A program made the translations under genes and the position numbers. From an uncultured Coriobacteriales bacterium (lineage in GTDB: Bacteria; Actinomycetota; Coriobacteriia; Coriobacteriales; QAMH01): a DNA stretch of 64,000 nt. This document shows, piece by piece, positions 1-64,000 of the stretch. The stretch covers positions 42,090 to 106,089 of the forward strand of contig CAKUES010000001.1 in the NCBI GenBank assembly GCA_934646835.1, written 5' to 3'. Numbering within the stretch: position 1 is the stretch's first letter; every line of letters starts with the position of its first letter. Below the pieces are notes generated by a model that ran no database searches, was not told the origin of the DNA, and saw only the letters and a list, made by a program, of their open reading frames with translations.

Positions 1-2
1 AG

Positions 3-728
3 GTCCATGCCGTCAAACTTGTGCCGAACACCGTAATCGCGGGTATTAAGACGCAGGTAATCATGCAGCTCGTCACCTCCAAGGGCAGCGTTATCGCCGA
101 GTCCGACCTCGGCGGCGGCGGCTTGAACGGGAAGTATGGCACCGGTTACACCGCAAGCGTCAAGCTCTCCACCGACTACGGCTTTTTCAACAGGGGCCGC
201 AGTACGATATACCTGCCCCAAGTAGGCGACACAGTGGCGATTGAAGTCACGAAGCACACCGGGAATTACGAGAACGGTAAGGAAGTCGGTGCTGAGAAAT
301 GGAAGGCAATCCTCCTCGCACGCGAGCCGAATGCCGATGAGACCGGTCTGTCGGAGGCTGCTCAGAGTGTGAGATGCATCGACTACGGCTCCACTACCAC
401 GATCAGGGCATGGTTTGCCAAGGAGCTCCAAGACAATCTCAAGGCATCCGACTTCATCCTCAAGCCCAAAGACGGCGGTGATGCTATCGCGATCGACTCT
501 GCGAGCTCGTTCTTCATCACCAGGCTTAGCCTGGACGTAGCCTCAAGCGCGCTCACAGATGGCAAGGTCTACGAGCTCTACACCACCAAAGAGCCCTTCA
601 CCAAGAAGCTCGGCGAGTTCACGTTCGTCAAGTACGTGTACGTGGCGCCGACGCCGCCGACTGATACTCCTGTGGAGATTCCGACGGACAAGGAGACGAT
701 TCGCACGCCTCAGCCTGACAACAGCTAA
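3..728 (+). CDS. hypothetical protein, C-terminal fragment (5' end lies outside the window)
   Basis: The frame is open from base 3 to the TAA at 726-728; track ORF 21..728 is only the part after an internal GTG. Third positions are GC-rich. The Pro/Thr-rich tail PTPPTDTPVEIPTDKET suggests a secreted or surface protein. No family recognised. Confidence 0.45.
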   Translation, partial: VHAVKLVPNTVIAGIKTQVIMQLVTSKGSVIAESDLGGGGLNGKYGTGYTASVKLSTDYGFFNRGRSTIYLPQVGDTVAIEVTKHTGNYENGKEVGAEKWKAILLAREPNADETGLSEAAQSVRCIDYGSTTTIRAWFAKELQDNLKASDFILKPKDGGDAIAIDSASSFFITRLSLDVASSALTDGKVYELYTTKEPFTKKLGEFTFVKYVYVAPTPPTDTPVEIPTDKETIRTPQPDNS

Positions 729-788
729 CGATTGCCCAAGCCGTGACACCACTTGTACCAGTGACATTTGGTGTCACGCACTCCTCCA

Positions 789-816
789 AACGGGGTCGCA
801 GAACCGCGACCCCGTT
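789..816 (+). terminator. GC-rich hairpin downstream of the first CDS (candidate terminator)
   Basis: aacggggtcgc-agaacc-gcgaccccgtt forms a perfect 11-bp stem 60 nt after the stop. There is no clear U-tract. Confidence 0.3.
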
Positions 817-1192
817 CAGAGGCGGAAATGCCCAGCGGAGACCCCGTTCCAGGAAAACAACAGTTTGAGCGTCTAGTCTCAAACGTTCAAAAACTCGAAC
901 CACCCAGTTTGCGACGAAAGCCCCTCCCGCCTCCGCCTCCGCAAGTTGTCGCTATGCAAACAGTCGGCGGCGGCGCGGTGGGCGCGTGGTAGTATGTCAG
1001 GCTGTTATGTTCAGGGACCTCGCTCACATATTCCGACACATCCGCCGCATCGCGTCGTTTGACGCCGTGCAGGCGATGCCGTGCACCCCTGCAACACCCT
1101 CGCTGTCCTTCATGTTGATCTAGAGATCGCCGTCGCCGGCCTTGGCGCCGGCCAGCCGACTATCTCTCATATCGATCAACAGGAGGATTCCT

Positions 1193-2626
1193 TTGAGTCA
1201 ATCCAAAACCACCTCGCGCCAGGTGCGCATCGTCGGCGTCGTCGTCTTTGGCGCCTTCCTCGCCCTGCTCAACCAGACCGTCATGTCCCCAGCGCTGCCG
1301 GTCATCATGGCCGATTTCGCCATTGACGCGTCAACCGCTCAGTGGATCATGTCCATCTACCCGCTCGTCAGCGGCATCATGGTCCCCGTCTCCGCGTTCC
1401 TCATCGACCGCTTTAGCACGCGCAGGCTCTTCTTTGCCGCTACCGGCACCTTTGCCATCGGCACAGCGTTGTGCGCGCTGTCGCCGACCTTCTTCTTGCT
1501 CATCTGCGGACGCGTGCTGCAGGCTGCGGCTTCCGGCGTGCTGCTGCCGCTGGTAGCCGTCGTTCCCATGCTCGTCTTCCCCGTTGAGAAGCGCGGCACA
1601 GCCATGGGAATCGCCGGCATCGTCATGTCCGCCGGCCCTGCGGTCGGCCCCGTCGTCGGCGGCGCGATCATCGACTCCTACGGCTGGCGCGTCACGCTCG
1701 GCTGCATCGTCCCGTTGGCGCTCGTCATCCTGATCGCCGGCATGTTCCTGCTCGAAAACGTCGGCGAGCTCAAGCGCCCCAAGCTCGACGTCCCCTCCGT
1801 CATCCTCTCCACCGTCGCCTTCGGCGGCATGCTCTACGGCTTCTCAAGCGTGTCCTCACTCGGATGGACAAGCCCCGTCGTCCTTGTCGCTATCGCCGCA
1901 GGCTTTGTCTGCCTGGCGCTCTTTGTCCGCCGCCAGCTCAAGCTCGACGAGCCCCTGCTCGAACTGCGCTGCCTCAAATCCGGCGACTTCTGCGTGGCGG
2001 CCATCGTCGTCACGCTCATCAACGCAGCATGCCTGGTCACCAACACGCTGCTGCCCATCCTGCTGCAGACAGCCATGGGTGCCTCCGCGCTCGAGACCGG
2101 CATGGTCATGCTGCCCGCCGCTGCGGTCGGCATCATCATCAGCCCGCTGTCCGGCGTCATCTTCGACAAGTTCGGGCCGAGGACGATCTCGATCATCGGC
2201 CTTACGATGATGACGGCGGCGCTGTTCGCCCTGTCGCGCATGGGCGCGGACTCCCCCATCGTGCTCGTCGCCGTCCTGTGCGCCGCGCAGGCGGCTGGCC
2301 AGTCGCTGGCTAACATGCCCGTCAACACCTGGGGCGTCAACGCACTTGAGAACAACCTGATCGCCCACGGCAACGCGATTGCAAACACCGGCAGGCAGGT
2401 TGCCGGCGGCCTGGGCACGGCGATCATCGTGACGCTGATGACCTCCGTTACCATGAGCGCCAGCGCGGGCGGTGCTTCCACTGTGGCCGCGACCGTGTCC
2501 GGCACGAGCGCCGCGTACATGGCGTGCGCGGGCATCGGACTTGTCTCGCTCGTCTTTGGCATCATCAAGATCAGAAACCCCAAGAAGCGCGCAGCCGCTG
2601 CCGCCGCTCAGACCGAGGAGGCGTAA
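1193..2626 (+). CDS. MFS transporter, DHA2 (EmrB/QacA-like) family
   Basis: Track ORF 1142..2626. Many hydrophobic helices and the MFS loop motif LIDRFSTRRLF. I prefer the TTG at 1193 because AGGAGG (1181-1186) lies 6 nt upstream. Confidence 0.85.
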   Translation: MSQSKTTSRQVRIVGVVVFGAFLALLNQTVMSPALPVIMADFAIDASTAQWIMSIYPLVSGIMVPVSAFLIDRFSTRRLFFAATGTFAIGTALCALSPTFFLLICGRVLQAAASGVLLPLVAVVPMLVFPVEKRGTAMGIAGIVMSAGPAVGPVVGGAIIDSYGWRVTLGCIVPLALVILIAGMFLLENVGELKRPKLDVPSVILSTVAFGGMLYGFSSVSSLGWTSPVVLVAIAAGFVCLALFVRRQLKLDEPLLELRCLKSGDFCVAAIVVTLINAACLVTNTLLPILLQTAMGASALETGMVMLPAAAVGIIISPLSGVIFDKFGPRTISIIGLTMMTAALFALSRMGADSPIVLVAVLCAAQAAGQSLANMPVNTWGVNALENNLIAHGNAIANTGRQVAGGLGTAIIVTLMTSVTMSASAGGASTVAATVSGTSAAYMACAGIGLVSLVFGIIKIRNPKKRAAAAAAQTEEA

Positions 2627-2629
2627 GCC

Positions 2630-3145
2630 ATGACAGAGATCATCCCCGACAACATCCCCCTGGAGACCGAGGGCACGAGCATCGAGCAGATCATGGAGCG
2701 CGAGCCGTTTGCGTGCCCCATGGGTGCGACACTGGGCGAGGCATGCGGCCTGCTCATCGAGCACGGCGTATCCGGCATGCCCGTGGTTGACGACAAACAG
2801 CGCGTCGTGGGCTTCATCAGCGACGGCGACATCATGAGGGCCGTGGCGCAGCACCGCGCGCACTCCATCTTCAACGGCGACGCCGCGTCCATGCTGTACT
2901 TCGACGCCGCGCCGCTTGAGGATAAGATCGCCGAGCTCAAGACCCGCAACGTCATGGAACTGGCGACGAGCAAGGTCGTTTGCGCGACGCCCAACGAGAG
3001 CATCGGCCGCGTGGCGAACACGCTGTCCAAGCGCAAGTTCAAGAAGCTGCCCGTGGTCAACGCCGACGGCACGCTGGTCGGCATCATCCGTCGCAGCGCG
3101 ATTCTGCGCTACGTGTTCAGCGTGATGTTCGGCAAGGAGGAATAA
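2630..3145 (+). CDS. CBS domain-pair protein
   Basis: Two CBS-like repeats (GVSGMPVVDDKQRVVGFISDGDIMRAV and KFKKLPVVNADGTLVGIIRRSAILRYV). GAGGAGG precedes the ATG, which lies 4 nt after the MFS stop. Confidence 0.85.
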   Translation: MTEIIPDNIPLETEGTSIEQIMEREPFACPMGATLGEACGLLIEHGVSGMPVVDDKQRVVGFISDGDIMRAVAQHRAHSIFNGDAASMLYFDAAPLEDKIAELKTRNVMELATSKVVCATPNESIGRVANTLSKRKFKKLPVVNADGTLVGIIRRSAILRYVFSVMFGKEE

Positions 3146-3189
3146 GAGCGCGCCGTTGGCCAACAAAGCGTCAAGAGGGTCTCGCAATC

Positions 3190-3329
3190 AAAAAGATGCC
3201 GAAGTGTTAAGGGTTTTGGCGAACACGCGAGTAGACGGCTGTTGAAGCTTGCAAAACCGCAGGTCACAGCGTTGCGGATTCTTGGCTACTCGATGCTTTC
3301 GGCTAACCCTTAACACTTCGGCATCTTTT
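3190..3329 (+). repeat. family A palindromic element, copy A1 (most diverged)
   Basis: Terminal inverted repeats aaaagatgccgaagtgttaagggtt / aacccttaacacttcggcatctttt. The core is gagtagacggc...gcaaaaccgcaggtcacagcgttgc...ggctactc, shared with the other 5 copies. Confidence 0.8.
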
Positions 3330-3402
3330 CACGACATATGTTTGCTGTTGAAGCGTTTTTGATCGCCGGTGCAGTCGCGAAGCCCCTTTTGAAGACACCA
3401 TC

Positions 3403-3432
3403 CAGATTGTCTGAACGAAAAATCGTTCAGAC
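3403..3432. repeat. family C hairpin, copy 1
   Basis: ttgtctgaacga-aaaa-tcgttcagaca; the same hairpin recurs at 3675 and 3737. Confidence 0.75.
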
Positions 3433-3534
3433 ATTTACGGCAATCCCCCAGATTCGCCAGAGCAAGTCGAATTCATTCGACTTTGGCGTGGAAGACACAC
3501 TGGGCTTCGTGTGAGCACTGGACGGTCGCAACGA

Positions 3535-3621
3535 CACGTAGTCGCGAGACGAAGTCCGCGACACCTCGCAGGGGCAGCCGGTCCGCAGCACCAGATGGCG
3601 CCGACTTCGTCAGGCGCCTAC
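3535..3621. repeat. family B REP-like pair (variant B' 3535-3564 in minus orientation, B 3587-3621 in plus orientation)
   Basis: B' is acgtaGTCGCGagacgaagtcCGCGACacc. B is gcaccagatGGCGCCgacttcgtcaGGCGCCtacg. The whole ~140-bp block is repeated directly at 5106-5194. Confidence 0.8.
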
Positions 3622-3674
3622 GGGAGGCTTGCGGCTCGACGCCGCTGGCGCAGCGCCCTTCGCGGGCACCTCCC

Positions 3675-3710
3675 CGGTTGTCTGAACGAAAAATCGTTCA
3701 GACAACCGGC
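3675..3710. repeat. family C hairpin, copy 2
   Basis: ccggttgtctgaacgaaaaatcgttcagacaaccgg, a perfect 16-bp stem. Confidence 0.75.
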
Positions 3711-3736
3711 TCAATCACCCGAATACACCCAAAACC

Positions 3737-3771
3737 CGAATTGTCTGAACGATTTTTCGTTCAGACAATTC
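3737..3771. repeat. family C hairpin, copy 3 (opposite loop orientation)
   Basis: gaattgtctgaacgatttttcgttcagacaattc. Confidence 0.75.
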
Positions 3772-3812
3772 GCGGCACCCCCCACATCCGTCCCAAAAGA
3801 GAAGCCACAAAC

Positions 3813-4931
3813 CTACAGGTCCCTCTCCTCTGCGATGCGTTCGAAGAAGTACTCTCTGAATCCCGGCAGGCAGAATTCGAGCAAGCCCTTTGACCGCTCT
3901 TGGATAACACCATGCTGCAACAGACGTTTCTTGTATCTCGAAACATGACCGCTTCTCTTATCTAATCTGGCGGCCAAATCTGTCTGCTTCGTCGCTCCTG
4001 AGTCTTGCGTCATTGCCCAAAGGAAGGATTTGTCGGCTTCGCTCAGCTCAAACCACACCGCTTCGTAGACTCTTTCATCCAGCTCCTTGCGCGCGATGCT
4101 TGCTGCGGCGTTAACGCTTAAGATATCCACGATGTTTGAATCCTCGGCCATGCGCCAGGTGCGATAACCCGCAAGCTGTAACATGAAGGGGAAGCCCCCG
4201 ATAGCGTTAATCGCGGCTTCAAGAGCATCGGGCTCGAAGCTTTTGCCGCCGTCGCGCATCGTCCTTACCAGCGCCTCTTCGACTTCGTAATCGCTCAATG
4301 CCTGCAGCTCGTATCGTGCGGCTCTTCGCAGGAATGAAGTTGATTTACCCGAGAGCAGCGACGTTACCGCATACGGAAGACCCGCCATGATGAGGGAGAC
4401 CTTCTTCCCCTCGTCGAGGAAGTGCTGGAAAGCGGCGACGAGTGTCACCATTTCCTCAATATCAGGATTGACCTCGTCAATCGTCACTAGCAGCCCAGTG
4501 TCGCATTCAGCCAAAGCATCCAGAATATCGTCCATCCTTGAACGCCAGTTCGACAGCTCGCAAGGCGAATCCTCCAGCTCAATCGAGATGAGCTCGGCAA
4601 TTCCTGCTCCTTTGATTTTGCGCGAGGGGTTGGTATCCACCAGATGTCGTGCCGCTCGTTGCGTTCTGATAAGGATCTCGTCGAGCATCCCCTCAACGCA
4701 GGTAACGCGAGCCGTAATCCACCCCGAAGACTCGGCTGCGTCGGCAAAATAGGACAGGAGAGCCGTCTTGCCCATACCGCGCGGGCCGACCAAAAGGCTG
4801 ATGATCGCTGGATCGTTGCCTGTGCCGGAAAGAGCTGTCTCCACATCGGCGATGATCCTTTCGCGTCCGGCTATGTGCAAGGGAACCTTGCCGACCACAG
4901 GGGTGAATGGATTGTCGAAATCTATTGCCAT
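3813..4931 (-). CDS. AAA-type ATPase (AAA_16/Arch_ATPase-like) with C-terminal winged-helix-like domain
   Basis: Walker A GPRGMGKT, Walker B-like LLVTIDEV, and a C-terminal segment KQTDLAARLDKRSGHVSRYKKRLLQHGVI. GAGGAGG lies upstream of the ATG. GC is visibly lower than in the neighbours. Confidence 0.75.
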   Translation of the reverse strand: MAIDFDNPFTPVVGKVPLHIAGRERIIADVETALSGTGNDPAIISLLVGPRGMGKTALLSYFADAAESSGWITARVTCVEGMLDEILIRTQRAARHLVDTNPSRKIKGAGIAELISIELEDSPCELSNWRSRMDDILDALAECDTGLLVTIDEVNPDIEEMVTLVAAFQHFLDEGKKVSLIMAGLPYAVTSLLSGKSTSFLRRAARYELQALSDYEVEEALVRTMRDGGKSFEPDALEAAINAIGGFPFMLQLAGYRTWRMAEDSNIVDILSVNAAASIARKELDERVYEAVWFELSEADKSFLWAMTQDSGATKQTDLAARLDKRSGHVSRYKKRLLQHGVIQERSKGLLEFCLPGFREYFFERIAEERDL

Positions 4932-5105
4932 GGCCGCCTCCTCTGTTGATTACTTTCAGCATAGAATAGCAACCTTCATTAAAGTTTGCACGCGTTAGCA
5001 AAGTTTGTAATCGTTAGCTTCAGGGTGTTGTACGTGCTCCAGCGCCCGTTCTGAGCATGCGGGTCCTACAGAGGCGCACCGTGAGCACGGGATAGTCGCT
5101 GCAAC

Positions 5106-5194
5106 ACGTAGTCGCGAGACGAAGTCCGCGATACCTCGCAGGGATCAGCCCGCCCGCTGCAACCCGATGGCGCCGACTTCGTCTGGCGCCTACG
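5106..5194. repeat. family B REP-like pair (B' 5106-5135, B 5156-5194)
   Basis: Direct repeat of the 3535-3621 block, roughly 85 percent identical by eye over ~140 bp. Confidence 0.8.
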
Positions 5195-5243
5195 CGGGGC
5201 CTGCGGCTCACCAGCGCTGGCGCGTGCCCTCCTCCTCCAAAAA

Positions 5244-5281
5244 GAGAGGCCGCTGAATGACTCGCCGTTCAGCGGCCTCTC
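5244..5281 (-). terminator. intrinsic terminator of the MoxR-ending operon
   Basis: gagaggccgctgaa / ttcagcggcctctc forms a 14-bp stem. On the minus strand it is followed by TTTTT (complement of 5239-5243), 36 nt after the MoxR stop. Confidence 0.65.
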
Positions 5282-5316
5282 GCAATCAACAGCCCGCAGC
5301 CGCAAAGCGTCGCAAG

Positions 5317-6288
5317 TTACTCCCCGTCGGCGCAGTACGGCACGGCAATGGAGCCGAGGATGCTGTTGACCACGTCTTGAGCGGTGCGTCCCTGAACCTT
5401 GGCCTCGTGGCTCAAGGTGATGCGGTGGCACAGGACACAGGGCGCGAGCGCTTTGACGTCGTCGGGCATGACGTAGCCGCGGCCACGGGACAGCGCGAAG
5501 GCGCGGCTCAGCGCCATGAGCGCAAGGCCGCCGCGCGTCGAGGAGCCCACCTGGATCTCCGGGTTGGAGCGCGTCGCGGTGAGGATTTCCACGATGTAGC
5601 GCGTGACGAGCTGGCTGACGTGGACTTGGGTGGCGATATCGCGCACAGCGAGCACGTCAGACGCGCTGGCCACCGGGCGCACGGCCTTCTTGGCGCTGTC
5701 GCCGAGCTCCAGCACGCGCATCTCCTGCTCGAAGTCCGGATAGCCCATGGACAGCTTGATGAGGAAGCGGTCGAGCTGAGCCTCGGGCAACGGGTAGGTG
5801 CCAAACTGCTCGATGGGGTTTTGCGTGGCGAGCACCATGAAGGGCTCGACGAGCTTGTGCGTGACGCTATCGACGGTGACCTGGCGCTCCTCCATCGCCT
5901 CGAGCAAGGCGGACTGCGTCTTGGCAGAGGCGCGGTTGATCTCGTCGGCCAAGACGAGGTTGCTCATCACGCCGCCAGGCCTGAACTCGAAATCGCGTGT
6001 CTTCTGGTTGAAGATCGAGAAGCCCGCAACGTCGGAGGGCATGACGTCGGGTGTGAACTGGATGCGGTTGAAGCCGCAGTCGACGGACTTGGCCAGCGTC
6101 GAGACAAGCGTGGTCTTGCCGGTGCCGGGCAAATCCTCGAGCAGGACATGGCCCCGGGCGATGAGCGAGAGCACCACAAGCTCGACAGCGCCGTGCTTGC
6201 CCTGGATGACGGTGTCGACGTTGCCGACGATGCGCTCGATGACGGCCCTCGCGGCCTCGACCTGGCTTTGACTGGGCATCTCTGCCAT
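5317..6288 (-). CDS. MoxR-family AAA+ ATPase
   Basis: LLEDLPGTGKT (Walker A) and VLADEINRASAKTQSALLEAMEERQVTVD (Walker B/sensor block), typical of MoxR. Confidence 0.9.
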   Translation of the reverse strand: MAEMPSQSQVEAARAVIERIVGNVDTVIQGKHGAVELVVLSLIARGHVLLEDLPGTGKTTLVSTLAKSVDCGFNRIQFTPDVMPSDVAGFSIFNQKTRDFEFRPGGVMSNLVLADEINRASAKTQSALLEAMEERQVTVDSVTHKLVEPFMVLATQNPIEQFGTYPLPEAQLDRFLIKLSMGYPDFEQEMRVLELGDSAKKAVRPVASASDVLAVRDIATQVHVSQLVTRYIVEILTATRSNPEIQVGSSTRGGLALMALSRAFALSRGRGYVMPDDVKALAPCVLCHRITLSHEAKVQGRTAQDVVNSILGSIAVPYCADGE

Positions 6289-6303
6289 GTTGTTATCCTC
6301 TCT

Positions 6304-7086
6304 CTAGAAAACCGGCGCGCACATGCGCATGGGCTCGTTGTGGCTGTCCATGAACTCGACGATCTTGACGCCCACGCCGTAGGCGGCCCTCATGTTCTTC
6401 TCCGTGATGATCCGCGTCGCTGGGCCAAACTGCATGGGCGCGTCGCGCTGCAGCAAGACGACGTTGGACTTGCACATGAAGGCGTGGTCGGGACTGTGCG
6501 TGGTCATGACGACGGCATAGCCCTTGGCGGCCAGGTCACGTACCTTGGAGATAACGCGCATGGCGTTGCCGTAGTCGAGCGCGGCGGTGGGCTCGTCGAG
6601 CACGAGCAGGCGAGGCTGCTGGCACAGGGCGCGGGCGATCATCACCAGCTGCAGCTCGCCGCCGGAGATGTCCGTGTAGACCTTGTCGCGCAGGTGGTAG
6701 ACGCCCATGTCGTTCATGGCGTTTTCTGCGATGTTGTAATCCTCCGCACTCGGCTGGCCGGCAAGTCCCATTTTGTTGACGCGGCCGAGCAACACGACGT
6801 CTTTAACCTGGTATGGAAAAGGCGGCGTGTGGGCCTGGCTCACGTAGGCCATGGTGTCTGCAAGGCGCTTGGGGCTCCATTTGGAGATATCGTCGCCGTC
6901 GACGGTGACCTTCCCGCCTTGGAGCGGGATTAAGCCGAGTATCGACTTGAACAGGGTCGACTTGCCTACGCCGTTGGGGCCGAGCATGCAGCAGACCTCG
7001 CCGCTCTCAACGCTGAAGTTCACGTAGCGCTGGACGGGCTTGCCCTTCTCGTAGCCGCAGGTCGCGTCTAAAACCTCGAGTTTCAT
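6304..7086 (-). CDS. ABC transporter ATP-binding protein (FepC/FecE/BtuD-like)
   Basis: Walker A GPNGVGKST, signature ISGGELQ, Walker B LLVLDEPTAALD. AAGGAAAGG lies before the ATG. Confidence 0.9.
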   Translation of the reverse strand: MKLEVLDATCGYEKGKPVQRYVNFSVESGEVCCMLGPNGVGKSTLFKSILGLIPLQGGKVTVDGDDISKWSPKRLADTMAYVSQAHTPPFPYQVKDVVLLGRVNKMGLAGQPSAEDYNIAENAMNDMGVYHLRDKVYTDISGGELQLVMIARALCQQPRLLVLDEPTAALDYGNAMRVISKVRDLAAKGYAVVMTTHSPDHAFMCKSNVVLLQRDAPMQFGPATRIITEKNMRAAYGVGVKIVEFMDSHNEPMRMCAPVF

Positions 7087-7098
7087 CGTTGCCTTTCC

Positions 7099-7839
7099 TT
7101 AGCAGCAGCCGCAAGAGCAGCTGGAGCCACTGTCCTTAGCGCCCGCGTCGACCGCAGCGGCTTTGGGCTCCGCGGGGCGAGCGGTGCTCTGGTCGTACTT
7201 CTCGCGCAGGAAGCCGCGGATGTTGTCCGGCATAACGTACTCGTCGTATGCGGGCTTCTCGTGCGTGAAGACGACCTCGAGGAGGCGCTTGACGATATAG
7301 GCCACGGGCGGGACCTCGTAGAGCTTGCCGTTGAAGTCGAACTGGCGGCAGAAGACATCGTAGCTGGACAGGGTGCGGCAGCAGTCGCATTCGTTCTCGA
7401 TGACCTCGGGACAGATGTCGACGCCGTTGACGCGCACGGTGGGGCTGCTCAAGAACTCGAAGCGGTCTGCCAGGTACTCGTTCTCGATCTCCACCTTGTT
7501 CATGACGATGTTGTAGCCGGCCATGTCCATGATGGGGCGCACCTGCTCGACGGCGGCAGCCACGCGCGCATCTGTACCCTGGCAACGGTCGCAAACGCTC
7601 TGGTCGAGGTAGAGGTAGTCGACGATGACGACCTCCTTGCGGCCGAGGTTGGGGTCGTCTTGCGTGGCATCGGGGTCACAGCAGCCGTTGGACTCGCCGC
7701 TGCCGCAGCAGCAGTCGGAGTCATCACCGCAGCAGCAGCTCTCCTTGGCCTCGGAGTGCTTCGAGCCACCACAGCAGCAGCTCTCCTCCTTCTCCTTCTT
7801 GGTCTCACCAGAGCAGCAGCAGTCGTTATTCTTCGTCAT
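7099..7839 (-). CDS. poly-cysteine protein with DUF2703-like (thioredoxin-like) core
   Basis: The N-terminus reads CCCSG..CCCGG..CCCGDDSDCCCGSGESNGCC and the C-terminus CSCGCC. The core VVIVDYLYLDQSVCDRCQGT...SSPTVRVNGVDI resembles DUF2703 as I recall it. The ATG at 7839 (GGGAGG 8 nt upstream) is preferred over the TTG at 7845. Confidence 0.7.
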   Translation of the reverse strand: MTKNNDCCCSGETKKEKEESCCCGGSKHSEAKESCCCGDDSDCCCGSGESNGCCDPDATQDDPNLGRKEVVIVDYLYLDQSVCDRCQGTDARVAAAVEQVRPIMDMAGYNIVMNKVEIENEYLADRFEFLSSPTVRVNGVDICPEVIENECDCCRTLSSYDVFCRQFDFNGKLYEVPPVAYIVKRLLEVVFTHEKPAYDEYVMPDNIRGFLREKYDQSTARPAEPKAAAVDAGAKDSGSSCSCGCC

Positions 7840-7939
7840 ACTCAATACCTCCCATTTTCAGACGGGCATGTGCCCGTCACCACAAACAGTGCAAGTAGCC
7901 AACAGGGCCAGCATGTTGCCAGGCCCTTGCAAGGCAGAA

Positions 7940-9286
7940 TCACAGCGTCAGATGTCGTATTCGATAGCCAAACAGCCCGAGCTCCTTGCGCGCTTTTCGA
8001 TAGAAGCTCTCGTACAGGTAATCCATGGCCTTGAGATCCTCATCAGCCACAGGCACATCGCCGTACTGCTGCGCAACGAACAAGGCCGTCAGGTGATCGA
8101 AGGAACCCGCCTCCTGCGCCCCCGCAAAGGGATAGATGCGCTCCCTGAACTTGTTGGCGTAGTCGACCGGAGTCATAGCATCTGGCTTGGCAAAGCCCAG
8201 CTTGGCAAAACGCGACAAGAAGAATCGATACAACGTGATGACGTAAGTCCCGTTGCCCTTGTTGCGCATGCGCTGCCAGCGGACCTTCCTAACCACAAAG
8301 CGAGGGAGCACGAGCAAGACCACGACCAGCACGAAGACGATCAGGATAAGAAGCGGCCAAGGAATGCTCGAGTTGAGCGCGACCTTCCGCGCACCTTCGA
8401 CAAGGTCGGCAAGGTCGATGTCCGAGTACTTGCCGGAGAGGTAGTTCTCCTTCTTCTGCGGCGCGCTTGTCCCGCTCTCGTCATGTTGCTCTGAGCTCTC
8501 GTCGATCTTCTTGTCAGTCGTCGTCTTGGGATCAAGGCTCTCGTCGACATTCGAGCTGGTCACGACGTTGTCCGTGTCGGGCGACAGCGAAACCACTCCC
8601 TTGACAGGCTGCTCCTCGTAAGCGAGGTAGATCGTCTGCAGCTTGATCGTCGCATGGGGCGGATTGAGCGGCATGACGATACCGATCACAATAACGGAGG
8701 CAACGAGGCACAAGGCGAGCGGCAAGCCGACGACAGAAGCCACAAGCTTTGCCGGCAGCTTCCCGCCTGCAGCAGCGGCGGGCTGAGCTCCAAACCTCAA
8801 AGCAAGCAGCGCCAAGGCCGCAACGGCGAAGACGAAAGTGCTGACGAGCATGTTGGCGGTGTACATCAGCTGGATGTAACTGCAGGCGAACAAGCCCAAG
8901 GCAAACAACGCGACGCAGCCGAGGTGCTTGCGTGAGCAAGCGAACACCACGGCGTTCACGATGCCGACAAGCGCGCAGAAGACGAAGAGGTTCTCCGGCA
9001 CGTCTTCAACGGGGTTGACCTGCGGGGAGACGGCAACCGCCGCAGCGCACGATGCGACAAGCAGCGCTGCGAATGCCGCGCGCGAGCCCCATCGCCAGGA
9101 GGGGCGTGCAGCCCCCACACCCAAAACCACCTGAGCGACAGAGCAGGCCGCAAGGTTGAGGGCAAGGTTGTGGTGGATAGCGTCGCTGACGTTGAAACCG
9201 CCTTGGACAATGAGTTCAAGCGAGCATGCAGCGACGACGCACAGCAGCAGCTCGAACCCAAGCAACAGCTTCGTACCCTTACTCAT
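7940..9286 (-). CDS. multi-pass membrane protein with DUF4129-like C-terminal domain
   Basis: About 7 hydrophobic helices, an acidic/Ser-rich linker, one further TM helix, then MTPVDYANKFRERIYPF...YLYESFYRKAR. This resembles the DUF4129 tail of transglutaminase-type partners of MoxR/DUF58. The ATG at 9286 overlaps the DUF58 stop (ATGAGTAA). Confidence 0.55.
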   Translation of the reverse strand: MSKGTKLLLGFELLLCVVAACSLELIVQGGFNVSDAIHHNLALNLAACSVAQVVLGVGAARPSWRWGSRAAFAALLVASCAAAVAVSPQVNPVEDVPENLFVFCALVGIVNAVVFACSRKHLGCVALFALGLFACSYIQLMYTANMLVSTFVFAVAALALLALRFGAQPAAAAGGKLPAKLVASVVGLPLALCLVASVIVIGIVMPLNPPHATIKLQTIYLAYEEQPVKGVVSLSPDTDNVVTSSNVDESLDPKTTTDKKIDESSEQHDESGTSAPQKKENYLSGKYSDIDLADLVEGARKVALNSSIPWPLLILIVFVLVVVLLVLPRFVVRKVRWQRMRNKGNGTYVITLYRFFLSRFAKLGFAKPDAMTPVDYANKFRERIYPFAGAQEAGSFDHLTALFVAQQYGDVPVADEDLKAMDYLYESFYRKARKELGLFGYRIRHLTL

Positions 9287-10577
9287 GAGTGCCGCCTCCC
9301 ACCATGTCGGCGACGTCACTCACCAGCAGGCAAACTGCACCGGCGGCATCGAGGTCGGCCATGAGGTTGCGGTTCTCCTTGATAAAGCGCATACGCTCAC
9401 TGTGCGGGGACACGAGGATGACGGTTACAGCGATATTGCGCGCGCACAGGCTGAGAATCGCCGCAACGAGCTTGGGAGTCAATGTACTCGTGCACAAAAC
9501 GGCGTTGTCGACGCCGGAGGAGATGCCACACTCGCTAAGCAACAGCCCCACCGCGTCTTGCTCCGACACGGCATCGGACAGCAGCGGCAGCTCGCCTACC
9601 AGCTCCCCGATAGAAGCGCTATCGGGGAGCTCCTCGTACTTGATCATGCGGCCCGTCTTCCCGGTAAAACACAACTCGGTCTCGAGCTTGCGGCTCTGCG
9701 AGAGCTTGAAGGAGGTGATTGCGGACTCGACCAGGACATCGCGCGCTTCCATGAGCAGTTCGTGGCTGAGCGCCAGTGCATGGAAGTCGATGATGACGGC
9801 GGTCTTGGTGTTCACATTGGTCTCGAACAGGCGCGTCTGCAGGTTCTCCGTGCGCGCGGAAAGCTTCCAATGAACGGACTTCATCGGGTCGCCGAACTCG
9901 TAATCGCGCACCCCGGCATAGTCGACGTCGTCGGAGATGACAGAGCGCACGGGCATGAGGCTCTTGCGCATGGCAAGCTGCGAGAACTCGAGGGCAGATG
10001 CCTCACAGGGAAGCGGCGTGGCCACGATCGACGCATGGTCCACGCAGGCGACCTCTACGTGCAGCAGGCCAAACGGGTCGAAGAGCAAGATACCCTTCAA
10101 GCCGATCTGATAGCTTCCGATATGCGCGCAAGCCACCGAGGCACTGATGCGGGCATCCTCGTTGTTGTCGATCGCGATAACGGCCTCCTCGCTTTGCTCG
10201 ACATCCCCATAGGGATTAGCGACGAATACCTGCGGCAGCGCCTTGAAGACGGGCAGGGGCGAGCGGTTACAGACCGCCAGCGGCAGCTTGACGGACTCGG
10301 TGCGCGTGCAGGACTCTTCCTCGAAGTCAGAGCGTACCAACAGTCCCTTCTTGACTGTGCACAGATACATCCAGCTTGTCGCAAGCAGCAACAAGTAGGT
10401 GAGCAGCGGGATATAGGCGATGGGATGGGTCACGAAGACTGCGGGAAGCGCGAGCACGACGAACACGACAACGCAGACAATGATCTGCCTGAACGCAAGC
10501 GCGCGAACGCGCTGCTCATAGGCGCCGGCAGCCTTCTTGGGATTGAGCTTATCCAAGATACGCAGCACGCCTACCAC
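9279..10577 (-). CDS. DUF58 domain protein (MoxR partner)
   Basis: Hallmark motif DYAGVRDYEFGDPMKSVHWKLSARTENLQTRLFE and two N-terminal TM helices. The start is GTG 10577 (overlapping the upstream TAG as GTGGTAG) or GTG 10568. The track's longer N-terminus overlaps the permease gene. Confidence 0.8.
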   Translation of the reverse strand: MVGVLRILDKLNPKKAAGAYEQRVRALAFRQIIVCVVVFVVLALPAVFVTHPIAYIPLLTYLLLLATSWMYLCTVKKGLLVRSDFEEESCTRTESVKLPLAVCNRSPLPVFKALPQVFVANPYGDVEQSEEAVIAIDNNEDARISASVACAHIGSYQIGLKGILLFDPFGLLHVEVACVDHASIVATPLPCEASALEFSQLAMRKSLMPVRSVISDDVDYAGVRDYEFGDPMKSVHWKLSARTENLQTRLFETNVNTKTAVIIDFHALALSHELLMEARDVLVESAITSFKLSQSRKLETELCFTGKTGRMIKYEELPDSASIGELVGELPLLSDAVSEQDAVGLLLSECGISSGVDNAVLCTSTLTPKLVAAILSLCARNIAVTVILVSPHSERMRFIKENRNLMADLDAAGAVCLLVSDVADMVGGGTHE

Positions 10578-11821
10578 CCCTTTCGGGAGAACGTGGTCGC
10601 CCACACGAAGAGCGGCAAGGTGACAGCGCCCGCAACCACGCCGATAGGCAGGCCAATGCCAGGGAAGGGAATGAGCACTGTAAGGTCGCGGCAGATGAGG
10701 AGCACGATTGTGCCGAGCAAAACATTGCCCCACAACTGGCGCCTGAACTCGCTGCCAAAGAGGTAGCGTGCGAGGAAGGGCACGACGAGCGCGAACGAGG
10801 AAGCGGACCCGACGAAGACCTGGGCCGTCAGGATCATGATGGAGCCGGCGATGATGGAGAGGACCCTGAGAGCCGCCGGGTGCCCACCCATGACGCGGAT
10901 CTCACCATCGCTGAAGGAGAGCAGGTTGAGGCGATAGCGCATGATCGCAACGGGCACGAAGGCCACCAAGACGGAGCCGATGAGCACAACGTAGGTGATC
11001 GGCTGGTAGTAGATGTCGAGTGCCTCCTGGTACTCGAAGAACTCGATCCAGATGTTGAGCGCGGACAGCTGGTCCATCATGTACTTGACCACCGCACCGA
11101 GGAAGGCGGACATGATCGTGCCGACGACGAGCATGTCGAAGACGCTGATGCTCGTCTTGCGCTTGGTGATGAGCTTGCTCAGCACGAAGACCGCAGCAAG
11201 CGTGACTATGCCGGCGGTGTATCCGTAGACAAAGCGCTGGCTGTGCATGTCGAACGAGATGGCCCCGTAAGTCGCAAAGACGAAGAGCAGGCCAACCTGC
11301 ACGCCATGAGTGACGCCAAGCAGCGACGGCGAGGCGATGGGGTTGCGGAAGACGACCTGGTACAACATGCCAGCGCAGGCAAGCAAAGCACCGCTCGCAA
11401 CTGTAGCGAGCGTTATGCCGGCGCGCTGGACGACCTGCGCATACAGCGGCGCCACATCGACCAGGCTGGTCTTCTCGTCAAAGAGACCCAGCCCAAAGAT
11501 ATTGGAGAGCTGCCAAAGCGACCAATTCCACAAGTTGGATGCGACGTCAATGGGATTATAGAAGCTCACATAACCAGAACCCGAGCCCGTGAGGCTGAAG
11601 CACATCGAGACAAGGGTCAGCGCGACGGCGATGCAGGCCATCACTGCGATCTTGAGTCGATAGACCTTGCGGTCGGCCTTGAGGTTGGCATCAGACTGCC
11701 CGCGGGTAATGTCGCCTGCACCCTCTGCAACACGCAGGGCGAAGGCATCGTCGCGGAGAAACTCCGGGAGCTGGTAGCCCTCCTTGAAACGCGGGGCACC
11801 TGCGACCTTATTTCCAAGCAT
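10571..11821 (-). CDS. FecCD-family ABC permease
   Basis: Polytopic protein with the FecCD-type block LNLLSFSDGEIRVMGGHPAALRV. The ATG at 11821 (MLGNKV...) overlaps the upstream gene end by 14 nt. Confidence 0.85.
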   Translation of the reverse strand: MLGNKVAGAPRFKEGYQLPEFLRDDAFALRVAEGAGDITRGQSDANLKADRKVYRLKIAVMACIAVALTLVSMCFSLTGSGSGYVSFYNPIDVASNLWNWSLWQLSNIFGLGLFDEKTSLVDVAPLYAQVVQRAGITLATVASGALLACAGMLYQVVFRNPIASPSLLGVTHGVQVGLLFVFATYGAISFDMHSQRFVYGYTAGIVTLAAVFVLSKLITKRKTSISVFDMLVVGTIMSAFLGAVVKYMMDQLSALNIWIEFFEYQEALDIYYQPITYVVLIGSVLVAFVPVAIMRYRLNLLSFSDGEIRVMGGHPAALRVLSIIAGSIMILTAQVFVGSASSFALVVPFLARYLFGSEFRRQLWGNVLLGTIVLLICRDLTVLIPFPGIGLPIGVVAGAVTLPLFVWATTFSRKGW

Positions 11822-13025
11822 GGGCACCTCCCCTTCCCCTGAAAGCGACGATGAAGAACACAATGCAGCCGATGAACGTGGCGATGAGGTTGAAACCCTG
11901 GTCCATGTCGATGTTGAGCTGGCTGCCGATAAACAAAACGACCATCACGAAGATTGAGCCGATGACAAGCGACATGGGCATGAGGTAGCGGAAGTTGGGA
12001 CCGACCAGCCGGCGCGCGACATGGGGGCTCACAAAACCGACGAAGGCGATGGGGCCACAGAAGCCGACCACGATGCCCGTCGCCGCCGTGCACAAGACGA
12101 TGGTGCCCGTGCGGAACCTGCCCACATCCATGCCCGAAGAGCGCGCGATGTCGTCGCTCAAGGAGAGCAGGTTGAGCCGCGTGCGCAGCACCATAAGACA
12201 TGCGAGCAAGATGACGAGCGGGATGAGGAAGACCAACAGGTCCCTGAAGGTGATGAACGCGGTGAAGGGGACGGCTTGGGCGTTTTCTACGAGGTCCGCT
12301 CGAACAGCATCGCCGGTCACCTCGAGGAAATAGCGGAAGGTGTTCGCCACCGTGGCCAAGACGAGCGTGAAGACCTGGCCCACGACGATGAGAACGACGT
12401 TTCCAAGGGCCCCGTTGCCCACAGCGCGCGAGACGAAGAGCGCCGTCGCGGCGACGATCAGGCCTCCTGCGATGGCGCAGATGGCGGCGCCGTAGACCGC
12501 CCAAGCAAACTCAAGTGGATTCATCCCCTGCAGGGAGTCCATAACCTGCGAGGCAGAGACCACGGAGGAACCCCAGATGTCCGGCATGAGGCACAGGTAG
12601 TACAGCGTCGAGCCAAAGAGACAGCCGCTGATGATGCCCAGCGTGGAAGGCGATGCAAGCGGGTTCTTGAAGGTACCCTGGTAGACGGCGCCGCACACGC
12701 CGAGCGCACCGCCGGCGACAAACGCGGCGATGTAGCGCATGACCGTGGCCTTCTGCATGCCGCCGGCTCCCGAGCCGCTCAAGACAGCAGCGGTGTCGGC
12801 GACGTTGGACCCCAATTGGTCGAGAAACTCCGCCATCGTGGACTTGTGGCCGATCTCCGTAAGAAGACCGGACGGCAAGACAATCGCGCCGGCCAAGATG
12901 GCAAGCGCGATCACGAGCAAGATCACGATGCGACGGGCCTTCGCAGAATCCTTGCCCAAGGCGGCGAGCTGCGGCTTGGGCGCCTCAACCTCTGTCTCTA
13001 TGTGCAGGCTGCTCTTGTGTTCCAT
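11808..13025 (-). CDS. FecCD-family ABC permease
   Basis: Polytopic protein with the block LNLLSLSDDIARSSGMDVGRFR. Its ATG overlaps the TAA of the binding-protein gene (TAATG). Confidence 0.85.
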   Translation of the reverse strand: MEHKSSLHIETEVEAPKPQLAALGKDSAKARRIVILLVIALAILAGAIVLPSGLLTEIGHKSTMAEFLDQLGSNVADTAAVLSGSGAGGMQKATVMRYIAAFVAGGALGVCGAVYQGTFKNPLASPSTLGIISGCLFGSTLYYLCLMPDIWGSSVVSASQVMDSLQGMNPLEFAWAVYGAAICAIAGGLIVAATALFVSRAVGNGALGNVVLIVVGQVFTLVLATVANTFRYFLEVTGDAVRADLVENAQAVPFTAFITFRDLLVFLIPLVILLACLMVLRTRLNLLSLSDDIARSSGMDVGRFRTGTIVLCTAATGIVVGFCGPIAFVGFVSPHVARRLVGPNFRYLMPMSLVIGSIFVMVVLFIGSQLNIDMDQGFNLIATFIGCIVFFIVAFRGRGGAHAWK

Positions 13026-14953
13026 TACTCCTTGGAGCCTTCCAGAATCTTATCGACCTCGCTTGCGCTCAGGTCATAGCGGTAAAACGTCTTGTAGAAG
13101 TCCTTGACCTCCGTTTTGACAGAGCCCTTCCAAGAGCTTTTGTACTCGTCGATGCTCGCAATCCAAGCCGACTCCAAGCAAGACTCAGCCGAGCCCTGCG
13201 TCCAATCGCTAAACAGACCACTCGGATTGACGACGACATTCTTGCCAAGGTCCGTCCCAGGGTGGATGGCTGCGTACACATGGGTTCCGTTGAACTCGAA
13301 GCCCGCGCGCTCGCTGCCCGACTCGATGGGGTCGTAAACGCAGTACGGACCCTTCTTCGCGCTGCCGGAGACAAAGGCTGCCTTCATCTTCTTGCTGCCC
13401 ACGATGACCTTGGGGAACTTCTTCGAGCCAAAGCCGTTCTTGCCGAGCTGGTCTGCCTTGGTGCTCGACGTGGTAAGGGGCGTCATGTCAAAGCGCTTGT
13501 TGCCGATCGACAGCACACGCTTCTTGATAGAGCTCGTCGACCAGCTGATCTTGGACATGTCGTAGACGCTCGTGCTGAACTGCCAGACAGGGATGAACAG
13601 GCCGTCGTTGCCCTTGCTCTCATCCATGGCGGCGCCATTGTTGATGACGCCGGCTACGCCCATGTAGAAAGAGACCGGGCTCGACCTGTAGCCGACGGTC
13701 GAGAGCCCCAGTCCGGACTGAGACGTCGTAACGGAGCCGCTCATGGCGCCGTCTCCGCTGTAGCTGGCCTTGTAGTCCCAATCGTCGACAAGCAGCGTCC
13801 ACTTGTCCGAATTGTACATGCCGTAACGGTTCTTGCCGCTTGCGTCCGCATCGTAGTAGACCTTGTCGTGCGAGCCGTACCCGTTCGACCCCATGATGTC
13901 CTTGAGAAGGGCGTCGTGATACTTCACGTACTCTTCGGCGCGCTTCTTGGACTCGCCACCCGTGGCAGAGTCGAGCATGGTGCCGATAGTGTTCACCGCG
14001 GCTTTGATGCGCGTGTCAGAGCTCAGATCCGGAACAACCGTGACGGAGATCTTCGCGTCAGCGAGCTTTTGCTGCTGCTTTTTGGAGAAGTAGCCGCTGT
14101 CGTCGACAAGGACGGTATCGGGCTTGACGCTCACGATGGCGTCGACCTTGGCCTCGGCGGAGAAGTCCCCGTCATCGCTCCAGCCCGTCTTGATCTTGGA
14201 GGCTCCCTCGTCGGAGAAGACGTTCGAGAACTCGCTGCCAAGCAGCTCTGCGTCAGCGGCGACCAGAGGCGACTTGTCGCTTTGCCCGCCGAGCATCTGA
14301 ACGATGACAGCGGTCTGCCCGCAGGCGGCAACGCTACCTACCGAGGGGATGTCCGCATCCTCACCGGTGGTGTCATACACCTTGACCTTGCCCTTCTTGT
14401 CGGTGTCGGTCTTGCTGCTGTCGCCGTCGCCCTTGTTCTTGCTGGGCTTCTTGCTGTCGGTCTTGTTGTCCTTCTTCTTGTCGCCCTTGTCCTTGTTGTT
14501 CTTCTTCGAGTTGTCCTTCTTGGACTTGTCAGGGTCTTGCTTCTTGTCCTGGTCGTCCTTTTTGCCCTCTTGGGAGCTCGTGTCGCTCTTCGTGCTCACG
14601 CCCTCGCTCGCCTCCGAGGAAGCGGTCGCCTTCGAGTCGTAGATGAACTTGGACACCGGAAGGTCTGTCTGGGGGTTCTTAGAGCTGTAGACGACATTGA
14701 CCGAGCCCTCCTTGGTTTTGGAGGCGCCCTCGCCCACGACGAAGTCCTTCACATTGGCATCCGGGTCGATTTCTCCGTCAGGAGAGGAGACCTTGACTTT
14801 AGTGGGGTTATCCGTATCAACTTGCTCCGCGTCCTGCGTGTACTTGACCTCCTTGAGGGCATAGCTCGTCTTGCAGCCGGTCAAAGCCGCCGCAGAAGCG
14901 CACGCCACCAAGGAAACGCTGAGAACAAGGCCCATGCTGCGCTGAAGAGACAC
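13025..14953 (-). CDS. lipoprotein, class III (Fe-siderophore/B12-type) substrate-binding protein with long N-terminal extension
   Basis: Lipobox LTGC at residues 24-27, a K/D-rich linker, and the binding-domain-like block VAACGQTAVIVQMLGG...VKPDTVLVDDSGYF...ISVTVVPD. The GTG start overlaps the upstream TAG by 1 nt. Confidence 0.75.
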   Translation of the reverse strand: MSLQRSMGLVLSVSLVACASAAALTGCKTSYALKEVKYTQDAEQVDTDNPTKVKVSSPDGEIDPDANVKDFVVGEGASKTKEGSVNVVYSSKNPQTDLPVSKFIYDSKATASSEASEGVSTKSDTSSQEGKKDDQDKKQDPDKSKKDNSKKNNKDKGDKKKDNKTDSKKPSKNKGDGDSSKTDTDKKGKVKVYDTTGEDADIPSVGSVAACGQTAVIVQMLGGQSDKSPLVAADAELLGSEFSNVFSDEGASKIKTGWSDDGDFSAEAKVDAIVSVKPDTVLVDDSGYFSKKQQQKLADAKISVTVVPDLSSDTRIKAAVNTIGTMLDSATGGESKKRAEEYVKYHDALLKDIMGSNGYGSHDKVYYDADASGKNRYGMYNSDKWTLLVDDWDYKASYSGDGAMSGSVTTSQSGLGLSTVGYRSSPVSFYMGVAGVINNGAAMDESKGNDGLFIPVWQFSTSVYDMSKISWSTSSIKKRVLSIGNKRFDMTPLTTSSTKADQLGKNGFGSKKFPKVIVGSKKMKAAFVSGSAKKGPYCVYDPIESGSERAGFEFNGTHVYAAIHPGTDLGKNVVVNPSGLFSDWTQGSAESCLESAWIASIDEYKSSWKGSVKTEVKDFYKTFYRYDLSASEVDKILEGSKE

Positions 14954-16059
14954 TAGTTGCCCTCCGTCGCCTCGGCACTGCCCTTGCTTGCGCCTGAGTC
15001 AGCCTGGTTGTCGCCATACGACGAGGTGTCGACGTCGACGTCATAGCTCAGGCCGCTGGGCATGTCGTTGACGCTGAGGTTCGCGCTGATCTGGCTGGAG
15101 AGCCACGATGAGCACGAGATATCCCAGACGCGCGACTGCGTGCGCGTGGAGAGTATCTTCTTGAGGGTGGACGGGAGCTTGGAGACGTCGATGTCATCGG
15201 CCTTGGACGGGAAGGTGTAGCTGTCTGCAACGTAGATAACCTCATAGGCGTTGACATCGGAGTCAGAGGCCACGTCTGCGCTCACCTCGCCAGTTTTGAG
15301 TTTGGCGAGCTCGGTCTGCATGGTCGAGGTGGTCTCAGGGTCGACATCCCAGCCGTAATCCTCGTAGACGATCGTCTCTCCGTCAGCCTGCTTCTTTGCA
15401 GCGTCAAAACCAGCGGTAGCAGCGGAAGCTGTCTTTATCTTATTGAGTGCGGCCTGCAGTTTGGGGTAGTTGGCGCTGTAGAGCACCTCGAAGTGCTTCG
15501 TCGTGCTACCGAGCATGTTCTCGTGGATATAGCTCGCGATGTCTTGGTCAGTCGGGTCCGTCTTGTCAACGACGGCCTCATAGACTTGGTTGGCAAGGAC
15601 CTCCTTAGCCGTGCGGTCCCTGAGCTCGTCTTCTGTCATCTGATACTTCTCGAGCGTGGCCTCCCAGCTCTCGTCGTCAGTAGCCGCCATGGTCTCTTTG
15701 AGCGCGTCGATCTTCTTGTCGACCGCGTCTTGGTCGAGCTCGATTCCCCTCTCCTCGGCAACCTGCTCGATGACGATGTCACCTGCCAGCTCCACGATGG
15801 TCGTTTGGCGCAGGGCCTCAGGGGTGTTCTCGTTTTTCTCGAGATAACTCTTCCAAGCGTCTTGGTCGGTATAGGACATGACAGAGCGGAAGCTGTCGAT
15901 GTAGTCCGTGACCTGCTGCTCGGTAATCTCCTGCCCCATGATTGTCGCCGCGACACCATCCTTGGCGCTCTTGTCACAAGCGGTAATCACGGCGCAGGAA
16001 AGCACCAGGGCCGCGCTCAGCACACAGGCTTGTACCTTATGCAAAAAAGACTTCTTCAT
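14953..16059 (-). CDS. PrsA/SurA-like lipoprotein (degenerate parvulin-type PPIase domain)
   Basis: Signal MKKSFLHKVQACVLSAALVLSCAVITAC, a SurA-N-like helical part, and a C-terminal part HFEVLYS...DYGWDV...LKTGEVSADV..YEVIYV that resembles a parvulin fold. The start is taken at the MKK (16059). Confidence 0.55.
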   Translation of the reverse strand: MKKSFLHKVQACVLSAALVLSCAVITACDKSAKDGVAATIMGQEITEQQVTDYIDSFRSVMSYTDQDAWKSYLEKNENTPEALRQTTIVELAGDIVIEQVAEERGIELDQDAVDKKIDALKETMAATDDESWEATLEKYQMTEDELRDRTAKEVLANQVYEAVVDKTDPTDQDIASYIHENMLGSTTKHFEVLYSANYPKLQAALNKIKTASAATAGFDAAKKQADGETIVYEDYGWDVDPETTSTMQTELAKLKTGEVSADVASDSDVNAYEVIYVADSYTFPSKADDIDVSKLPSTLKKILSTRTQSRVWDISCSSWLSSQISANLSVNDMPSGLSYDVDVDTSSYGDNQADSGASKGSAEATEGN

Positions 16060-16163
16060 TGCTCGGTATTCCCCATCCTCTAACACCGAGATTGGGGTCG
16101 GAGCGCAGACTCCAACCCCAATCGTCTAAAACAAATGCCCCTGTTCTAAGGAACTAGGAGATT

Positions 16164-18176
16164 TTACTTCACCTTGACCTTGATGGTCTTGGAGGCAGTG
16201 GCTGCCTGGTAGGTCTTGCTCTTGACAGCAGAAGCGGTGACCTTGACCTTGTAGGTGCCGCTCTTGACGCCCTTGGCGACCTTGAGCTTGCCGGACTTGG
16301 AGACAGTGATCTTCTTGTTGCCGGAGACCTTCTTGAAGCTGAGCTTGGTGCTGGCCTTGGCCTTGATAGCGGCGGTCTTACCAGCCTTGACGCTCAGGGT
16401 CTTAGTGGAGATGGTGACCTTCTGGCTGATGGTGCCGATCCTGCTGGAGGGCTCGAGGTAGCCGAGGCCCTTTGCCTTGAGCTTGGAGGCGTTGGCGTTC
16501 CAGTAGGCGATACCGGCGTCGTACTGCTGCTCGATCTTCTTGGAGGTAGCGGCGTTGTAGCCCTTGATGTCGCTCATCTTGACACCAGAGGTGAGGGACA
16601 GGTCCTGGGCGAGGATCTGGACCATCTTGGAGACCTGGCTGGTCTTGATGTGAGCGATGTTGTCGAGGAACCAACCGTACTGCTCGAGCTGGTTCATGAC
16701 CTCGGGGTAGACGAAGCCGTTGATGATGCCGTGCAGGGCCATGGAGTCAACAGAGCCGCCGTCGCAGTTGGAGGCGTTCTCCTGCATGCAGGAGAGGATC
16801 TCCTTCTTGGCAAGCTTGGTGTGGCCGGCTGCCTTCAGGGCGTCCTTGATGGTCTCGACCTTGGTCTTGGTGACCTGCTGGGGGCCGTAGAACTGGTTCT
16901 TGAAGTGACCCAGGGAGATGTCGCCGTAGTGACGGGAGCTATTCTCGCCGTTGTCGCCAGCCTTGCCGAGGTTGTTGTCGCCCTTCTGGACGCCGGTATA
17001 GATGTCGTCCTTTTCGCTGAAGTTGTACTTCATGTTGTCGGCGTCGACCATGATGATGAAGTCGGCCTTGGCCAGCTCGTCGACGCTGCACTCGTAGGTG
17101 ACGCCGGGCTTGGACTCTGCGGGAAGCTCGACGCCGGCCTTGGCGGCCAGGACGTTGGCGAGATTGTAGCAGGTGGCGTTAAGCGGCTCAAGGATATGGC
17201 CGGAAGACTCGCCAGATTTGGTGGGGTCGAGGTTGGCCTGCAGGGTGAACCTTGCATCCTTGCCCTCGCCGGTGATGCTCTTCACGTAGGCGACGGTCTT
17301 CTTCTTGACAGTGCCGTCGGCGATCTTGGAGAGGACGTAGAGGTCGGAGCCACGCGTCATCTTCTCGTACTTCTGGGCGGTGGTCATCGCGGCGTCGTAG
17401 CCGTAGCGCAGTGCGACCTTGGCCTGTTGGGAGGTGCCGTCCCAAGAGTAATCGTAGGCCTTCTGAGCAGCCTCTGCTGCGTTGTAAACGGCATCGATGA
17501 AGCCAGCGGTCTTGACTTCCTCGTACTCGCTGATGACGGGCTTGTAGTTCTCGTCGCCGACGTAGGTGTCGGTAGCGGACTTGTAGTACTTGGAGTTGGC
17601 AGCCTTGAAGCCGTTGATGGTCTTGATCTCCTCCGCGAAGGCGTTGGTGTTGCCCTTCTTGGTGACGATGACATCGGGGCGACCGGACAGCGCGATGGAG
17701 GTGCCGTTCTTGAGGCTCTTAGTATCAGCAGTGATGCAGGAGCCGGAATAGCCGTCGAAGATGTAGTTGTACATGTAGTTCTGGACGGCATCTGCAGCGG
17801 CGGTCATGCCCTTGGCCTTGAGGTCCCACTTGTAGAAGAGGTTGGCGACATAAGGATCAGGGTTCTCGTTGGCATCACTGCCGTAGATACCGAACATCGG
17901 GTTGGTGGAGTAGTTCTCAGTGGAGACACCATTGCCAGAGGTAGCGTAGGTCTGGTTGATCTGCTCGCTCAGGCCAACGTACTCGCCGACAACCGCAGAG
18001 CCATGTGCGCCGATAGCGGTCAGGTAGCGCTCGACGCTGCCGTTTTGGGTGCTGCTCTCGGACGTAGGGGCGTTGTAGGTCAAATCAGCCGCAAACGCGG
18101 GAGCAACGCCGGCGAGAACCATTGCCATAGCTGCACCGGTAGCGGTAAAGCCCTTGAGGTACTTTCCAACTCGCAT
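16164..18176 (-). CDS. secreted substrate-binding-like protein with C-terminal Lys-rich Ig-like domain
   Basis: Signal peptide ...VAPAFA/AD and PBP-like segments (GRPDVIVTKKG, ADFIIMVDADN). The last ~90 aa form alternating beta-strand-like K-rich repeats (KVTISTKTLSVKAGKTAAIKAKA...TYKVKVTA). The ATG at 18176 is preferred because AAGGA lies 8 nt upstream. Confidence 0.6.
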   Translation of the reverse strand: MRVGKYLKGFTATGAAMAMVLAGVAPAFAADLTYNAPTSESSTQNGSVERYLTAIGAHGSAVVGEYVGLSEQINQTYATSGNGVSTENYSTNPMFGIYGSDANENPDPYVANLFYKWDLKAKGMTAAADAVQNYMYNYIFDGYSGSCITADTKSLKNGTSIALSGRPDVIVTKKGNTNAFAEEIKTINGFKAANSKYYKSATDTYVGDENYKPVISEYEEVKTAGFIDAVYNAAEAAQKAYDYSWDGTSQQAKVALRYGYDAAMTTAQKYEKMTRGSDLYVLSKIADGTVKKKTVAYVKSITGEGKDARFTLQANLDPTKSGESSGHILEPLNATCYNLANVLAAKAGVELPAESKPGVTYECSVDELAKADFIIMVDADNMKYNFSEKDDIYTGVQKGDNNLGKAGDNGENSSRHYGDISLGHFKNQFYGPQQVTKTKVETIKDALKAAGHTKLAKKEILSCMQENASNCDGGSVDSMALHGIINGFVYPEVMNQLEQYGWFLDNIAHIKTSQVSKMVQILAQDLSLTSGVKMSDIKGYNAATSKKIEQQYDAGIAYWNANASKLKAKGLGYLEPSSRIGTISQKVTISTKTLSVKAGKTAAIKAKASTKLSFKKVSGNKKITVSKSGKLKVAKGVKSGTYKVKVTASAVKSKTYQAATASKTIKVKVK

Positions 18177-18647
18177 GTAATCCATCCTTTCTTGAGGCGC
18201 GCTCTCTTGATTCGCGCCTCCCCTCGCCCCTCCTTAGGAGCGTTTTGCAAATCGCCAGGGCTTGCCTGGCGCGCCGGCCTCCGGTCAAAGCTCTGCTTGA
18301 TGCTCGGCTTTCTCGGATAACAGACGGGTGCCAATAGACACCAACCTGAAAATAAGCTGCAGCGCATCTAGTGTCAATTGCCAATAGTCGCACCTGTCGT
18401 ATATCATTGAGCAATCAAAACCGCACTACATCCGCAGCTACCTGCATTTGGACACGCGCAAGTAGCTGATATATATCTTATAAGTGCTTTAGAGACTTAT
18501 TCTCATTTCGATAATCGTCCACTCGTTATGCAGGGCGAACGGTTAAGGTGGTAGCAAGCAGAGATCGAGGGGCGTCCACCCCATCGAAGATGCCCGCAAT
18601 CCACTTGCACGAGTCAAGGCTGACAAGAAAGAAAGGGGGAGTTTTCC

Positions 18648-18989
18648 ATGAGCGAGAAATGCTGCATTGGCGACGGCAGCCCCACGGAGGAACTCACCTC
18701 GTTTGACGTCAACCCTGCATCCGCAGACCAAATGGCCGCCCTCTTCAAGGCGCTTGGCGACAAGCGCCGCCTCGAGATCATGGAGATCGTCGCCGATGAA
18801 GGCGACGCCTGCGCCTGCGCGCTGCTCGACGAGCTCGAGATCAGCCCCTCCACCCTGTCGCACCACACCCGCATCCTCACCCAAGCCGGCCTGCTCAACT
18901 GCTACCGTAAGGGCAAGTGGGCCCACTACCTCGTCAACGAGTCCGGCGTCGAGGCCGCCTGCGCGCTCTTGGGACGCCTGGCCAAATAG
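18648..18989 (+). CDS. arsR: ArsR/SmtB-family metalloregulator
   Basis: HTH region LGDKRRLEIMEIV...DACACALLDELEISPSTLSHHTRILTQAGLL with a C-x-C in the position of the ELCVCDL site, plus an N-terminal CC. AAGGGGGAG lies before the ATG. Confidence 0.85.
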   Translation: MSEKCCIGDGSPTEELTSFDVNPASADQMAALFKALGDKRRLEIMEIVADEGDACACALLDELEISPSTLSHHTRILTQAGLLNCYRKGKWAHYLVNESGVEAACALLGRLAK

Positions 18990-19007
18990 AGCGTCAAGTA
19001 TCGAACC

Positions 19008-21425
19008 ATGACCACCCATCCATCTGCATGCCAAGGCTGCTCGGCCTGCTGCGCCGTCCTCGTCGAAGAAAGCGACGGTGTGATAACGGCCGTGAAGGGC
19101 AGCCCCGCCTCCCCCGCCACAGGCGGCGCAGTCTGCCCCGCACTGCAGATCACCTTGCAGCAGCTTGCCGACCCCGACCGCGTGACGACGCCGCTGCTGC
19201 GCACCAATCCCGTCAAGAAGCGCGGTGAAAACCCCAGATTCAAGCCTGTGAGCTGGGACCTTGCGCTCGACCTGATTGCCGAGCGCATGCTCGAGCTGCG
19301 CCGCGAAGGCAAAGGCGAGCGCTTGGTCGTGAGTCGCGGGCGTTGCACGGGTATCTCGAACCTGCTCTTCAAGGCACTGCCGGACATCTTCGGCACGCCC
19401 AACCGCATCACGCACGACGGCATCTGCGCGGAAGCCGAGAAGCTCGCCTGCGGCAGCATGGACGGCATCTGGGATTACCGCGACTTCGACTTTGCCAACG
19501 CGAAATGCATCGTCTTGTGGGGCGCAGACCCACTTGTCTCCAACCGCTTCAAATCCATCGCCAACAAGCTACTTCCCAAGCTCGCAGAAGACGTGCGCGT
19601 CTTCGCCGTCGATCCCCATCTCTCCTACACCGCCACGCGCCTGGGCACTGACTGCTGGGTGCCCATCATCCCCGGCACCGACGGCGCGCTGGCGCTCGCA
19701 ATGGCCCACGTCATCCTGATCGAGGGCCTGTGGAGCAAGGACTACGTCGGCGATTTTGCCGACGGGTGTAACCGCTTCGAGCCGGGCGGCGAGGTCGACC
19801 CCGCTTGTTTTGAGGAGCGCGGCACGCTCGGGCTGGTCGACTGGTGGAACAGCGAGCTGCGCTGTCGTACGCCACAGTGGGCGGCACCGCTTTGCGGCGT
19901 GTCAGTCAGCCGCATCGTCGAGATGGCGCGTGTCCTTGCCGCAGCCGGGAGCCGCAGCATCTCCTGGATTTCCCCCGGCGTCACCATGACGGCGCGTGGT
20001 CTTGCGAGCGGCATGGCCTGCCACGCCCTCAACGCCCTCATGGGCTCGATCGACAGCGCTGGCGGCGTAAGGCGCCTACCCCTGCTGGGCTGCGCGCCAT
20101 GGCCCTCGACCGAGCCGTACCAAGACACCGAGGCACATCGCACAAACGCCTGCGAGCCCGTCGACCAGCGCTGCCACCGGGGCCTCATGGCTGCTAAGGA
20201 CGGCGGCATCCACGCAAACGCACTCACCGACAGGCTGGCCGACGCCATCTTGAGCGACGAGCCCTACCCCGTCGAGATGATGATCGGCTATTGGAACAAC
20301 TTCGCGTTCTCCTGCAGCGATACGCAGCGCTGGGAGGAGGCGCTGGCAAAGCTGCCGTTCTTCGTCCACGTGACCACCAATATCTCGGAGACCTCATGGT
20401 TTGCCGACCTCGTCTTGCCGGCAAAGAGCCACCTCTACGAGAGCTGGGGCTACGCCGTGAGCCGTATGCAGGGTCATAGCTGCGTCTGCCTGCAGACCCC
20501 CGCCGTCGACGCGCCGGGCGAGGCGCGCGCAGACGAGAGCGAGTTTCCCTTCATGCTCGCTCAAAAGCTCGCGGAGAAGGGATTCCCTGCACTGCTCGAC
20601 TACTACCGAGATTGCTTCCCGGAGGTGCTGACGGGTAAGGTGCCGAGCAACGGCACCGAGCTCGGCCGCAACGCCGTGCAGCAGATCACGCGCCCCCTGT
20701 GGGAGGCCGCAGGCGGTTGGGAGTGCTTCTTGAGCAGCGGCGTTGCCGAGGGCATCGGCGCCAAAGCCCCGCTGCGAGCAGCGGGAGAGATCACGGAGCT
20801 TCCCACTCCCAGCGGGCGCTTCGAGTTTCGCAGCTCTGTCATCGCGCGCATGCTCGCGGAGTACGCGACGCCCCACGGCATCAGCCAGCAGCAGGCCGTG
20901 TCAGAGCTTGGTTACGAGTGCAGCCCGCAGCTGCTTGCCCTACCGCATTGGGAGGCGCCGGCACGTGTTGGCGATGCTGCCAACTACCCGCTGGTGTTCA
21001 GCCAACACCGCGCCTACGCGAGCCTCGAGGGGCGCTCTGCGAACACGGAGCTCTTCCAGAGGATGAAGGGTATGGACCCCGGCGACGAGGCCTGGGGCGA
21101 CGTGCTCAAGGTCCATCCCGCAGACCTCGCGAGGCTGGGTATCGAGGATGGGGCGATGGCGCGTCTGGTGTCTCCCATCGGCAGCGCTGCCATCAAAGTC
21201 CGCGCATGGGAGGGCGTGCTGCCCGGCGTCGTCTCCAAATGCTACGGGCAGGGGCATTGGGCGTACGGGCACATTGCGGCTGCCGACTTCGAGGAAAGCA
21301 TCCCCCGCGGTGTCAACGCCAACGAGCTGATTCCCGCTGTCTACGAGGGAATCAGCGGCGCTACCGCACGTCATGGCGGCGTCATGCGCGTACGCCTCGA
21401 GCAGTTGGACGACACACTGTCGTGA
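19008..21425 (+). CDS. molybdopterin (bis-MGD) oxidoreductase, ArrA/Psr-type, with no Tat signal (predicted cytoplasmic)
   Basis: N-terminal FeS motif CQGCSACC...C, Mo-ligand block HDGICAE, and the conserved blocks IIPGTDGALALAMAHVIL and GQGHWAYGHIAA. It is a clear paralog of 42676..45267 but starts MTTHPSACQGC without an RR leader. Confidence 0.8.
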   Translation: MTTHPSACQGCSACCAVLVEESDGVITAVKGSPASPATGGAVCPALQITLQQLADPDRVTTPLLRTNPVKKRGENPRFKPVSWDLALDLIAERMLELRREGKGERLVVSRGRCTGISNLLFKALPDIFGTPNRITHDGICAEAEKLACGSMDGIWDYRDFDFANAKCIVLWGADPLVSNRFKSIANKLLPKLAEDVRVFAVDPHLSYTATRLGTDCWVPIIPGTDGALALAMAHVILIEGLWSKDYVGDFADGCNRFEPGGEVDPACFEERGTLGLVDWWNSELRCRTPQWAAPLCGVSVSRIVEMARVLAAAGSRSISWISPGVTMTARGLASGMACHALNALMGSIDSAGGVRRLPLLGCAPWPSTEPYQDTEAHRTNACEPVDQRCHRGLMAAKDGGIHANALTDRLADAILSDEPYPVEMMIGYWNNFAFSCSDTQRWEEALAKLPFFVHVTTNISETSWFADLVLPAKSHLYESWGYAVSRMQGHSCVCLQTPAVDAPGEARADESEFPFMLAQKLAEKGFPALLDYYRDCFPEVLTGKVPSNGTELGRNAVQQITRPLWEAAGGWECFLSSGVAEGIGAKAPLRAAGEITELPTPSGRFEFRSSVIARMLAEYATPHGISQQQAVSELGYECSPQLLALPHWEAPARVGDAANYPLVFSQHRAYASLEGRSANTELFQRMKGMDPGDEAWGDVLKVHPADLARLGIEDGAMARLVSPIGSAAIKVRAWEGVLPGVVSKCYGQGHWAYGHIAAADFEESIPRGVNANELIPAVYEGISGATARHGGVMRVRLEQLDDTLS

Positions 21426-21437
21426 GTTTGCACGCCC

Positions 21438-21476
21438 GCTGCAACCAGATGGCGCCGACTCCGTCTGGCGCCTACG
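21438..21476 (+). repeat. family B REP-like hairpin (single copy)
   Basis: gctgcaaccagatGGCGCCgactccgtctGGCGCCtacg. Confidence 0.8.
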
Positions 21477-21527
21477 CTGGCCTGCGACCTGCAGGGGCTG
21501 ACGCGCAAACCCGTAGCGAGTTGCGGC

Positions 21528-21613
21528 GCAGTCAACACTCCCGTCAGGCTGATTTGTTGACCAAGCCATGCTTGGCATGGTCAACAAATCAGCCTGACGG
21601 GAGTGTTGACTGC
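21528..21613. repeat. 86-nt near-perfect hairpin
   Basis: The 36-nt arm gcagtcaacactcccgtcaggctgatttgttgacca (21528-21563) is perfectly complementary to 21578-21613. The inner gcca-tgct-tggc extends the stem. Confidence 0.85.
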
Positions 21614-21672
21614 AGCCAAAACCCCACGAAAACCATATAGGAGCACCACCAATACCAGATTCTGTAAAAAAC

Positions 21673-21700
21673 TTGCAATTGAGACTTGCGCGCCTAATGG
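21673..21700 (+). promoter_or_regulatory. weak candidate promoter for the AhpD-like/arsS operon
   Basis: TTGCAA, 16 nt, TAATGG; by eye only. Confidence 0.2.
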
Positions 21701-21806
21701 ATGATGTCTTATATTGGTTCCAGCAAGTCAGTCCTCCCTCATACAATCAACTGGCTTCGCAAGAGAGCAGTTGCAGCTGTTCTCAAGCAAACTCCTTTGG
21801 ATTGTT

Positions 21807-21850
21807 TGGCTCGAACGGGAACAGGCCCCCGTTCGAGCCAAAAGTCTTTT
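21807..21850 (+). terminator. terminator-like hairpin inside the 5' leader of the AhpD-like/arsS operon (candidate attenuator)
   Basis: tggctcgaacggg-aacaggcc-cccgttcgagcca (13-bp stem) followed by aaagtctttt. A second short GC stem plus T5 lies at 21874-21893, and a third hairpin at 21908-21924 sits just before the RBS. Confidence 0.4.
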
Positions 21851-21944
21851 AGGGCGGATTCCCGACCGCAACAGCCGCGCCTGCGGCGTTTTTCATATTT
21901 GGCCCAAACCCACTGCTTGAGTGGGATAAGAAGAAAGGACTCCC

Positions 21945-22283
21945 ATGGAAACCTATTACAACCCCGCTGACCTCGCCAAGTTCTCTGCAGAGGGCGTCGG
22001 CTCCGCCGCCCCCGAGCTCTGGGAGAAGTACATGGGCTACTACGGCTCCGTCTTCCAGGACGGCGCCCTGACCGCCCGCGAGAAGGCCCTCATCGCCGTC
22101 GCTGTGGCAGCTGCCGTCCAGTGCCCCTACTGCATCGACGCCTACACCAACACCCTGCTGCAGGACGGCTGCGACGCAGACGAAATCATGGAAGCCATCC
22201 ATGTCGCCAACGCGATCCGCGGCGGCGCATCCCTCGTCCACGGCGTCCAGGCCGTCAACATCATCGAGAAGAACGAGCTGTAA
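21945..22283 (+). CDS. carboxymuconolactone decarboxylase (AhpD-like) family protein, arsenosugar-biosynthesis-associated type
   Basis: AhpD-like CxxC (AAVQCPYCIDAYT), about 110 aa, immediately upstream of ArsS as in the TIGR04169/TIGR04167 pairing I recall. Confidence 0.8.
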   Translation: METYYNPADLAKFSAEGVGSAAPELWEKYMGYYGSVFQDGALTAREKALIAVAVAAAVQCPYCIDAYTNTLLQDGCDADEIMEAIHVANAIRGGASLVHGVQAVNIIEKNEL

Positions 22284-22372
22284 ATCGGCAACCGCCGTAT
22301 ACTACGAACTTCGATAAAGCCGAGGGGAGCACACCGTGAGGGCGGCGTCTCCCCTCTTTCGTTGGAGAGAAT

Positions 22373-23401
22373 ATGTCCCAGTTAATCGATAGGATTGCAA
22401 ACGATCCTGAGCTCAAGGCGGCGATGGCGGCGTTTCCGCCCTTTGTCGAGCGCGTACCGGAGAAGTACCGCGCAAGCCTCGACGAGCTCGACGTGTTGCA
22501 GGTCAACGTCACGCGCCAGTGCAACATCGTCTGCAAGCACTGCCACCTCGACTGTCATCCCAATCGCACGGAGCACATGTCGCGCGAGCACCTCGAGCAG
22601 TGCCTCGACGTCTTCGAGCAGCGCGGCTTCAAGACGCTCGACATCACCGGCGGCGCTCCGGAGATGAACCCGGACTTCGAGTGGTTCATCCGCGAGGCGG
22701 GCTGTCGCAACATCCCCATGATCGTGCGCAGCAACCTCATCATCCACGAGGAACCCGGTTACGAGCACTACCCCGCGCTCTTCGCGCAGCTCGGCATCAA
22801 CGTCGTGGCGTCGCTTCCCCACTACCGCGAGCGCAACATGGAGAAGCAGCGCGGCGCGGGCACCTTCATGCCCGTCATCCACGGCCTGCAGCGCCTCAAC
22901 GCGCTCGGCTACGGCAAGGGCGAAGCGGGCAAGAACGCCGCAGGTCAAAAGCTCCAGCTTGACCTTGTCTTCAATCCGTCCGGCATCAACATGCCACCCG
23001 ATCAGGCGACCATGGAGGCCGAGTACAAGCGCCGTCTCAAGGCAGACTTCGACATCGAATTCGACAACCTGTTCACCTTCACCAATGCACCGGGCGGTCG
23101 CTTTGCCATGGCGCTCATGAAGGCCGGCAAGCTCGACATGTACATGAACAAGCTCATCGGCGCGTTCAACCCGAACACGGTCGAGGGCATGATGTGCCGC
23201 ATGGAGTACTCCGTCGCCCCCGACGGCCATCTGTATGACTGCGACTTCAACCAGGCGGTGGCGCTGCCTTGTGCCGACGGCCGCATGATCGGCGACCTGC
23301 TCGACCCCAACCAGCCGCTCAAGCGCCGCATCTGCTTTGGCAACCACTGCTACTCCTGCACGGCCGGGGCAGGCAGCAGTTGAGGCGGCAGCACAGCGTA
23401 G
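22373..23401 (+). CDS. arsS: radical SAM (seleno)protein ArsS, arsenosugar-type; in-frame TGA at 23381-23383 read as selenocysteine
   Basis: Radical SAM motif CNIVCKHC and Cys-rich C-terminal domain CFGNHCYSCTAGAGSS. The track ORF stops at the TGA, but the frame continues GGC GGC AGC ACA GCG TAG, giving ...GSSUGGSTA. A hairpin follows. The family assignment is firm; the Sec extension is less so. Confidence 0.75.
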
Positions 23402-23411
23402 GTTCTACGCT
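23395..23411 (+). promoter_or_regulatory. candidate bacterial SECIS hairpin
   Basis: agcgtag-gtt-ctacgct, a perfect 7-bp stem. The loop starts 18 nt after the UGA and begins with G. Confidence 0.4.
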
Positions 23412-23422
23412 CTCAAAGCGGA

Positions 23423-23455
23423 AACGCCCGTAAGTAGTGGATGCTTGCGGGCGTT
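23423..23455 (+). terminator. hairpin downstream of arsS
   Basis: aacgcccg...cgggcgtt (8-bp stem, 17-nt loop); weak U-tract. Confidence 0.3.
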
Positions 23456-23535
23456 CCTGTTATTGCGGCCATGGCAAGCGCAGACTGAGGAGGCCTGGTT
23501 GCGGCCACGGCAAGTGCAGGCTGGGGCGCCTGGCG

Positions 23536-23684
23536 AACAAAAAGTGCACGAAGTGTTAAGGGTTTCGGCAAGTGGACGAGTAGACGGCGATTTCCACTTG
23601 CAAAACCGCAGGTCACAGCGTTGCCGATTCTTGGCTACTCGCCTGCTCGCCGAAACCCTTAACACTTCGTGCACTTTTTGTTCG
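23536..23684 (+). repeat. family A palindromic element, copy A2
   Basis: TIRs gaacaaaaagtgcacgaagtgttaagggtttcggc / gccgaaacccttaacacttcgtgcactttttgttc, with the core in plus orientation. Confidence 0.85.
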
Positions 23685-23725
23685 CGGGGCCCCTCAACCC
23701 ACGCAATCGAGTGCCGCAAAAGCGA

Positions 23726-23760
23726 GAACGCCCGCAAACATCCATCGTTTGCGGGCGTTC
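23726..23760 (-). terminator. terminator of the minus-strand VOC/SDR/MFS operon
   Basis: gaacgcccgcaaac-atccatc-gtttgcgggcgttc (14-bp perfect stem). On the minus strand it is followed by tcgctttt, 60 nt after the VOC stop. Confidence 0.5.
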
Positions 23761-23819
23761 CAGTGTTTGCGGCTCACAATAGACGCGCGTCAGAGGGGGA
23801 GATTGGACGCTTGGAGAGT

Positions 23820-24458
23820 CTACTTGCCGCCGAGGGGGATGAACATGGTCTCAGGGTTGCCGTCCCATTTGTCCTTGGCACCGATGATCGCGTTGTGCAG
23901 CATCTGTGCGCGCGGGGTGATGAGCTGAGCGGCAAACCCGAGCTCCTTGCGCATGTCGCAGACCATGAAAGAAGCCTTGCCGGCGTTCTTCTTGATGGCC
24001 TCGACGTCTGCGCCGGTGGCCTTGGCTTTCTCAATCGCGTTGGCCATGTCCGGGTAGCCGACGGTGATGACGGGAATCTTGAGGAACTCGCAGGCATCCT
24101 GCGCCTCTTCCAGATCCTCGACGAAGATATGCAGGTGATTGAAGCCAGGCTCGCCCTCCGTGTTGATCTCGCTGAACATCGTGGGCACGTCGAAGGGAAC
24201 GGGCTCGACTACCTCGATGGTGTGGCTTCCCCAGGCACCGTAGGCAGCGTGAAACTCCAAGCCCGTGCAATCGACTTCCTCACCGCGGTAAAGCAGTTTG
24301 GAGAAGGTGTTCGTTGTGTAGAAAAACGGGCCGGAACCAAAGAGGCGGTTGTGGTCGGTCATGAACTTGCGCCAGTCCTTTGCATAAAAGCCCAGCATAT
24401 GGACCCAATCGCGCCCCTTGAAGTAATCCGTGTAGTCCTTGGCAAGAACCTCGCTCAT
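23820..24458 (-). CDS. VOC (glyoxalase/bleomycin-resistance/dioxygenase) family protein
   Basis: Two betaalphabetabetabeta-like modules (HMLGFYAKD..., FNHLHIFVEDLEEA...). The start is taken at MSEVLAKDY (24458); the track N-terminus is Arg/Ala-rich and non-coding in appearance. Confidence 0.7.
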   Translation of the reverse strand: MSEVLAKDYTDYFKGRDWVHMLGFYAKDWRKFMTDHNRLFGSGPFFYTTNTFSKLLYRGEEVDCTGLEFHAAYGAWGSHTIEVVEPVPFDVPTMFSEINTEGEPGFNHLHIFVEDLEEAQDACEFLKIPVITVGYPDMANAIEKAKATGADVEAIKKNAGKASFMVCDMRKELGFAAQLITPRAQMLHNAIIGAKDKWDGNPETMFIPLGGK

Positions 24459-24540
24459 GATAATCACGTCTTTCTTGACAGGGCTTGCAGCCTCAGGCCT
24501 CAAGCCGCAAGCCGAAAGCCGCAAGCCCAAGCCTGCGTTG

Positions 24541-25371
24541 CTAGTCGATTTGCTTTGCGGTGGTCAGGCCGAACTTCCCACCGTCGAGGATGAGGTCGCA
24601 TCCTGTGAGGTAATCGTGACCGGGGGCGAGCAGATGGGCGATGAAATCAGCCATCTCATCCGGGTCACCCAGGCGTCCGGCAGCAGTGCCCTTGGCGATG
24701 CCTGCGATGACCTCAGCAGAAGACTCTCGCAGCATCGGGGTGTCGAACGCGCCCGGCGCGATGGAGAAGATCTGGCAGCCCTTACGCCCAAAGCGCATGG
24801 TATTGGCCCTGGTGTAGTACTGGGTGAAGGTCTTGGAGATGGGATAGTAGAGGTAATCCTCTCCCATGTGCTTCATGGCCTCGGGAACCTCGCGGTTTTG
24901 GATGGCCACCTTGACTTTCTCGAAGAACTCCGGGTCAGCGGTGTTATCCCACAGCTCCTTCTCCTCTGGCGTAGGCTGGACAAAATACCCGGTGATAGAG
25001 GAGAAATTCACGAGACGAGCGCCGGCTTCCATGTAAGGGAAGAACGCCTCGACAAAGTTGACCGTGCCTACCATGTTGACGCCGATGATGAGGTCGGCAC
25101 CACCTGCGTCCACGCCGGCAGCGTTGAGAACGTTGCCGAGCGGTGCGATGCTTGCGGCATAGGCGGCGAACTCGTCAAGAGATGCGCGGTCGGCGATGTC
25201 GACGGTCTTGCCAAAGGCCTCGACACCGGCCTCCCTCAGTGTCGCCAAGGCGTTTTCCAGGCGCTTCTCGTTTCGTCCGCCGACCAGCACGGGACCGTAC
25301 TTGCCCAAGGCAATTGCAGTTGCCAGACCCATTCCAGAAGTTCCACCGGCGATAACTTGCAGTTTCTTCAT
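24541..25371 (-). CDS. SDR-family oxidoreductase
   Basis: Rossmann motif VIAGGTSGMGLA and a typical SDR length. AAAGGAG lies before the ATG. Confidence 0.85.
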   Translation of the reverse strand: MKKLQVIAGGTSGMGLATAIALGKYGPVLVGGRNEKRLENALATLREAGVEAFGKTVDIADRASLDEFAAYAASIAPLGNVLNAAGVDAGGADLIIGVNMVGTVNFVEAFFPYMEAGARLVNFSSITGYFVQPTPEEKELWDNTADPEFFEKVKVAIQNREVPEAMKHMGEDYLYYPISKTFTQYYTRANTMRFGRKGCQIFSIAPGAFDTPMLRESSAEVIAGIAKGTAAGRLGDPDEMADFIAHLLAPGHDYLTGCDLILDGGKFGLTTAKQID

Positions 25372-25459
25372 GATGCTCCTTTGGTGTTGGAGAACCGGGC
25401 CGGCAATAGCCCGGTTCTCGATTTGCGAAGGTGCTAAACAGCAGGTGCAAGGCCCTTCT

Positions 25460-26923
25460 CTAAGCCTCTGCCTCTTCAGAAGCGGGCTTCTTCAGCAGGA
25501 AGGTGATAAAGAAGAGGATGATCCAGGCGATCAGCGCGACGACCATACACAGGCGCATGCCGCCAGCTGGGTCGACGGCCAAGATCAGCGTGAACACCGC
25601 CATGCCGATGCCCGCACCGAGGTTCTGGCCGAGCTGAATGGTGGAGTTGCCGATGGTGCGCTCCTTGGCAGTGAGCATGATCTGCGGTGCAGCCGACTGG
25701 GTGACCTGCTGCTGGGAGTTGAAGATGCCAGCTGCAAACATCAGCACGTAGATGACCCACACGGGCACGCCGGGGACCAAGAAGAAGACGAAGCAGGCCA
25801 TGACGACGACGCGAACCGCATTGCCGATGGTCATGACGGTCTTGGCCGTACCGGCCTTGGTAATCACCTTGCCAAAGATCGGGCCAAGCACCAGGCCGAG
25901 CACAGCCATGAGGGCCGATGCCAAGCCAGCCGCGGTAGCGGGCCCGAGGGCGGCACAGATAGGGTCGTCGGTGAGCGTGCGCATGATGAAGCCGGCGATG
26001 AAGAAGATGATGGTCATGGCGCCAAAGTTGTGCAGGAAGTTTGCGGCGGTGAGCACCAAGACGTTGCGGTTCTTGAGGGTCTCGAGCGGGATAATGGCGT
26101 CGTTGCCCTTCTTCTTGATATTGATGGCGAGCAAAACCAAGAAGACTATGGCGATCACCAGGAGCGCGGTGTTGAGCGGCGTGCCGAACTTAACGTAGCT
26201 CGTGCCCATGGAAAGGCCGATGATCAAGGCTGCGAAGGCGATCATGACGTATACGGCTCCAAAACCGTCGAACTTGTTGCCGGCAGCGGCCATATCGGCC
26301 ACTTCTTCCTTCTTGACGCTGACGCCAAAGAAGGTGACGAGGGCACCGACGACCAAGACGGCCACGCAGATCCACGTCCATGCTCGCCAACCCAAAGAGT
26401 CGATGACAAGACCGGCGAGCACAGGGCCGATCAAAGTGGCAGCCGACATGACGGTACCAACGAGACCCAGGTAGAAACCGGCTTTCTTGCGGTCGTAGAC
26501 ATCGCGGATGATGGTGAAGCCCACGCCGAAGACGGCGGCACTCACCATGCCCCAGAACACGTTTGCCACGACGATCATCATCATGTTGGTGGCGATTGCG
26601 CGGACCAGCAGCACGCAGGCGCCGCCGGCAAGGCCGATCGTGCACAGGATGCGCTTGAGATGCGGGTTTCGCGCGGCAATGAAGCCGAACACGGGCATCA
26701 GCGCAACAGAAAGGACGCTGGAGATGCTTTGAGCCAAGCCGTAGATGTCCATGCCGCCGATCTCTGCCGCTGCAGCGGGCAGGACTGTGGCATTTGACGT
26801 TGAGATGAGCAGATTCGCAATGATTCCGCAGTACACACCGATGACGGTGAGGAACTTCTTGCTCTCGGGCGCTTTCATGAAGGCGTTGGTCTCTTTGACC
26901 TCAACTGTTTCCTTCTCATTCAT
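25460..26923 (-). CDS. MFS transporter
   Basis: About 14 hydrophobic helices. GGGAGG lies 6 nt upstream of the ATG. Confidence 0.85.
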   Translation of the reverse strand: MNEKETVEVKETNAFMKAPESKKFLTVIGVYCGIIANLLISTSNATVLPAAAAEIGGMDIYGLAQSISSVLSVALMPVFGFIAARNPHLKRILCTIGLAGGACVLLVRAIATNMMMIVVANVFWGMVSAAVFGVGFTIIRDVYDRKKAGFYLGLVGTVMSAATLIGPVLAGLVIDSLGWRAWTWICVAVLVVGALVTFFGVSVKKEEVADMAAAGNKFDGFGAVYVMIAFAALIIGLSMGTSYVKFGTPLNTALLVIAIVFLVLLAINIKKKGNDAIIPLETLKNRNVLVLTAANFLHNFGAMTIIFFIAGFIMRTLTDDPICAALGPATAAGLASALMAVLGLVLGPIFGKVITKAGTAKTVMTIGNAVRVVVMACFVFFLVPGVPVWVIYVLMFAAGIFNSQQQVTQSAAPQIMLTAKERTIGNSTIQLGQNLGAGIGMAVFTLILAVDPAGGMRLCMVVALIAWIILFFITFLLKKPASEEAEA

Positions 26924-27052
26924 TCGCTACCTCCCTCTTGAGTTAGCTGTCATTGATGGGAATCAAAACGTGCTACCGTAAGGAAAGCCTTGCGAGACGA
27001 GGCTTGTCGGCGGGATCTCGGTTTGCGGCTGGGTACCGCCTTCTGCTTCTCG

Positions 27053-27826
27053 CTATGCGAGCTCTCCTCCGTCGACAACCAGATGTTGTCCGTTCATAAA
27101 GCTCGAGGCGTCGCTTGCCAGATAGAGCACTGCATTGGCGCAGTCGTCGACGTTGCCGTAGCGCCCCAGGGGAATCTTGGCGATGGTTGCGTTGATATAA
27201 GCCTCCATCTTAGTTGCCCCGTGAGTCATGTCGGTGTCGATGAAACCCGGATACAGGGTGTTGACGCGCACGCCCTTGGGACCGAGCAGCTTGCCCCACT
27301 TCTGGGTAAGGGCGCGGATAGCTCCCTTGGTAGCCGTGTAGGCAGTCGAGCCGGCGGCATGCCACGACGCAAGCGAACCAATGGGGATGATGGCGCCCAC
27401 GCCGTTTTTGGAGCACTCCTCCCAGCCGTACTTGACCATAAAGAAGACGCTGTCGAGGTTAACCGCCATGATGTTGCGCCAGTTCTCCGTATCGAAGGCA
27501 TCGGCCATGCTACGTTCGGACAAGCCCGATATTCCAGCGGCAAGAACCATGATGTCCAGGCGGCCAAAGTCAGCCAGGCACTTCTCCACGGCGGCCTTGC
27601 AAATCTCCTCCTGAGATGCATCGCCCGCAAAGTAAGATGCCTCGCCTCCTGCGGCCTCGATCTGCGCCACGGCCTCTTGGAGCTTTTCCTCGCGACGTGC
27701 CACCAAGAAGACCTTCGCACCGTGTTCGGCGAGGATCTTGGCGCTTTGGTTGCCGATACCGTGCGAGCTCGCACCGGTGATCAAGGCAACGCGTCCGGTA
27801 AGGTCGTAGAAGTCCCTGCTTGTCAT
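27053..27826 (-). CDS. SDR-family oxidoreductase (classical, FabG-like)
   Basis: TGRVALITGASSHGIG cofactor motif, an NAAG-like LAAGISG motif, and a catalytic region with Y..TK (STAYTATKGA). Confidence 0.9.
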   Translation of the reverse strand: MTSRDFYDLTGRVALITGASSHGIGNQSAKILAEHGAKVFLVARREEKLQEAVAQIEAAGGEASYFAGDASQEEICKAAVEKCLADFGRLDIMVLAAGISGLSERSMADAFDTENWRNIMAVNLDSVFFMVKYGWEECSKNGVGAIIPIGSLASWHAAGSTAYTATKGAIRALTQKWGKLLGPKGVRVNTLYPGFIDTDMTHGATKMEAYINATIAKIPLGRYGNVDDCANAVLYLASDASSFMNGQHLVVDGGELA

Positions 27827-27913
27827 TTCCCTCTCCTCTCAAAATGAAAGCCCGCCCGCAATGCCGGCGGGCTTTGACCCTAATGTCTGCAGGGACACGA
27901 TGCCCTGCAGAAC

Positions 27914-28444
27914 CTACCTGCCGCCCATAAGCGCGGACATGGGGATGAGGGCAGGGGTGTCCTCCCCCGCGTTCTCATGGAGTGCCTTGACGCCCTGCCA
28001 CAGCTGCTCGATGGGCGCGTTGTACTCAACAAAGCATCCGAGCTGCTCGCGTGCGTCGAAGTAGACGACCTTGAGGCCCTGGCCGGAGACCATCTCCATG
28101 GCGACTTCGATGCCTTCGGCGGTAAACTGCTCGACGACCTCGTCGACGTCGTCTGCCCAGATGCATACGTGATGAAGGCCGTATCCGGCGTCCTTGTAAA
28201 CGTCGGGTTCGTCAGTCGTCACCTCGATAAGCTCAATCTGAACGTCTTTGACATGACCCAGGGCACAACGGCTGCGCATGCCGGAGTCCTGGCCGTGATA
28301 CTTGAGCGATACGGGCTCGGAAACGCCCAGATCGACAAAGGGCCCGGCACCCATGAGCCCGCGGAAGAGCTTCGCGGATTCCTCGATGTTCTCAACGTGG
28401 TAGCCCAGCTGCTTGATACCGTATTTCCCTAGCAAGTTCTTCAT
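27914..28444 (-). CDS. VOC family protein
   Basis: IKQLGYHVENIEES..., HHVCIWADDVDE.... The start at 28444 (MKNLLGKYG) has GGGAGGA upstream; the 83-aa N-terminal extension in the track is rejected. Confidence 0.8.
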   Translation of the reverse strand: MKNLLGKYGIKQLGYHVENIEESAKLFRGLMGAGPFVDLGVSEPVSLKYHGQDSGMRSRCALGHVKDVQIELIEVTTDEPDVYKDAGYGLHHVCIWADDVDEVVEQFTAEGIEVAMEMVSGQGLKVVYFDAREQLGCFVEYNAPIEQLWQGVKALHENAGEDTPALIPMSALMGGR

Positions 28445-28542
28445 GTGATCCTCCCAATCTGGCCGCTTGCGACGCTGCATTGCTGCCGCAAGCGGCCTTG
28501 CCCCCTTGAGGGACTTGCTCTGCTGAGAAACAGCCAAGGTCG

Positions 28543-28842
28543 CTAGGGGCGCTTCCGCGTCGAGTCGTGCAGAAGGCTCACCCACTGGCCGGCTCGATAC
28601 TGCATCGCCGGAAGCAGGTTGATGTGCCCTGCATGCGATCCGCTGCCCCAGTACCTCACGCTTCCCTCGTGAGCGGCTCCAAATCGCGCCCACATGTTGT
28701 TCGCAAGCTCGCAGTAGCCGTTTCCCTCTTCATCGAAGAGCTCGTTTCTCTCGTAGTCGACGCGAACGATGCGGACCCGGCGGGGCCGGGAGCCTCCACA
28801 CTCCCGACCCTCTTCGCCGCATGCCTTGCCATTGGCTCTCAC
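28543..28842 (-). CDS. possible small hypothetical protein coupled to the FeS subunit gene
   Basis: The GTG start lies 2 nt after the FeS-subunit TAG. Third positions are moderately GC-rich. No family recognised, and it may be non-coding. Confidence 0.25.
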   Translation of the reverse strand: MRANGKACGEEGRECGGSRPRRVRIVRVDYERNELFDEEGNGYCELANNMWARFGAAHEGSVRYWGSGSHAGHINLLPAMQYRAGQWVSLLHDSTRKRP

Positions 28843-28844
28843 TG

Positions 28845-29648
28845 CTACACCAGCGCGATGTCGCCCAAGCCCTTGTCCTCGTCAACGGTACTGACGGTGA
28901 GGACCTTCTCCTTGCCAGCGGCGGAGATGGTGACGGTCCACTCGTCGTCTGCCAAACCGTCGATCCAGAAGTCGCCCCAGCTGTTGGTGGTGTCCGTGTA
29001 GGTCTCGGTGCCGTTGGTGACGGTAACCGTGGCGCCCTCGACGATCTCCTCATCGGCGGGGGTGAAGACGGTGCCGGCGATGAACTTCTTAGGCAGGCCC
29101 TTGTAGTAGACGTGGGGCTTGGTGCCGTACTCGGGGTGCAGGACCTCTGCACCCTCGAGGTCGAGCTCGTCGAGCTCGCCAAACTCGATGACGTGGACGG
29201 GGCAGTTGTCCACGCAGCGCGGGACGCTGATGGGAGCATCCTCATCGTCAAGCAAGTGGGCACAGCCCGTGCACTTCTGGGGAATCTCGAGCTCCTCGTT
29301 CCAGAAGATCTTGCCGTAGGGGCAGGCCTTCACGATCTGCTCCTGGCCCTTTGCCTTCTCCGGGTCGATGATGACCAGGCCGTCCTCGCGGCGATAGACC
29401 GCGTCGTTTTCGGCCGCCTTGATGCAGGGGGCGTTCTCGCAGTGCTGGCAGGGCGTGGGAATGTAGCTGACCTTGACCTGGGGGCACTGGCCGTGCTCCT
29501 TCTGGTTGACCTTCAGCCAAAACTGTCCGGACTCGGGCTGCTCTTGGGCATAGGGCATCCAGCAGTTGCCGCAGTGCTCGTCCTTGCAGCCGATCTGGCA
29601 GGCATGGCACCCCATGCACTTGTCGGCGTGAATCAGGAAGCCTTTCAT
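28845..29648 (-). CDS. 4Fe-4S ferredoxin-type beta subunit with C-terminal beta-barrel (carboxypeptidase-regulatory-like) domain
   Basis: Cys clusters CMGCHACQIGC, CQHCENAPC, CTGCAHLL..C. The C-terminal AGTVFTPADEEIVEGATVTVTNG matches the architecture of the pyrogallol hydroxytransferase small subunit. The start is at 29648 with AGGAGAGAGGA upstream. Confidence 0.85.
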   Translation of the reverse strand: MKGFLIHADKCMGCHACQIGCKDEHCGNCWMPYAQEQPESGQFWLKVNQKEHGQCPQVKVSYIPTPCQHCENAPCIKAAENDAVYRREDGLVIIDPEKAKGQEQIVKACPYGKIFWNEELEIPQKCTGCAHLLDDEDAPISVPRCVDNCPVHVIEFGELDELDLEGAEVLHPEYGTKPHVYYKGLPKKFIAGTVFTPADEEIVEGATVTVTNGTETYTDTTNSWGDFWIDGLADDEWTVTISAAGKEKVLTVSTVDEDKGLGDIALV

Positions 29649-29667
29649 AATCTTGTCCTCTCTCCTC

Positions 29668-32355
29668 TTAAGCCTCGACGACCCAGGCCTCGCGGGTGAT
29701 GCCCTGACCGGCGTCGTAAGCGCGCTCGAATGCCTCGGGGTACTGGGCCTTCCAGTTGTCGTACTCCTCCTGGGAAAGCTTCTCTGCCTCAACCAGATAA
29801 CCCGTCACTGCGAATCCCTTGCAGTTCTTGGAGACGGTCGCCTCGGGGCTGATCAGGTTGATGGCGCCGCCGCGGTCGATGTGCGGTGCGATCGGGTCGA
29901 CGCGAGATCCCTTTGCGACGACTACGGAACCAGGCTGGACGCGCTGGGACACGCGCGCGCCGGTAAGGACGATGCCGCGCTCGTTGAAAATCTTGACGAT
30001 GTCGCCGTCCTTGATACCGCGGGCGTCTGCGTCCTCAGGGCTGATCCACAGCGCCTCGTACAGGTAGCCGTCCGGGCCCTTGACCTTCTGGGTCTCGATC
30101 TCGCGGTACCAGGCGATGTCGTCGCCCTGGACATGCACGCGGAAGCGGGCGGGGTTGGCGGTGACCAGCAGCGGGTACTTCTTGCAGCGCTCGCCCCACA
30201 GGCTCTCGTCGTGAGTCCATCCCTCTTCCTTGGGACCGCCGACGACCCACTTGGCGAGGGGCTGGCGCTCCTTGTCGTCGGGGAAGTTGTCTGCCAGTGC
30301 CTGAGAGTAGAACTCGAGCTTTCCAGAGGGGGTGTCAAGCGGGTAGTTCTCGGGGTCCTGGTAGAAGCCGCGCATGCCGGGAAGCTCGTCGCGCCAGTTC
30401 TCCTCGAGCTTGGGATAGTAGATGCCCTTTTCGACGAGGGTCTCCCATTCGACCTCGGTGGGCAGCTGGGAGTTGTTGAAGCCGTACTCGAGCCATTCCT
30501 CGGTGGTCATGTTGTAGTCGAGCTTCTCGCGCATGCCAAAGCGGTCGAGCACCTCGAGTGCGATCTCCCAGTCGGACTTGGACTCGCCGACGCGCTCGCA
30601 GGCGTGCGGTGTGTAGCCGGCATAGCGCATGCCAACGGTCATGGAAGCACCCATGGTGTCATCGTCTTCGACGCAGGTGGTGACGGGGAGCACGAGATCG
30701 CAGAACAGCGAGTCGTTCTCGAGCCACTGGTGGTTCGTGACGAAGAACTCGACCTCGTCGCTGCGGATGGCGTCCTGGAACTCGAAGCCGCCGTTCCAGC
30801 AGTTCATGTTGCAGGGCTTTTCCGACCACAGCATGTGGACCCTGTTGATGCGGGGCTCCTCGGTGGGGATGGGCTGGCCTGCGCGCTGCGCCATAGCCTG
30901 CGCCATCATGAGGCCCATCTTGGGGTCGCCGGGGTAGGTGAACTTCTTGAACTGCTCGGCGTTTTCGACGTAGACGATGCAGGGGCTGCCGTACCACTCA
31001 ACGTGCCCATTGCGAATCGCCTCGGCGATGGCGGTGCGGGGCAGGGACTGAGCGGAGGGGTAGAACATGCGGCAGTGGTTGAGCATCGAGAACGGACGGG
31101 TGGAAGACTCCGCCAGCTTCTCCTTTGCCATGTTGGTTGCCTCGAGATGAAGCTGCTGCACGCCAGGCTTGCCAAGGCCCTGCATCGCCAACAGGTACGC
31201 CTGAGTACGGCCGGGCTCATGGGAATACGGGGTCTTGATGGAGCCGGAGCTGTAGTGGACGTGAGAAGCGCGCTTCTTGCACAGGTTGCGTGCGTACGCC
31301 TTGATGGTGTGCTCGGGGATACCGCAGCGCTCGCTTGCCCACTTGGGGGTCTTGGGGATGCCGTCTTCCTTGCCCATGACGTAGTCGACGACCTTGTCAA
31401 AGCCAATGGAGTGGGTGTCGATAAACTCCTTGTCGTAGATGCCCTCGGTGATCATCACGTACATCGCGCCGAAGTCGAACGCGGCGTCGGTGTTGGGCAG
31501 GATGGGGATCCACTTGAAGGTCTTATGGCAGACAGCAGTGTAGTTGCAGAAGGGGTCGACGGAGACGAACTCCTTGCCGAGCTCCTCCCAGTACTTGAGG
31601 AGCCTCGAGAAGAACATGGAGGCGTAGTTCTGGGTAAGCTCCCAGTCGCCGGCGTCAAAGACCAAAAGCTCGGCGTTCTCCGTCACGTCCTTGACGACGT
31701 TGTAGTTGGAGAAGTTGTTCTGCGGAGGCGCAATCATGCCGCCACCGTGGTTGAAACCGGCACCCCAGAAGTGCTTAGCGCCCCAGTACCAGCCCTCGAC
31801 GGAGTCCGGGGTGCGGGTTTCGCGGGTGTAGCCACCCAGGAAGTTCATGACAGTTGCGTGCATACCGCCGCCCGCATGCAGGTCCTTGGACTCGCGATGG
31901 CCGTCCTCGCCTACGCACAGCACGCTGTAAGGGCCGTACTTGTCGATGACGCGCTTGATCTCGGACTCCATGATGTCGAGCGCCTCGTCCCACGAGATTT
32001 CGACGAACTTGGACCTACCGCGGTTAGCGGCATTGATCTTGGCTGGGTCTCCGCCGGGCTCCCAGTCCACGCGCTTAAGAGGCTTCTTAACGCGGTTTTT
32101 GGAATAGACGCGCTCCTTGTAGGCGAGCGCCATGTAGTTGGGTGCCGCCTTGTACTCGGGGCGGAACTTCTTGCCATCGACTTCAAGCTCCCACATGGAG
32201 TCTGCAAGCTCCTCCGGGGTGTACTTCTCGTCGATGTGCAGCGGGCGGATGCGAACGATCTTTCCGTCCTTGCTGTCGACTGCGGTGGGCTCACCGCCCG
32301 TGCCGCCGCTGGCGATACTCTGCACCGTCGTGGTGTAGGTCTCTTTATCGCTCAT
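29668..32355 (-). CDS. molybdopterin oxidoreductase, pyrogallol hydroxytransferase (AthL)-like large subunit
   Basis: There is no Tat signal and no N-terminal FeS cysteine cluster. The blocks SGGTGGEPTAVDSKDGKIVRIRP and PDSVEGWYWGAKHFWG resemble the Pelobacter transhydroxylase alpha subunit as I recall it. Confidence 0.75.
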   Translation of the reverse strand: MSDKETYTTTVQSIASGGTGGEPTAVDSKDGKIVRIRPLHIDEKYTPEELADSMWELEVDGKKFRPEYKAAPNYMALAYKERVYSKNRVKKPLKRVDWEPGGDPAKINAANRGRSKFVEISWDEALDIMESEIKRVIDKYGPYSVLCVGEDGHRESKDLHAGGGMHATVMNFLGGYTRETRTPDSVEGWYWGAKHFWGAGFNHGGGMIAPPQNNFSNYNVVKDVTENAELLVFDAGDWELTQNYASMFFSRLLKYWEELGKEFVSVDPFCNYTAVCHKTFKWIPILPNTDAAFDFGAMYVMITEGIYDKEFIDTHSIGFDKVVDYVMGKEDGIPKTPKWASERCGIPEHTIKAYARNLCKKRASHVHYSSGSIKTPYSHEPGRTQAYLLAMQGLGKPGVQQLHLEATNMAKEKLAESSTRPFSMLNHCRMFYPSAQSLPRTAIAEAIRNGHVEWYGSPCIVYVENAEQFKKFTYPGDPKMGLMMAQAMAQRAGQPIPTEEPRINRVHMLWSEKPCNMNCWNGGFEFQDAIRSDEVEFFVTNHQWLENDSLFCDLVLPVTTCVEDDDTMGASMTVGMRYAGYTPHACERVGESKSDWEIALEVLDRFGMREKLDYNMTTEEWLEYGFNNSQLPTEVEWETLVEKGIYYPKLEENWRDELPGMRGFYQDPENYPLDTPSGKLEFYSQALADNFPDDKERQPLAKWVVGGPKEEGWTHDESLWGERCKKYPLLVTANPARFRVHVQGDDIAWYREIETQKVKGPDGYLYEALWISPEDADARGIKDGDIVKIFNERGIVLTGARVSQRVQPGSVVVAKGSRVDPIAPHIDRGGAINLISPEATVSKNCKGFAVTGYLVEAEKLSQEEYDNWKAQYPEAFERAYDAGQGITREAWVVEA

Positions 32356-32453
32356 ACCTCACTCCTTCCTCGTTTGCGTGGGGTCTCTCAGCCCCGCTTT
32401 GGCGGCAGCCTTGCAACCTGCCGCGCCCTCGCATTCGAGACTACCGGGCAAGG

Positions 32454-32481
32454 AAAACGCCCACAATTGACGTTGTGGGCG
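32454..32481 (-). terminator. intrinsic terminator after the TetR gene
   Basis: cgcccacaa-ttgacg-ttgtgggcg; on the minus strand the stem is followed by TTTT. Confidence 0.55.
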
Positions 32482-32549
32482 CTCTATGAACGTGAGGTTT
32501 TCAGTTTTGCGGATTAGGAGGTTTTACGGTTAACAAAACGACAGAACTG

Positions 32550-33113
32550 TCACGAAAGGGTCCTTGAATTGGTCTCCCAGTAAGATCCGGTCATCTTCTT
32601 GTACAGGCTTCCAAGCTCTTCCGGGGTGAGGGGCATGCCGTCGAAAATCCACTTCTGCATGAGCATGGCCTGCGACGACGCGAAGAAGTACGCCACGTAC
32701 TCGCGCTCGACTCCCTCCGCAGACGAGACGTCGGCCATGATGTGGTGATTGAGCTTTTCGAGGGAGTTGGTGACGACGCGGATGAAGGTGTCGTCAACTC
32801 CCTTCATGGGACGGACGAGCCTTTGGTAGAACTCTTTGTCGTTGCAGATGGGAGTGTAGACGTTTTGCATGTACATCTCCATCAAGTCGCGAGACTGGTT
32901 GACAGACAGGAGACTGTTCATGGTCAAGATGGGCTTGACGACGTCGTCTTCAAAAATCGCTTCGAGGATCTCCTCCTTGTCCTGGAAGTTGTCATAGAAG
33001 GTTTTTCGGGAGAGATGGGCCTCGCGGCAGATCTCGGTGACGGTGATCTTGAAATAAGGCATCTTCATCACTAGCTCTCTAAAGCTTTTTTCAAAAGCCT
33101 CTTTAGCGCCCAT
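32550..33113 (-). CDS. TetR/AcrR-family transcriptional regulator
   Basis: N-terminal HTH FKITVTEICREAHLSRKTFYDNF. The start at 33113 (MGAKEAF) has GGGGGAGAG upstream. Confidence 0.85.
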   Translation of the reverse strand: MGAKEAFEKSFRELVMKMPYFKITVTEICREAHLSRKTFYDNFQDKEEILEAIFEDDVVKPILTMNSLLSVNQSRDLMEMYMQNVYTPICNDKEFYQRLVRPMKGVDDTFIRVVTNSLEKLNHHIMADVSSAEGVEREYVAYFFASSQAMLMQKWIFDGMPLTPEELGSLYKKMTGSYWETNSRTLS

Positions 33114-33192
33114 GCTCTCCCCCTGCCCCCGCTTTGCATTGCTTAGCCCTGTGAAACAAAATATCGTTCCCAACAGTTTAACGCTCAAAACA

Positions 33193-33711
33193 CTAGTGGC
33201 TATGCTCGCACCCGCAACCGCCGAGCGATTCGCGCAGCCGGTTGCAGCCGCAGCCGGTAGAGCCCTTTTCAACCTCGAGTGCAGCCGATGTCCCATCATC
33301 GACAAGCTCGACCTCGAACCGGAGGTCGTGCCCTGCCAGCTCGTGGTTTGTGTCAAAGATTATCTGGCCGTCTTCTACTGCGAGGACCTTTGCACGACCC
33401 CTGCCGCCTGCCATCCCGAACTCGATGAACTGCCCTATCGGGAGCTCGTCAGCATGCGAGAATCCCTCGGCTGCAACGCTGATGACACCCGCAGGATCGT
33501 AAGGCCCGTAAGCCTTCTCACACGGAATGACAAAGTTGCGCCTCTCGCCTCGGCGCATCTCAAGCAGCTGCTCTTCAAAAGCCGGAAGCAATCCGCCAGA
33601 GCCGATGACCACATTGACGCTGTCCGGCATAAGCCAGGTATTCACAAACTCAGTGCCGCCCTCTAACTGCCCCGCATAGTTGATCTCGACTCGTTGCCCC
33701 TTTGCCAGCAT
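33193..33711 (-). CDS. slyD: FKBP-type peptidyl-prolyl isomerase, SlyD-like, with Cys-rich metal-binding tail
   Basis: FKBP/IF-domain pattern (VEINYAGQLEGGTEF...AGHDLRFEVELV) and the tail GCGCNRLRESLGGCGCEHSH. AAGGAG lies before the ATG at 33711. Confidence 0.8.
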   Translation of the reverse strand: MLAKGQRVEINYAGQLEGGTEFVNTWLMPDSVNVVIGSGGLLPAFEEQLLEMRRGERRNFVIPCEKAYGPYDPAGVISVAAEGFSHADELPIGQFIEFGMAGGRGRAKVLAVEDGQIIFDTNHELAGHDLRFEVELVDDGTSAALEVEKGSTGCGCNRLRESLGGCGCEHSH

Positions 33712-33857
33712 GATGCACTCCTTTTCTTCGAGCGAATAGTTATCATCACTGTACTGGCCCAAAGCGAGGGGCGGCACTAATCAAAAGAGGCACCCTGTCA
33801 AAACGATGGTTACAGTTCGAGGCGAGTGTCACCCATCGTGTGTCGCTTGCTCTGTGG

Positions 33858-34020
33858 CCTATGGCGCCGACTTCGTCTGGCGCGTAGGCTGCGGCCTGAG
33901 GATGCTTCCGCGCAAACACCTGACCCCCACCGCGGCGACGCACGTCAAGCATCGCGTCAGCACCGGCGAGTCCCGAAGTCCTCGTAGGCGCCAGACGCAG
34001 TCGGCGCCATAGGTTGCAAC
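33858..34020. repeat. family B composite (B 33858-33888 in plus orientation, B 33983-34020 in minus orientation, shared inner sequence)
   Basis: An inverted pair. The inner segments gaggatgcttccgc and agcatcgcgtcagcaccggcgagtccc recur, reverse-complemented, in the 38460-38738 composite. Confidence 0.8.
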
Positions 34021-34045
34021 GAATCGGCGGCCCACCAACGGGCTC

Positions 34046-34194
34046 CGAAACAAAAAGTGCACGAAGTGTTAAGGGTTTCGGCAAGATGCGGAGTAGGCGA
34101 CAATTTCCGCTTGCAAAACCGCAGGTCACGGCGTTGCCAATTTTTGGCTACTCCGCATCTCGCCGAAACCCTTAACACTTCGTCCACTTTTTGT
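34046..34194 (+). repeat. family A palindromic element, copy A3
   Basis: Same TIRs and core (plus orientation). It is preceded by the conserved linker ggcggcccaccaacgggctcc, as in A5. Confidence 0.85.
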
Positions 34195-34763
34195 TAGGCA
34201 GAGCCGTGGAGCCCTCACGTGGCACCCGTATAAACCCACACGAAAGTTGAAGAAGAGGAATAATGGCGAAATAGGCCTCATGCATGACAAGATGTGTGCA
34301 TCGCAAAAGCGCCGGACTGGCTTACCGGCGTAGCCGTTGTTGTGATGATAGACTTCGCCGTTACAACAAGACCTACAGAAGAAGCCCCGTCCACTACGGC
34401 CCCAACATGCAGCCGGATCGCTGGGGCTCTCAAACCGAGCTACTACTATTTCCCATCATCATGCTGGCCTGCGTCGCTTTGATGACTTTGATTCTTCACT
34501 AGCTCAGCCCCGAGTATTGGAGCGAGCCCACTGACCTCAAAGAGAGCGATAAAGACGTCTGGCATTGCGGGCGCCCGATCGGTGGCTTGGGTTGAACTCA
34601 AGTGCGGCGTTTTCTCTCTGTTTATGGCTTGGCCCCTTGCCTGGCAGCGACGCAATGTTGGCTATCGGTGCAATCGTGTTCGCCTTGTTGGCCATGCAAC
34701 GCCCTTCGCGTTTGTTGCGAGATTTCTTCGCAGAGGCCTGGCCAAGAGCGAGGCCCCGCAGCG

Positions 34764-35819
34764 CTAGCAGCCCAATGTACCCCAGTCGATAAACAGCTCG
34801 CGGCGCAGCTCCAGCTGGGCGTCGAGTTGCCGCTCAGTCTTTTCGCGGTACCTCAAGCCGATCTCCTCGAACAGCATGCGCCTGACGATATCGAAGTTCT
34901 TTGCGTCGGCGATTTGCTGATATGTCAGCAGCATCACGTTGTAGCCCATTTGCTGCAAGGCGGTTGCGCGGTCGGAATCCGACAGCGACGCATCGGCCCC
35001 GCCGTGCACAAGCCTGCCCTGGCACTCGACGATGAGTGGCTTCTTGTCACCTGTCTCCTCAAACAGCAGGTCCGCGTAGCAGCTATAGCGCCCGGCCAAT
35101 CGAGTTGCCTTACCGGAAAGCGCGATTCGCGCGTTGTTGGAAAACGACTTGAGACCCTCTCCGCCAGCCGATCGCGGCGTTGCAAGCAACAACGACAGCT
35201 GCGCCTCAAACGGCGACGCGACAATGCCGGTCACGCGGCTGAGCGCTTGCTCGAAGACTCGGCAACCGCGCTGGCCCTTCATGTCCTTGGCAAGCTGTTC
35301 GAGCTCTGCCAACTCAACAAGCGGTGGCCTGTTCCAGAGGTCACTTGGCTTGCCGTCGGACCCGCGCGCGTTGCGCCAAGCGCTTGCGCACAGAGGGGTC
35401 GCCACATCCACTTGGGATGCAAGCTCTTGCGGTAGCTTGGACAAATTGAACACCGCGAAACTTCCGCACATCTCGTACATGGCCATGGCCACATGCGTGA
35501 CAGACAGCGACCTGGCCAGCTGGAACAAAGTCATTGCAGGGGATGAGACACCGATGCCGTGCTCTGTCTCGAGCACGCTCCCAAATGGGAACTCGCCGCT
35601 TTGGAGATGGCGACTGGAGTACAAGGCGGGAGTGCGATCCGCTTTGTCTATTGCCAGCAAATGCAAGGGCAGGGACAACACGTCCCGAATCAAGCTGTGT
35701 CTGCGCAGCTCGAAGCGACACCTGTCCCCCTCAGCTTGAGGGACAGGCGGCATCAAAGCCAGCACCTGTGGCGGGGTGCGGTGATATCGAAATGCCGACG
35801 CGCCATAGAGAATATCCAT
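34764..35819 (-). CDS. DUF559/Vsr-fold endonuclease-like protein
   Basis: The C-terminal block CYADLLFEE..PLIVECQGRLVH...DSDRATALQQMGYNVMLLTYQQI resembles the restriction-endonuclease-like DUF559 fold. It lies in a visibly lower-GC patch. Confidence 0.5.
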   Translation of the reverse strand: MDILYGASAFRYHRTPPQVLALMPPVPQAEGDRCRFELRRHSLIRDVLSLPLHLLAIDKADRTPALYSSRHLQSGEFPFGSVLETEHGIGVSSPAMTLFQLARSLSVTHVAMAMYEMCGSFAVFNLSKLPQELASQVDVATPLCASAWRNARGSDGKPSDLWNRPPLVELAELEQLAKDMKGQRGCRVFEQALSRVTGIVASPFEAQLSLLLATPRSAGGEGLKSFSNNARIALSGKATRLAGRYSCYADLLFEETGDKKPLIVECQGRLVHGGADASLSDSDRATALQQMGYNVMLLTYQQIADAKNFDIVRRMLFEEIGLRYREKTERQLDAQLELRRELFIDWGTLGC

Positions 35820-36026
35820 AGATGAACATTAGCAGCTATTGCCATGCGGTGCACTACTGTATGTCCAATTTCAAATCAATTACAGAATCTCTTCAAATCA
35901 ACCCTTCTCCTGCGCTCCAAAAGATGCTCCTTCTTCGAAATAGCATGCGATGTCCAAGCGAGTTTTTGGTGAGCGAGGTTCCAAACCGGCATTTGCGGAT
36001 GAGTTTGCGCCGTCCGGTAAGAGTAC

Positions 36027-36178
36027 GAAATCAAAAAGTGCACGAAGTGTTAAGGGTTTGGCCGGATGCATCGAGTAGCCAAGAATCCGCAACGCTATGA
36101 CCTGCGGTTTTGCAAGTGGAAATCGCCGTCTACTCGCCTCCTCGCCGAAACCCTTAACACTTCGTGCACTTTTTGTTC
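36027..36178 (-). repeat. family A palindromic element, copy A4 (core inverted)
   Basis: Core cgagtagccaagaatccgcaacgctatgacctgcggttttgcaagtggaaatcgccgtctactcg, the reverse complement of the A2 core. Confidence 0.85.
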
Positions 36179-36290
36179 GCGAGGCGCATTTGCGGACCGA
36201 AATATCACTCTAACTCGCGGCAACATCGCAGCGCAATGCACCCGAGCGCAGGCCGCGAAGCCCATACTCGGGTGCGCCAGCGTGCGACTC

Positions 36291-37085
36291 TTATGCTGCA
36301 TCCGCCGCCTTGTGCATCTTGTCGACGACCTGGGTGTAGAACAGGCCAGCAAGGACGCCGCCGACGAGCGGGGCAACGACGTAAACGACCCACACGCCCC
36401 AGTCGGCAAGGCCGGAGGTAGCCAGGACGCCGCTGGCGACGAGCCACATGACGCGCGGCAGGATGTCGCGGGCGGGATTCAGGCCGGCGTCGGTCATGGG
36501 GCCGGCGGTGCAGATGATCAGCGTAACGGTCAGGCCGATGAACAGCAGGAAGATGACGTCACCGGGCTTGCCGGCATTGGCGTCCTCGGTCATGGAGAAG
36601 ATGACGAAGACGAGGACGAAGACGCCGATACCCTCGGCAAGCGAGCCCTCGAGCACGCCTATGGAGAGCGCCGAGCTGTTGGTGATCTGCTCGCACCAGA
36701 TGGAGGCCGCGGTATCGGGACCGGCAACGCTTGCCCAAGAGGAGTCGAGGCCGTTGACGGAGGCAGCGAAGTAGATCCACAGGACCAACGCTGCGATAAA
36801 GGCTCCGATGAACTGGCCGATGAGGTATGGCAGGACCTTCTTGCCCTCGAGGCGGCCGGTGACGGCCATGGCCACCGTGACGGCCGAGTTGAAGTGAGCG
36901 CAGCTCAGGTTGCGCGTGCAGTAGATCGCAATGGCGATGGCGAGACCCCACACCATACCGACCTGGAAGGGACCGGTGTGAGCCCCGGCCAGCGTTGCGG
37001 TGGCGACGGCGCCGATGCCAAAGAAGCGCATGATGAATGTGCCGATGACCTCGCCCATCACCTCTCGAGCAGTGGCGTTACCCAT
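36291..37085 (-). CDS. MIP-family channel (aquaglyceroporin-like), first NPA box changed to NSA
   Basis: SCAHFNSAVTVAM and DAGLNPARDILPR. AAGGAGGAG lies upstream of the ATG. Divergent from arsM. Confidence 0.9.
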   Translation of the reverse strand: MGNATAREVMGEVIGTFIMRFFGIGAVATATLAGAHTGPFQVGMVWGLAIAIAIYCTRNLSCAHFNSAVTVAMAVTGRLEGKKVLPYLIGQFIGAFIAALVLWIYFAASVNGLDSSWASVAGPDTAASIWCEQITNSSALSIGVLEGSLAEGIGVFVLVFVIFSMTEDANAGKPGDVIFLLFIGLTVTLIICTAGPMTDAGLNPARDILPRVMWLVASGVLATSGLADWGVWVVYVVAPLVGGVLAGLFYTQVVDKMHKAADAA

Positions 37086-37325
37086 GCTCTCTTACTCCTC
37101 CTTGCGTTACATGCGGAAGGGCTTGGCCTTTTGGCCCAGTCGACTGCAGGCGGTGCTCCGTAATCCCACCAGTGGAGTGGGATTCTTTCACATCTATTTG
37201 CGGTTGTCCACTAATCTCTTGTTGCAATAATCTTGTCGAGCTGATACGCTCGAACTACCAACCTATTGAGTAGGTAGGATTAATCACGCGACGAGAGCTG
37301 CCGCTTTCTTAGAGAAGGAGCACCC

Positions 37326-38372
37326 ATGAGCGATATCCGCGAGCAGGTCAAGGAGTACTACAGCAACCTGAAGTCCTCTGGCGACCTCAAGACCGAGGTC
37401 TGCACCTGTGGCAGCGCACCCAAGGACATCCGGGCCATCATCAACGAGCTGCCCACAGAGATCTGCGAGCGCTTCTACGGCTGTGGCAGCCCCATCCCGC
37501 CCATGCTCGAGGGCTGCACCGTGCTCGACCTGGGCTGCGGCACTGGTCGCGACGTGTTCGCCTGCTCCAAGCTCGTCGGTGAGACCGGCAAGGTCATCGG
37601 CGTCGATATGAACGAGGACCAGCTTGCTGTCGGCGAGAAGTACAAGGACGAGGTCGCCAAGGCCTTTGGCTACACGGCCAGCAACGTCGAGTTCAAGCGC
37701 GGCTACATCGAGGACCTCAAGAGCTTGGGCATCGAGGACAGCAGCATCGACGTCGTCATCTCCAACTGTGTCATCAACCTCTCCCCCTTCAAGGAAGCCG
37801 TGTTCTCGGAGATCTGGCGCGTTCTCACCTACGGCGGCGAGCTCTACTTCTCCGACGTTTTTGCCGACCGCCGCATGCCGGCGGAGCTCGCAGCCGACCC
37901 CGTGCTGCGCGGCGAGTGTATCTCCGGCGCGATGTACATCGAGGACTTCCGCCGCTTGATGCGCAAGATCGGTTGGGAGGACTTCCGTTACATGTCCACC
38001 CGCCGCTCCGTCATCGGCAACGACGAGATCGCCGAGAGGGTCAAGGACTTTACCTTCTTCTCCCACACGGTGCGCGCCTTCAAGATCCCCGACAAGATCG
38101 AGGACCTGTGCGAGCAGTACAACCAGGTCGCAACCTATCAGGGCACCATCCCCGGCATGAACCAGTTCTTCGATCTGGACGACCACCATCGCTTCTTCAC
38201 CGATCAGCCGCTTGAGGTCTGCGGCAACTCTTGCGCGATGGTCGAGGACACGCGCTACGGCAAGGCCTTCAAGATCGAGGGCAACCGCGATGTTCACTAC
38301 GGACCCTTCCCCGGTTGCGGCAACATCCCCTACTCCGCCAACGGCGAGGATGCTGGCGGCTGCTGCTGCTAG
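37326..38372 (+). CDS. arsM: arsenite S-adenosylmethionine methyltransferase
   Basis: SAM motif VLDLGCGTGRD. All four ArsM cysteine positions are present (N-terminal CTCG, YGCGSP, ISNCVINL, GECISGA). C-terminal tail GGCCC. GAAGGAG lies before the ATG. Confidence 0.9.
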   Translation: MSDIREQVKEYYSNLKSSGDLKTEVCTCGSAPKDIRAIINELPTEICERFYGCGSPIPPMLEGCTVLDLGCGTGRDVFACSKLVGETGKVIGVDMNEDQLAVGEKYKDEVAKAFGYTASNVEFKRGYIEDLKSLGIEDSSIDVVISNCVINLSPFKEAVFSEIWRVLTYGGELYFSDVFADRRMPAELAADPVLRGECISGAMYIEDFRRLMRKIGWEDFRYMSTRRSVIGNDEIAERVKDFTFFSHTVRAFKIPDKIEDLCEQYNQVATYQGTIPGMNQFFDLDDHHRFFTDQPLEVCGNSCAMVEDTRYGKAFKIEGNRDVHYGPFPGCGNIPYSANGEDAGGCCC

Positions 38373-38459
38373 GTGCAGCGAGGATCTGTCCGCACAGTAA
38401 TCGAGAGCGTGCCCGGCAATTTGCCTGTCGGGCACGCTCTTTTGGGACGCTCGAACCTC

Positions 38460-38738
38460 GCTGCAACCTATGGCGCCGACTTCGTCTGGCACCTACGTGG
38501 GCTTTGGGACTCGCCGGTGCTGACGCGATGCTCGGCGTGCGTTGCAGCGTTGGGGGCGAATGAATTCGGCCCCAAACTAAGTCTTCCTATGATGAAATAT
38601 TGTTTGCGCAGGTAAAACATACGTAGGGGCCGAATTCATTCGACCCGGCGCGACGGGAATCAGATGTTTGTGCGGAAGCATCCTCAGGACGCAAGCCCAC
38701 GTAGGCGCCAGACGCAGTCGGCGCCATCAGGTTGCGAC
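38460..38738. repeat. family B composite (B 38460-38497 in plus orientation, B 38700-38738 in minus orientation) with nested AT-rich insert
   Basis: The inverted B pair has a centre carrying a second inverted repeat, ggggcgaatgaattcggcccc / ggggccgaattcattcgaccc, around a 50-bp AT-rich stretch. Confidence 0.8.
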
Positions 38739-38763
38739 GATTTGGCGGCCCGCCAACGGGCTC

Positions 38764-38913
38764 CGAAACAAAAAGTACACGAAGTGTTAAGGGTTTCCGC
38801 GAGCGGGCGAGTAGGCGGCGATTTCTGCTCGCAAAACCGCAGGTCACGGCGTTGCCGATTTTTGGCTACTCGCCTGCTCGCCGAAACCCTTAACACTTCG
38901 TGTACTTTTTGTT
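38764..38913 (+). repeat. family A palindromic element, copy A5
   Basis: TIRs gaaacaaaaagtacacgaagtgttaagggttt / aaacccttaacacttcgtgtactttttgttc, with the core in plus orientation. Confidence 0.85.
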
Positions 38914-39008
38914 CGCCAGGCGCTCCGCAATCGCAGCCTGAGCGCAACTAACTGCCGCTGCAGGCATCGGTTGCCTGCGGCGGTGGTTCGCTCTGTGTCA
39001 GAGAGGCG

Positions 39009-39557
39009 CTACTCACCCGGGAAGTAGGGGCACTGCCCGCGCAGGCACTGGGCATTGCCGCCACAGAAGGTGCAGGTCACGCGCTCAGGGCGCACCATGC
39101 GCACGTTGAAGTGCTCGTTGAGAAAATCAATCGCGTCGAGGGCAGCGGTATAGCTCGAGCGACTGCAGCAACGCGGCAGCTCGGCCTCGGCGATATGCCC
39201 TTGCACCGTCGCCGTTAGGCGCTGGCACTGCCCCCAGGGCTCGCGCGTCATGGGCGTCGCGCCGTTGATAACGCTGAGCGCCTGGCCCACGCCCACCGCC
39301 ACACCGCAGCAGCACCACGACTCGCACGAGCAACCGGGGACCTGCCCAGCTCGCGCGGCGTATTCCTTGAGGGCAGCGCCCTTGGTCATCGTGCCGCCGT
39401 TGATCTTGCCACCCGCATTGAAGAAGGCCGTGATGACGGCCGCACCCGCAGCCATATGGCGCATGGGGTCCTCGGCGCAGCAGCCCGCGCCAGCAAGCAG
39501 ACCCTCCATGACATCGATCGCATCGCACGAGCGATTGGTAATGCAGCTCTTGAACAT
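39009..39557 (-). CDS. Cys-rich protein, short paralog of 47723..48442 (possibly DUF5714-like)
   Basis: Shares GGKINGG, PGCSCESWCCCG..VGQALSVINGATPM, RCC..S..TAALDAIDFLNEHFNV and VTCTFCGGNAQCLRGQCPYFP with the long paralog. It lacks the Zn-ribbon N-terminus. Start at MFKSC (39557). Confidence 0.6.
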   Translation of the reverse strand: MFKSCITNRSCDAIDVMEGLLAGAGCCAEDPMRHMAAGAAVITAFFNAGGKINGGTMTKGAALKEYAARAGQVPGCSCESWCCCGVAVGVGQALSVINGATPMTREPWGQCQRLTATVQGHIAEAELPRCCSRSSYTAALDAIDFLNEHFNVRMVRPERVTCTFCGGNAQCLRGQCPYFPGE

Positions 39558-39667
39558 CTCTTCCTCTCTACGCGGACACCCGCGCACCCTCATCAAACGC
39601 AAAGACGCGCTCGCCAGCATTACAGCCAGCGAGCGCGCAAAAGCTCGAAACCTACTATCCCTTGCAG

Positions 39668-40606
39668 CTAGCAGCAGCTGCTGGTCACGACCTCGCCGTT
39701 ATCGGCAGTGTAAGGGATGTTGCCGCAGCCGGGATAGGGGCCGTAGTGCACGTTGCGGTTGCCGTCGATCTTAAAGTACTTGCCCACGCGCGTGTCCTGG
39801 ACCATGGAGCAGGAGTTGCCGCAAACCTCGAGCGGCTCGTCCTTGACAAAGCGATGATGATCGTCGAGGTCGTAGTACTCGTCACAGCCCTCGATGCCGC
39901 CCAGGTAGGTGGCAACCTGGCCGTACTGCTCGCACAAGTCCTCGATCTTGTCGGGGATCTTGTAGGCGCGCACGGTGCGGATAAAGAAGGTGATGCCGGC
40001 AAAATCGGGGTCGTCAGTGGAGGTGGCGACGGTACGTGTGTGACGGAAGTCTGCCCAACCGGCGGCGGTCATCTGACGGCGGAAGTCCTCGATGTACATT
40101 GCGGAGCCGGTGCCGGCAGCGCGCTTGACGGGGCAGGACTTGATGGAGGCGGTCATGCGACGATCGGCGAAGACGTCGGTTGCGTAGAGCTCGCCACCAT
40201 AAGCCAGCACACGCCAAACCTCGTTGAGGACAGCCTGGGTGTTGATCGGCGCAGAGATGCCGCAGTTGGAGATGACGAGGTCAGTCTCGGAGTCGACGAT
40301 CGCCTCGAGGTTGGTGAGCTCGCTCACGATGAACTGGCAGTTAGCCGGGGCGTGCTTGCGCGCGACGGCGATCTTGTCTGCATCCGGATCAACGCCGATG
40401 ACCATGCCGTCTTCGCCAACGAGCTTGGAGGCGATGTAGGCGTCTCGACCGGTGCCACAGCCCAGGACGAGGACGCGGATGCCCTCCATCGCAGGCGGGA
40501 AGGGGTAACCGGTCGTGACCGTGCCAGCGATAACCTCCTCGGGGATCTCCTTCAAGATCTCCGCGATCTTCTCCGACGGGGTGCCGGGAATGCGAATCTC
40601 GCTCAT
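39668..40606 (-). CDS. ArsM-like SAM methyltransferase paralog lacking three of the four As(III)-binding cysteine positions
   Basis: VLVLGCGTGRD. The C-terminal half is almost collinear with ArsM (KIPDKIEDLCEQY..VATY...LEVCGNSC.MV.DTR.GK.FKI.GNR.VHYGP.PGCGNIPY). YGCG is replaced by GYPFPP, GECISGA by AAGTGSA, and there is no N-terminal Cys. The tail is SSCC. Confidence 0.8.
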   Translation of the reverse strand: MSEIRIPGTPSEKIAEILKEIPEEVIAGTVTTGYPFPPAMEGIRVLVLGCGTGRDAYIASKLVGEDGMVIGVDPDADKIAVARKHAPANCQFIVSELTNLEAIVDSETDLVISNCGISAPINTQAVLNEVWRVLAYGGELYATDVFADRRMTASIKSCPVKRAAGTGSAMYIEDFRRQMTAAGWADFRHTRTVATSTDDPDFAGITFFIRTVRAYKIPDKIEDLCEQYGQVATYLGGIEGCDEYYDLDDHHRFVKDEPLEVCGNSCSMVQDTRVGKYFKIDGNRNVHYGPYPGCGNIPYTADNGEVVTSSCC

Positions 40607-40681
40607 AGTGATGCTTCCTTTCTCGAAACCGGCCGCACGGCCGGCTTGTCCCTAGTAATCGAAACGCCGCAGGGCCAGCCC

Positions 40682-41320
40682 TTACCTGAACGCGCTCAAA
40701 ATGCCGCCGAACATGGCATCGAGCTGGTCTTTCGACAGCTCATTGAGCGTCCAGGCACCGTTGGTTCGCGTCAGGTTCAAGTCGATGGTCTTGCTCTTGG
40801 ACTTGCTGCTCAGGGCAGAGACCTCGTCTTCGACCTTGGCGATCAAGGCCTTGGTCATCTCCGCGTCCGCGTCGCTGCCGTCGCTCACAGCCTTGATGAA
40901 GCCCTCACCAAAACCCTCCATGCCGTCCTTGTACGCGCTGCCAAAGTCGTAGGCCTTGAAGGTCACGTTGACCTTGGCGGTGTTGTTGTCGATGGCTGTG
41001 CTGTTGATGGTGTAGTCGAACGAGCACAGCTTCTTGGAGACATCGGCGATAAACTCCTGCTGGCTATCGCTCAAGCTATCAGTGTCAGGCGACATGGCGA
41101 CGTCATCCTTTGCGGACAGCATGCCCACGACGTCCTTGCTCTTGCTGTCGAGCTTGCCGCCGGTGTACACCGTAGCAAGCGTCGTACCGTCCATCGTCTT
41201 GATGGAGGTCAGGGCCGTATCGGCAACCTCCGCCGGCTTCATCTCGCCGCAACCGGCCAGGCTCAGCGCCATAATCGACGCTACACCCAGGGCTGCTAGC
41301 GGCCTCATGAACTTACGCAT
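40682..41320 (-). CDS. lipoprotein of unknown function
   Basis: Signal and lipobox MRKFMRPLAALGVASIMALSLAGC. The ATG overlaps the TorD-like stop by 8 nt. Confidence 0.65.
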   Translation of the reverse strand: MRKFMRPLAALGVASIMALSLAGCGEMKPAEVADTALTSIKTMDGTTLATVYTGGKLDSKSKDVVGMLSAKDDVAMSPDTDSLSDSQQEFIADVSKKLCSFDYTINSTAIDNNTAKVNVTFKAYDFGSAYKDGMEGFGEGFIKAVSDGSDADAEMTKALIAKVEDEVSALSSKSKSKTIDLNLTRTNGAWTLNELSKDQLDAMFGGILSAFR

Positions 41321-41966
41321 CCAATACCTCCTCGCTCAAAACACCGACGAGAAGACGCATCAGCGCAGGGTAGAGCGGAAACTCTGCATAGTCGTCGACC
41401 AGCTGCTTGAACTCCGGCAGCCAACGCAGGATATAGAGCGCGACGAAGTCGCGATAGGCCTCGACGAACTCCTCCTGGCCGCGCTGCTCGTGGGTGGCGG
41501 CGAGCCGTGCCGCAAAGGCGAGCAGGTAGCGGATGTGATCGGCCGGCTCGTGCTCGCTGGCAGACAGCTCCAGCCCAAACTGCTCGTAGAGCTGGGCCAC
41601 CTCCATGGTCGTCGGGCCGTAGACCTGGTGCTCACCGTCGACGTAGTACGACGCGTAGGGCGGCGCGTACATTTTGAAGCTGCCGATAAAGAGCCTCGTG
41701 TACTCGAGCTGGGCGGGCTCGGCGTCTTGCGGCTGCTCGACGCTGGGCGCCGCAAAGGCCTGCGCTGCATCGAGGACAGCGGTGATTTGCTCGGCATATG
41801 CCGAGCACGCAGCATCTGCCACACACAAGCGCAGGGGCGCAAGCGCCGCCTGCAGGCCCAACGCGGGATAGGTCAGGGCCGCAGACAGCGCTGCGAGCAG
41901 CGAGGACGGGGCGACGGGGGCGATGGGGGCGATGTTCCCAGAGTTTTCCTGCATGTCCCCTACCAC
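41313..41966 (-). CDS. TorD/DmsD-family molybdoenzyme maturation chaperone (ArrD-like)
   Basis: EYTRLFIG...PPYASYY...EPADHIRYLLAFAA, the typical TorD-family pattern. The start is either GTG 41966 (overlapping the upstream TAG) or ATG 41954. Confidence 0.75.
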   Translation of the reverse strand: MVGDMQENSGNIAPIAPVAPSSLLAALSAALTYPALGLQAALAPLRLCVADAACSAYAEQITAVLDAAQAFAAPSVEQPQDAEPAQLEYTRLFIGSFKMYAPPYASYYVDGEHQVYGPTTMEVAQLYEQFGLELSASEHEPADHIRYLLAFAARLAATHEQRGQEEFVEAYRDFVALYILRWLPEFKQLVDDYAEFPLYPALMRLLVGVLSEEVLDA

Positions 41967-42673
41967 GTCTTCTTGAACTCGCGGATGTAGTAGACGGCGG
42001 GCTTGGTGCCCTTCTCCGGCTTGAGGACCGTGGGCTCAAAGGACTGGGTGAGCTCGTAGATCTCGCCGTAGATGTCTGCCTCGTTGCCAAAGATGCGCGC
42101 ACCTGCGGGGCAGGCGTCGACGCAATAGGGCTTGTCGCCGGAGTAGACCAGGTGCTTGCACATCTGGCACTTGAGCGGGCCGCCCTTCCTGGTGTTGGGC
42201 AGGTTGTACGCGTCGAGCGCCGGGTCATGGGAGGGGTACTTGGCTCCGATGAACTCCTGCATCTCCTCAGGCGTGCCCGTGCAGTCCTTGATGAGCTGCT
42301 TGACGGAGCTCACCTGATCAGCGCTGGACTCGCCGTCGCAGCGCGTGATGGCGTGGTAAGGGCAGGCCGCAGCGCACAGGCCGCAGGCGACGCACTTGCT
42401 CGGGTCGTGCACGGTGAGGCCGTACTCGTCCTTGTGCATGGCATGCGTGGGGCACGCCTTGACGCAGGCGGCGTCGGTGCAGTGGTTGCACATGACCGGC
42501 CTGTAGGAGTACTCGACGTCCGGGAAGGTGCCCGTAGTCTCGTTGACGTGATAGGTCAAAAACGTGCCCTCGGGGACCTCGTTATGGGTTTTGCACGCGA
42601 TCTCGCATGCACCGCAGCCGACGCAGCGGTGCAGGTCGATGACCATGGCGTAGCGGGTCTTCTTGTCTGCCAT
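41960..42673 (-). CDS. arrB: 4Fe-4S ferredoxin-type subunit (putative ArrB)
   Basis: Four Cys groups (CVGCGACEIAC, CNHCTDAACVKAC, CVACGLCAAAC, CQMC...C). GAGGAG lies before the ATG, 2 nt after the large-subunit stop. Confidence 0.8.
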   Translation of the reverse strand: MADKKTRYAMVIDLHRCVGCGACEIACKTHNEVPEGTFLTYHVNETTGTFPDVEYSYRPVMCNHCTDAACVKACPTHAMHKDEYGLTVHDPSKCVACGLCAAACPYHAITRCDGESSADQVSSVKQLIKDCTGTPEEMQEFIGAKYPSHDPALDAYNLPNTRKGGPLKCQMCKHLVYSGDKPYCVDACPAGARIFGNEADIYGEIYELTQSFEPTVLKPEKGTKPAVYYIREFKKTW

Positions 42674-42675
42674 CT

Positions 42676-45267
42676 TTACTCCTCAACCTTCTCGATCTTC
42701 ACGCGGGCGAAACCGCCGTGGCGCGCGCTGTTGTTGGAGATGTGGTCGAAGACGCTCGGCAGGATCTCGTTGTTGTTGCCACCGCGCGGCTGGTGCTTGG
42801 CAAAGTCCTTGGCGGCGATGTGGCCGTATGCCCAGTGGCCCTGGCCGTAGCACTTGATGACGACACCCGGGCGCGTGCCCTCCCAACCCTTGGCATGGAC
42901 GGTGATGGAGCCCTGGACGGAGGTCACCTTGATGGTGTCGCCGTCCTTGAGGCCCAGCGCGGCCATGTCAACGGGGTTGATCTTCATGACGTCGTCCCAA
43001 GCCTCGTCGCCGGGGTCGACGTCCTTGAACTCCTGGTAGCCAACGCAGTTGGCGCTGCGGCCCTCGCGGTTGAGGCGGCTGCGGTGCTCCTCGAAGATAT
43101 AGGGGAACTCGCTCTCGTCGCCCAGGCGCACCGGCTCCTCGTAATGAGGAACGAAGGCGCGGCCGTCGCGAGCCTCGTAGCCCATCCACTCCATAACCTG
43201 GTCGGTGCCGACGCGGTACATGTCGGCCTTCTTCTCCAAGTCGCGCTTGAGGGTCTCGGAGTAGAACTCGAACTTGCCGGTCTCGGTGCCAAAGTTGCCC
43301 CAGTGCTTCTTGAAGCCCGCGGGCTTGGAGTTGAAGACGCCCTTTGAGGCGAAGTTGCGCCAGCTCTTGAGGCTGTCGCCCTGGCCGGCCTTCTCTGCGT
43401 CGCCGTTCCAGAAGGGCTCGGTGACGAGCTTGACGGCGATTTCTGCGAACTTGGCGGCGTCGGTGGGACGATTGCCGGTCTCGGGGTCGATGAAGGCCTG
43501 CGAGTAGTACTTGTAGATGTCGCCAAAGCCGCGCTCGTCGAGCTTCTTGGCGAGCTCCCAGGCGATCTCCGTCTCGTCGGTGAGGGTGTCCCACAGCGGC
43601 TTGATAATCGGCTGCTGAACGCTCATGTAACTGATGAGGCCCTGGTAGTTCTTCTGGCAGCCCCAGCGCTCGAAGAGGTGATGCTTGGCCGGAAGGACGA
43701 TGTCGGCGAACATCGCGGACTCGCTCACATGCGTGGTGATGCAGGCGTAGAAGGGAACGCTGGCCAGTGCCTTCTCCCAGCGCTGAGCGCCGGTGGCGGA
43801 GTAGGCGAAGTTGCACCAGCAGCTGATGAGCACCTTGGTGTCGTACCAGCCTGCATCCTCGACGTCGTGGTTGATGACGTCGGCGAGTCGGTTGGTGATG
43901 ACCATATCGTTGATCTTGCCGCCGTGCGCGCCGAGGAACTCCTTCTCGACGCGGCCGTCGATCTTGGGCTTCTTGGCGTTGGAGCGGGCGTTGCCGTTGC
44001 GCCAGCGATTGTGGTCGGGCAGGTGGCCGGCCGTCATGGACGCCGTGCGCATCGTGCCGCCCTCGTGCTCGGTGGAGCCGACGAGGCCGTTGAGGGCGTT
44101 AGCAGCCATGGCGCCGTAGACGCCGCGCGGCTGGTTGGAGACGCCGGGGCTCATCCAGGAGATGGAGCTGGCGCCGTATTTGCCAAACTGCGTCGCCACG
44201 TCGATGATCGTCTCCGCGGGGATGCCGGTGATCTCTGCGGCCCACTCGGGGGTCTTATCCTTGAGCTCGATGTTCCACCAGCGCACCAGGCCGTAGCCCT
44301 TGTTGTACTCGAACTTCTCCTCGTCGACCATCTCGCCGGCGACGAAGAGGTTGATGCGGGTGTTGGCGTCGTCGGAGATGTCGCGGTTCCAGACACCGGT
44401 CTTGAAATCGCCGACGAACTCCTTATTCCACAGGCCCTTGGTGAGGATGACGTGCGCCATGGCGCAGGCCAGCGCACCGTCGGTGCCGGGGATGATGGGG
44501 AGCCACTTGTCGGACTTGGCGGCGGTGGCGCTCAGGCGCGGGTCGACGACGTAGATCTTCGCGCCGTCCATGACGTCGCCCCACTTGGAGATGACAGAGG
44601 AGACCTGGCGGTTGGAGGCGATGGGGTCAGTCGACCACATGATGATGCACTTGGCGTTGGCAAGGTCGTAGTCGCGGTAGTTGAAGAAGCCCTCGGTGTA
44701 GTAGGCGCCCGCCTTCTCGACCTCTGCGCACAGCGTGGAGTGGCCGTAGTAGTTGGGCGTGCCAAAGAGCACGGGAAACTTGCTGTGGAGGACGTCGCCC
44801 ACAGCAGTGGAGCGGCCCTTCAGCATCATGAGCTTGTGGGTTTCCTTGTTCTCCTGCAGCTCCATGAGCTTGTCGGCGATCGTGCCAAGCGCCTCGTCCC
44901 AGGTAATGGGCACGAAGCCGGGGTCGATGTCGCGGCCCTTCTCAGGGTTGGTGCGCTTCATCGGCGTCTTGATGCGATCGGGATCGTAGAGCTGCTGAAT
45001 CGCCAGATGAGGACGGGGGCAGATGTTTCCGCCGGTGGCCTTGCAGTTCCAGTTGCCCTTGATGCGCAGGACGCGACCGCCCTGCGTGTAGACCTTAACC
45101 GGGCAGAAGGAAGTGCAGCCCTGGCAGGTGGACGCGGTCCACTTGCCTTTCTCGTTCTTCTTATGCGACTCGTCTGCAACGGCTGTGAAGGGGTTGGCAG
45201 CGCCGACACCTGCAGCCGCTAGTCCCAAGGCGCTAGCCTTGAGAAACGAGCGTCTATTCAGATTCAA
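42676..45267 (-). CDS. arrA: Tat-exported molybdopterin oxidoreductase, putative respiratory arsenate reductase large subunit (ArrA-type)
   Basis: Twin-arginine leader MNLNRRSFLKASALGLAAAGVGA. The blocks STCQGCTSFC, LQQLYDPDR, HSTLCAE and GQGHWAYGHIAA match my recollection of ArrA sequences. TTG start with AGGAAG 5 nt upstream. Confidence 0.8.
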   Translation of the reverse strand: MNLNRRSFLKASALGLAAAGVGAANPFTAVADESHKKNEKGKWTASTCQGCTSFCPVKVYTQGGRVLRIKGNWNCKATGGNICPRPHLAIQQLYDPDRIKTPMKRTNPEKGRDIDPGFVPITWDEALGTIADKLMELQENKETHKLMMLKGRSTAVGDVLHSKFPVLFGTPNYYGHSTLCAEVEKAGAYYTEGFFNYRDYDLANAKCIIMWSTDPIASNRQVSSVISKWGDVMDGAKIYVVDPRLSATAAKSDKWLPIIPGTDGALACAMAHVILTKGLWNKEFVGDFKTGVWNRDISDDANTRINLFVAGEMVDEEKFEYNKGYGLVRWWNIELKDKTPEWAAEITGIPAETIIDVATQFGKYGASSISWMSPGVSNQPRGVYGAMAANALNGLVGSTEHEGGTMRTASMTAGHLPDHNRWRNGNARSNAKKPKIDGRVEKEFLGAHGGKINDMVITNRLADVINHDVEDAGWYDTKVLISCWCNFAYSATGAQRWEKALASVPFYACITTHVSESAMFADIVLPAKHHLFERWGCQKNYQGLISYMSVQQPIIKPLWDTLTDETEIAWELAKKLDERGFGDIYKYYSQAFIDPETGNRPTDAAKFAEIAVKLVTEPFWNGDAEKAGQGDSLKSWRNFASKGVFNSKPAGFKKHWGNFGTETGKFEFYSETLKRDLEKKADMYRVGTDQVMEWMGYEARDGRAFVPHYEEPVRLGDESEFPYIFEEHRSRLNREGRSANCVGYQEFKDVDPGDEAWDDVMKINPVDMAALGLKDGDTIKVTSVQGSITVHAKGWEGTRPGVVIKCYGQGHWAYGHIAAKDFAKHQPRGGNNNEILPSVFDHISNNSARHGGFARVKIEKVEE

Positions 45268-45476
45268 TTGGACTTCCTGTTCTCTCTTCTCTCTCGACGC
45301 AGGTTGCTCAGGCCTGCAAAGCCCCTCTCGCCATATGCTCGCCGTTATCTTGGTTTGGGGAAGTCATGCATACGGCAGGCGAATGCGGCTATTGTAGGCG
45401 TTTCTTTACAGGAATTTGACGAAAATTGCATATTGGCTCTTATTCGGATGAATTTTATAGAGCAATAACAATGCTA

Positions 45477-45505
45477 TTTGCATTTTGCTAATAGCTTCTC
45501 TATAC
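45477..45505 (+). promoter_or_regulatory. candidate sigma-70-type promoter of the second MIP gene, overlapped by a 6-11-6 inverted repeat
   Basis: TTGCAT (45477-45482), 17 nt, TATACT (45500-45505). The inverted repeat GCTATT-N11-AATAGC lies at 45472-45494. Confidence 0.35.
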
Positions 45506-45575
45506 TTCATGACTGGCGGAAGTCACCCCTGTGCTCACAGGGAATCGCCACCTCGTGAGAAAGAGTCCTACTCAA

Positions 45576-46373
45576 ATGAAAATCGCAAAGACCCTCGTCG
45601 GTGAGATCATCGGCACCTTCATGATGTGCTTTCTGGGCATCGGCGCTGTCGCGACCGCGACCCTGTACGGCGCACTCACCGGCCCTGGCCAGATCGGCCT
45701 CGTCTGGGGTATCGCAATCGCGCTGGGCATCTTCATGACCCGCAGCCTGTCTGACGCGCACTTCAACCCTGCCGTTACCCTGGCCATGTGCATCTCCGGC
45801 CGCAACAAGTGGTCCGAGCTGCCCGTCTACTTCATCGGCCAGTGCATCGGCGCCTTCCTCGGCGCTGGCGCCCTGTGGATCCTCTTCGCCGACTCCGTCG
45901 CCAAGAACCTGGCAAACGCCGGCCTGACCATGTCCACCAACTCCATCGGCTCTGCCGCCACCATCTGGGCCGAGGTCTTCCCCAACAGCTCCCAGGCCAT
46001 GATCTCCATGCAGGGTGCAATGTTCGCCGAGGGCTTCGCCGTCTTCATCCTGTGCCTGGTCATCCTCGTCGTGACCGACAAGAACAACGAGGGCGCCCCC
46101 ACCGCAGCACTCGCACCGCTGTTCATCGGCCTCACCGTCACCGTTCTGATCAACGTCGTCGGCCCTCTGACCGACGCTGGTCTCAACCCCGCCCGTGACC
46201 TCATGCCCCGCGTGGTCGCGATGATGGTTGGCTTCAAGACCGTTGCCTTTGGCACCAACGCCTTCAACGTCTGGATGGTCTACACCGTCGCGCCGTTCAT
46301 CGGCGGTGCTGTTGCAGCCCTGCTGTATCGCTTTGGCCTCACTCGCATGTTTGAGGACAAGAACGAGGCCTAA
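45576..46373 (+). CDS. MIP-family channel (aquaglyceroporin-like)
   Basis: SDAHFNPAVTLAM and DAGLNPARDLMPR. The start is taken at MKIAKTLVGEIIG (45576). Confidence 0.9.
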   Translation: MKIAKTLVGEIIGTFMMCFLGIGAVATATLYGALTGPGQIGLVWGIAIALGIFMTRSLSDAHFNPAVTLAMCISGRNKWSELPVYFIGQCIGAFLGAGALWILFADSVAKNLANAGLTMSTNSIGSAATIWAEVFPNSSQAMISMQGAMFAEGFAVFILCLVILVVTDKNNEGAPTAALAPLFIGLTVTVLINVVGPLTDAGLNPARDLMPRVVAMMVGFKTVAFGTNAFNVWMVYTVAPFIGGAVAALLYRFGLTRMFEDKNEA

Positions 46374-46411
46374 GCTTTGGATCGCATAGCCGCAGCCAGT
46401 GCGGCAATGTC

Positions 46412-46444
46412 GAACGCGCCCGTCGGTTCCCCGCGGGCGCGTTT
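46412..46444 (+). terminator. intrinsic terminator after the MIP gene
   Basis: aacgcgcccg-tcggttccccg-cgggcgcgtt followed by ttc. Confidence 0.5.
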
Positions 46445-46498
46445 TCAGTGCGCGGGCAATGTGCTTGAGAGGTGGACGGCGATCGGGGTCCCCAGCCC

Positions 46499-46678
46499 GC
46501 TGCAACCTATGGCGCCGACTCCGTCTGGCGCCTACGTGGTTCTGCGATCAACTGAAGCCGGCACGTCCTTGCCCCAGTCCCTCGCTGTTGCCCGACCTGC
46601 AGGCGGCACTGCGTCAGTACCGGAGGGTCCCGAAACCCACGTAGGCGTCAGACGGAGTCGGCGCCATCGGGTGGCAGC
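46499..46678. repeat. family B inverted pair (46499-46536 in plus orientation, 46640-46678 in minus orientation)
   Basis: gctgcaacctatGGCGCCgactccgtctGGCGCCtacg and its reverse complement 100 bp away, directly beside the IS200 element. Confidence 0.8.
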
Positions 46679-46699
46679 GGGCCGGAAGCCCCTAAAACG

Positions 46700-47450
46700 C
46701 GGGCTGAAATCAGCACCACCCCTCAAAGGGGTGGTTTGCTCTGGGCCTATAAGGCCAAGGTTTCCGGGCAGCGCCTCAAGGCGCTGCCCTTCACTTCGTT
46801 CAGGGCGCTACCGCCTTTGACTCTTGGGTGCCGCACAAAGCGGCTGCTGTCCCAGCTACTTCCTCTTGAACGGGTCCTCGTACTCCTTGACGCTCAACCG
46901 GTCCAGGGCGATGTCGTGCATCTCCTGCTCCCGGATGCACTTGACTATCGTGGCCTCGTTGAGGCCGACGGTGCTCACGTAGTACCCCTCTGCCCAGAAG
47001 TGCCTGTTGCCGAACTTGTACTTCAGGTTGGCGTGCCTGTCGAACATCATCAGCGCGCTCTTGCCCTTCAGATACCCGACGAAGGAGCTCACGCTGATCT
47101 TCGGGGGTATAGCCACAAGCATGTGGACGTGGTCGGGCATCAGGTGCCCCTCTATTATCTCGACGCCCTTGTACCTGCAGAGGTTCCTGAATATCTCCCC
47201 GAGGGACTCCCTGTACTGGTTGTAGATCACTTTTCGCCTATACTTCGGTGCGAACACGATGTGGTACTTGCACATCCACTTCGTGTGCGACAGGCTGTTC
47301 GCCTTGTTCGCCATATGGTGGCCGCCTCTCTATCCGTGGCCGATGCGTCCTGAACAAACGAATCGTAACCCCGGCCGGCGGCCGCCACCCACCCGGTTGG
47401 GCATAGCCTTCGACGCGCACCCGCATAGCGGGTGGTTTCTTGTGTCGCGC
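46700..47450 (-). mobile_element. IS200/IS605-family insertion sequence (IS200-type, tnpA only); boundaries approximate
   Basis: A single Y1 transposase gene flanked by same-orientation subterminal hairpins, each followed by gggtggttt (46716-46734 ccacccct-caa-aggggtgg; 47418-47434 cacccgc-ata-gcgggtg). The size of about 0.75 kb fits IS200. Confidence 0.65.
46856..47314 (-). CDS. tnpA: IS200/IS605-family Y1 (HUH) transposase TnpA
   Basis: KYHIVFAPKYRRKV, HUH motif PDHVHMLV, catalytic Tyr region FWAEGYYVSTVG; 152 aa. Confidence 0.92.
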   Translation of the reverse strand: MANKANSLSHTKWMCKYHIVFAPKYRRKVIYNQYRESLGEIFRNLCRYKGVEIIEGHLMPDHVHMLVAIPPKISVSSFVGYLKGKSALMMFDRHANLKYKFGNRHFWAEGYYVSTVGLNEATIVKCIREQEMHDIALDRLSVKEYEDPFKRK

Positions 47451-47479
47451 TACGCGCTCCACAGGCTCATGAGTCTACA

Positions 47480-47629
47480 AAATCAAAAAGTGCGCGAAGT
47501 GTTAAGGGTTTGAGCGGGTTATCGAGTAGCCGAAAATCGGCAACGCTGTGACCTGCGGTTTTGCGAGCGAAAATCGCCGTCTACTCGGCAACCCGCTCAA
47601 ACCCTTAACACTTCGCGCACTTTTTGTTC
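47480..47629 (-). repeat. family A palindromic element, copy A6 (core inverted)
   Basis: Core cgagtagccgaaaatcggcaacgctgtgacctgcggttttgcgagcgaaaatcgccgtctactcg, with the same TIRs. Confidence 0.85.
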
Positions 47630-47722
47630 GCAGGGCGCCCTGAAATCGCCGCCTGAGCGCAAAAAGCCGCCGCCGCAGGCATCGCTTGCCCGCGGCGGCG
47701 GCTCGCTCGCACCAGAGAGGCG

Positions 47723-48442
47723 CTACTTGCTCGGGAAGTACGGGCACTGCTCGCGCAGGCACTGGGCGTTGCCGCCGCAGAAGGTGCAGGTCACCTTCTC
47801 AGGGCGCTCCATCTGCACGTTGAAGCGCTCGTTGAGGAAGTCCGTGGCATCGAGCACGGCCGTGAAGCCAGTGCGCTTGCAGCAGCGCGGGCCACCCACA
47901 TCCGCCAAATGCCCCAAGACCGTCGAGGTCAGGCGCTGGCACTGCGCCCACTCGCTTGTTGCCATGGGCGTCGAGCCGTTGATAATGCTGAGCGCCTGGC
48001 CAACGCTGGTCGCCGCGCCACAGCAACCCCAGAAACCGCAGGATCCGCCCGGTACCTGCAGGCTGCGGGCCACGAGCTCTTTGAGGCCCGCCTCCAGATC
48101 CATAGCGCCGCCGTCAATCTTGCCGCCGGCGTTGACGTAGGCCGTCATAACGGAGGCGCCGATGAGCGTGTGGTGCTCGGGACCGTTGGGATAGACGGAC
48201 TTGTCGCTCATGATCTGCTGCAAAATCTCGACCGCGTTGGTCGAGGCGCATGTGGGGCAGAACTCGAGGCCAAAGTCCACACCGCCGCGACGATGACAGT
48301 CGTTGCAGACATAGTGCCCCTTTGAGCACGTGGTCTTGCCCATCTCCTTCTTACCGCAGATAGCGCAGGTCTGCTCGGCTGCCTCGTTCGCGTAGACGAG
48401 CTCGCTTCCGCAGATCAGGCAATTGGGCGCTCCTTGTGACAT
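47723..48442 (-). CDS. Cys-rich protein with N-terminal zinc-ribbon, long paralog of 39009..39557 (possibly DUF5714-like)
   Basis: CLICGSEL...CAICGKK...CSKGHYVCNDCH, then GGSCGFWGCCGAATSVGQALS and VTCTFCGGNAQCLREQCPYFP. The start at 48442 has GGGGAGGG 6 nt upstream. Confidence 0.65.
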   Translation of the reverse strand: MSQGAPNCLICGSELVYANEAAEQTCAICGKKEMGKTTCSKGHYVCNDCHRRGGVDFGLEFCPTCASTNAVEILQQIMSDKSVYPNGPEHHTLIGASVMTAYVNAGGKIDGGAMDLEAGLKELVARSLQVPGGSCGFWGCCGAATSVGQALSIINGSTPMATSEWAQCQRLTSTVLGHLADVGGPRCCKRTGFTAVLDATDFLNERFNVQMERPEKVTCTFCGGNAQCLREQCPYFPSK

Positions 48443-48520
48443 GCCAAACCCTCCCCTTCTCTCGATGCAGCCGCAAACGCGGCGACTTACCAACAGTTTC
48501 CAGCTCTCCTGTGACGTGTC

Positions 48521-49573
48521 CTACATCCACCTTATCGCGTGCTCTTTGAGCGCGTTGATCAACCAGTTGAGCAGCGTGACGACGACGCCCACTGTGATGA
48601 TGCCAGCAAGCACGTTCACGTAGTTCGCAAAGTTCGTGTAATTGATGATGTAGTAGCCCAAACCAGATTTTGCACCGAGCATCTCCGCAAACGTCAGCAT
48701 CATGATTGCAGACGTCAGCTGCGCGTTGAGCCCAGACAAGACACCGGGGATCAGATACGGCAAAATCACCGAGCACACCATCTCCCATTTTGTGAGCTCA
48801 AGCATGCGGGCAGACTCGATGATGCGGCGATCCATGGAAGAAACGCGCACAATCGTCCCCAAAAACGTAGGCCAAAACAGTCCGAGGAAGATGACCGTGG
48901 CCGACGCCAGGCGAAAAGTCGGCATGAGCGCAACCAGATACGGAGCGAAGACGATGGAGGGAATCGGTGCGAGGACGCGGGCGATAGGTGCGAGGACGTT
49001 GCACAGCGATGGCGTCCAACCAACGACAGCGCCGAGCAGCACCCCGGCAAAAATCGAGGTCACAGCTCCCATAAGAAGCAGCTGGATCGACGAGCCGATG
49101 TGAACGAGCAAGTCCTTCCACTGAGTCGCGAAAACGTTGAACACCGCCTCCGGAGCAGGGACGAGCACGGGGTGCATCATGGCGAACTTGGTCGTCGCAA
49201 GGTCCCACATCGCGAGTAGCGCCCAGACAATGATGATGATCCACGAGGCCGAGACGGAGCTGTCTCCCTGCTGGGAGTCCGCGTCCTTGCCACATCCGAG
49301 AAGCCGGCTCAAATAAAGCAGCTCCATAAACCCAACCGAGACCAGGAGGGGGACGCAGCTCGGAACCTTCTTGGCTCCAGGCAACAAGATGATGACGACG
49401 AGCGCGGCAAGGAACAGATGGCTTGCGACGACCATCATGCGGCGCTTGCGTTTGCTACGATCGCGCATCTCCTTCTCCTGGGCCTCACAGCATGCGATGA
49501 CATCGTCGGATATGAGGTTCTGGACGACTTGGGGCTCATCGGCGCCGATGTTTTTGATGTTCGTCATGCCCAT
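48521..49573 (-). CDS. ABC transporter permease (NitT/TauT-type, SsuC/TauC-like) with extra N-terminal region
   Basis: A BPD-type permease core with the EAA-like loop SSMDRRIIESARMLELTKWEMV. The start is ambiguous (ATG 49573 or 49567). Confidence 0.85.
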   Translation of the reverse strand: MGMTNIKNIGADEPQVVQNLISDDVIACCEAQEKEMRDRSKRKRRMMVVASHLFLAALVVIILLPGAKKVPSCVPLLVSVGFMELLYLSRLLGCGKDADSQQGDSSVSASWIIIIVWALLAMWDLATTKFAMMHPVLVPAPEAVFNVFATQWKDLLVHIGSSIQLLLMGAVTSIFAGVLLGAVVGWTPSLCNVLAPIARVLAPIPSIVFAPYLVALMPTFRLASATVIFLGLFWPTFLGTIVRVSSMDRRIIESARMLELTKWEMVCSVILPYLIPGVLSGLNAQLTSAIMMLTFAEMLGAKSGLGYYIINYTNFANYVNVLAGIITVGVVVTLLNWLINALKEHAIRWM

Positions 49574-49581
49574 ACCCCCCC

Positions 49582-50361
49582 CTAATCCTCGTCCATGTAA
49601 AACAGACCGAGCAACTCGTCGCGCAACTCGTGGTAGCCGGAAAGCGATATGAAGTCACCGGACGTGCGGGGGCGAGGAAGGTCGACCTCGATCACGCGCT
49701 CGATGTGGCCCGGACGCATGAAAACGATGCGGTCCGCCAAAAGAATCGCCTCGTCGAGGTCATGCGTGACAAACACCGCCGTGCGGCTGTTGTCCCCGTC
49801 GTTCCAGACCTCCTCGAGAAGCGCCTGCAGCTTGGCACGGTTGCGCGCATCGAGGGCGCCAAAGGGTTCGTCCATCAGCAGTATCTCGCTCTCCATGGCC
49901 AAGGCGCGGGCAATCGCGACGCGCTGTTGCATGCCACCGGAAAGCTGAAACGGATATTTGTCCGCAGAATCCAACATTCCTACCTGCGCCAACGCAGATT
50001 TTGCACGACAGAGTGTCTCGTCTTTTGATAAGCCTTTGCCGTTTTTGGAATGCTCGATACTGAAGGCAACGTTTTTGATAGCAGTCATCCACGGGAAGAG
50101 CGAGTAATGCTGAAACACCATGGCGCGGTCAGACCCGGGACCACTAACGGGCTTCCCATTTGCCACGATACCGCCCACTGTCGGTTTCTCGAGACCGGCG
50201 ATGAGGTTGAGCATCGTCGTCTTTCCACAGCCGGAATGGCCGATAAGGCAGACGAACTCCCCTTGCTTGATCTGCAGATTCGCGTCCTCTATCGCAAGAT
50301 GCGTTTGGCTGGCGTCCTTGTAAGCAAATGACATGTTCGATATCTCGATAACGTTTGGCAC
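49582..50361 (-). CDS. ABC transporter ATP-binding protein (NitT/TauT-type)
   Basis: Walker A GHSGCGKTT, signature LSGGMQQR, Walker B ILLMDEPFGALD. The GTG at 50361 (VPNVIEISNMSF) is preferred over the track start. Confidence 0.9.
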   Translation of the reverse strand: MPNVIEISNMSFAYKDASQTHLAIEDANLQIKQGEFVCLIGHSGCGKTTMLNLIAGLEKPTVGGIVANGKPVSGPGSDRAMVFQHYSLFPWMTAIKNVAFSIEHSKNGKGLSKDETLCRAKSALAQVGMLDSADKYPFQLSGGMQQRVAIARALAMESEILLMDEPFGALDARNRAKLQALLEEVWNDGDNSRTAVFVTHDLDEAILLADRIVFMRPGHIERVIEVDLPRPRTSGDFISLSGYHELRDELLGLFYMDED

Positions 50362-50505
50362 GTGAGTCCTTCCAGACACCGCTGATAACAATCGCCCTGC
50401 CTGTGCTGCCTGGGAAAACTTCCTGACAGCAGAACCGCAGGGCAAAAACAGCCTGCCGAAAAAGGGCAAAAACTCCTCTTTCGGCAGGCGTCTTTGGCAA
50501 ACCTC

Positions 50506-51648
50506 TTACTTGCCGAGGGTGTTGTGGGTCTTATAGGTCTCGAGCAAGCCGTTGTAGAAGTCGGCGTTCTCGCCGCGTTCGATGAGCGTGTCGAGCGCCT
50601 TCTTGTAGACGGTGGAGTCGACGTGGTCCTCCATCTTGCACTCGGTGTTGGCGTCGATGTTGCCCGTCTCCTTCATCACCTCGTAGAAGTTGCAGACGGC
50701 ATCCGTGTAGGGGTCGAGCTCGATGATCATCGGGGTCTTGTAGTCATCGGTGCCGTAGATGACGTTCTCGACATAGGCCTTGTCCTGGCCGGAGTAGTCG
50801 ACAAGCGCTTTGATGGCACGCTTGCGGTCGTTAGTGATGATCTCGAGGCCGCGCAGCTCGGCGATCATGAACTTAACGAGGGCAGAAGCCTTGTTCTCGA
50901 GGGAGTTTTTGGAGGTCGTCTGACGGCAGCAGGGGAAGTCAGGCTCGAGGTCGCCCACATGCATAGAGGTGGTGACGCCGGACTTGGCGGCGATATAGCC
51001 CTGGCCGGAGTTCAGGAAGCCGCAATCGCACTCGCCCTTGGCGACAGCCTGGATGATGGACTGCTGGTCGGACATGATGACCCAGTTGTCGGAGTTGTAC
51101 TTGCCGGCATCGTTGAGCAGGCCCTGCATAACAAGATGGCCGGTCTCCATGGGGAAGTACGCGACCTTGGCGTCGGCAAAGTCCTTGATCTTGACGTACT
51201 TGTCCTTGTTCTTGGGAAGCACGATGCACTCGGAGCCCTCTGCGATAGTGCCGCCAAAGACGACGATGTTCTCAACACCCTGGGCGACGAAAGTGCAAGT
51301 GGGGATAACACCGAAGGGAAGGATGTCGATCTTGTCCTCGGAAACTGCCGTTGCGCCATCGGAGAGGTTGGCGACAGTCTCGAAGGTGACGTTGAGCTTC
51401 TCCTCCTCGAACAGGCCCTCCTGCTTTGCAACGCAGATGCCGGCGATCTTGATGTCCTTGCCGAGCAAAGCGCAGCTCAGGTCCTCGGTCTCAGTGGAGA
51501 TCTCGATCTCCTTCGCGGTGTTCTTGTCAGAATCGGCGCCGCTGGAGGCATTGGAGCCGCAGCCGGTAATCATGGCAGCGGAGCCGGCGACAGCGGCAGT
51601 TGCCAAACCGAGCTTGGCAAAGTCACGACGAGAAATGGTCTTGGTCAT
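50506..51648 (-). CDS. ABC substrate-binding lipoprotein (NMT1/THI5-like, NitT/TauT family) with Tat-type signal
   Basis: MTKTISRRDFAKLGLATAAVAGSAAMITGC (RR motif plus lipobox). AAGAAGGGA lies before the ATG. Confidence 0.8.
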   Translation of the reverse strand: MTKTISRRDFAKLGLATAAVAGSAAMITGCGSNASSGADSDKNTAKEIEISTETEDLSCALLGKDIKIAGICVAKQEGLFEEEKLNVTFETVANLSDGATAVSEDKIDILPFGVIPTCTFVAQGVENIVVFGGTIAEGSECIVLPKNKDKYVKIKDFADAKVAYFPMETGHLVMQGLLNDAGKYNSDNWVIMSDQQSIIQAVAKGECDCGFLNSGQGYIAAKSGVTTSMHVGDLEPDFPCCRQTTSKNSLENKASALVKFMIAELRGLEIITNDRKRAIKALVDYSGQDKAYVENVIYGTDDYKTPMIIELDPYTDAVCNFYEVMKETGNIDANTECKMEDHVDSTVYKKALDTLIERGENADFYNGLLETYKTHNTLGK

Positions 51649-51952
51649 GGTTTTCCCTTCTTATGCGAAACGCACCCTTTTGCAGTATCAACATCTATAT
51701 GCACATCGCTAATAGATGAGGCTAATCATAACATCAGGCAAGGCCCTAGCGGCAGACGAGAGGGCTATAATCTAATCAATTGAAATGTCCTACCGTCCTA
51801 GTAGGGTGATTGGTTTACATCAAAAGTGCACGTCAGCGGCCGACTTGGGCCGCTTGTGCACGCAAGGCGAACATAGGCAGTCCATCGCAATCCGCATGAC
51901 TGCGCGAGTGCTACTATGGCGTTCTTCGACTCAGCACGTGCCAGGAGGTTTC

Positions 51953-52987
51953 ATGATCCGTCTCAACAACGATTACTGCTACAGCGCACACCCCAAGGTT
52001 CTCGAGGCCCTCGCAGCCGATGCAAACAACGCCTACCCCGGCTACGGCACGGACTCTTGGTGCGAGAAAGCAGCCGAGATGCTCCGCGAGCAGGCGCAGG
52101 CGCCGAATGCGGACGTGCACTTCCTCGTTGGCGGCACGCCGGCAAACGTCATCATCATCAGGCACGCGCTGCGCCCGTGGCAAAGCGTCGCCTGCGCGGA
52201 CAGCGCCCACATCAACGTGCACGAGACCGGCGCAGTCGAGCACAAGGGCATCAAGTGCGAGTGCGTCGCTGCCGTTGACGGCAAGGCCGTGGCAGCCGAC
52301 GTCGAGGCGCTGGTGCGCGGCGCGCGCGAGGACAGCGTGGCCGAGCACATCACCCAGCCGGGCATGCTCTACATCTCCATGGCGACCGAGACCGGCAGCG
52401 TCTACACGCTCGCAGAGCTTGAGGCACTGCGCGAGGTCTGCGACAAGTACGACCTCTACCTCTTCATCGACGGTGCGCGCATGGGCTACGGCCTCACCGC
52501 CATCGGCGGCGACGTGACGCTTGCCGACATCGCGCGCCTGGCCGACGTCTTCTACCTGGGTGGCACCAAGCAGGGCCTGCTCTTTGGCGAAGCCGTGATG
52601 ATCCTCAACGACGAGCTCAAGCCGTACTTCCGCAACAGCATCAAGCAGGGCTGCAGCATGCTCGCCAAGGGTTGGCTCGCCGGACTGCAGTTTGCCACGA
52701 TCCTCGAAGACAGCCTCTACTTCGAGCTGGCACGCAAGGCAAACGAGCTCGCCGAGCGCGTAAGGCAGGCTCTCGCCGCCGCCAAGATTCCCCTGGCGTA
52801 CAAGACCACTACCAACCAGGTCTTCGTCGTCTTCACACCCGAGCAGCTCGCGCAGCTCGAGGGCGACTTCGCCTTCGAGATCGAGGGCATGCAGGGCGAC
52901 AACCACATCATGCGCATCTGCACTAGCTGGGCTACCAAGGACTCCGACATCGACGCCCTCGTCGCCGCAATCGAGAAGCTGGCCTAG
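51953..52987 (+). CDS. PLP-dependent threonine aldolase / beta-eliminating lyase family protein
   Basis: VHFLVGGTPANVI and YLGGTKQGLLFGEAV (PLP-lysine region). The start at MIRLNNDY (51953) has AGGAGG upstream. Confidence 0.8.
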   Translation: MIRLNNDYCYSAHPKVLEALAADANNAYPGYGTDSWCEKAAEMLREQAQAPNADVHFLVGGTPANVIIIRHALRPWQSVACADSAHINVHETGAVEHKGIKCECVAAVDGKAVAADVEALVRGAREDSVAEHITQPGMLYISMATETGSVYTLAELEALREVCDKYDLYLFIDGARMGYGLTAIGGDVTLADIARLADVFYLGGTKQGLLFGEAVMILNDELKPYFRNSIKQGCSMLAKGWLAGLQFATILEDSLYFELARKANELAERVRQALAAAKIPLAYKTTTNQVFVVFTPEQLAQLEGDFAFEIEGMQGDNHIMRICTSWATKDSDIDALVAAIEKLA

Positions 52988-53286
52988 GAAACACGCAGCG
53001 CATCAAGCCTTCCGCGCCCAAGATGCCCGACAGCCCGCGACGCCAAGAAACCCGCAAGGCCCAAACGCTCTGGCCTCCCCTGCCCTAGCAGCGCGAGCTG
53101 CGAGCAAGGAAAGCGCTGATTAATGCGAGGTTTATGGGGAGGGACAGGGTCCCTCCCCTACGTGACCAGCGGTTTTGCTAATCGTATACAATAGGCGCTC
53201 GCTTTAATCAGCATTTCCCAAGGGAGGCTGGGAGGGTTGTCATGCGATGCGGACGACGGCAACAGCTGCGGCTCACCTCTTGCCGC

Positions 53287-53643
53287 CTAGCCCTCCAGCG
53301 CGGGAGCATGCGGCCCGCCCGGAAGCTTGAAGGGAACGATGTTGTCGATTGACTCGCGCTCGAGGTCGAGGGAGTTCCAGAGATCGACGTTTCGCTGCAT
53401 GTTGAGCCAAAACTGTGCAGAAGTGCCAAAGTAGCGAGCCAGGCGCAGCGCCATGTCTGGGCTCAAGGCGCGACGCTCGCTCACCAGCTCGTTTACCGTC
53501 TGGCGCGACACGCCGAGGCTGGACGCCAGCCCAGAGACACTGAGCCCGAGCTCCGCCATGTACTCCTCGCGAAGCATCTCCCCAGGATGGGTCGGCTTGC
53601 GTGAGACGAGTATGAGTTTGTCCTGTTCTGCCATTCCGATCAT
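53287..53643 (-). CDS. higA: HigA-family antitoxin (XRE HTH)
   Basis: HPGEMLREEYMAELGLSVSGLASSLGVSRQTVNELVSERRALSPDMALRLARYFGTSAQFWLNMQ. Confidence 0.88.
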   Translation of the reverse strand: MIGMAEQDKLILVSRKPTHPGEMLREEYMAELGLSVSGLASSLGVSRQTVNELVSERRALSPDMALRLARYFGTSAQFWLNMQRNVDLWNSLDLERESIDNIVPFKLPGGPHAPALEG

Positions 53644-53645
53644 CC

Positions 53646-53927
53646 TCAGTGATAGTCACAAATCTCGACGTTGAAAGCATCATTGCCTTTGAATTCGAAG
53701 CAGATGCGCCATTGGTCGTCTACCGAGAGGGAATACTGCCCTTGCCTGTTGCCCTGCAAGCGATGGAGCCTGTTGCTGGGCGGGAGCCTCAAGTCCTCCA
53801 CCTGCATAGCGGCATCGAGCATGTCGAGCTTCCTGACAGCGCGCCTCACTATCTCTGGCGGAAACTTCTTGGAAGTCCCCTCAGAGAACAGGTGCTCAGT
53901 CTCTTTGTCGGCAAACGATCGTATCAT
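53646..53927 (-). CDS. higB: HigB-type (RelE/ParE superfamily) toxin
   Basis: IRSFADKETEHLF...NRLHRLQGNRQGQYSLSVDDQWRICFEF...VEICDYH, the classic killer-protein pattern. Start at MIRSF (53927). Confidence 0.85.
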   Translation of the reverse strand: MIRSFADKETEHLFSEGTSKKFPPEIVRRAVRKLDMLDAAMQVEDLRLPPSNRLHRLQGNRQGQYSLSVDDQWRICFEFKGNDAFNVEICDYH

Positions 53928-53935
53928 GGCAGTAT

Positions 53936-53961
53936 TGTAACACGTCACGTGACGTGTTACA
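53936..53961. promoter_or_regulatory. 26-bp perfect palindrome, probable HigA operator overlapping the higBA promoter
   Basis: tgtaacacgtcac|gtgacgtgttaca. On the minus strand, TACAAT (53939-53934) ends 6 nt before the higB ATG, which suggests a leaderless transcript. Confidence 0.5.
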
Positions 53962-54115
53962 GAGTTAAGTAAATACCGCGTTGTCGCTCATACAAAGAGC
54001 TTCCTTCTGCTGCCATCGATTTTGTCTATAGCAAGGCATGGGAACTATGCGTTTTGCAGCATCGACCTGCTCGTTTAGTATTCTCAGCATCGGTTTTGAT
54101 GAGGAGGTGACACAC

Positions 54116-54916
54116 ATGTGCGAGCTGTTTGGGTTCTTCGGTGATGACGAGCGTGACATCAGCGCTGACCTGCGCGAGTTCTTCTCGCACAGCGTGGAGC
54201 ACCCGCAGGGCTGGGGTCTGGCGCTCGGCAGTCAGGGCAACACCCTCAACATCGAGAAAGAGTCGCTGCGCGCTATCGACAGCTCCTATCTCAAAAGCCG
54301 CCTCGACGGCTCCGTCAGCGCCAAGGTTGCCATCGCGCACATCCGCCTTGCAACCGCCGGCAACACCTCCTTCGACAACTGCCATCCCTTCAGCGCCGTC
54401 GACGTGAGCGGCCGTCAGTGGACCCTCGCGCACAACGGCACGATCCTCGCCTTCGACGAGCTCGAGCGCTATCGCGGCGAGCAGCGCGGCAGCACCGACA
54501 GCGAGCGCATCCTCTGCTACCTCATCGACAAGGTCAACGAGGCCACGCGCGCTATCGGTCACACCCTCGACGTCGACGAGCGCTTCCGCGTTGTCGAGCG
54601 CATCGTCGCCGAGCTCTCCGCAAACAACAACAAGGTGAACCTCCTCATCCACGACGGCGAGCAGCTCCTCGCCCACTGCAACTTTGCGAACTCCCTGCAT
54701 GCCCGCCGCGACGCCGCCGGCACATACTTCTCGACGCACGCGCTGTCGCGTGGTACCTGGAGGCAGCTGCCCCTCAACACGCTCGTGGCGTTTCGCCGTG
54801 GAGACGTTGCTCGCATCGGTCACAAGCACGCAAACGAGTCCTTTCAGACCGCTGCGACCATCGAGGCATGGCAGCGCGCAAACGGGGAGGTCCAGACCGG
54901 TACTCAGATCGCCTAG
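54116..54916 (+). CDS. class II (Ntn) glutamine amidotransferase-like protein (YafJ/EgtC-like)
   Basis: The mature N-terminus MCELFG provides the nucleophile Cys2. HIRLATAGN and HPF are present. GAGGAGG lies 8 nt before the ATG at 54116. Confidence 0.8.
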   Translation: MCELFGFFGDDERDISADLREFFSHSVEHPQGWGLALGSQGNTLNIEKESLRAIDSSYLKSRLDGSVSAKVAIAHIRLATAGNTSFDNCHPFSAVDVSGRQWTLAHNGTILAFDELERYRGEQRGSTDSERILCYLIDKVNEATRAIGHTLDVDERFRVVERIVAELSANNNKVNLLIHDGEQLLAHCNFANSLHARRDAAGTYFSTHALSRGTWRQLPLNTLVAFRRGDVARIGHKHANESFQTAATIEAWQRANGEVQTGTQIA

Positions 54917-54934
54917 AACCCAAGAACAGAGCAC

Positions 54935-56320
54935 ATGAACGTAAACCAAATCAAGCAGCGCCTCTACGACCGCTACATCGCCCCCACGACGCAGTGCAAC
55001 GACAAGTTCATCGGCATCGAAGTCGAGATGCCGATCGTGCGCCTCTCCGACGGCCCGACGGACTACGCGGTAGCCCAGGCAGCGGCCGCGGCACTCGCCG
55101 ACGAATTTGGCTTCGAGCCAGACAAGTTCGACGACAACGGGGTGTTCTTTAGCGCGACAAGGCCCGACAACGGCGACAACGTGTCGTTTGACTGCTCCTA
55201 CAACAACCTCGAGCTCTCCCTTGGGAAGGAGAGGACCTTGACGGCCATCGACGAGCGCTTCCGCAGCTACGTGGGCTTCCTGAACAAGTGCCTGTGTGCA
55301 GACGACCACCTCCTCACCGGCATGGGCATCAACCCCCGTCATACAGTCAACCGCCGCGACTTCATCCCCAGCGAGCGCTACCGCATGCTCGAGCGCTACC
55401 TGCGACGTGCGCAAAGCTCCGCGGCGCCAATGCACTTCCATCCCTACGTCGACTACGGCAGCTTTGCCAGCGCCAGCCAAGTGCAGCTCGACGTGCCGCG
55501 CGACGCGCTGGTAAAGACTCTGCGCGCCTTTGGAAACGTCGAGCCGGTCAAGGCTGTGCTCTTCAACAACGCCCTGCTCGAAAGCGAGCCCGAGCTGCTC
55601 AACGTGCGCGACATGCTGTGGGAGAACAGCACCCACGGCATCAACCCGCACAACGTGGGGATGTTCGACTGCCCGCTCGACAACGTGGACGACCTGCTCG
55701 AGTACATCTCGACGGCGAGCATCTTCTGCACCGAACGCGACGGACGCTACGTCAACTTCGAGCCGGTGCCGATCATCGACTATCTCGCACTCGACTCCGT
55801 CGAAGGCGAGTTTTACCGCGACGGCGCCTACCACCCCATCACCGTCCATCCGCGCAAGGAGGACCTCTCCTACCTGCGCACCTACAAGTTCGAGGACCTC
55901 ACCTACCGTGGCACGATCGAGTTCAGGAGCTGCTGCTGCCAGCCGCTCGAAGAGACAATGACAGTCGCCGCCTTCCACACCGGCCTCATGGCAAAGGTCG
56001 ACGAGCTCGACCAGCTCATGCGCGCCGACACCGTGCTCTTCCACCACGGCTACTCCGCAACCGAGCTGCGCCGTATCATGAACCGCCGCGACTGGCCGCG
56101 CTTTATCGACCGCGATGCCCTGCGCGCCCTCTGTCTGCAAGTGCTGGAACTGGCTAGCGAGGGCCTGCAGACGATGGGCCTCGGCGAGGAGTGCTACCTC
56201 GACCCCCTCTTCACCCGTGCCGAGACGCTCAGCTCCCCTGCTCGCACCATGAAGGAAGCCCTCGAAGCCGGCACTCCCCTCCAAGACCTCATCGAGCGCT
56301 ACTCGCTGCAGCAGGTCTAG
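54935..56320 (+). CDS. glutamate--cysteine ligase family protein (carboxylate-amine ligase)
   Basis: FIGIEVEMPIV start of the GCS fold, about 460 aa, 18 nt after the amidotransferase stop. Confidence 0.7.
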   Translation: MNVNQIKQRLYDRYIAPTTQCNDKFIGIEVEMPIVRLSDGPTDYAVAQAAAAALADEFGFEPDKFDDNGVFFSATRPDNGDNVSFDCSYNNLELSLGKERTLTAIDERFRSYVGFLNKCLCADDHLLTGMGINPRHTVNRRDFIPSERYRMLERYLRRAQSSAAPMHFHPYVDYGSFASASQVQLDVPRDALVKTLRAFGNVEPVKAVLFNNALLESEPELLNVRDMLWENSTHGINPHNVGMFDCPLDNVDDLLEYISTASIFCTERDGRYVNFEPVPIIDYLALDSVEGEFYRDGAYHPITVHPRKEDLSYLRTYKFEDLTYRGTIEFRSCCCQPLEETMTVAAFHTGLMAKVDELDQLMRADTVLFHHGYSATELRRIMNRRDWPRFIDRDALRALCLQVLELASEGLQTMGLGEECYLDPLFTRAETLSSPARTMKEALEAGTPLQDLIERYSLQQV

Positions 56321-56375
56321 AGGAGCCGCTAGCCTCTTCACCCGCAGCAAACAAGCCAGCACGTCTCACCAGCGA

Positions 56376-56577
56376 GCTGCAACCTACTCACATCCACCCC
56401 TCCATGAGGCGAGCGAAGCGATGTCTTGCATCTAAGGGCTACAACCCAATCCTTCCTTCTCGTGAGGCGAGCGAAGCAATGCCTCACACCAACGGGTTGC
56501 AACCTCAGATAGGCACCGCGAGGCGAGCGAAGCGATGCCTCGCGTCAGCGGGTTGCAACCCAATTCCTCCACCTCCA
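56376..56577. repeat. tandem array of three ~56-58-bp GCAACC-hairpin units (family B relative)
   Basis: gaggcgagcgaagcRatgYct... at 56406, 56464 and 56520, each followed by gg(g/c)t(t/a)(g/c)caacc.... Confidence 0.75.
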
Positions 56578-56589
56578 ACGCAGCTGGGC

Positions 56590-56739
56590 CGTGGGGCGGG
56601 AGGCTGGGAGGGGGTGCCCCCGAGTTGCGCTCGCGCAACCGCTCCTGCCATAGTTGCGCGTAGTGGAGCGCACGAGCCCGAAGGGCGAGCAGCGGAACGG
56701 CCAACTCGGGGGCACCCCCTCCCAGCCTCCCGCCCCACG
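56590..56739. repeat. 38-bp perfect inverted repeat (cruciform / bidirectional terminator candidate)
   Basis: The arm gtggggcgggaggctgggagggggtgcccccgagttg at 56591-56627 has its exact reverse complement at 56702-56738, and base 56590 (c) pairs with 56739 (g). The structure lies between the convergent genes, 15 nt from the sbcC stop. Confidence 0.8.
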
Positions 56740-56753
56740 CCGCGTAGACGTCC

Positions 56754-59700
56754 CTACGCCTGGACCTGCGCCGTCGAGCCAGAGCGTGACTTCGTCACGA
56801 CGATGCGCTTGTCGATATTGGCCTTGAGGTCCTCGACGTGGCTGATGATGCCGACGAGCTTGGTCTCGCCGGAAAGATCCGACAGCAAACTGATGGCGTT
56901 GCCAAGCGCTCCCTGGTCAAGCGAGCCAAAGCCCTCGTCCACGAACATCGCGTCGAACTCCATGCCGCCTGCATGCGCCTGCACGACATCAGACAACCCG
57001 AGTGCCAAGCACAGCGAGGCCTGGAACGACTCTCCTCCAGACAGCGACGAGGCATCCCTCGCGCGACCAGTGAAGCTGTCGATGACGTACAGGCCCAGGC
57101 CGGCCTTGCTGTTGCCCGAAGACTCCGAATATCGCACGAGCTCGAACTGGCCACTCGTCAGCATCTTGAGGCGCTCGTTGGCGGCAGCGATGACACGGTC
57201 GAAGTAAATAGCCTGCACATAGGCCTCAAAGCGGATCTTCGCCTGTCCGGTCAGCGTGCCAGCAGCAACGTCTGACAGCAGCTTGACCCTTCCGTAGCGT
57301 GCCTCGAGATCCTCGCTCTTCTCAAGCGTCTTCTTGACGCCGGCGAGCACGTCTTTGTTCGCCCTCAAGCGATCTGACGCCGCATCAGCCCTGCCACGTG
57401 CCTCCTTACCCTGCACCTCAAGCTCTTCGAGAAGAGTCTTCGTCGCCTCGATATCCACTTGCGGGATGTCCTTGAGCACCCTTTCCTTCTCGGCTAGGGC
57501 AGCCTCGCTGGCACCGAGCTTTTGACGCTTCTCGTCAAGCGCCTTTTGAGCGGCATCACGTCTTGCCTTGAGCTCAGCGACCCGCGCATCGAGTTTCTCG
57601 ATGAGGGCGGATGCCTCCTCGCGCGAGGAGAATTCGAGGCCGTTCTCCACGCTCTTCAAGCCCTCAGCTGCAAGGTCGAGGACGTGCGCGGCTTTGGCAA
57701 GTGCGTCTTTTGCCTGCACGTGCGCCTCAGATGCTTCCGCTGCGTTCTTGCGTGCCTCTACATCGTCCTCTCTTGCGCTCTCGAGCTGACGAGAGGCATC
57801 CTGTGCCTTCGAATACTCGGCCTGGGCTACCTCGAAAGCGTCCCGTGCTTCCTCGACACGCTTTTGGGCGAGCTTTACATCGACATCCCGTAGCTGCTCG
57901 CGCATGACCTCGAGCGCCGCACGCTTGCTCGTGAAATCGACCTCTGCCTTCGCTACAGCCTGAGCAGCGACGTCGCGTTTGCCCAATACATCGTCAAAGG
58001 CCTTCTGCGCAGCGCAGACCGCGTCTTCGGCAGCCTTGGATTCTTTCTTGCGGGCCTCCTGCGCCACAAGCAGCTCTCCAGCAACGGTCTTGCGCCGCTG
58101 TGCCTGCGCAACAAGCTCTTCAAGCGCTTCTTGACCACCATGCTCCTTGTCAAAGTTCGCAAGCCCTTCTCGAGCGCCCTCGAAGCGCTCCCTAAGACTT
58201 GCCACCTTGCGGGAGACAACATCAGCAGACTCACGGGCACCCTGCTCACGTTCCGCTGCCTCGTCGATCTGCTCATCCGTTGGGATTTCGCCAGTAGATG
58301 CAGCAGGGGCAGGATGATGCTCAGAGCCGCAAACAGGGCACGGCATGCCATCCTCAAGCTCCTGCGCCAGCAAACCGGCGCGACCCAAACGCTGGCGTTT
58401 TCTAAGCTCTTGGAGCTCGGCATTGCAAGCATCGGCCTGGCCCTGCGCAAACTTGAGCTTGCCCTCTTCGGCCAAAAGCGGCGCCTCTGCCTTCTCGAGC
58501 TTGACAACGAGCTGCACGCGCGTATCCCGCAGCCCCTGCGCCTCTGACAGCTTGGCCCCAGCCTGGTCAAGGGCAGTCTTCGCCCCGAGCATGGCAACAT
58601 CGATACCATCGAAAGTGGCAAATCGCTCCCTCGCATCGTCAAGCGCCTCTTGGGCGACAGCTTTGGCAGCGACGCACGACTCGAGCTCAGCTTTAGCGCC
58701 CTCAAGCAACGCGCCGGCACGCTGCGCCCTTGCCTCGCTTTGTTCGTACTTGAGCACCGCGTCCAGGTCCTTCTGAGCTTGCTCTGCTGCAGCCTGAGTC
58801 GTTTCGAGCTTTGCCTTCGCAATTGGCAACCTCACATCTGCACCCTCGAGTATGCCCAGCTTCTCTGCTGCCACTTTGCTCAGCTCGTGTGCATTGGCAA
58901 GCTTCTCCTTGGCCTGTGCCTCCGCATGCTCAGCCTGGACCTTTGCCTTCGCCGCCTGAGCGCGCCTGTTCTGAGCAGCCTGAAGCTCGTCATATTGCGA
59001 CAGGGTGTCGCGCAACACGGCCGAACGGCCGACAAGCCCGCGCTGCTCATCGTCGTGAGCTTGCTCTGCCTTGAAAGCAGCTTCGAGAGCAGGCAGCTCT
59101 TCCTTGATGTTCGCGATCCGCCCCTCGAGCTCGGCATGCTCCTTCTCGTACTGAGGGCGGTTCTCACACCTGCCAAGCAGGTCCTTGGCTTCCTGCCACT
59201 TCCCCCTCAAATCCTCGACTTCGCCGTTGAGCTTGCGAACAAGGGGCTTATCCTGCTCGACAAACTCCTCGAGAATCTCCTTGAGCCACTTGCCTGAAAC
59301 GGTTTTCTCAGCACGGCATTGCTCGAATTCCTCTTTTCTCGAGAAGTCATCCGCCAGACGAACACGCTTCGCGCAGTTCTCGACCTCGAGCCTGAACTTC
59401 TCGTTGTCGCGCTCAAGCTTCCTACACTCATCCGTCAAGCGCTCCTGCAGCAGCTCGTAGCGCTGAGTGCCAAACAGCTTGCGGAAGATCTCCTCGCGCG
59501 AGGCGGTGTCGGAGGTGAGCAGCCGACGGAACTCGCCCTGGGCGAGCATGACGATCTGCTTGAACTGATCCGCCTTGATGCCGAGCAGCTCCTCGACGGC
59601 ATCGTTGACCTTGCGCGAACCCTTGATGCAGCATCCGTCGGGCATGGTCATCTCTGCATCCGCCGACTCCTTTGTCATACCCTCGCCGCGTGTCTTGGCG

Positions 59701-60011
59701 CGCTCGTACGCAGGGTTGCGGTGGATCGCGTAGCTCTGGCCCCTGTAGGTGAACTCGAGCTCGACATAAGTCTTGGCGGCGCTGTCCGCATAGTCGCTGC
59801 GAAAACTCGTTGTAGAGCGGGCGCCCGTCTTGCTGTCGCCGCTTGCCTCGCCAAACAGGGCAAAGCAGATCGCATCGAAGATCATGGTCTTGCCGGCGCC
59901 GGTGTCTCCGCACACAAGATAGACGCCATGCTCGCCAAGCTGGCTGAAATCGATGACGGTCTCGTCCGCATAAGGTCCAAAGGCGCTGAGCGTGAGCTTG
60001 TTCGGTTTCAT
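56754..60011 (-). CDS. sbcC: SbcC/Rad50-family exonuclease ATPase subunit
   Basis: N-terminal Walker A CGDTGAGKT, a long coiled coil with a CPVCG zinc hook, and C-terminal LSGGESF and FVDEGFGSLD. Confidence 0.9.
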   Translation of the reverse strand: MKPNKLTLSAFGPYADETVIDFSQLGEHGVYLVCGDTGAGKTMIFDAICFALFGEASGDSKTGARSTTSFRSDYADSAAKTYVELEFTYRGQSYAIHRNPAYERAKTRGEGMTKESADAEMTMPDGCCIKGSRKVNDAVEELLGIKADQFKQIVMLAQGEFRRLLTSDTASREEIFRKLFGTQRYELLQERLTDECRKLERDNEKFRLEVENCAKRVRLADDFSRKEEFEQCRAEKTVSGKWLKEILEEFVEQDKPLVRKLNGEVEDLRGKWQEAKDLLGRCENRPQYEKEHAELEGRIANIKEELPALEAAFKAEQAHDDEQRGLVGRSAVLRDTLSQYDELQAAQNRRAQAAKAKVQAEHAEAQAKEKLANAHELSKVAAEKLGILEGADVRLPIAKAKLETTQAAAEQAQKDLDAVLKYEQSEARAQRAGALLEGAKAELESCVAAKAVAQEALDDARERFATFDGIDVAMLGAKTALDQAGAKLSEAQGLRDTRVQLVVKLEKAEAPLLAEEGKLKFAQGQADACNAELQELRKRQRLGRAGLLAQELEDGMPCPVCGSEHHPAPAASTGEIPTDEQIDEAAEREQGARESADVVSRKVASLRERFEGAREGLANFDKEHGGQEALEELVAQAQRRKTVAGELLVAQEARKKESKAAEDAVCAAQKAFDDVLGKRDVAAQAVAKAEVDFTSKRAALEVMREQLRDVDVKLAQKRVEEARDAFEVAQAEYSKAQDASRQLESAREDDVEARKNAAEASEAHVQAKDALAKAAHVLDLAAEGLKSVENGLEFSSREEASALIEKLDARVAELKARRDAAQKALDEKRQKLGASEAALAEKERVLKDIPQVDIEATKTLLEELEVQGKEARGRADAASDRLRANKDVLAGVKKTLEKSEDLEARYGRVKLLSDVAAGTLTGQAKIRFEAYVQAIYFDRVIAAANERLKMLTSGQFELVRYSESSGNSKAGLGLYVIDSFTGRARDASSLSGGESFQASLCLALGLSDVVQAHAGGMEFDAMFVDEGFGSLDQGALGNAISLLSDLSGETKLVGIISHVEDLKANIDKRIVVTKSRSGSTAQVQA

Positions 60012-60017
60012 GTTCTG

Positions 60018-61211
60018 CTACTCCCCTTCTCCGCGTGCGACTGTGTGCTCGATCTCTCCAACTAATTTGCCGACCAGCTCTTTTTGCTCCTCGTCCATCG
60101 GCTTGCCCGTCTGCTCCTCGTAAAAGCTCGCAAAGAGGTCGATTGTCGAGAGCTCGTCAGGGTCAAGGGCGATGCGCGTCGGCTGACTTGCCCCGACAAG
60201 TGCTCGGGAGAGCTCGTAGTCGACCGTCATCGCGTTGGGGAACACCTCTTGGATCTTCCTCATTGCATCAAGCTGCGGGTGCTCGTCAGTCAAGGTGACG
60301 TGAAGGTAATCGCCCGCGCTGTCACCGGCGTCTTGAGCCGACGCAATGAGCTCTTCGAGGGTGGCGCTAACCTCGCGCATATCGTGCAACGGCACCAGGG
60401 GGATGAGCTCGGTCGACACACACTCCCCAACCGCGTCGCTGGCGCCCTTCTCCCCAAGCGTGACAAGGACGGCGCTCTTGTCATAGCGCGCCTCGCTGAA
60501 GGAGTACTTGAGCGGAGAGCCGCTGTAGCGGACCGTGTCGCGTCCTATGCGCTGCGGGCGATGAACATGCCCGAGGGCGACATAGTCGAAGGCGTCGTAC
60601 GCAGAGACGTCGACATTGTCGATGCCGCCGAGCTTGATCTCATCCTGTGCGCGCTCAGGTTCGATGCCACAAGCGGTGACAAGCTGATGGGACAGCGCGA
60701 TATTGCGCACGCCAGTATCAATCTCGCAAGCGTCCAGCACTGCGGTAAGCGCAGCAGAGTAATCGTCGCCAATCTCCAAATCTGAGAAGTGCCTGCGCAC
60801 GTCGCCTGGCTTCAAGAACGGGATGAGCCAGCACTCGACGTCGCCGTGCTCATCGGATAGGGTCACATGTTCAAGCGGGCCGCCATCATAGACCGGCGGG
60901 AAGAAGACACCCTGGTGCTCGAGCAAGCCTTGCGCGTAGGCGATGCGCTCCGAGGAGTCATGGTTGCCGGGGATGGCGATGACCTTGAGTCCAGACGCTG
61001 CAAGCTTGCTCAAGAAGGCATCGAACAGCGCAACGGCCTCCGCACTAGGCGACGCCTTGTCGTATATGTCACCGGCGATGAGAAGGGCGGAAACCTGCCG
61101 GTCAAGCGCGATTTCGACTAGCTGTTGCAAGATATGGCGCTGGTCTTCGAGCATGGGGATGTTGTTCACGCGCTTGCCGATATGGAGGTCTGATACATGG
61201 AGCAGCTTCAC
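60018..61211 (-). CDS. sbcD: SbcD/Mre11-family nuclease subunit
   Basis: Phosphoesterase motifs LHVSDLHIG, IAGDIYD, GNHD and GHVH. GTG start at 61211 with GGAG upstream. Confidence 0.9.
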   Translation of the reverse strand: MKLLHVSDLHIGKRVNNIPMLEDQRHILQQLVEIALDRQVSALLIAGDIYDKASPSAEAVALFDAFLSKLAASGLKVIAIPGNHDSSERIAYAQGLLEHQGVFFPPVYDGGPLEHVTLSDEHGDVECWLIPFLKPGDVRRHFSDLEIGDDYSAALTAVLDACEIDTGVRNIALSHQLVTACGIEPERAQDEIKLGGIDNVDVSAYDAFDYVALGHVHRPQRIGRDTVRYSGSPLKYSFSEARYDKSAVLVTLGEKGASDAVGECVSTELIPLVPLHDMREVSATLEELIASAQDAGDSAGDYLHVTLTDEHPQLDAMRKIQEVFPNAMTVDYELSRALVGASQPTRIALDPDELSTIDLFASFYEEQTGKPMDEEQKELVGKLVGEIEHTVARGEGE

Positions 61212-61335
61212 GGTGACTCCCCTTCGTTTTGTCACCCAACGCTCGCTTGAGATTTGGGTCGCGGCATGATAGATTAAAGGCAACGGGTCAGCCTGCTGTT
61301 GAGTCCAGCGGCTACCCCAGGTTTACACCCTAAAT

Positions 61336-61382
61336 CGAAGGAAGCCGCTCGGTTCTCGCACGAACCTGGCGGCTTTCCTTCG
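61336..61382 (-). terminator. hairpin immediately after the small ORF
   Basis: cgaaggaagccgc ... gcggctttccttcg (13-bp stem with one bulge, plus the inner stem ggttc/gaacc). The minus-strand tail is attta. Confidence 0.4.
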
Positions 61383-61469
61383 TTAGCTCTTCATAATAGT
61401 CACAGTCACGAGAACCGTCGTCAAAATCAGCTCTAACAAAGCAATAAGATCCGTCAAGTCCACAGCCAT
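61383..61469 (-). CDS. unannotated 28-aa hydrophobic peptide (holin-like / type I toxin-like candidate)
   Basis: ATG GCT GTG GAC ... AAG AGC TAA encodes MAVDLTDLIALLELILTTVLVTVTIMKS. GAGGAGG lies 6 nt upstream and a hairpin follows directly downstream. It falls below the 60-aa cut-off of the ORF track. Confidence 0.45.
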   Translation of the reverse strand: MAVDLTDLIALLELILTTVLVTVTIMKS

Positions 61470-61657
61470 GGCATTCCTCCTCAGACTAGCGGAGTAACCT
61501 GGCCGACCCGCGCGCGTCTAGCCTACCAAATAGAAAAGTCAAAATGCAGTCTTGAAACGAACATCTGTTCTGTTATGATGTTCGGCATTCGAGGTCGCGT
61601 GCCGAGCAAGCAGAGAGGGCGGCTTGGCGGAGCGGCCCCGTAACGGGTGAACTCTAC

Positions 61658-62854
61658 CTACACCTGGGAAAGAAGGGGCTCTATGAAGAGGATGACAACG
61701 CAGCTTATCCCAAAGCCTATTCCTACAAGCCTGAGCAGCCTACGGCCGGTACCGATATCGAAAACGCCGCGCTTGCGGAGGATATCGAACGGGTCTCCAA
61801 GCGCGAAGAGCGGCACGGAGAACGTGAGCACGGATAGCGCACAAGTACCCACAGAGGGCACGTTGCCATTGGCTCCCAGCAAAGACTGGATCCCAACGAC
61901 AAAGAAGAGCACTGCAAAGAGCAGCGACACAATCTGCAGCGCGCGCCATCCAAATCCCGGAGAGAACGAGCGGGCCCTGTCTTCCTGCGAAGCCATGACA
62001 CCGGCGCTCGAAGGCTGCGATCCCGGTGCCTCATCCTTAAGGCTACTGTCAAAAGATGCCGATCCCTGAACGCTCGACGATGACTCTGTCGCAGCTTTGA
62101 AGTCTGCATAGAAATCAACGACCCACGCATAACGGTTGCCCGGGTCGAAAGCGCACGCTCGATCGATGACCTTTGACAAGGCAATATCATCTATCTCGGC
62201 TTCCTCTTGCGGATCTTTGCCCGTCAAGGCAAACCTTACCGTCATGCCAAGCGCGTAGACGTCCGTTCTGATGTCAGTTTGCGCAAAGCCAAACTGCTCG
62301 GGAGCGGCATACCCGCGCGAACCCATCATCTGCGTGTCGGCATCTGCGTCCTTTTGCCATAGTCTTGCTATGCCAAAGTCGATAAGACGCGAGCTTCCGT
62401 CAGGCAAGACAATGATGTTGTCGGGTTTGATATCGCGATGGACTATGGGCGTCTCATTTGAGCTGTGCAAATACTCGATTCCACGGATAACGCCGCTCAA
62501 GGCAGACAGCGCGTCCTGCGGGCTCATCGGACCATTTTGCGCGACATACTGTCGTAAAGTTTCCCCTTCGATGTGCTCCATGAGAACGATGAGCTCATCG
62601 CCGATGCGAATCGCCAGCTCGATCTTAGGGAGGTAGGGGCAACTGCGGCCCTCGAGCAGCTCATAGGGATGCATACCCGCTGCTTGCGGAAGCATAATCG
62701 TCTTCTTTATCAGATAGCGCCCATCTTGAGAACGCACAAGCTCGGTCTTCTCTTGCTGCGCGGCCTTGATAAAGCTGACGGTCTCACAGGAGTGCAGTAA
62801 ATCAAGCTTCTCAACAAAGCTGTCAAGCGGCTCTTGCTCAGCACTCCCCCGCAT
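61658..62854 (-). CDS. membrane-anchored Ser/Thr protein kinase (atypical N-lobe)
   Basis: HRDIKPDN, IDFGIA and YAAPEQ are present, with C-terminal TM helices. No GxGxxG loop is visible. The ATG overlaps the upstream gene by 17 nt. Confidence 0.8.
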   Translation of the reverse strand: MRGSAEQEPLDSFVEKLDLLHSCETVSFIKAAQQEKTELVRSQDGRYLIKKTIMLPQAAGMHPYELLEGRSCPYLPKIELAIRIGDELIVLMEHIEGETLRQYVAQNGPMSPQDALSALSGVIRGIEYLHSSNETPIVHRDIKPDNIIVLPDGSSRLIDFGIARLWQKDADADTQMMGSRGYAAPEQFGFAQTDIRTDVYALGMTVRFALTGKDPQEEAEIDDIALSKVIDRACAFDPGNRYAWVVDFYADFKAATESSSSVQGSASFDSSLKDEAPGSQPSSAGVMASQEDRARSFSPGFGWRALQIVSLLFAVLFFVVGIQSLLGANGNVPSVGTCALSVLTFSVPLFALGDPFDILRKRGVFDIGTGRRLLRLVGIGFGISCVVILFIEPLLSQV

Positions 62855-63320
62855 CCGTTATCGTCTCCTCGCCATATCGATAGAGCTCCTCATCAGCGCG
62901 CACCAAATCATAGCCATGGCTGGCGCAGAACAAGATGATAGCGTCTCTCCTGTTCTTTGCGTACAAATCACCTGCATCGCCATAGCACAGCGCCAACCTC
63001 ATGTCGTGGATCCCGAGTCCCATCGCAAAGCACAGGGCAAGGATGTAGTTCCTCGATGGCCTCCTCGACCCACTGAAGATCTGGTAACCAAAAGTCTCGT
63101 TGATCTGGCTCTTCTTGATGACGTCGATCTTTCTCAGGCCCTTCTCCACAAGCTTCTCGCTGAGAAAAGTCCCCAGGTCCTTGTCGCTGTCAAACTTCTT
63201 CACAAAGAGGGAGTCCACCCTGTGGGAGCTTACGATGTCGTTGAGGAGCTCGTCTGTGAGAACTGGTGAGCTTTTCATCAAATGCCTTTTGCTGATTACG
63301 CGATTGATTCGTGTCTTCAT
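62838..63320 (-). CDS. helix-turn-helix (XRE-like) domain protein
   Basis: GTFLSEKLVEKGLRKIDVIKKSQINETFGYQIFSG is an HTH_3-like segment. Overlaps the kinase gene. Confidence 0.55.
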   Translation of the reverse strand: MKTRINRVISKRHLMKSSPVLTDELLNDIVSSHRVDSLFVKKFDSDKDLGTFLSEKLVEKGLRKIDVIKKSQINETFGYQIFSGSRRPSRNYILALCFAMGLGIHDMRLALCYGDAGDLYAKNRRDAIILFCASHGYDLVRADEELYRYGEETITDAGEC

Positions 63321-63538
63321 TTAACCATACCAAGAGTTATCGAGGGGACGAACAGGGTGTATGGGCATGCACAGTCCAAAAAGATTCCCAGACATCTCAA
63401 TACTTTGATTGCAGGGATCATGCGGCGGTGCAAAGCTTCTTGGAGGGCAGACCTGTTCCCTGTTCGCCAAGTAAGCGCAGGGACCAGATAGCCCGGCCCC
63501 TGCGGAATAAGTTTTTTCTCGAGAGATAGCGCAGGTGT

Positions 63539-64000
63539 CTACTTCAAAACCCAAGCTGCGCTCTCATCGGCAAACACGTTGCTGGAATAAAGGGCCTTCT
63601 TGGCGCTCTTTTCAAAGTAAACCCAGCCAGAGGTCTTGCCGCCGGGCTTAAGCTCGCCGCTGTTAAGAGCATCGTCAGCAAGGAAAGTCTGACCTGCCAC
63701 GCTGATAACCGCACCGTCCTTGTCCTCGCTATTCCATTCATATACGTTGTAAAAGGCCTTGCTGTCGCCGGTGTTCTTGTACACGACGTGGACTGCGATG
63801 TAGGTGGAGTTCGAGTATTTGGGCGTGACCTTCTTCATCTTGTCAACGGTAACCTTGAGACCGTTGTCGCCAACGTAAGTATCGCCGATGGCGAGCTTGC
63901 TCGCGTCAGCCTTAGTAGCGTCAGCATTGTCACCACCCTTGGCGCTGTCATCCGCCTTGGCCGCGCCATCTGCCGTATCCGTCGACTCGATAGTAGAACC
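63539..64000 (-). CDS. DUF4352-like secreted protein (5' end outside the window)
   Basis: On the minus strand the frame stays open from 63838 to the window edge (…KLAIGDTYVGDNGLKVTVDKMKKVTPKYS…). The pattern YIAVHVVYKNTGDS...GELKPGGKTSGWVYFE is DUF4352-like. Confidence 0.6.
   Translation of the reverse strand, partial: GSTIESTDTADGAAKADDSAKGGDNADATKADASKLAIGDTYVGDNGLKVTVDKMKKVTPKYSNSTYIAVHVVYKNTGDSKAFYNVYEWNSEDKDGAVISVAGQTFLADDALNSGELKPGGKTSGWVYFEKSAKKALYSSNVFADESAAWVLK

Follow-up and report, generated by a model that had tools for sequence, protein, structure and literature searches.

Protein cysteines bind arsenicals in numbers that differ with the species, three for As(III), two for MAs(III) and one for DMAs(III) (PMC3877260). 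Methyltransferases with few thiols have been described: BlArsM requires two cysteines (Huang et al. 2018, as cited in PMC8649762), and TtArsM is a reported single-Cys arsenite methyltransferase (PMC8649762). Surveys of ArsM drop sequences with fewer than three of the four cysteines (PMC5552862), and the family described here would therefore have been excluded.

Here we describe an ArsM-like methyltransferase at 39668-40606, labelled MT', in a window of 64,000 nucleotides from an uncultured Coriobacteriales bacterium (assembly GCA_934646835.1, contig CAKUES010000001.1, positions 42,090 to 106,089). The anatomy, family, selection and genomic contexts of the locus are given below with high confidence. 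Our mechanistic reading, in which MT' would be an accessory arsenic-pathway methyltransferase using an arsenical with one or no protein thiol, is tentative and falls somewhat short of probable.

Organization of the locus

The locus consists of six close-packed minus-strand genes, listed here in the order of transcription together with two intergenic features.

42676..45267, minus strand: ArrA-like Mo-bisPGD catalytic subunit, twin-arginine signal MNLNRRSFLK, TTG start
41960..42673, minus strand: ArrB-like four-cluster Fe-S subunit (Fer4_11; ArrB model 225 bits, cutoff 450)
41313..41966, minus strand: TorD/DmsD-type chaperone, ArrD (Nitrate_red_del 94 bits)
40682..41320, minus strand: lipoprotein with LAGC lipobox, weak DUF5105 similarity
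40607..40681, minus strand: spacer of 75 nt 5' of MT', Shine-Dalgarno GAAAGGAAG
39668..40606, minus strand: MT', ArsM-fold methyltransferase paralog, 312 aa (Methyltransf_31)
39605..39638, minus strand: GC-rich 14-bp hairpin followed by CUUUGCGUUUG, terminator-like, between MT' and the DUF5714 gene
39009..39557, minus strand: short Cys-rich DUF5714 protein, 182 aa from M22 (DUF5714 140 bits; the ORF reaches 39620)

A preliminary description had reported six tightly packed genes for a molybdenum subunit, an Fe-S subunit, a chaperone, a lipoprotein, a methyltransferase and a Cys-rich protein. The packing is confirmed by gene coordinates and junctions (2 nt from the arrA stop to the arrB start, an 8-nt overlap of the lipoprotein gene with arrD), and the identities by family-model and structure matches. 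arrD overlaps arrB by 7 nt; with an alternative ATG at 41954, used in the L085 gene call (213 aa), it would start 5 nt after arrB. Neither a promoter-like nor a terminator-like site was called in the 75-nt spacer, and homology among MT' loci starts about 17 nt upstream of the MT' ATG. Transcription could plausibly run on from the arr promoter into MT', given the short gap, the Shine-Dalgarno sequence and the lack of a terminator.

Cysteines and SAM pocket of MT'

MT' can be compared directly with an ArsM encoded nearby:

37326..38372, plus strand: canonical ArsM with all four Cys, convergent to the arr-MT' unit

The C-terminal match of the two proteins reported earlier is reproduced, with 53% identity overall and the highest values in the C-terminal domain. 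Aligned to this ArsM and to the CrArsM and CmArsM structures, MT' has no N-terminal CxC, reads VTTGY for FYGCG and RAAGTGSA for RGECISGA, and is without the Cys72- and Cys224-equivalents. The SNC cysteine, C115, is the only one left of the four canonical cysteines. The earlier statement that three of the four are missing agrees with all three alignments. As a correction to the preliminary description, MT' still contains 11 cysteines. Four invariant cysteines of the C-terminal domain are common to MT' and ArsM; C90 and C158 are conserved only in the subclade of this MT' and might reach the active site; C158 is located 7 residues ahead of the lost Cys224-equivalent position and could conceivably stand in for a missing cysteine.

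The AF2 model of MT' (pLDDT 87) superposes on CrArsM, CmArsM and hAS3MT with TM values of 0.79-0.87 (0.87 for CrArsM), compared with about 0.45 for other methyltransferases. The predicted SAM pocket is altered rather than intact, which speaks against the mechanistic reading. The motif-I Asp is Val across the whole MT' family, and the equivalents of hAS3MT Tyr59, Met103, Gln107 and Glu137 are replaced; in hAS3MT, the Y59A mutant is inactive, and M103A and E137A bind SAM more weakly (PMC3790734). GxGxG of the glycine-rich SAM loop, D73 and D109-x4-N114 are retained, as is the ribose-binding acid. The C-terminal domain carries four invariant Cys and three invariant His, and keeps all canonical-invariant positions except two residues and the CC tail. 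Loss of SAM-contact residues had not been mentioned in the preliminary description.

Dead methyltransferase paralogs are known to partner active ones, METTL14 and DNMT3L being examples. MT' could be such a non-catalytic partner, scaffold or regulator, acting through its C-terminal domain on canonical ArsM or another island protein; we consider this rather unlikely, though less so than the other alternatives below. Loss of three or all four catalytic cysteines, of the motif-I Asp and of the Tyr59-, Met103- and Glu137-equivalents (PMC3790734) would fit this role, as would the preserved C-terminal domain and the presence of MT' and canonical ArsM in the same MAGs (L006/L035, L061/L027, L048/L029, L054/L033). 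However, GxGxG, a ribose-binding Asp/Glu and the D-x4-N stretch persist, the replaced active-site loops are conserved inside subclades without drift, L089 has MT' without a neighboring ArsM, and the constant neighbors of MT' are MIP and DUF5714, not ArsM. A changed substrate and a non-catalytic role, both proposed earlier, are the two readings compatible with the sequence evidence.

Phylogeny and selection

The MT' family, which is small and restricted to Coriobacteriia, is sister to canonical anaerobe-type ArsM and goes back to a duplication of it. The short Cys-depleted proteins form a single clade and account for no more than a few 50%-identity clusters among 1.84 billion representatives. 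One subclade is devoid of active-site Cys and has Trp conserved at the position of Cys72. Given this subclade, the retained C115 may not be essential, and a model of DMAs(III) bound by one thiol cannot apply to the family as a whole. The existence of such relatives is an addition to the preliminary description.

MT' is under purifying selection, with dN/dS of 0.02-0.2 (0.02-0.12 within this species); in the subclade without active-site Cys, dN/dS is 0.08-0.17. Within each subclade, the remodelled loops (lid, SNC and GEC) match the rest of the protein in conservation (73-88% versus 84-86%); between subclades they diverge (33-48%). Together with the full ArsM fold predicted for it, this selection indicates that MT' is not a decaying copy.

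That MT' and the short DUF5714 gene are incipient pseudogenes, duplicated from ArsM and the long DUF5714 gene close by, is barely credible. Intact paralogs of both do lie within 10 kb, and the short DUF5714 gene is truncated, evolves fast and has a 3' end and flank collinear with the locus of the long copy. Yet all four strains have intact frames, within-species dN/dS is low for DUF5714 also (0.12-0.17, purifying despite its divergence), MT' orthologs of 81-86% identity occur in other genera-level MAGs, and MT', 53% identical to the local ArsM and placed in a separate clade, is not a recent copy of it. For MT' itself, decay is refuted by frames, dN/dS, orthologs and clade.

Genomic neighborhoods

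What is conserved is the pair MT'-DUF5714, in many cases accompanied by a MIP channel; the pair is a portable two-gene module. In the subclade of this MT' and its sister, DUF5714 is adjacent at every locus (the window, L001, L003, L006, L004, L097); the subclade without active-site Cys usually has no DUF5714 neighbor. In L001 and L006 the module occurs by itself after a MIP gene (MIP-MT'-DUF5714). It adjoins MIP and a separately oriented arrABD cluster in L003, and takes the form MT'-MBL-DUF5714-CobW-(ArsM-ArsS fusion) in L004 and L097. L011, L034 and L055 have MIP-MT' pairs beside arrABD. The closest syntenic arr operon, L017, has a lipoprotein ortholog (76% identical) in the same position, and an AIM24 gene in place of MT'-DUF5714.

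The six-gene arrangement is not a chance juxtaposition, since it recurs in L085, L089 and L090 and is thus found in four assemblies. The MT'-arr join is confined to this species. As the module is alone in L001 and L006, apart from arr in L003 and missing in L017, the join is a species-level rearrangement, in which MT'-DUF5714 was moved directly behind arrA-arrB-arrD-lipoprotein. The meaningful coupling to a periplasmic reductase implied earlier by an "operon fused to" the paralog is therefore not supported. The join sits beside MITE-like repeats; the flanking features are:

36291..37085, minus strand: MIP channel 1, divergent from ArsM
38767..38913, no strand: MITE-like palindromic repeat, one of four copies, just 3' of the DUF5714 gene
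45531..46373, plus strand: MIP channel 2, divergent from arrA

The repeat at 38767..38913 marks the edge of the ArsM-MIP cassette (2.7 kb, including the canonical ArsM), which L089 lacks.

Members of the MT' family are encoded in arsenic islands that also contain Arr, MIP channels, ArsM and ArsS; ArsS of the window scores above its curated cutoff. All of the approximately 13 independent MT' contexts have arsenic-associated neighbors (Arr, MIP-ArsM-type pairs, ArsS fusions, DUF5714), and no selenium- or tellurium-specific genes were seen near MT' loci. Both observations weigh against a non-arsenic substrate (for instance a small thiol, a small organic molecule, or a species of Se, Te, Sb or Bi), with the island location reflecting ArsM ancestry only. 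We regard this as improbable, even though the thiol triad is missing from many other clusters of the ArsM fold, MT' proteins have remodelled lid, SNC and GEC loops (with Trp at the position of Cys72 in the zero-Cys subclade), and MIP channels pass many small neutral solutes.

The Cys-rich DUF5714 protein

M22 (39557), with a good GAGG Shine-Dalgarno, is the most likely start of the Cys-rich gene; the ATG at 39620 falls within the 14-bp hairpin. The 110-nt MT'-DUF5714 spacer has a folding energy of -46.6 kcal/mol (z = -2.7), the hairpin is identical in L085, and its strength may keep DUF5714 expression low. The preliminary description included neither this terminator-like hairpin nor the identity of the Cys-rich protein as a truncated, divergent DUF5714. 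The window encodes a second member:

47723..48442, minus strand: full-length DUF5714 paralog with zinc ribbon, 239 aa from MSQGAPNCL, at the end of an NMT1-type ABC transporter operon

The short protein lacks the N-terminal zinc ribbon that 120/120 closest relatives of the long paralog possess. It keeps 48/88 family-conserved columns and has an altered core motif and substitutions at 23/71 conserved domain positions. The DUF5714 domain has seven invariant Cys, including a vicinal CC, and matched no PDB fold.

These cysteines, the constant adjacency of the two genes in this subclade and its sister, and DUF5714 genes elsewhere adjoining ArsS/AhpD, ArsM-ArsS fusions and LMWP-type ArsC might suggest a split ArsM, with DUF5714 binding As(III) or a methylarsenical and presenting it to MT', the thiols being supplied in trans. 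This is quite unlikely, given that the zero-Cys subclade usually lacks the neighbor, the window copy is truncated and altered in its core, and a hairpin separates the genes. Furthermore, one DUF5714 gene comes after NifS-NifU, a hint of a part in Fe-S cluster biology, and most of the distant DUF5714 loci have no arsenic neighbors.

Proposed role of MT'

In the accessory-methyltransferase reading, MT' would be a cytoplasmic protein, encoded in an arsenic island with Arr, MIP, ArsM and ArsS, for which SAM binding is still predicted. Arr would make As(III) outside the cell, As(III) would enter via a MIP channel, and MT' would act downstream of canonical ArsM on the As(III) so imported. Its substrate would be an arsenical for which a single protein thiol, or none, suffices, with DMAs(III) or tertiary arsines from ArsM or ArsS as candidates. 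The near-identical strain L089, without the adjacent ArsM cassette, argues against the downstream link. MT' of this gut actinobacterium and its Cys-rich partner suggest that microbial arsenic chemistry includes a step or helper not yet described.

Comparison with known systems

The arr genes resemble ArrAB of Shewanella sp. ANA-3 (PDB 6CZ7) in the Tat signal, the N-terminal Fe-S Cys motif, the Cys Mo ligand, the retained H-S-x-x-C-x4-K active-site stretch, a full-length ArrA alignment of 847 bits, and the succession of ArrA-like subunit, ArrB-like subunit and TorD-type chaperone. They differ in the extra lipoprotein gene, in scores under the NCBIfam equivalog cutoffs (950 versus 1600 bits for ArrA, 225 versus 450 for ArrB), and in KGRS at the position of Shewanella RGRY, as in all Coriobacteriia homologs seen; in this comparison, no membrane anchor or cytochrome gene was found in the operon. 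The Cys-rich protein shares the CC and C-terminal Cys motifs of Pfam DUF5714 (PF18978) and the NCBIfam MbdU metal-binding selenoprotein region, but differs in the absent zinc ribbon and the 23 changed positions.

As in METTL14- and DNMT3L-type dead paralogs, the fold is kept in MT', catalytic and some cofactor-contact residues are lost, and an intact enzyme coexists. In contrast to them, MT' keeps the glycine-rich loop and ribose-binding acid, its altered pocket is conserved, and its partnership is only putative.

With canonical ArsM/AS3MT (CmArsM 4FR0/4FS8, CrArsM 5EVJ, human AS3MT 8XT7), MT' shares the three-domain fold (35-41% identity), the GxGxG loop, the SNC cysteine, the C-terminal domain and the arsenic-island setting beside a MIP channel, but not the Cys44-, Cys72- and Cys224-equivalents, and its N-terminus is about 40 residues shorter. 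BlArsM and TtArsM are precedents for arsenic methylation with fewer than three enzyme thiols. BlArsM keeps exactly the Cys174/Cys224-equivalent pair, of which MT' has lost one. TtArsM of Thermus thermophilus has one conserved Cys, but it is evolutionarily remote from ArsM family members, with a proposed use of two His (PMC8649762), whereas MT' is a close paralog of canonical ArsM and has a sister subclade without any active-site Cys.

The putative reductase operon and its arsenic island

Six tightly packed minus-strand genes occupy positions 39009-45267, and open reading frames and profile searches recovered them in the order given in the preliminary description.

Genes of the minus-strand run, with the evidence for each assignment
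42676-45267, minus strand: ArrA-like molybdoenzyme (ArrA model, 950 bits; next-best family, 229 bits)
41960-42673, minus strand: ArrB-like Fe-S subunit (ArrB is the best profile model for the gene adjoining arrA)
41313-41966, minus strand: TorD/DmsD-type chaperone, arrD (profile search)
40682-41320, minus strand: lipoprotein with weak DUF5105 similarity (profile search)
39668-40606, minus strand: MT', a class I methyltransferase with ArsM-type matches (profile search)
39009-39620, minus strand: Cys-rich DUF5714 protein (profile search)

The arrA/arrB junction measures 2 nt, arrB and arrD either overlap slightly or are separated by 5 nt, and arrD overlaps the lipoprotein gene by 8 nt. The lipoprotein gene and MT' are 75 nt apart; no site resembling a promoter or terminator was called in this spacer, which closes with a good Shine-Dalgarno sequence. 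The spacer between MT' and the DUF5714 gene (47 or 110 nt) carries a perfect 14-bp hairpin (39605-39638), followed by CUUUGCGUUUG with a weak U-tract. As the annotated DUF5714 ATG (39620) lies inside the hairpin loop and an alternative ATG (39557) has a GAGG box, the Cys-rich protein behind MT' is most likely 182 aa long.

The ArrA-like protein has the features of an ArrA-clade Mo-bisPGD subunit, namely a twin-arginine leader (MNLNRRSFLK), an Fe-S motif, a Cys Mo ligand and an adjacent ArrB. ArrA is its best NCBIfam model by more than 700 bits, the alignment with the Shewanella ArrA structure (6CZ7, 847 bits) spans the full length, and the H-S-x-x-C...K active-site stretch is retained. Scores stay below the equivalog level for both subunits (950 against 1600 bits for the ArrA-like, 225 against 450 bits for the ArrB-like protein). 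The ArrA active-site motif is (R/K)GRY, including its Tyr; Shewanella ArrA has RGRY, whereas the protein of the window has KGRS and all collected Coriobacteriia homologs have KGR[S/A].

The window is a large arsenic island, which also holds ArsR, a signal-less ArrA paralog, an AhpD-like protein and an ArsS above its curated cutoff. These form a second arsenic cluster (18660-23383, plus strand) that begins with ArsR (HTH_5). The ArrA paralog (19008-21425) has neither a Tat signal nor an ArrB beside it. It matches the ArrA model from model position 51 onwards with 731 bits, shares 41% identity with the periplasmic ArrA and carries RGRC at the RGRY site. It is followed by the CMD/AhpD-like protein (21945-22283) and ArsS (22373-23383; TIGR04167, 367 bits, cutoff 300), so that a predicted cytoplasmic Arr-type enzyme adjoins the arsenosugar radical-SAM enzyme. 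Homologs with about 50% identity lie near ArsM and DUF5714 in Ellagibacter MAGs. A further molybdoenzyme (29668-33356; 895 aa, with a pyrogallol-hydroxytransferase-like N-terminus) stands beside a TetR regulator, and fits the large reductase arsenals typical of Eggerthellaceae.

MT' has the ArsM fold and lacks most canonical cysteines

MT' is 53% identical to the canonical four-Cys ArsM of the window (37326-38372, plus strand) and aligns with the CrArsM crystal sequence (E = 9e-62) and with CmArsM (1e-47). Its AF2 model (pLDDT 87.3) has the three-domain ArsM architecture of N-terminal lid, Rossmann SAM domain and C-terminal domain (best TM 0.87, rmsd 2.1 Å, 304 columns). Superposition on CrArsM, CmArsM and human AS3MT gave TM values of 0.79-0.87, compared with only about 0.45 for generic methyltransferases. 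The NCBIfam arsenite methyltransferase model PRK11873 (cutoff 263) scored 87.8 bits for MT' and 175 bits for the adjacent four-Cys ArsM; since the canonical enzyme fails too, this cutoff is non-discriminating here.

The N-terminal cysteines (CmArsM Cys44 and Cys72) have no counterpart in MT': residues 1-49 contain no Cys and no CxC, and FYGCG is replaced by VTTGY, with Thr at the Cys72 position. From the As(III)-binding pair (CmArsM Cys174 and Cys224), only the Cys174 equivalent is kept, as C115 of SNC, and RGECISGA of the canonical ArsM reads RAAGTGSA. Alignment with ArsM, CrArsM and CmArsM thus bears out the earlier claim that the SNC cysteine alone survives from the canonical set. The label "cysteine-depleted" is relative, because 11 Cys remain in MT'.

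C225, C262, C266 and C294, with a CC tail, form part of a motif of the C-terminal domain that does not vary among anaerobe-type ArsMs. The C-terminal domains of these enzymes and of MT' share four invariant Cys, three invariant His and a CC(C) tail, within the motifs EDLCEQY, DDHHRF, VCGNSC and H-x-GP-x2-GCG. This set may be a structural metal site or a second metalloid site; algal ArsM structures do not show it. C90 and C158 are conserved in MT' orthologs only. The AF2 model is confident around C158, which it places between two short helices; the lost Cys224 position follows 7 residues later.

A short-form family under purifying selection

Among the best 120 matches, 28 proteins of about 304-320 aa have lost the N-terminal Cys pair and the Cys224 equivalent. 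Proteins of the MT' type have Thr or Ser at the Cys72 position and keep the SNC Cys. In a larger subclade (16 of the 28), Trp occupies the Cys72 position and Gly the two As-binding ones, which leaves no active-site thiol; this zero-Cys subclade lacks the Cys174 equivalent as well, the Cys224 position being Gly throughout the short family. A third type (P0105 and P0115) has an extra Cys 8 residues past SNC. In a neighbour-joining tree of 96 sequences the short forms constitute one long-branched clade, and the four-Cys ArsMs from Coriobacteriia and Firmicutes are its sister group.

Selection on MT' and on the zero-Cys subclade is clearly purifying, with dN/dS of 0.09-0.21 for MT' against orthologs at 81-86% identity, 0.02-0.12 for MT' within the species, and 0.08-0.17 for the zero-Cys subclade. 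Phylogeny and dN/dS together rule out that MT' is a recent duplicate or a decaying pseudogene.

An exhaustive search of 1.84 billion representatives placed the short family in a handful of 50%-identity clusters. A scan of the genome collection with MT' alone as query gave no match; in the alignment-based rescan all matches were Coriobacteriia or Eggerthellaceae MAGs from gut samples, with no isolate genome among them.

This locus is not alone in having a Cys-poor ArsM-fold protein: several other 50%-identity clusters are without the thiol triad. Part or all of it is missing in P0247, P0262, P0283, P0295, P0307, P0308, P0259, P0277, P0300 and P0320, for example by GEC to GEG or SNC to SNN/SNS changes. 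Thiol-variant ArsM-like families therefore appear commoner than the literature suggests. Published ArsM surveys leave out sequences short of these cysteines by design (PMC5552862). Our literature searches found no report on ArsM paralogs in Eggerthellaceae, and no description of the short ArsM-fold family or of its pairing with DUF5714.

The SAM pocket is altered in all short forms

Residues were compared between 91 canonical ArsM sequences and the two main short-form subclades. The short forms keep 78 of the 135 canonical-invariant positions, among them nearly all of those in the C-terminal domain, as well as the GxGxG loop, the post-I acid and D109/N114. At SAM motif I and the post-I acid, MT' retains GCGTG and D73; the motif-I Asp, present in 100% of the 91 canonical sequences, is Val in MT' and in every other short form. 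The equivalents of the hAS3MT SAM-contact residues are also changed (Tyr59 to Val/Ala, Met103 to Pro/Phe, Glu137 to Thr/Met, and Ile136 to Leu or, among zero-Cys proteins, to His, the Leu being that of the MT' subclade), and the Gln107 equivalent is lost. The hAS3MT variant Y59A has no activity, and the Km for SAM rises 5-16 fold in M103A, I136A and E137A (PMC3790734), which makes canonical-style SAM binding by MT' less safe to assume.

This damaged pocket favours the main rival reading, in which MT' would be a non-catalytic partner acting via its invariant C-terminal domain. However, within each subclade the lid, SNC and GEC loops that were replaced match the protein as a whole in conservation, and they differ from one subclade to another; this is the pattern expected for re-specified pockets and argues against a dead site. 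With moderate-to-low confidence, we favour a MT' that would still be a SAM-dependent methyltransferase, with a substrate that no longer needs the protein thiol triad.

The MT'-DUF5714 pair is conserved, its link to arr is not

The MT'-DUF5714 pair is a conserved unit. Two comparison loci (L001 and L006) have MIP-MT'-DUF5714 in a housekeeping neighbourhood without arr; in L003 the pair adjoins an oppositely oriented MIP gene and a separate arrABD; and L004 and L097 contain MT', an MBL-fold gene, DUF5714, CobW and an ArsM-ArsS fusion. Members of the zero-Cys subclade are usually the second gene of a MIP-MT' pair near arrABD (L011, L034, L055), or stand alone (L048, L054). Among syntenic relatives, L017 is closest to the window (ArrA 90%, ArsM 94% identity); it has the order ArsM, lipoprotein-arrD-arrB-arrA, MIP, with an AIM24-family gene at the site of the pair. 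Other gut metagenomes of the same species (L085, L089 and L090) show the six genes of the window in the same order.

Homology of the module to other MT' loci begins only about 17 nt upstream of the MT' ATG, and a MITE-like palindromic repeat lies directly downstream of the short DUF5714 gene. These observations, together with the comparative contexts, show that the link of MT' to arr is a species-level rearrangement without conserved design. An ancestral or obligate arr-MT' operon is ruled out by the same contexts, and a meaningful coupling to the reductase genes, as the word "fused" in the preliminary description suggests, is not supported.

The MITE-like element, about 145 nt long with arms 85-96% complementary, is present in four copies (34049-34195, 36032-36175, 38767-38913 and 47484-47626). 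The cassette of canonical ArsM and the first MIP channel gene (36188-38865) has a copy at either end, and is absent from the 98-99% identical L089. Relative to L089 and L090, an IS200-type TnpA gene (46856-47314, in 46686-47479) and a three-gene NMT1-type ABC transporter (48521-51648, in 48462-51903) are insertions. MT' and the short DUF5714 gene (39009-40606) differ from L089 by about 3.6% of nucleotides, the flanking arr genes by about 1.1%; this local divergence hotspot possibly reflects recombination or gene conversion. The first MIP channel (36291-37085) has NSA for NPA in its first half-helix motif (HFNSAVT), the second the standard NPA. Fusions of ArsM and ArsS of about 660-770 aa, combining a four-Cys ArsM domain with radical SAM/DUF3641, occur in Eggerthellaceae (L004 13935-15920; L016, L031, L032, L055, L064), and the islands also hold a further ArsM-like family (about 365 aa, pattern T-D-L-C-R). 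Screening of the window identified no RNA family with Rfam, and nothing beyond a generic methyltransferase-domain match with PADLOC.

DUF5714 proteins

The short DUF5714 protein scores 140.5 bits on Pfam PF18978 (gathering cutoff 26.2). Coriobacteriia DUF5714 proteins normally have 233-256 aa and carry a zinc ribbon at the N-terminus; about 88 of their columns are highly conserved (at least 90% among Coriobacteriia-type members). The ribbon is absent from the short protein, which keeps 48 of the 88 columns versus 76-88 in other members, with changes such as PNGPEHHTL to AEDPMRHMA and GGxCGxWGxCG to GCSCESWCCCG. Lineage-specific residues unite it with the MT'-linked copies of L001 and L003. At its 3' end and in the flank downstream, the gene is collinear with the locus of the long copy, and within the species it is still under purifying selection (dN/dS 0.12-0.17).

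The long copy of the window (47723-48442), which is of the usual ribbon-bearing kind, is the last gene of an NMT1-type SBP-ATPase-permease operon (47723-51648), as in L086 and L091-L094; in L086 this operon is convergent with ArsS and an AhpD-like gene. Its AF2 model (pLDDT 88.5) shows a zinc-ribbon hairpin, a seven-helix bundle and a Cys-rich tail, and Foldseek against the PDB returned no match below E = 1. No paper mentioning DUF5714 was found in the literature.

In an Eggerthellaceae MAG (L088, 5181-7705) DUF5714 directly follows NifS-NifU, with Rrf2 upstream, and LMWP-type ArsC directly follows DUF5714 in four distant loci (L149 and three other metagenome loci). Across 80 metagenomic DUF5714 loci the only recurring neighbours were the ABC operon and, in 4 loci, LMWP-type ArsC, and most of the distant members had no arsenic neighbours. 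The neighbours of DUF5714 in L086, L088 and the four ArsC loci hint at both arsenic and Fe-S chemistry.

Possible role of MT'

Within the arsenic island of the window, MT' is best regarded as a cytoplasmic accessory component. It seems unlikely that MT', with or without DUF5714, carries out an arsenic methylation of an undescribed kind, one that would do without the enzyme thiol triad. Such an activity could take two forms. MT' might be a "quaternising" or final-step methyltransferase on DMAs(III), or on tertiary arsines of the ArsM/ArsS pathway, which need no Cys ligand; the products would be trimethylarsine or arsonium compounds, in gut Coriobacteriia. Possibly, instead, the thiols of DUF5714 are supplied in trans, and the two proteins would make up a "split ArsM" in which the Cys-rich partner holds the metalloid for a thiol-free methyltransferase. 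It is also possible that MT' acts on a non-arsenic substrate.

A conserved ArsM-fold family that has lost canonical enzyme cysteines, yet is under selection in arsenic islands of human and animal gut Coriobacteriia, could mean either that an enzymatic step is missing from the known pathway (final methylation, for instance, or the tailoring of organoarsenicals) or a new regulatory or partner subunit. Either outcome would alter how gut arsenic transformation potential is read from metagenomes, and would supply the first functional handle on DUF5714. With Arr, two MIP channels, ArsM, ArsS and a signal-less Arr paralog, the island is a compact target in an uncultured gut lineage, suited to the study of arsenic respiration coupled to methylation.

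To our knowledge, accepted ArsM mechanisms all rest on two to four enzyme cysteines, and gene surveys filter ArsM candidates by those cysteines. As(III) is bound by three Cys ligands, MAs(III) by two and DMAs(III) by one (PMC3877260), and an arsenite methyltransferase with a single Cys is on record (PMC8649762).
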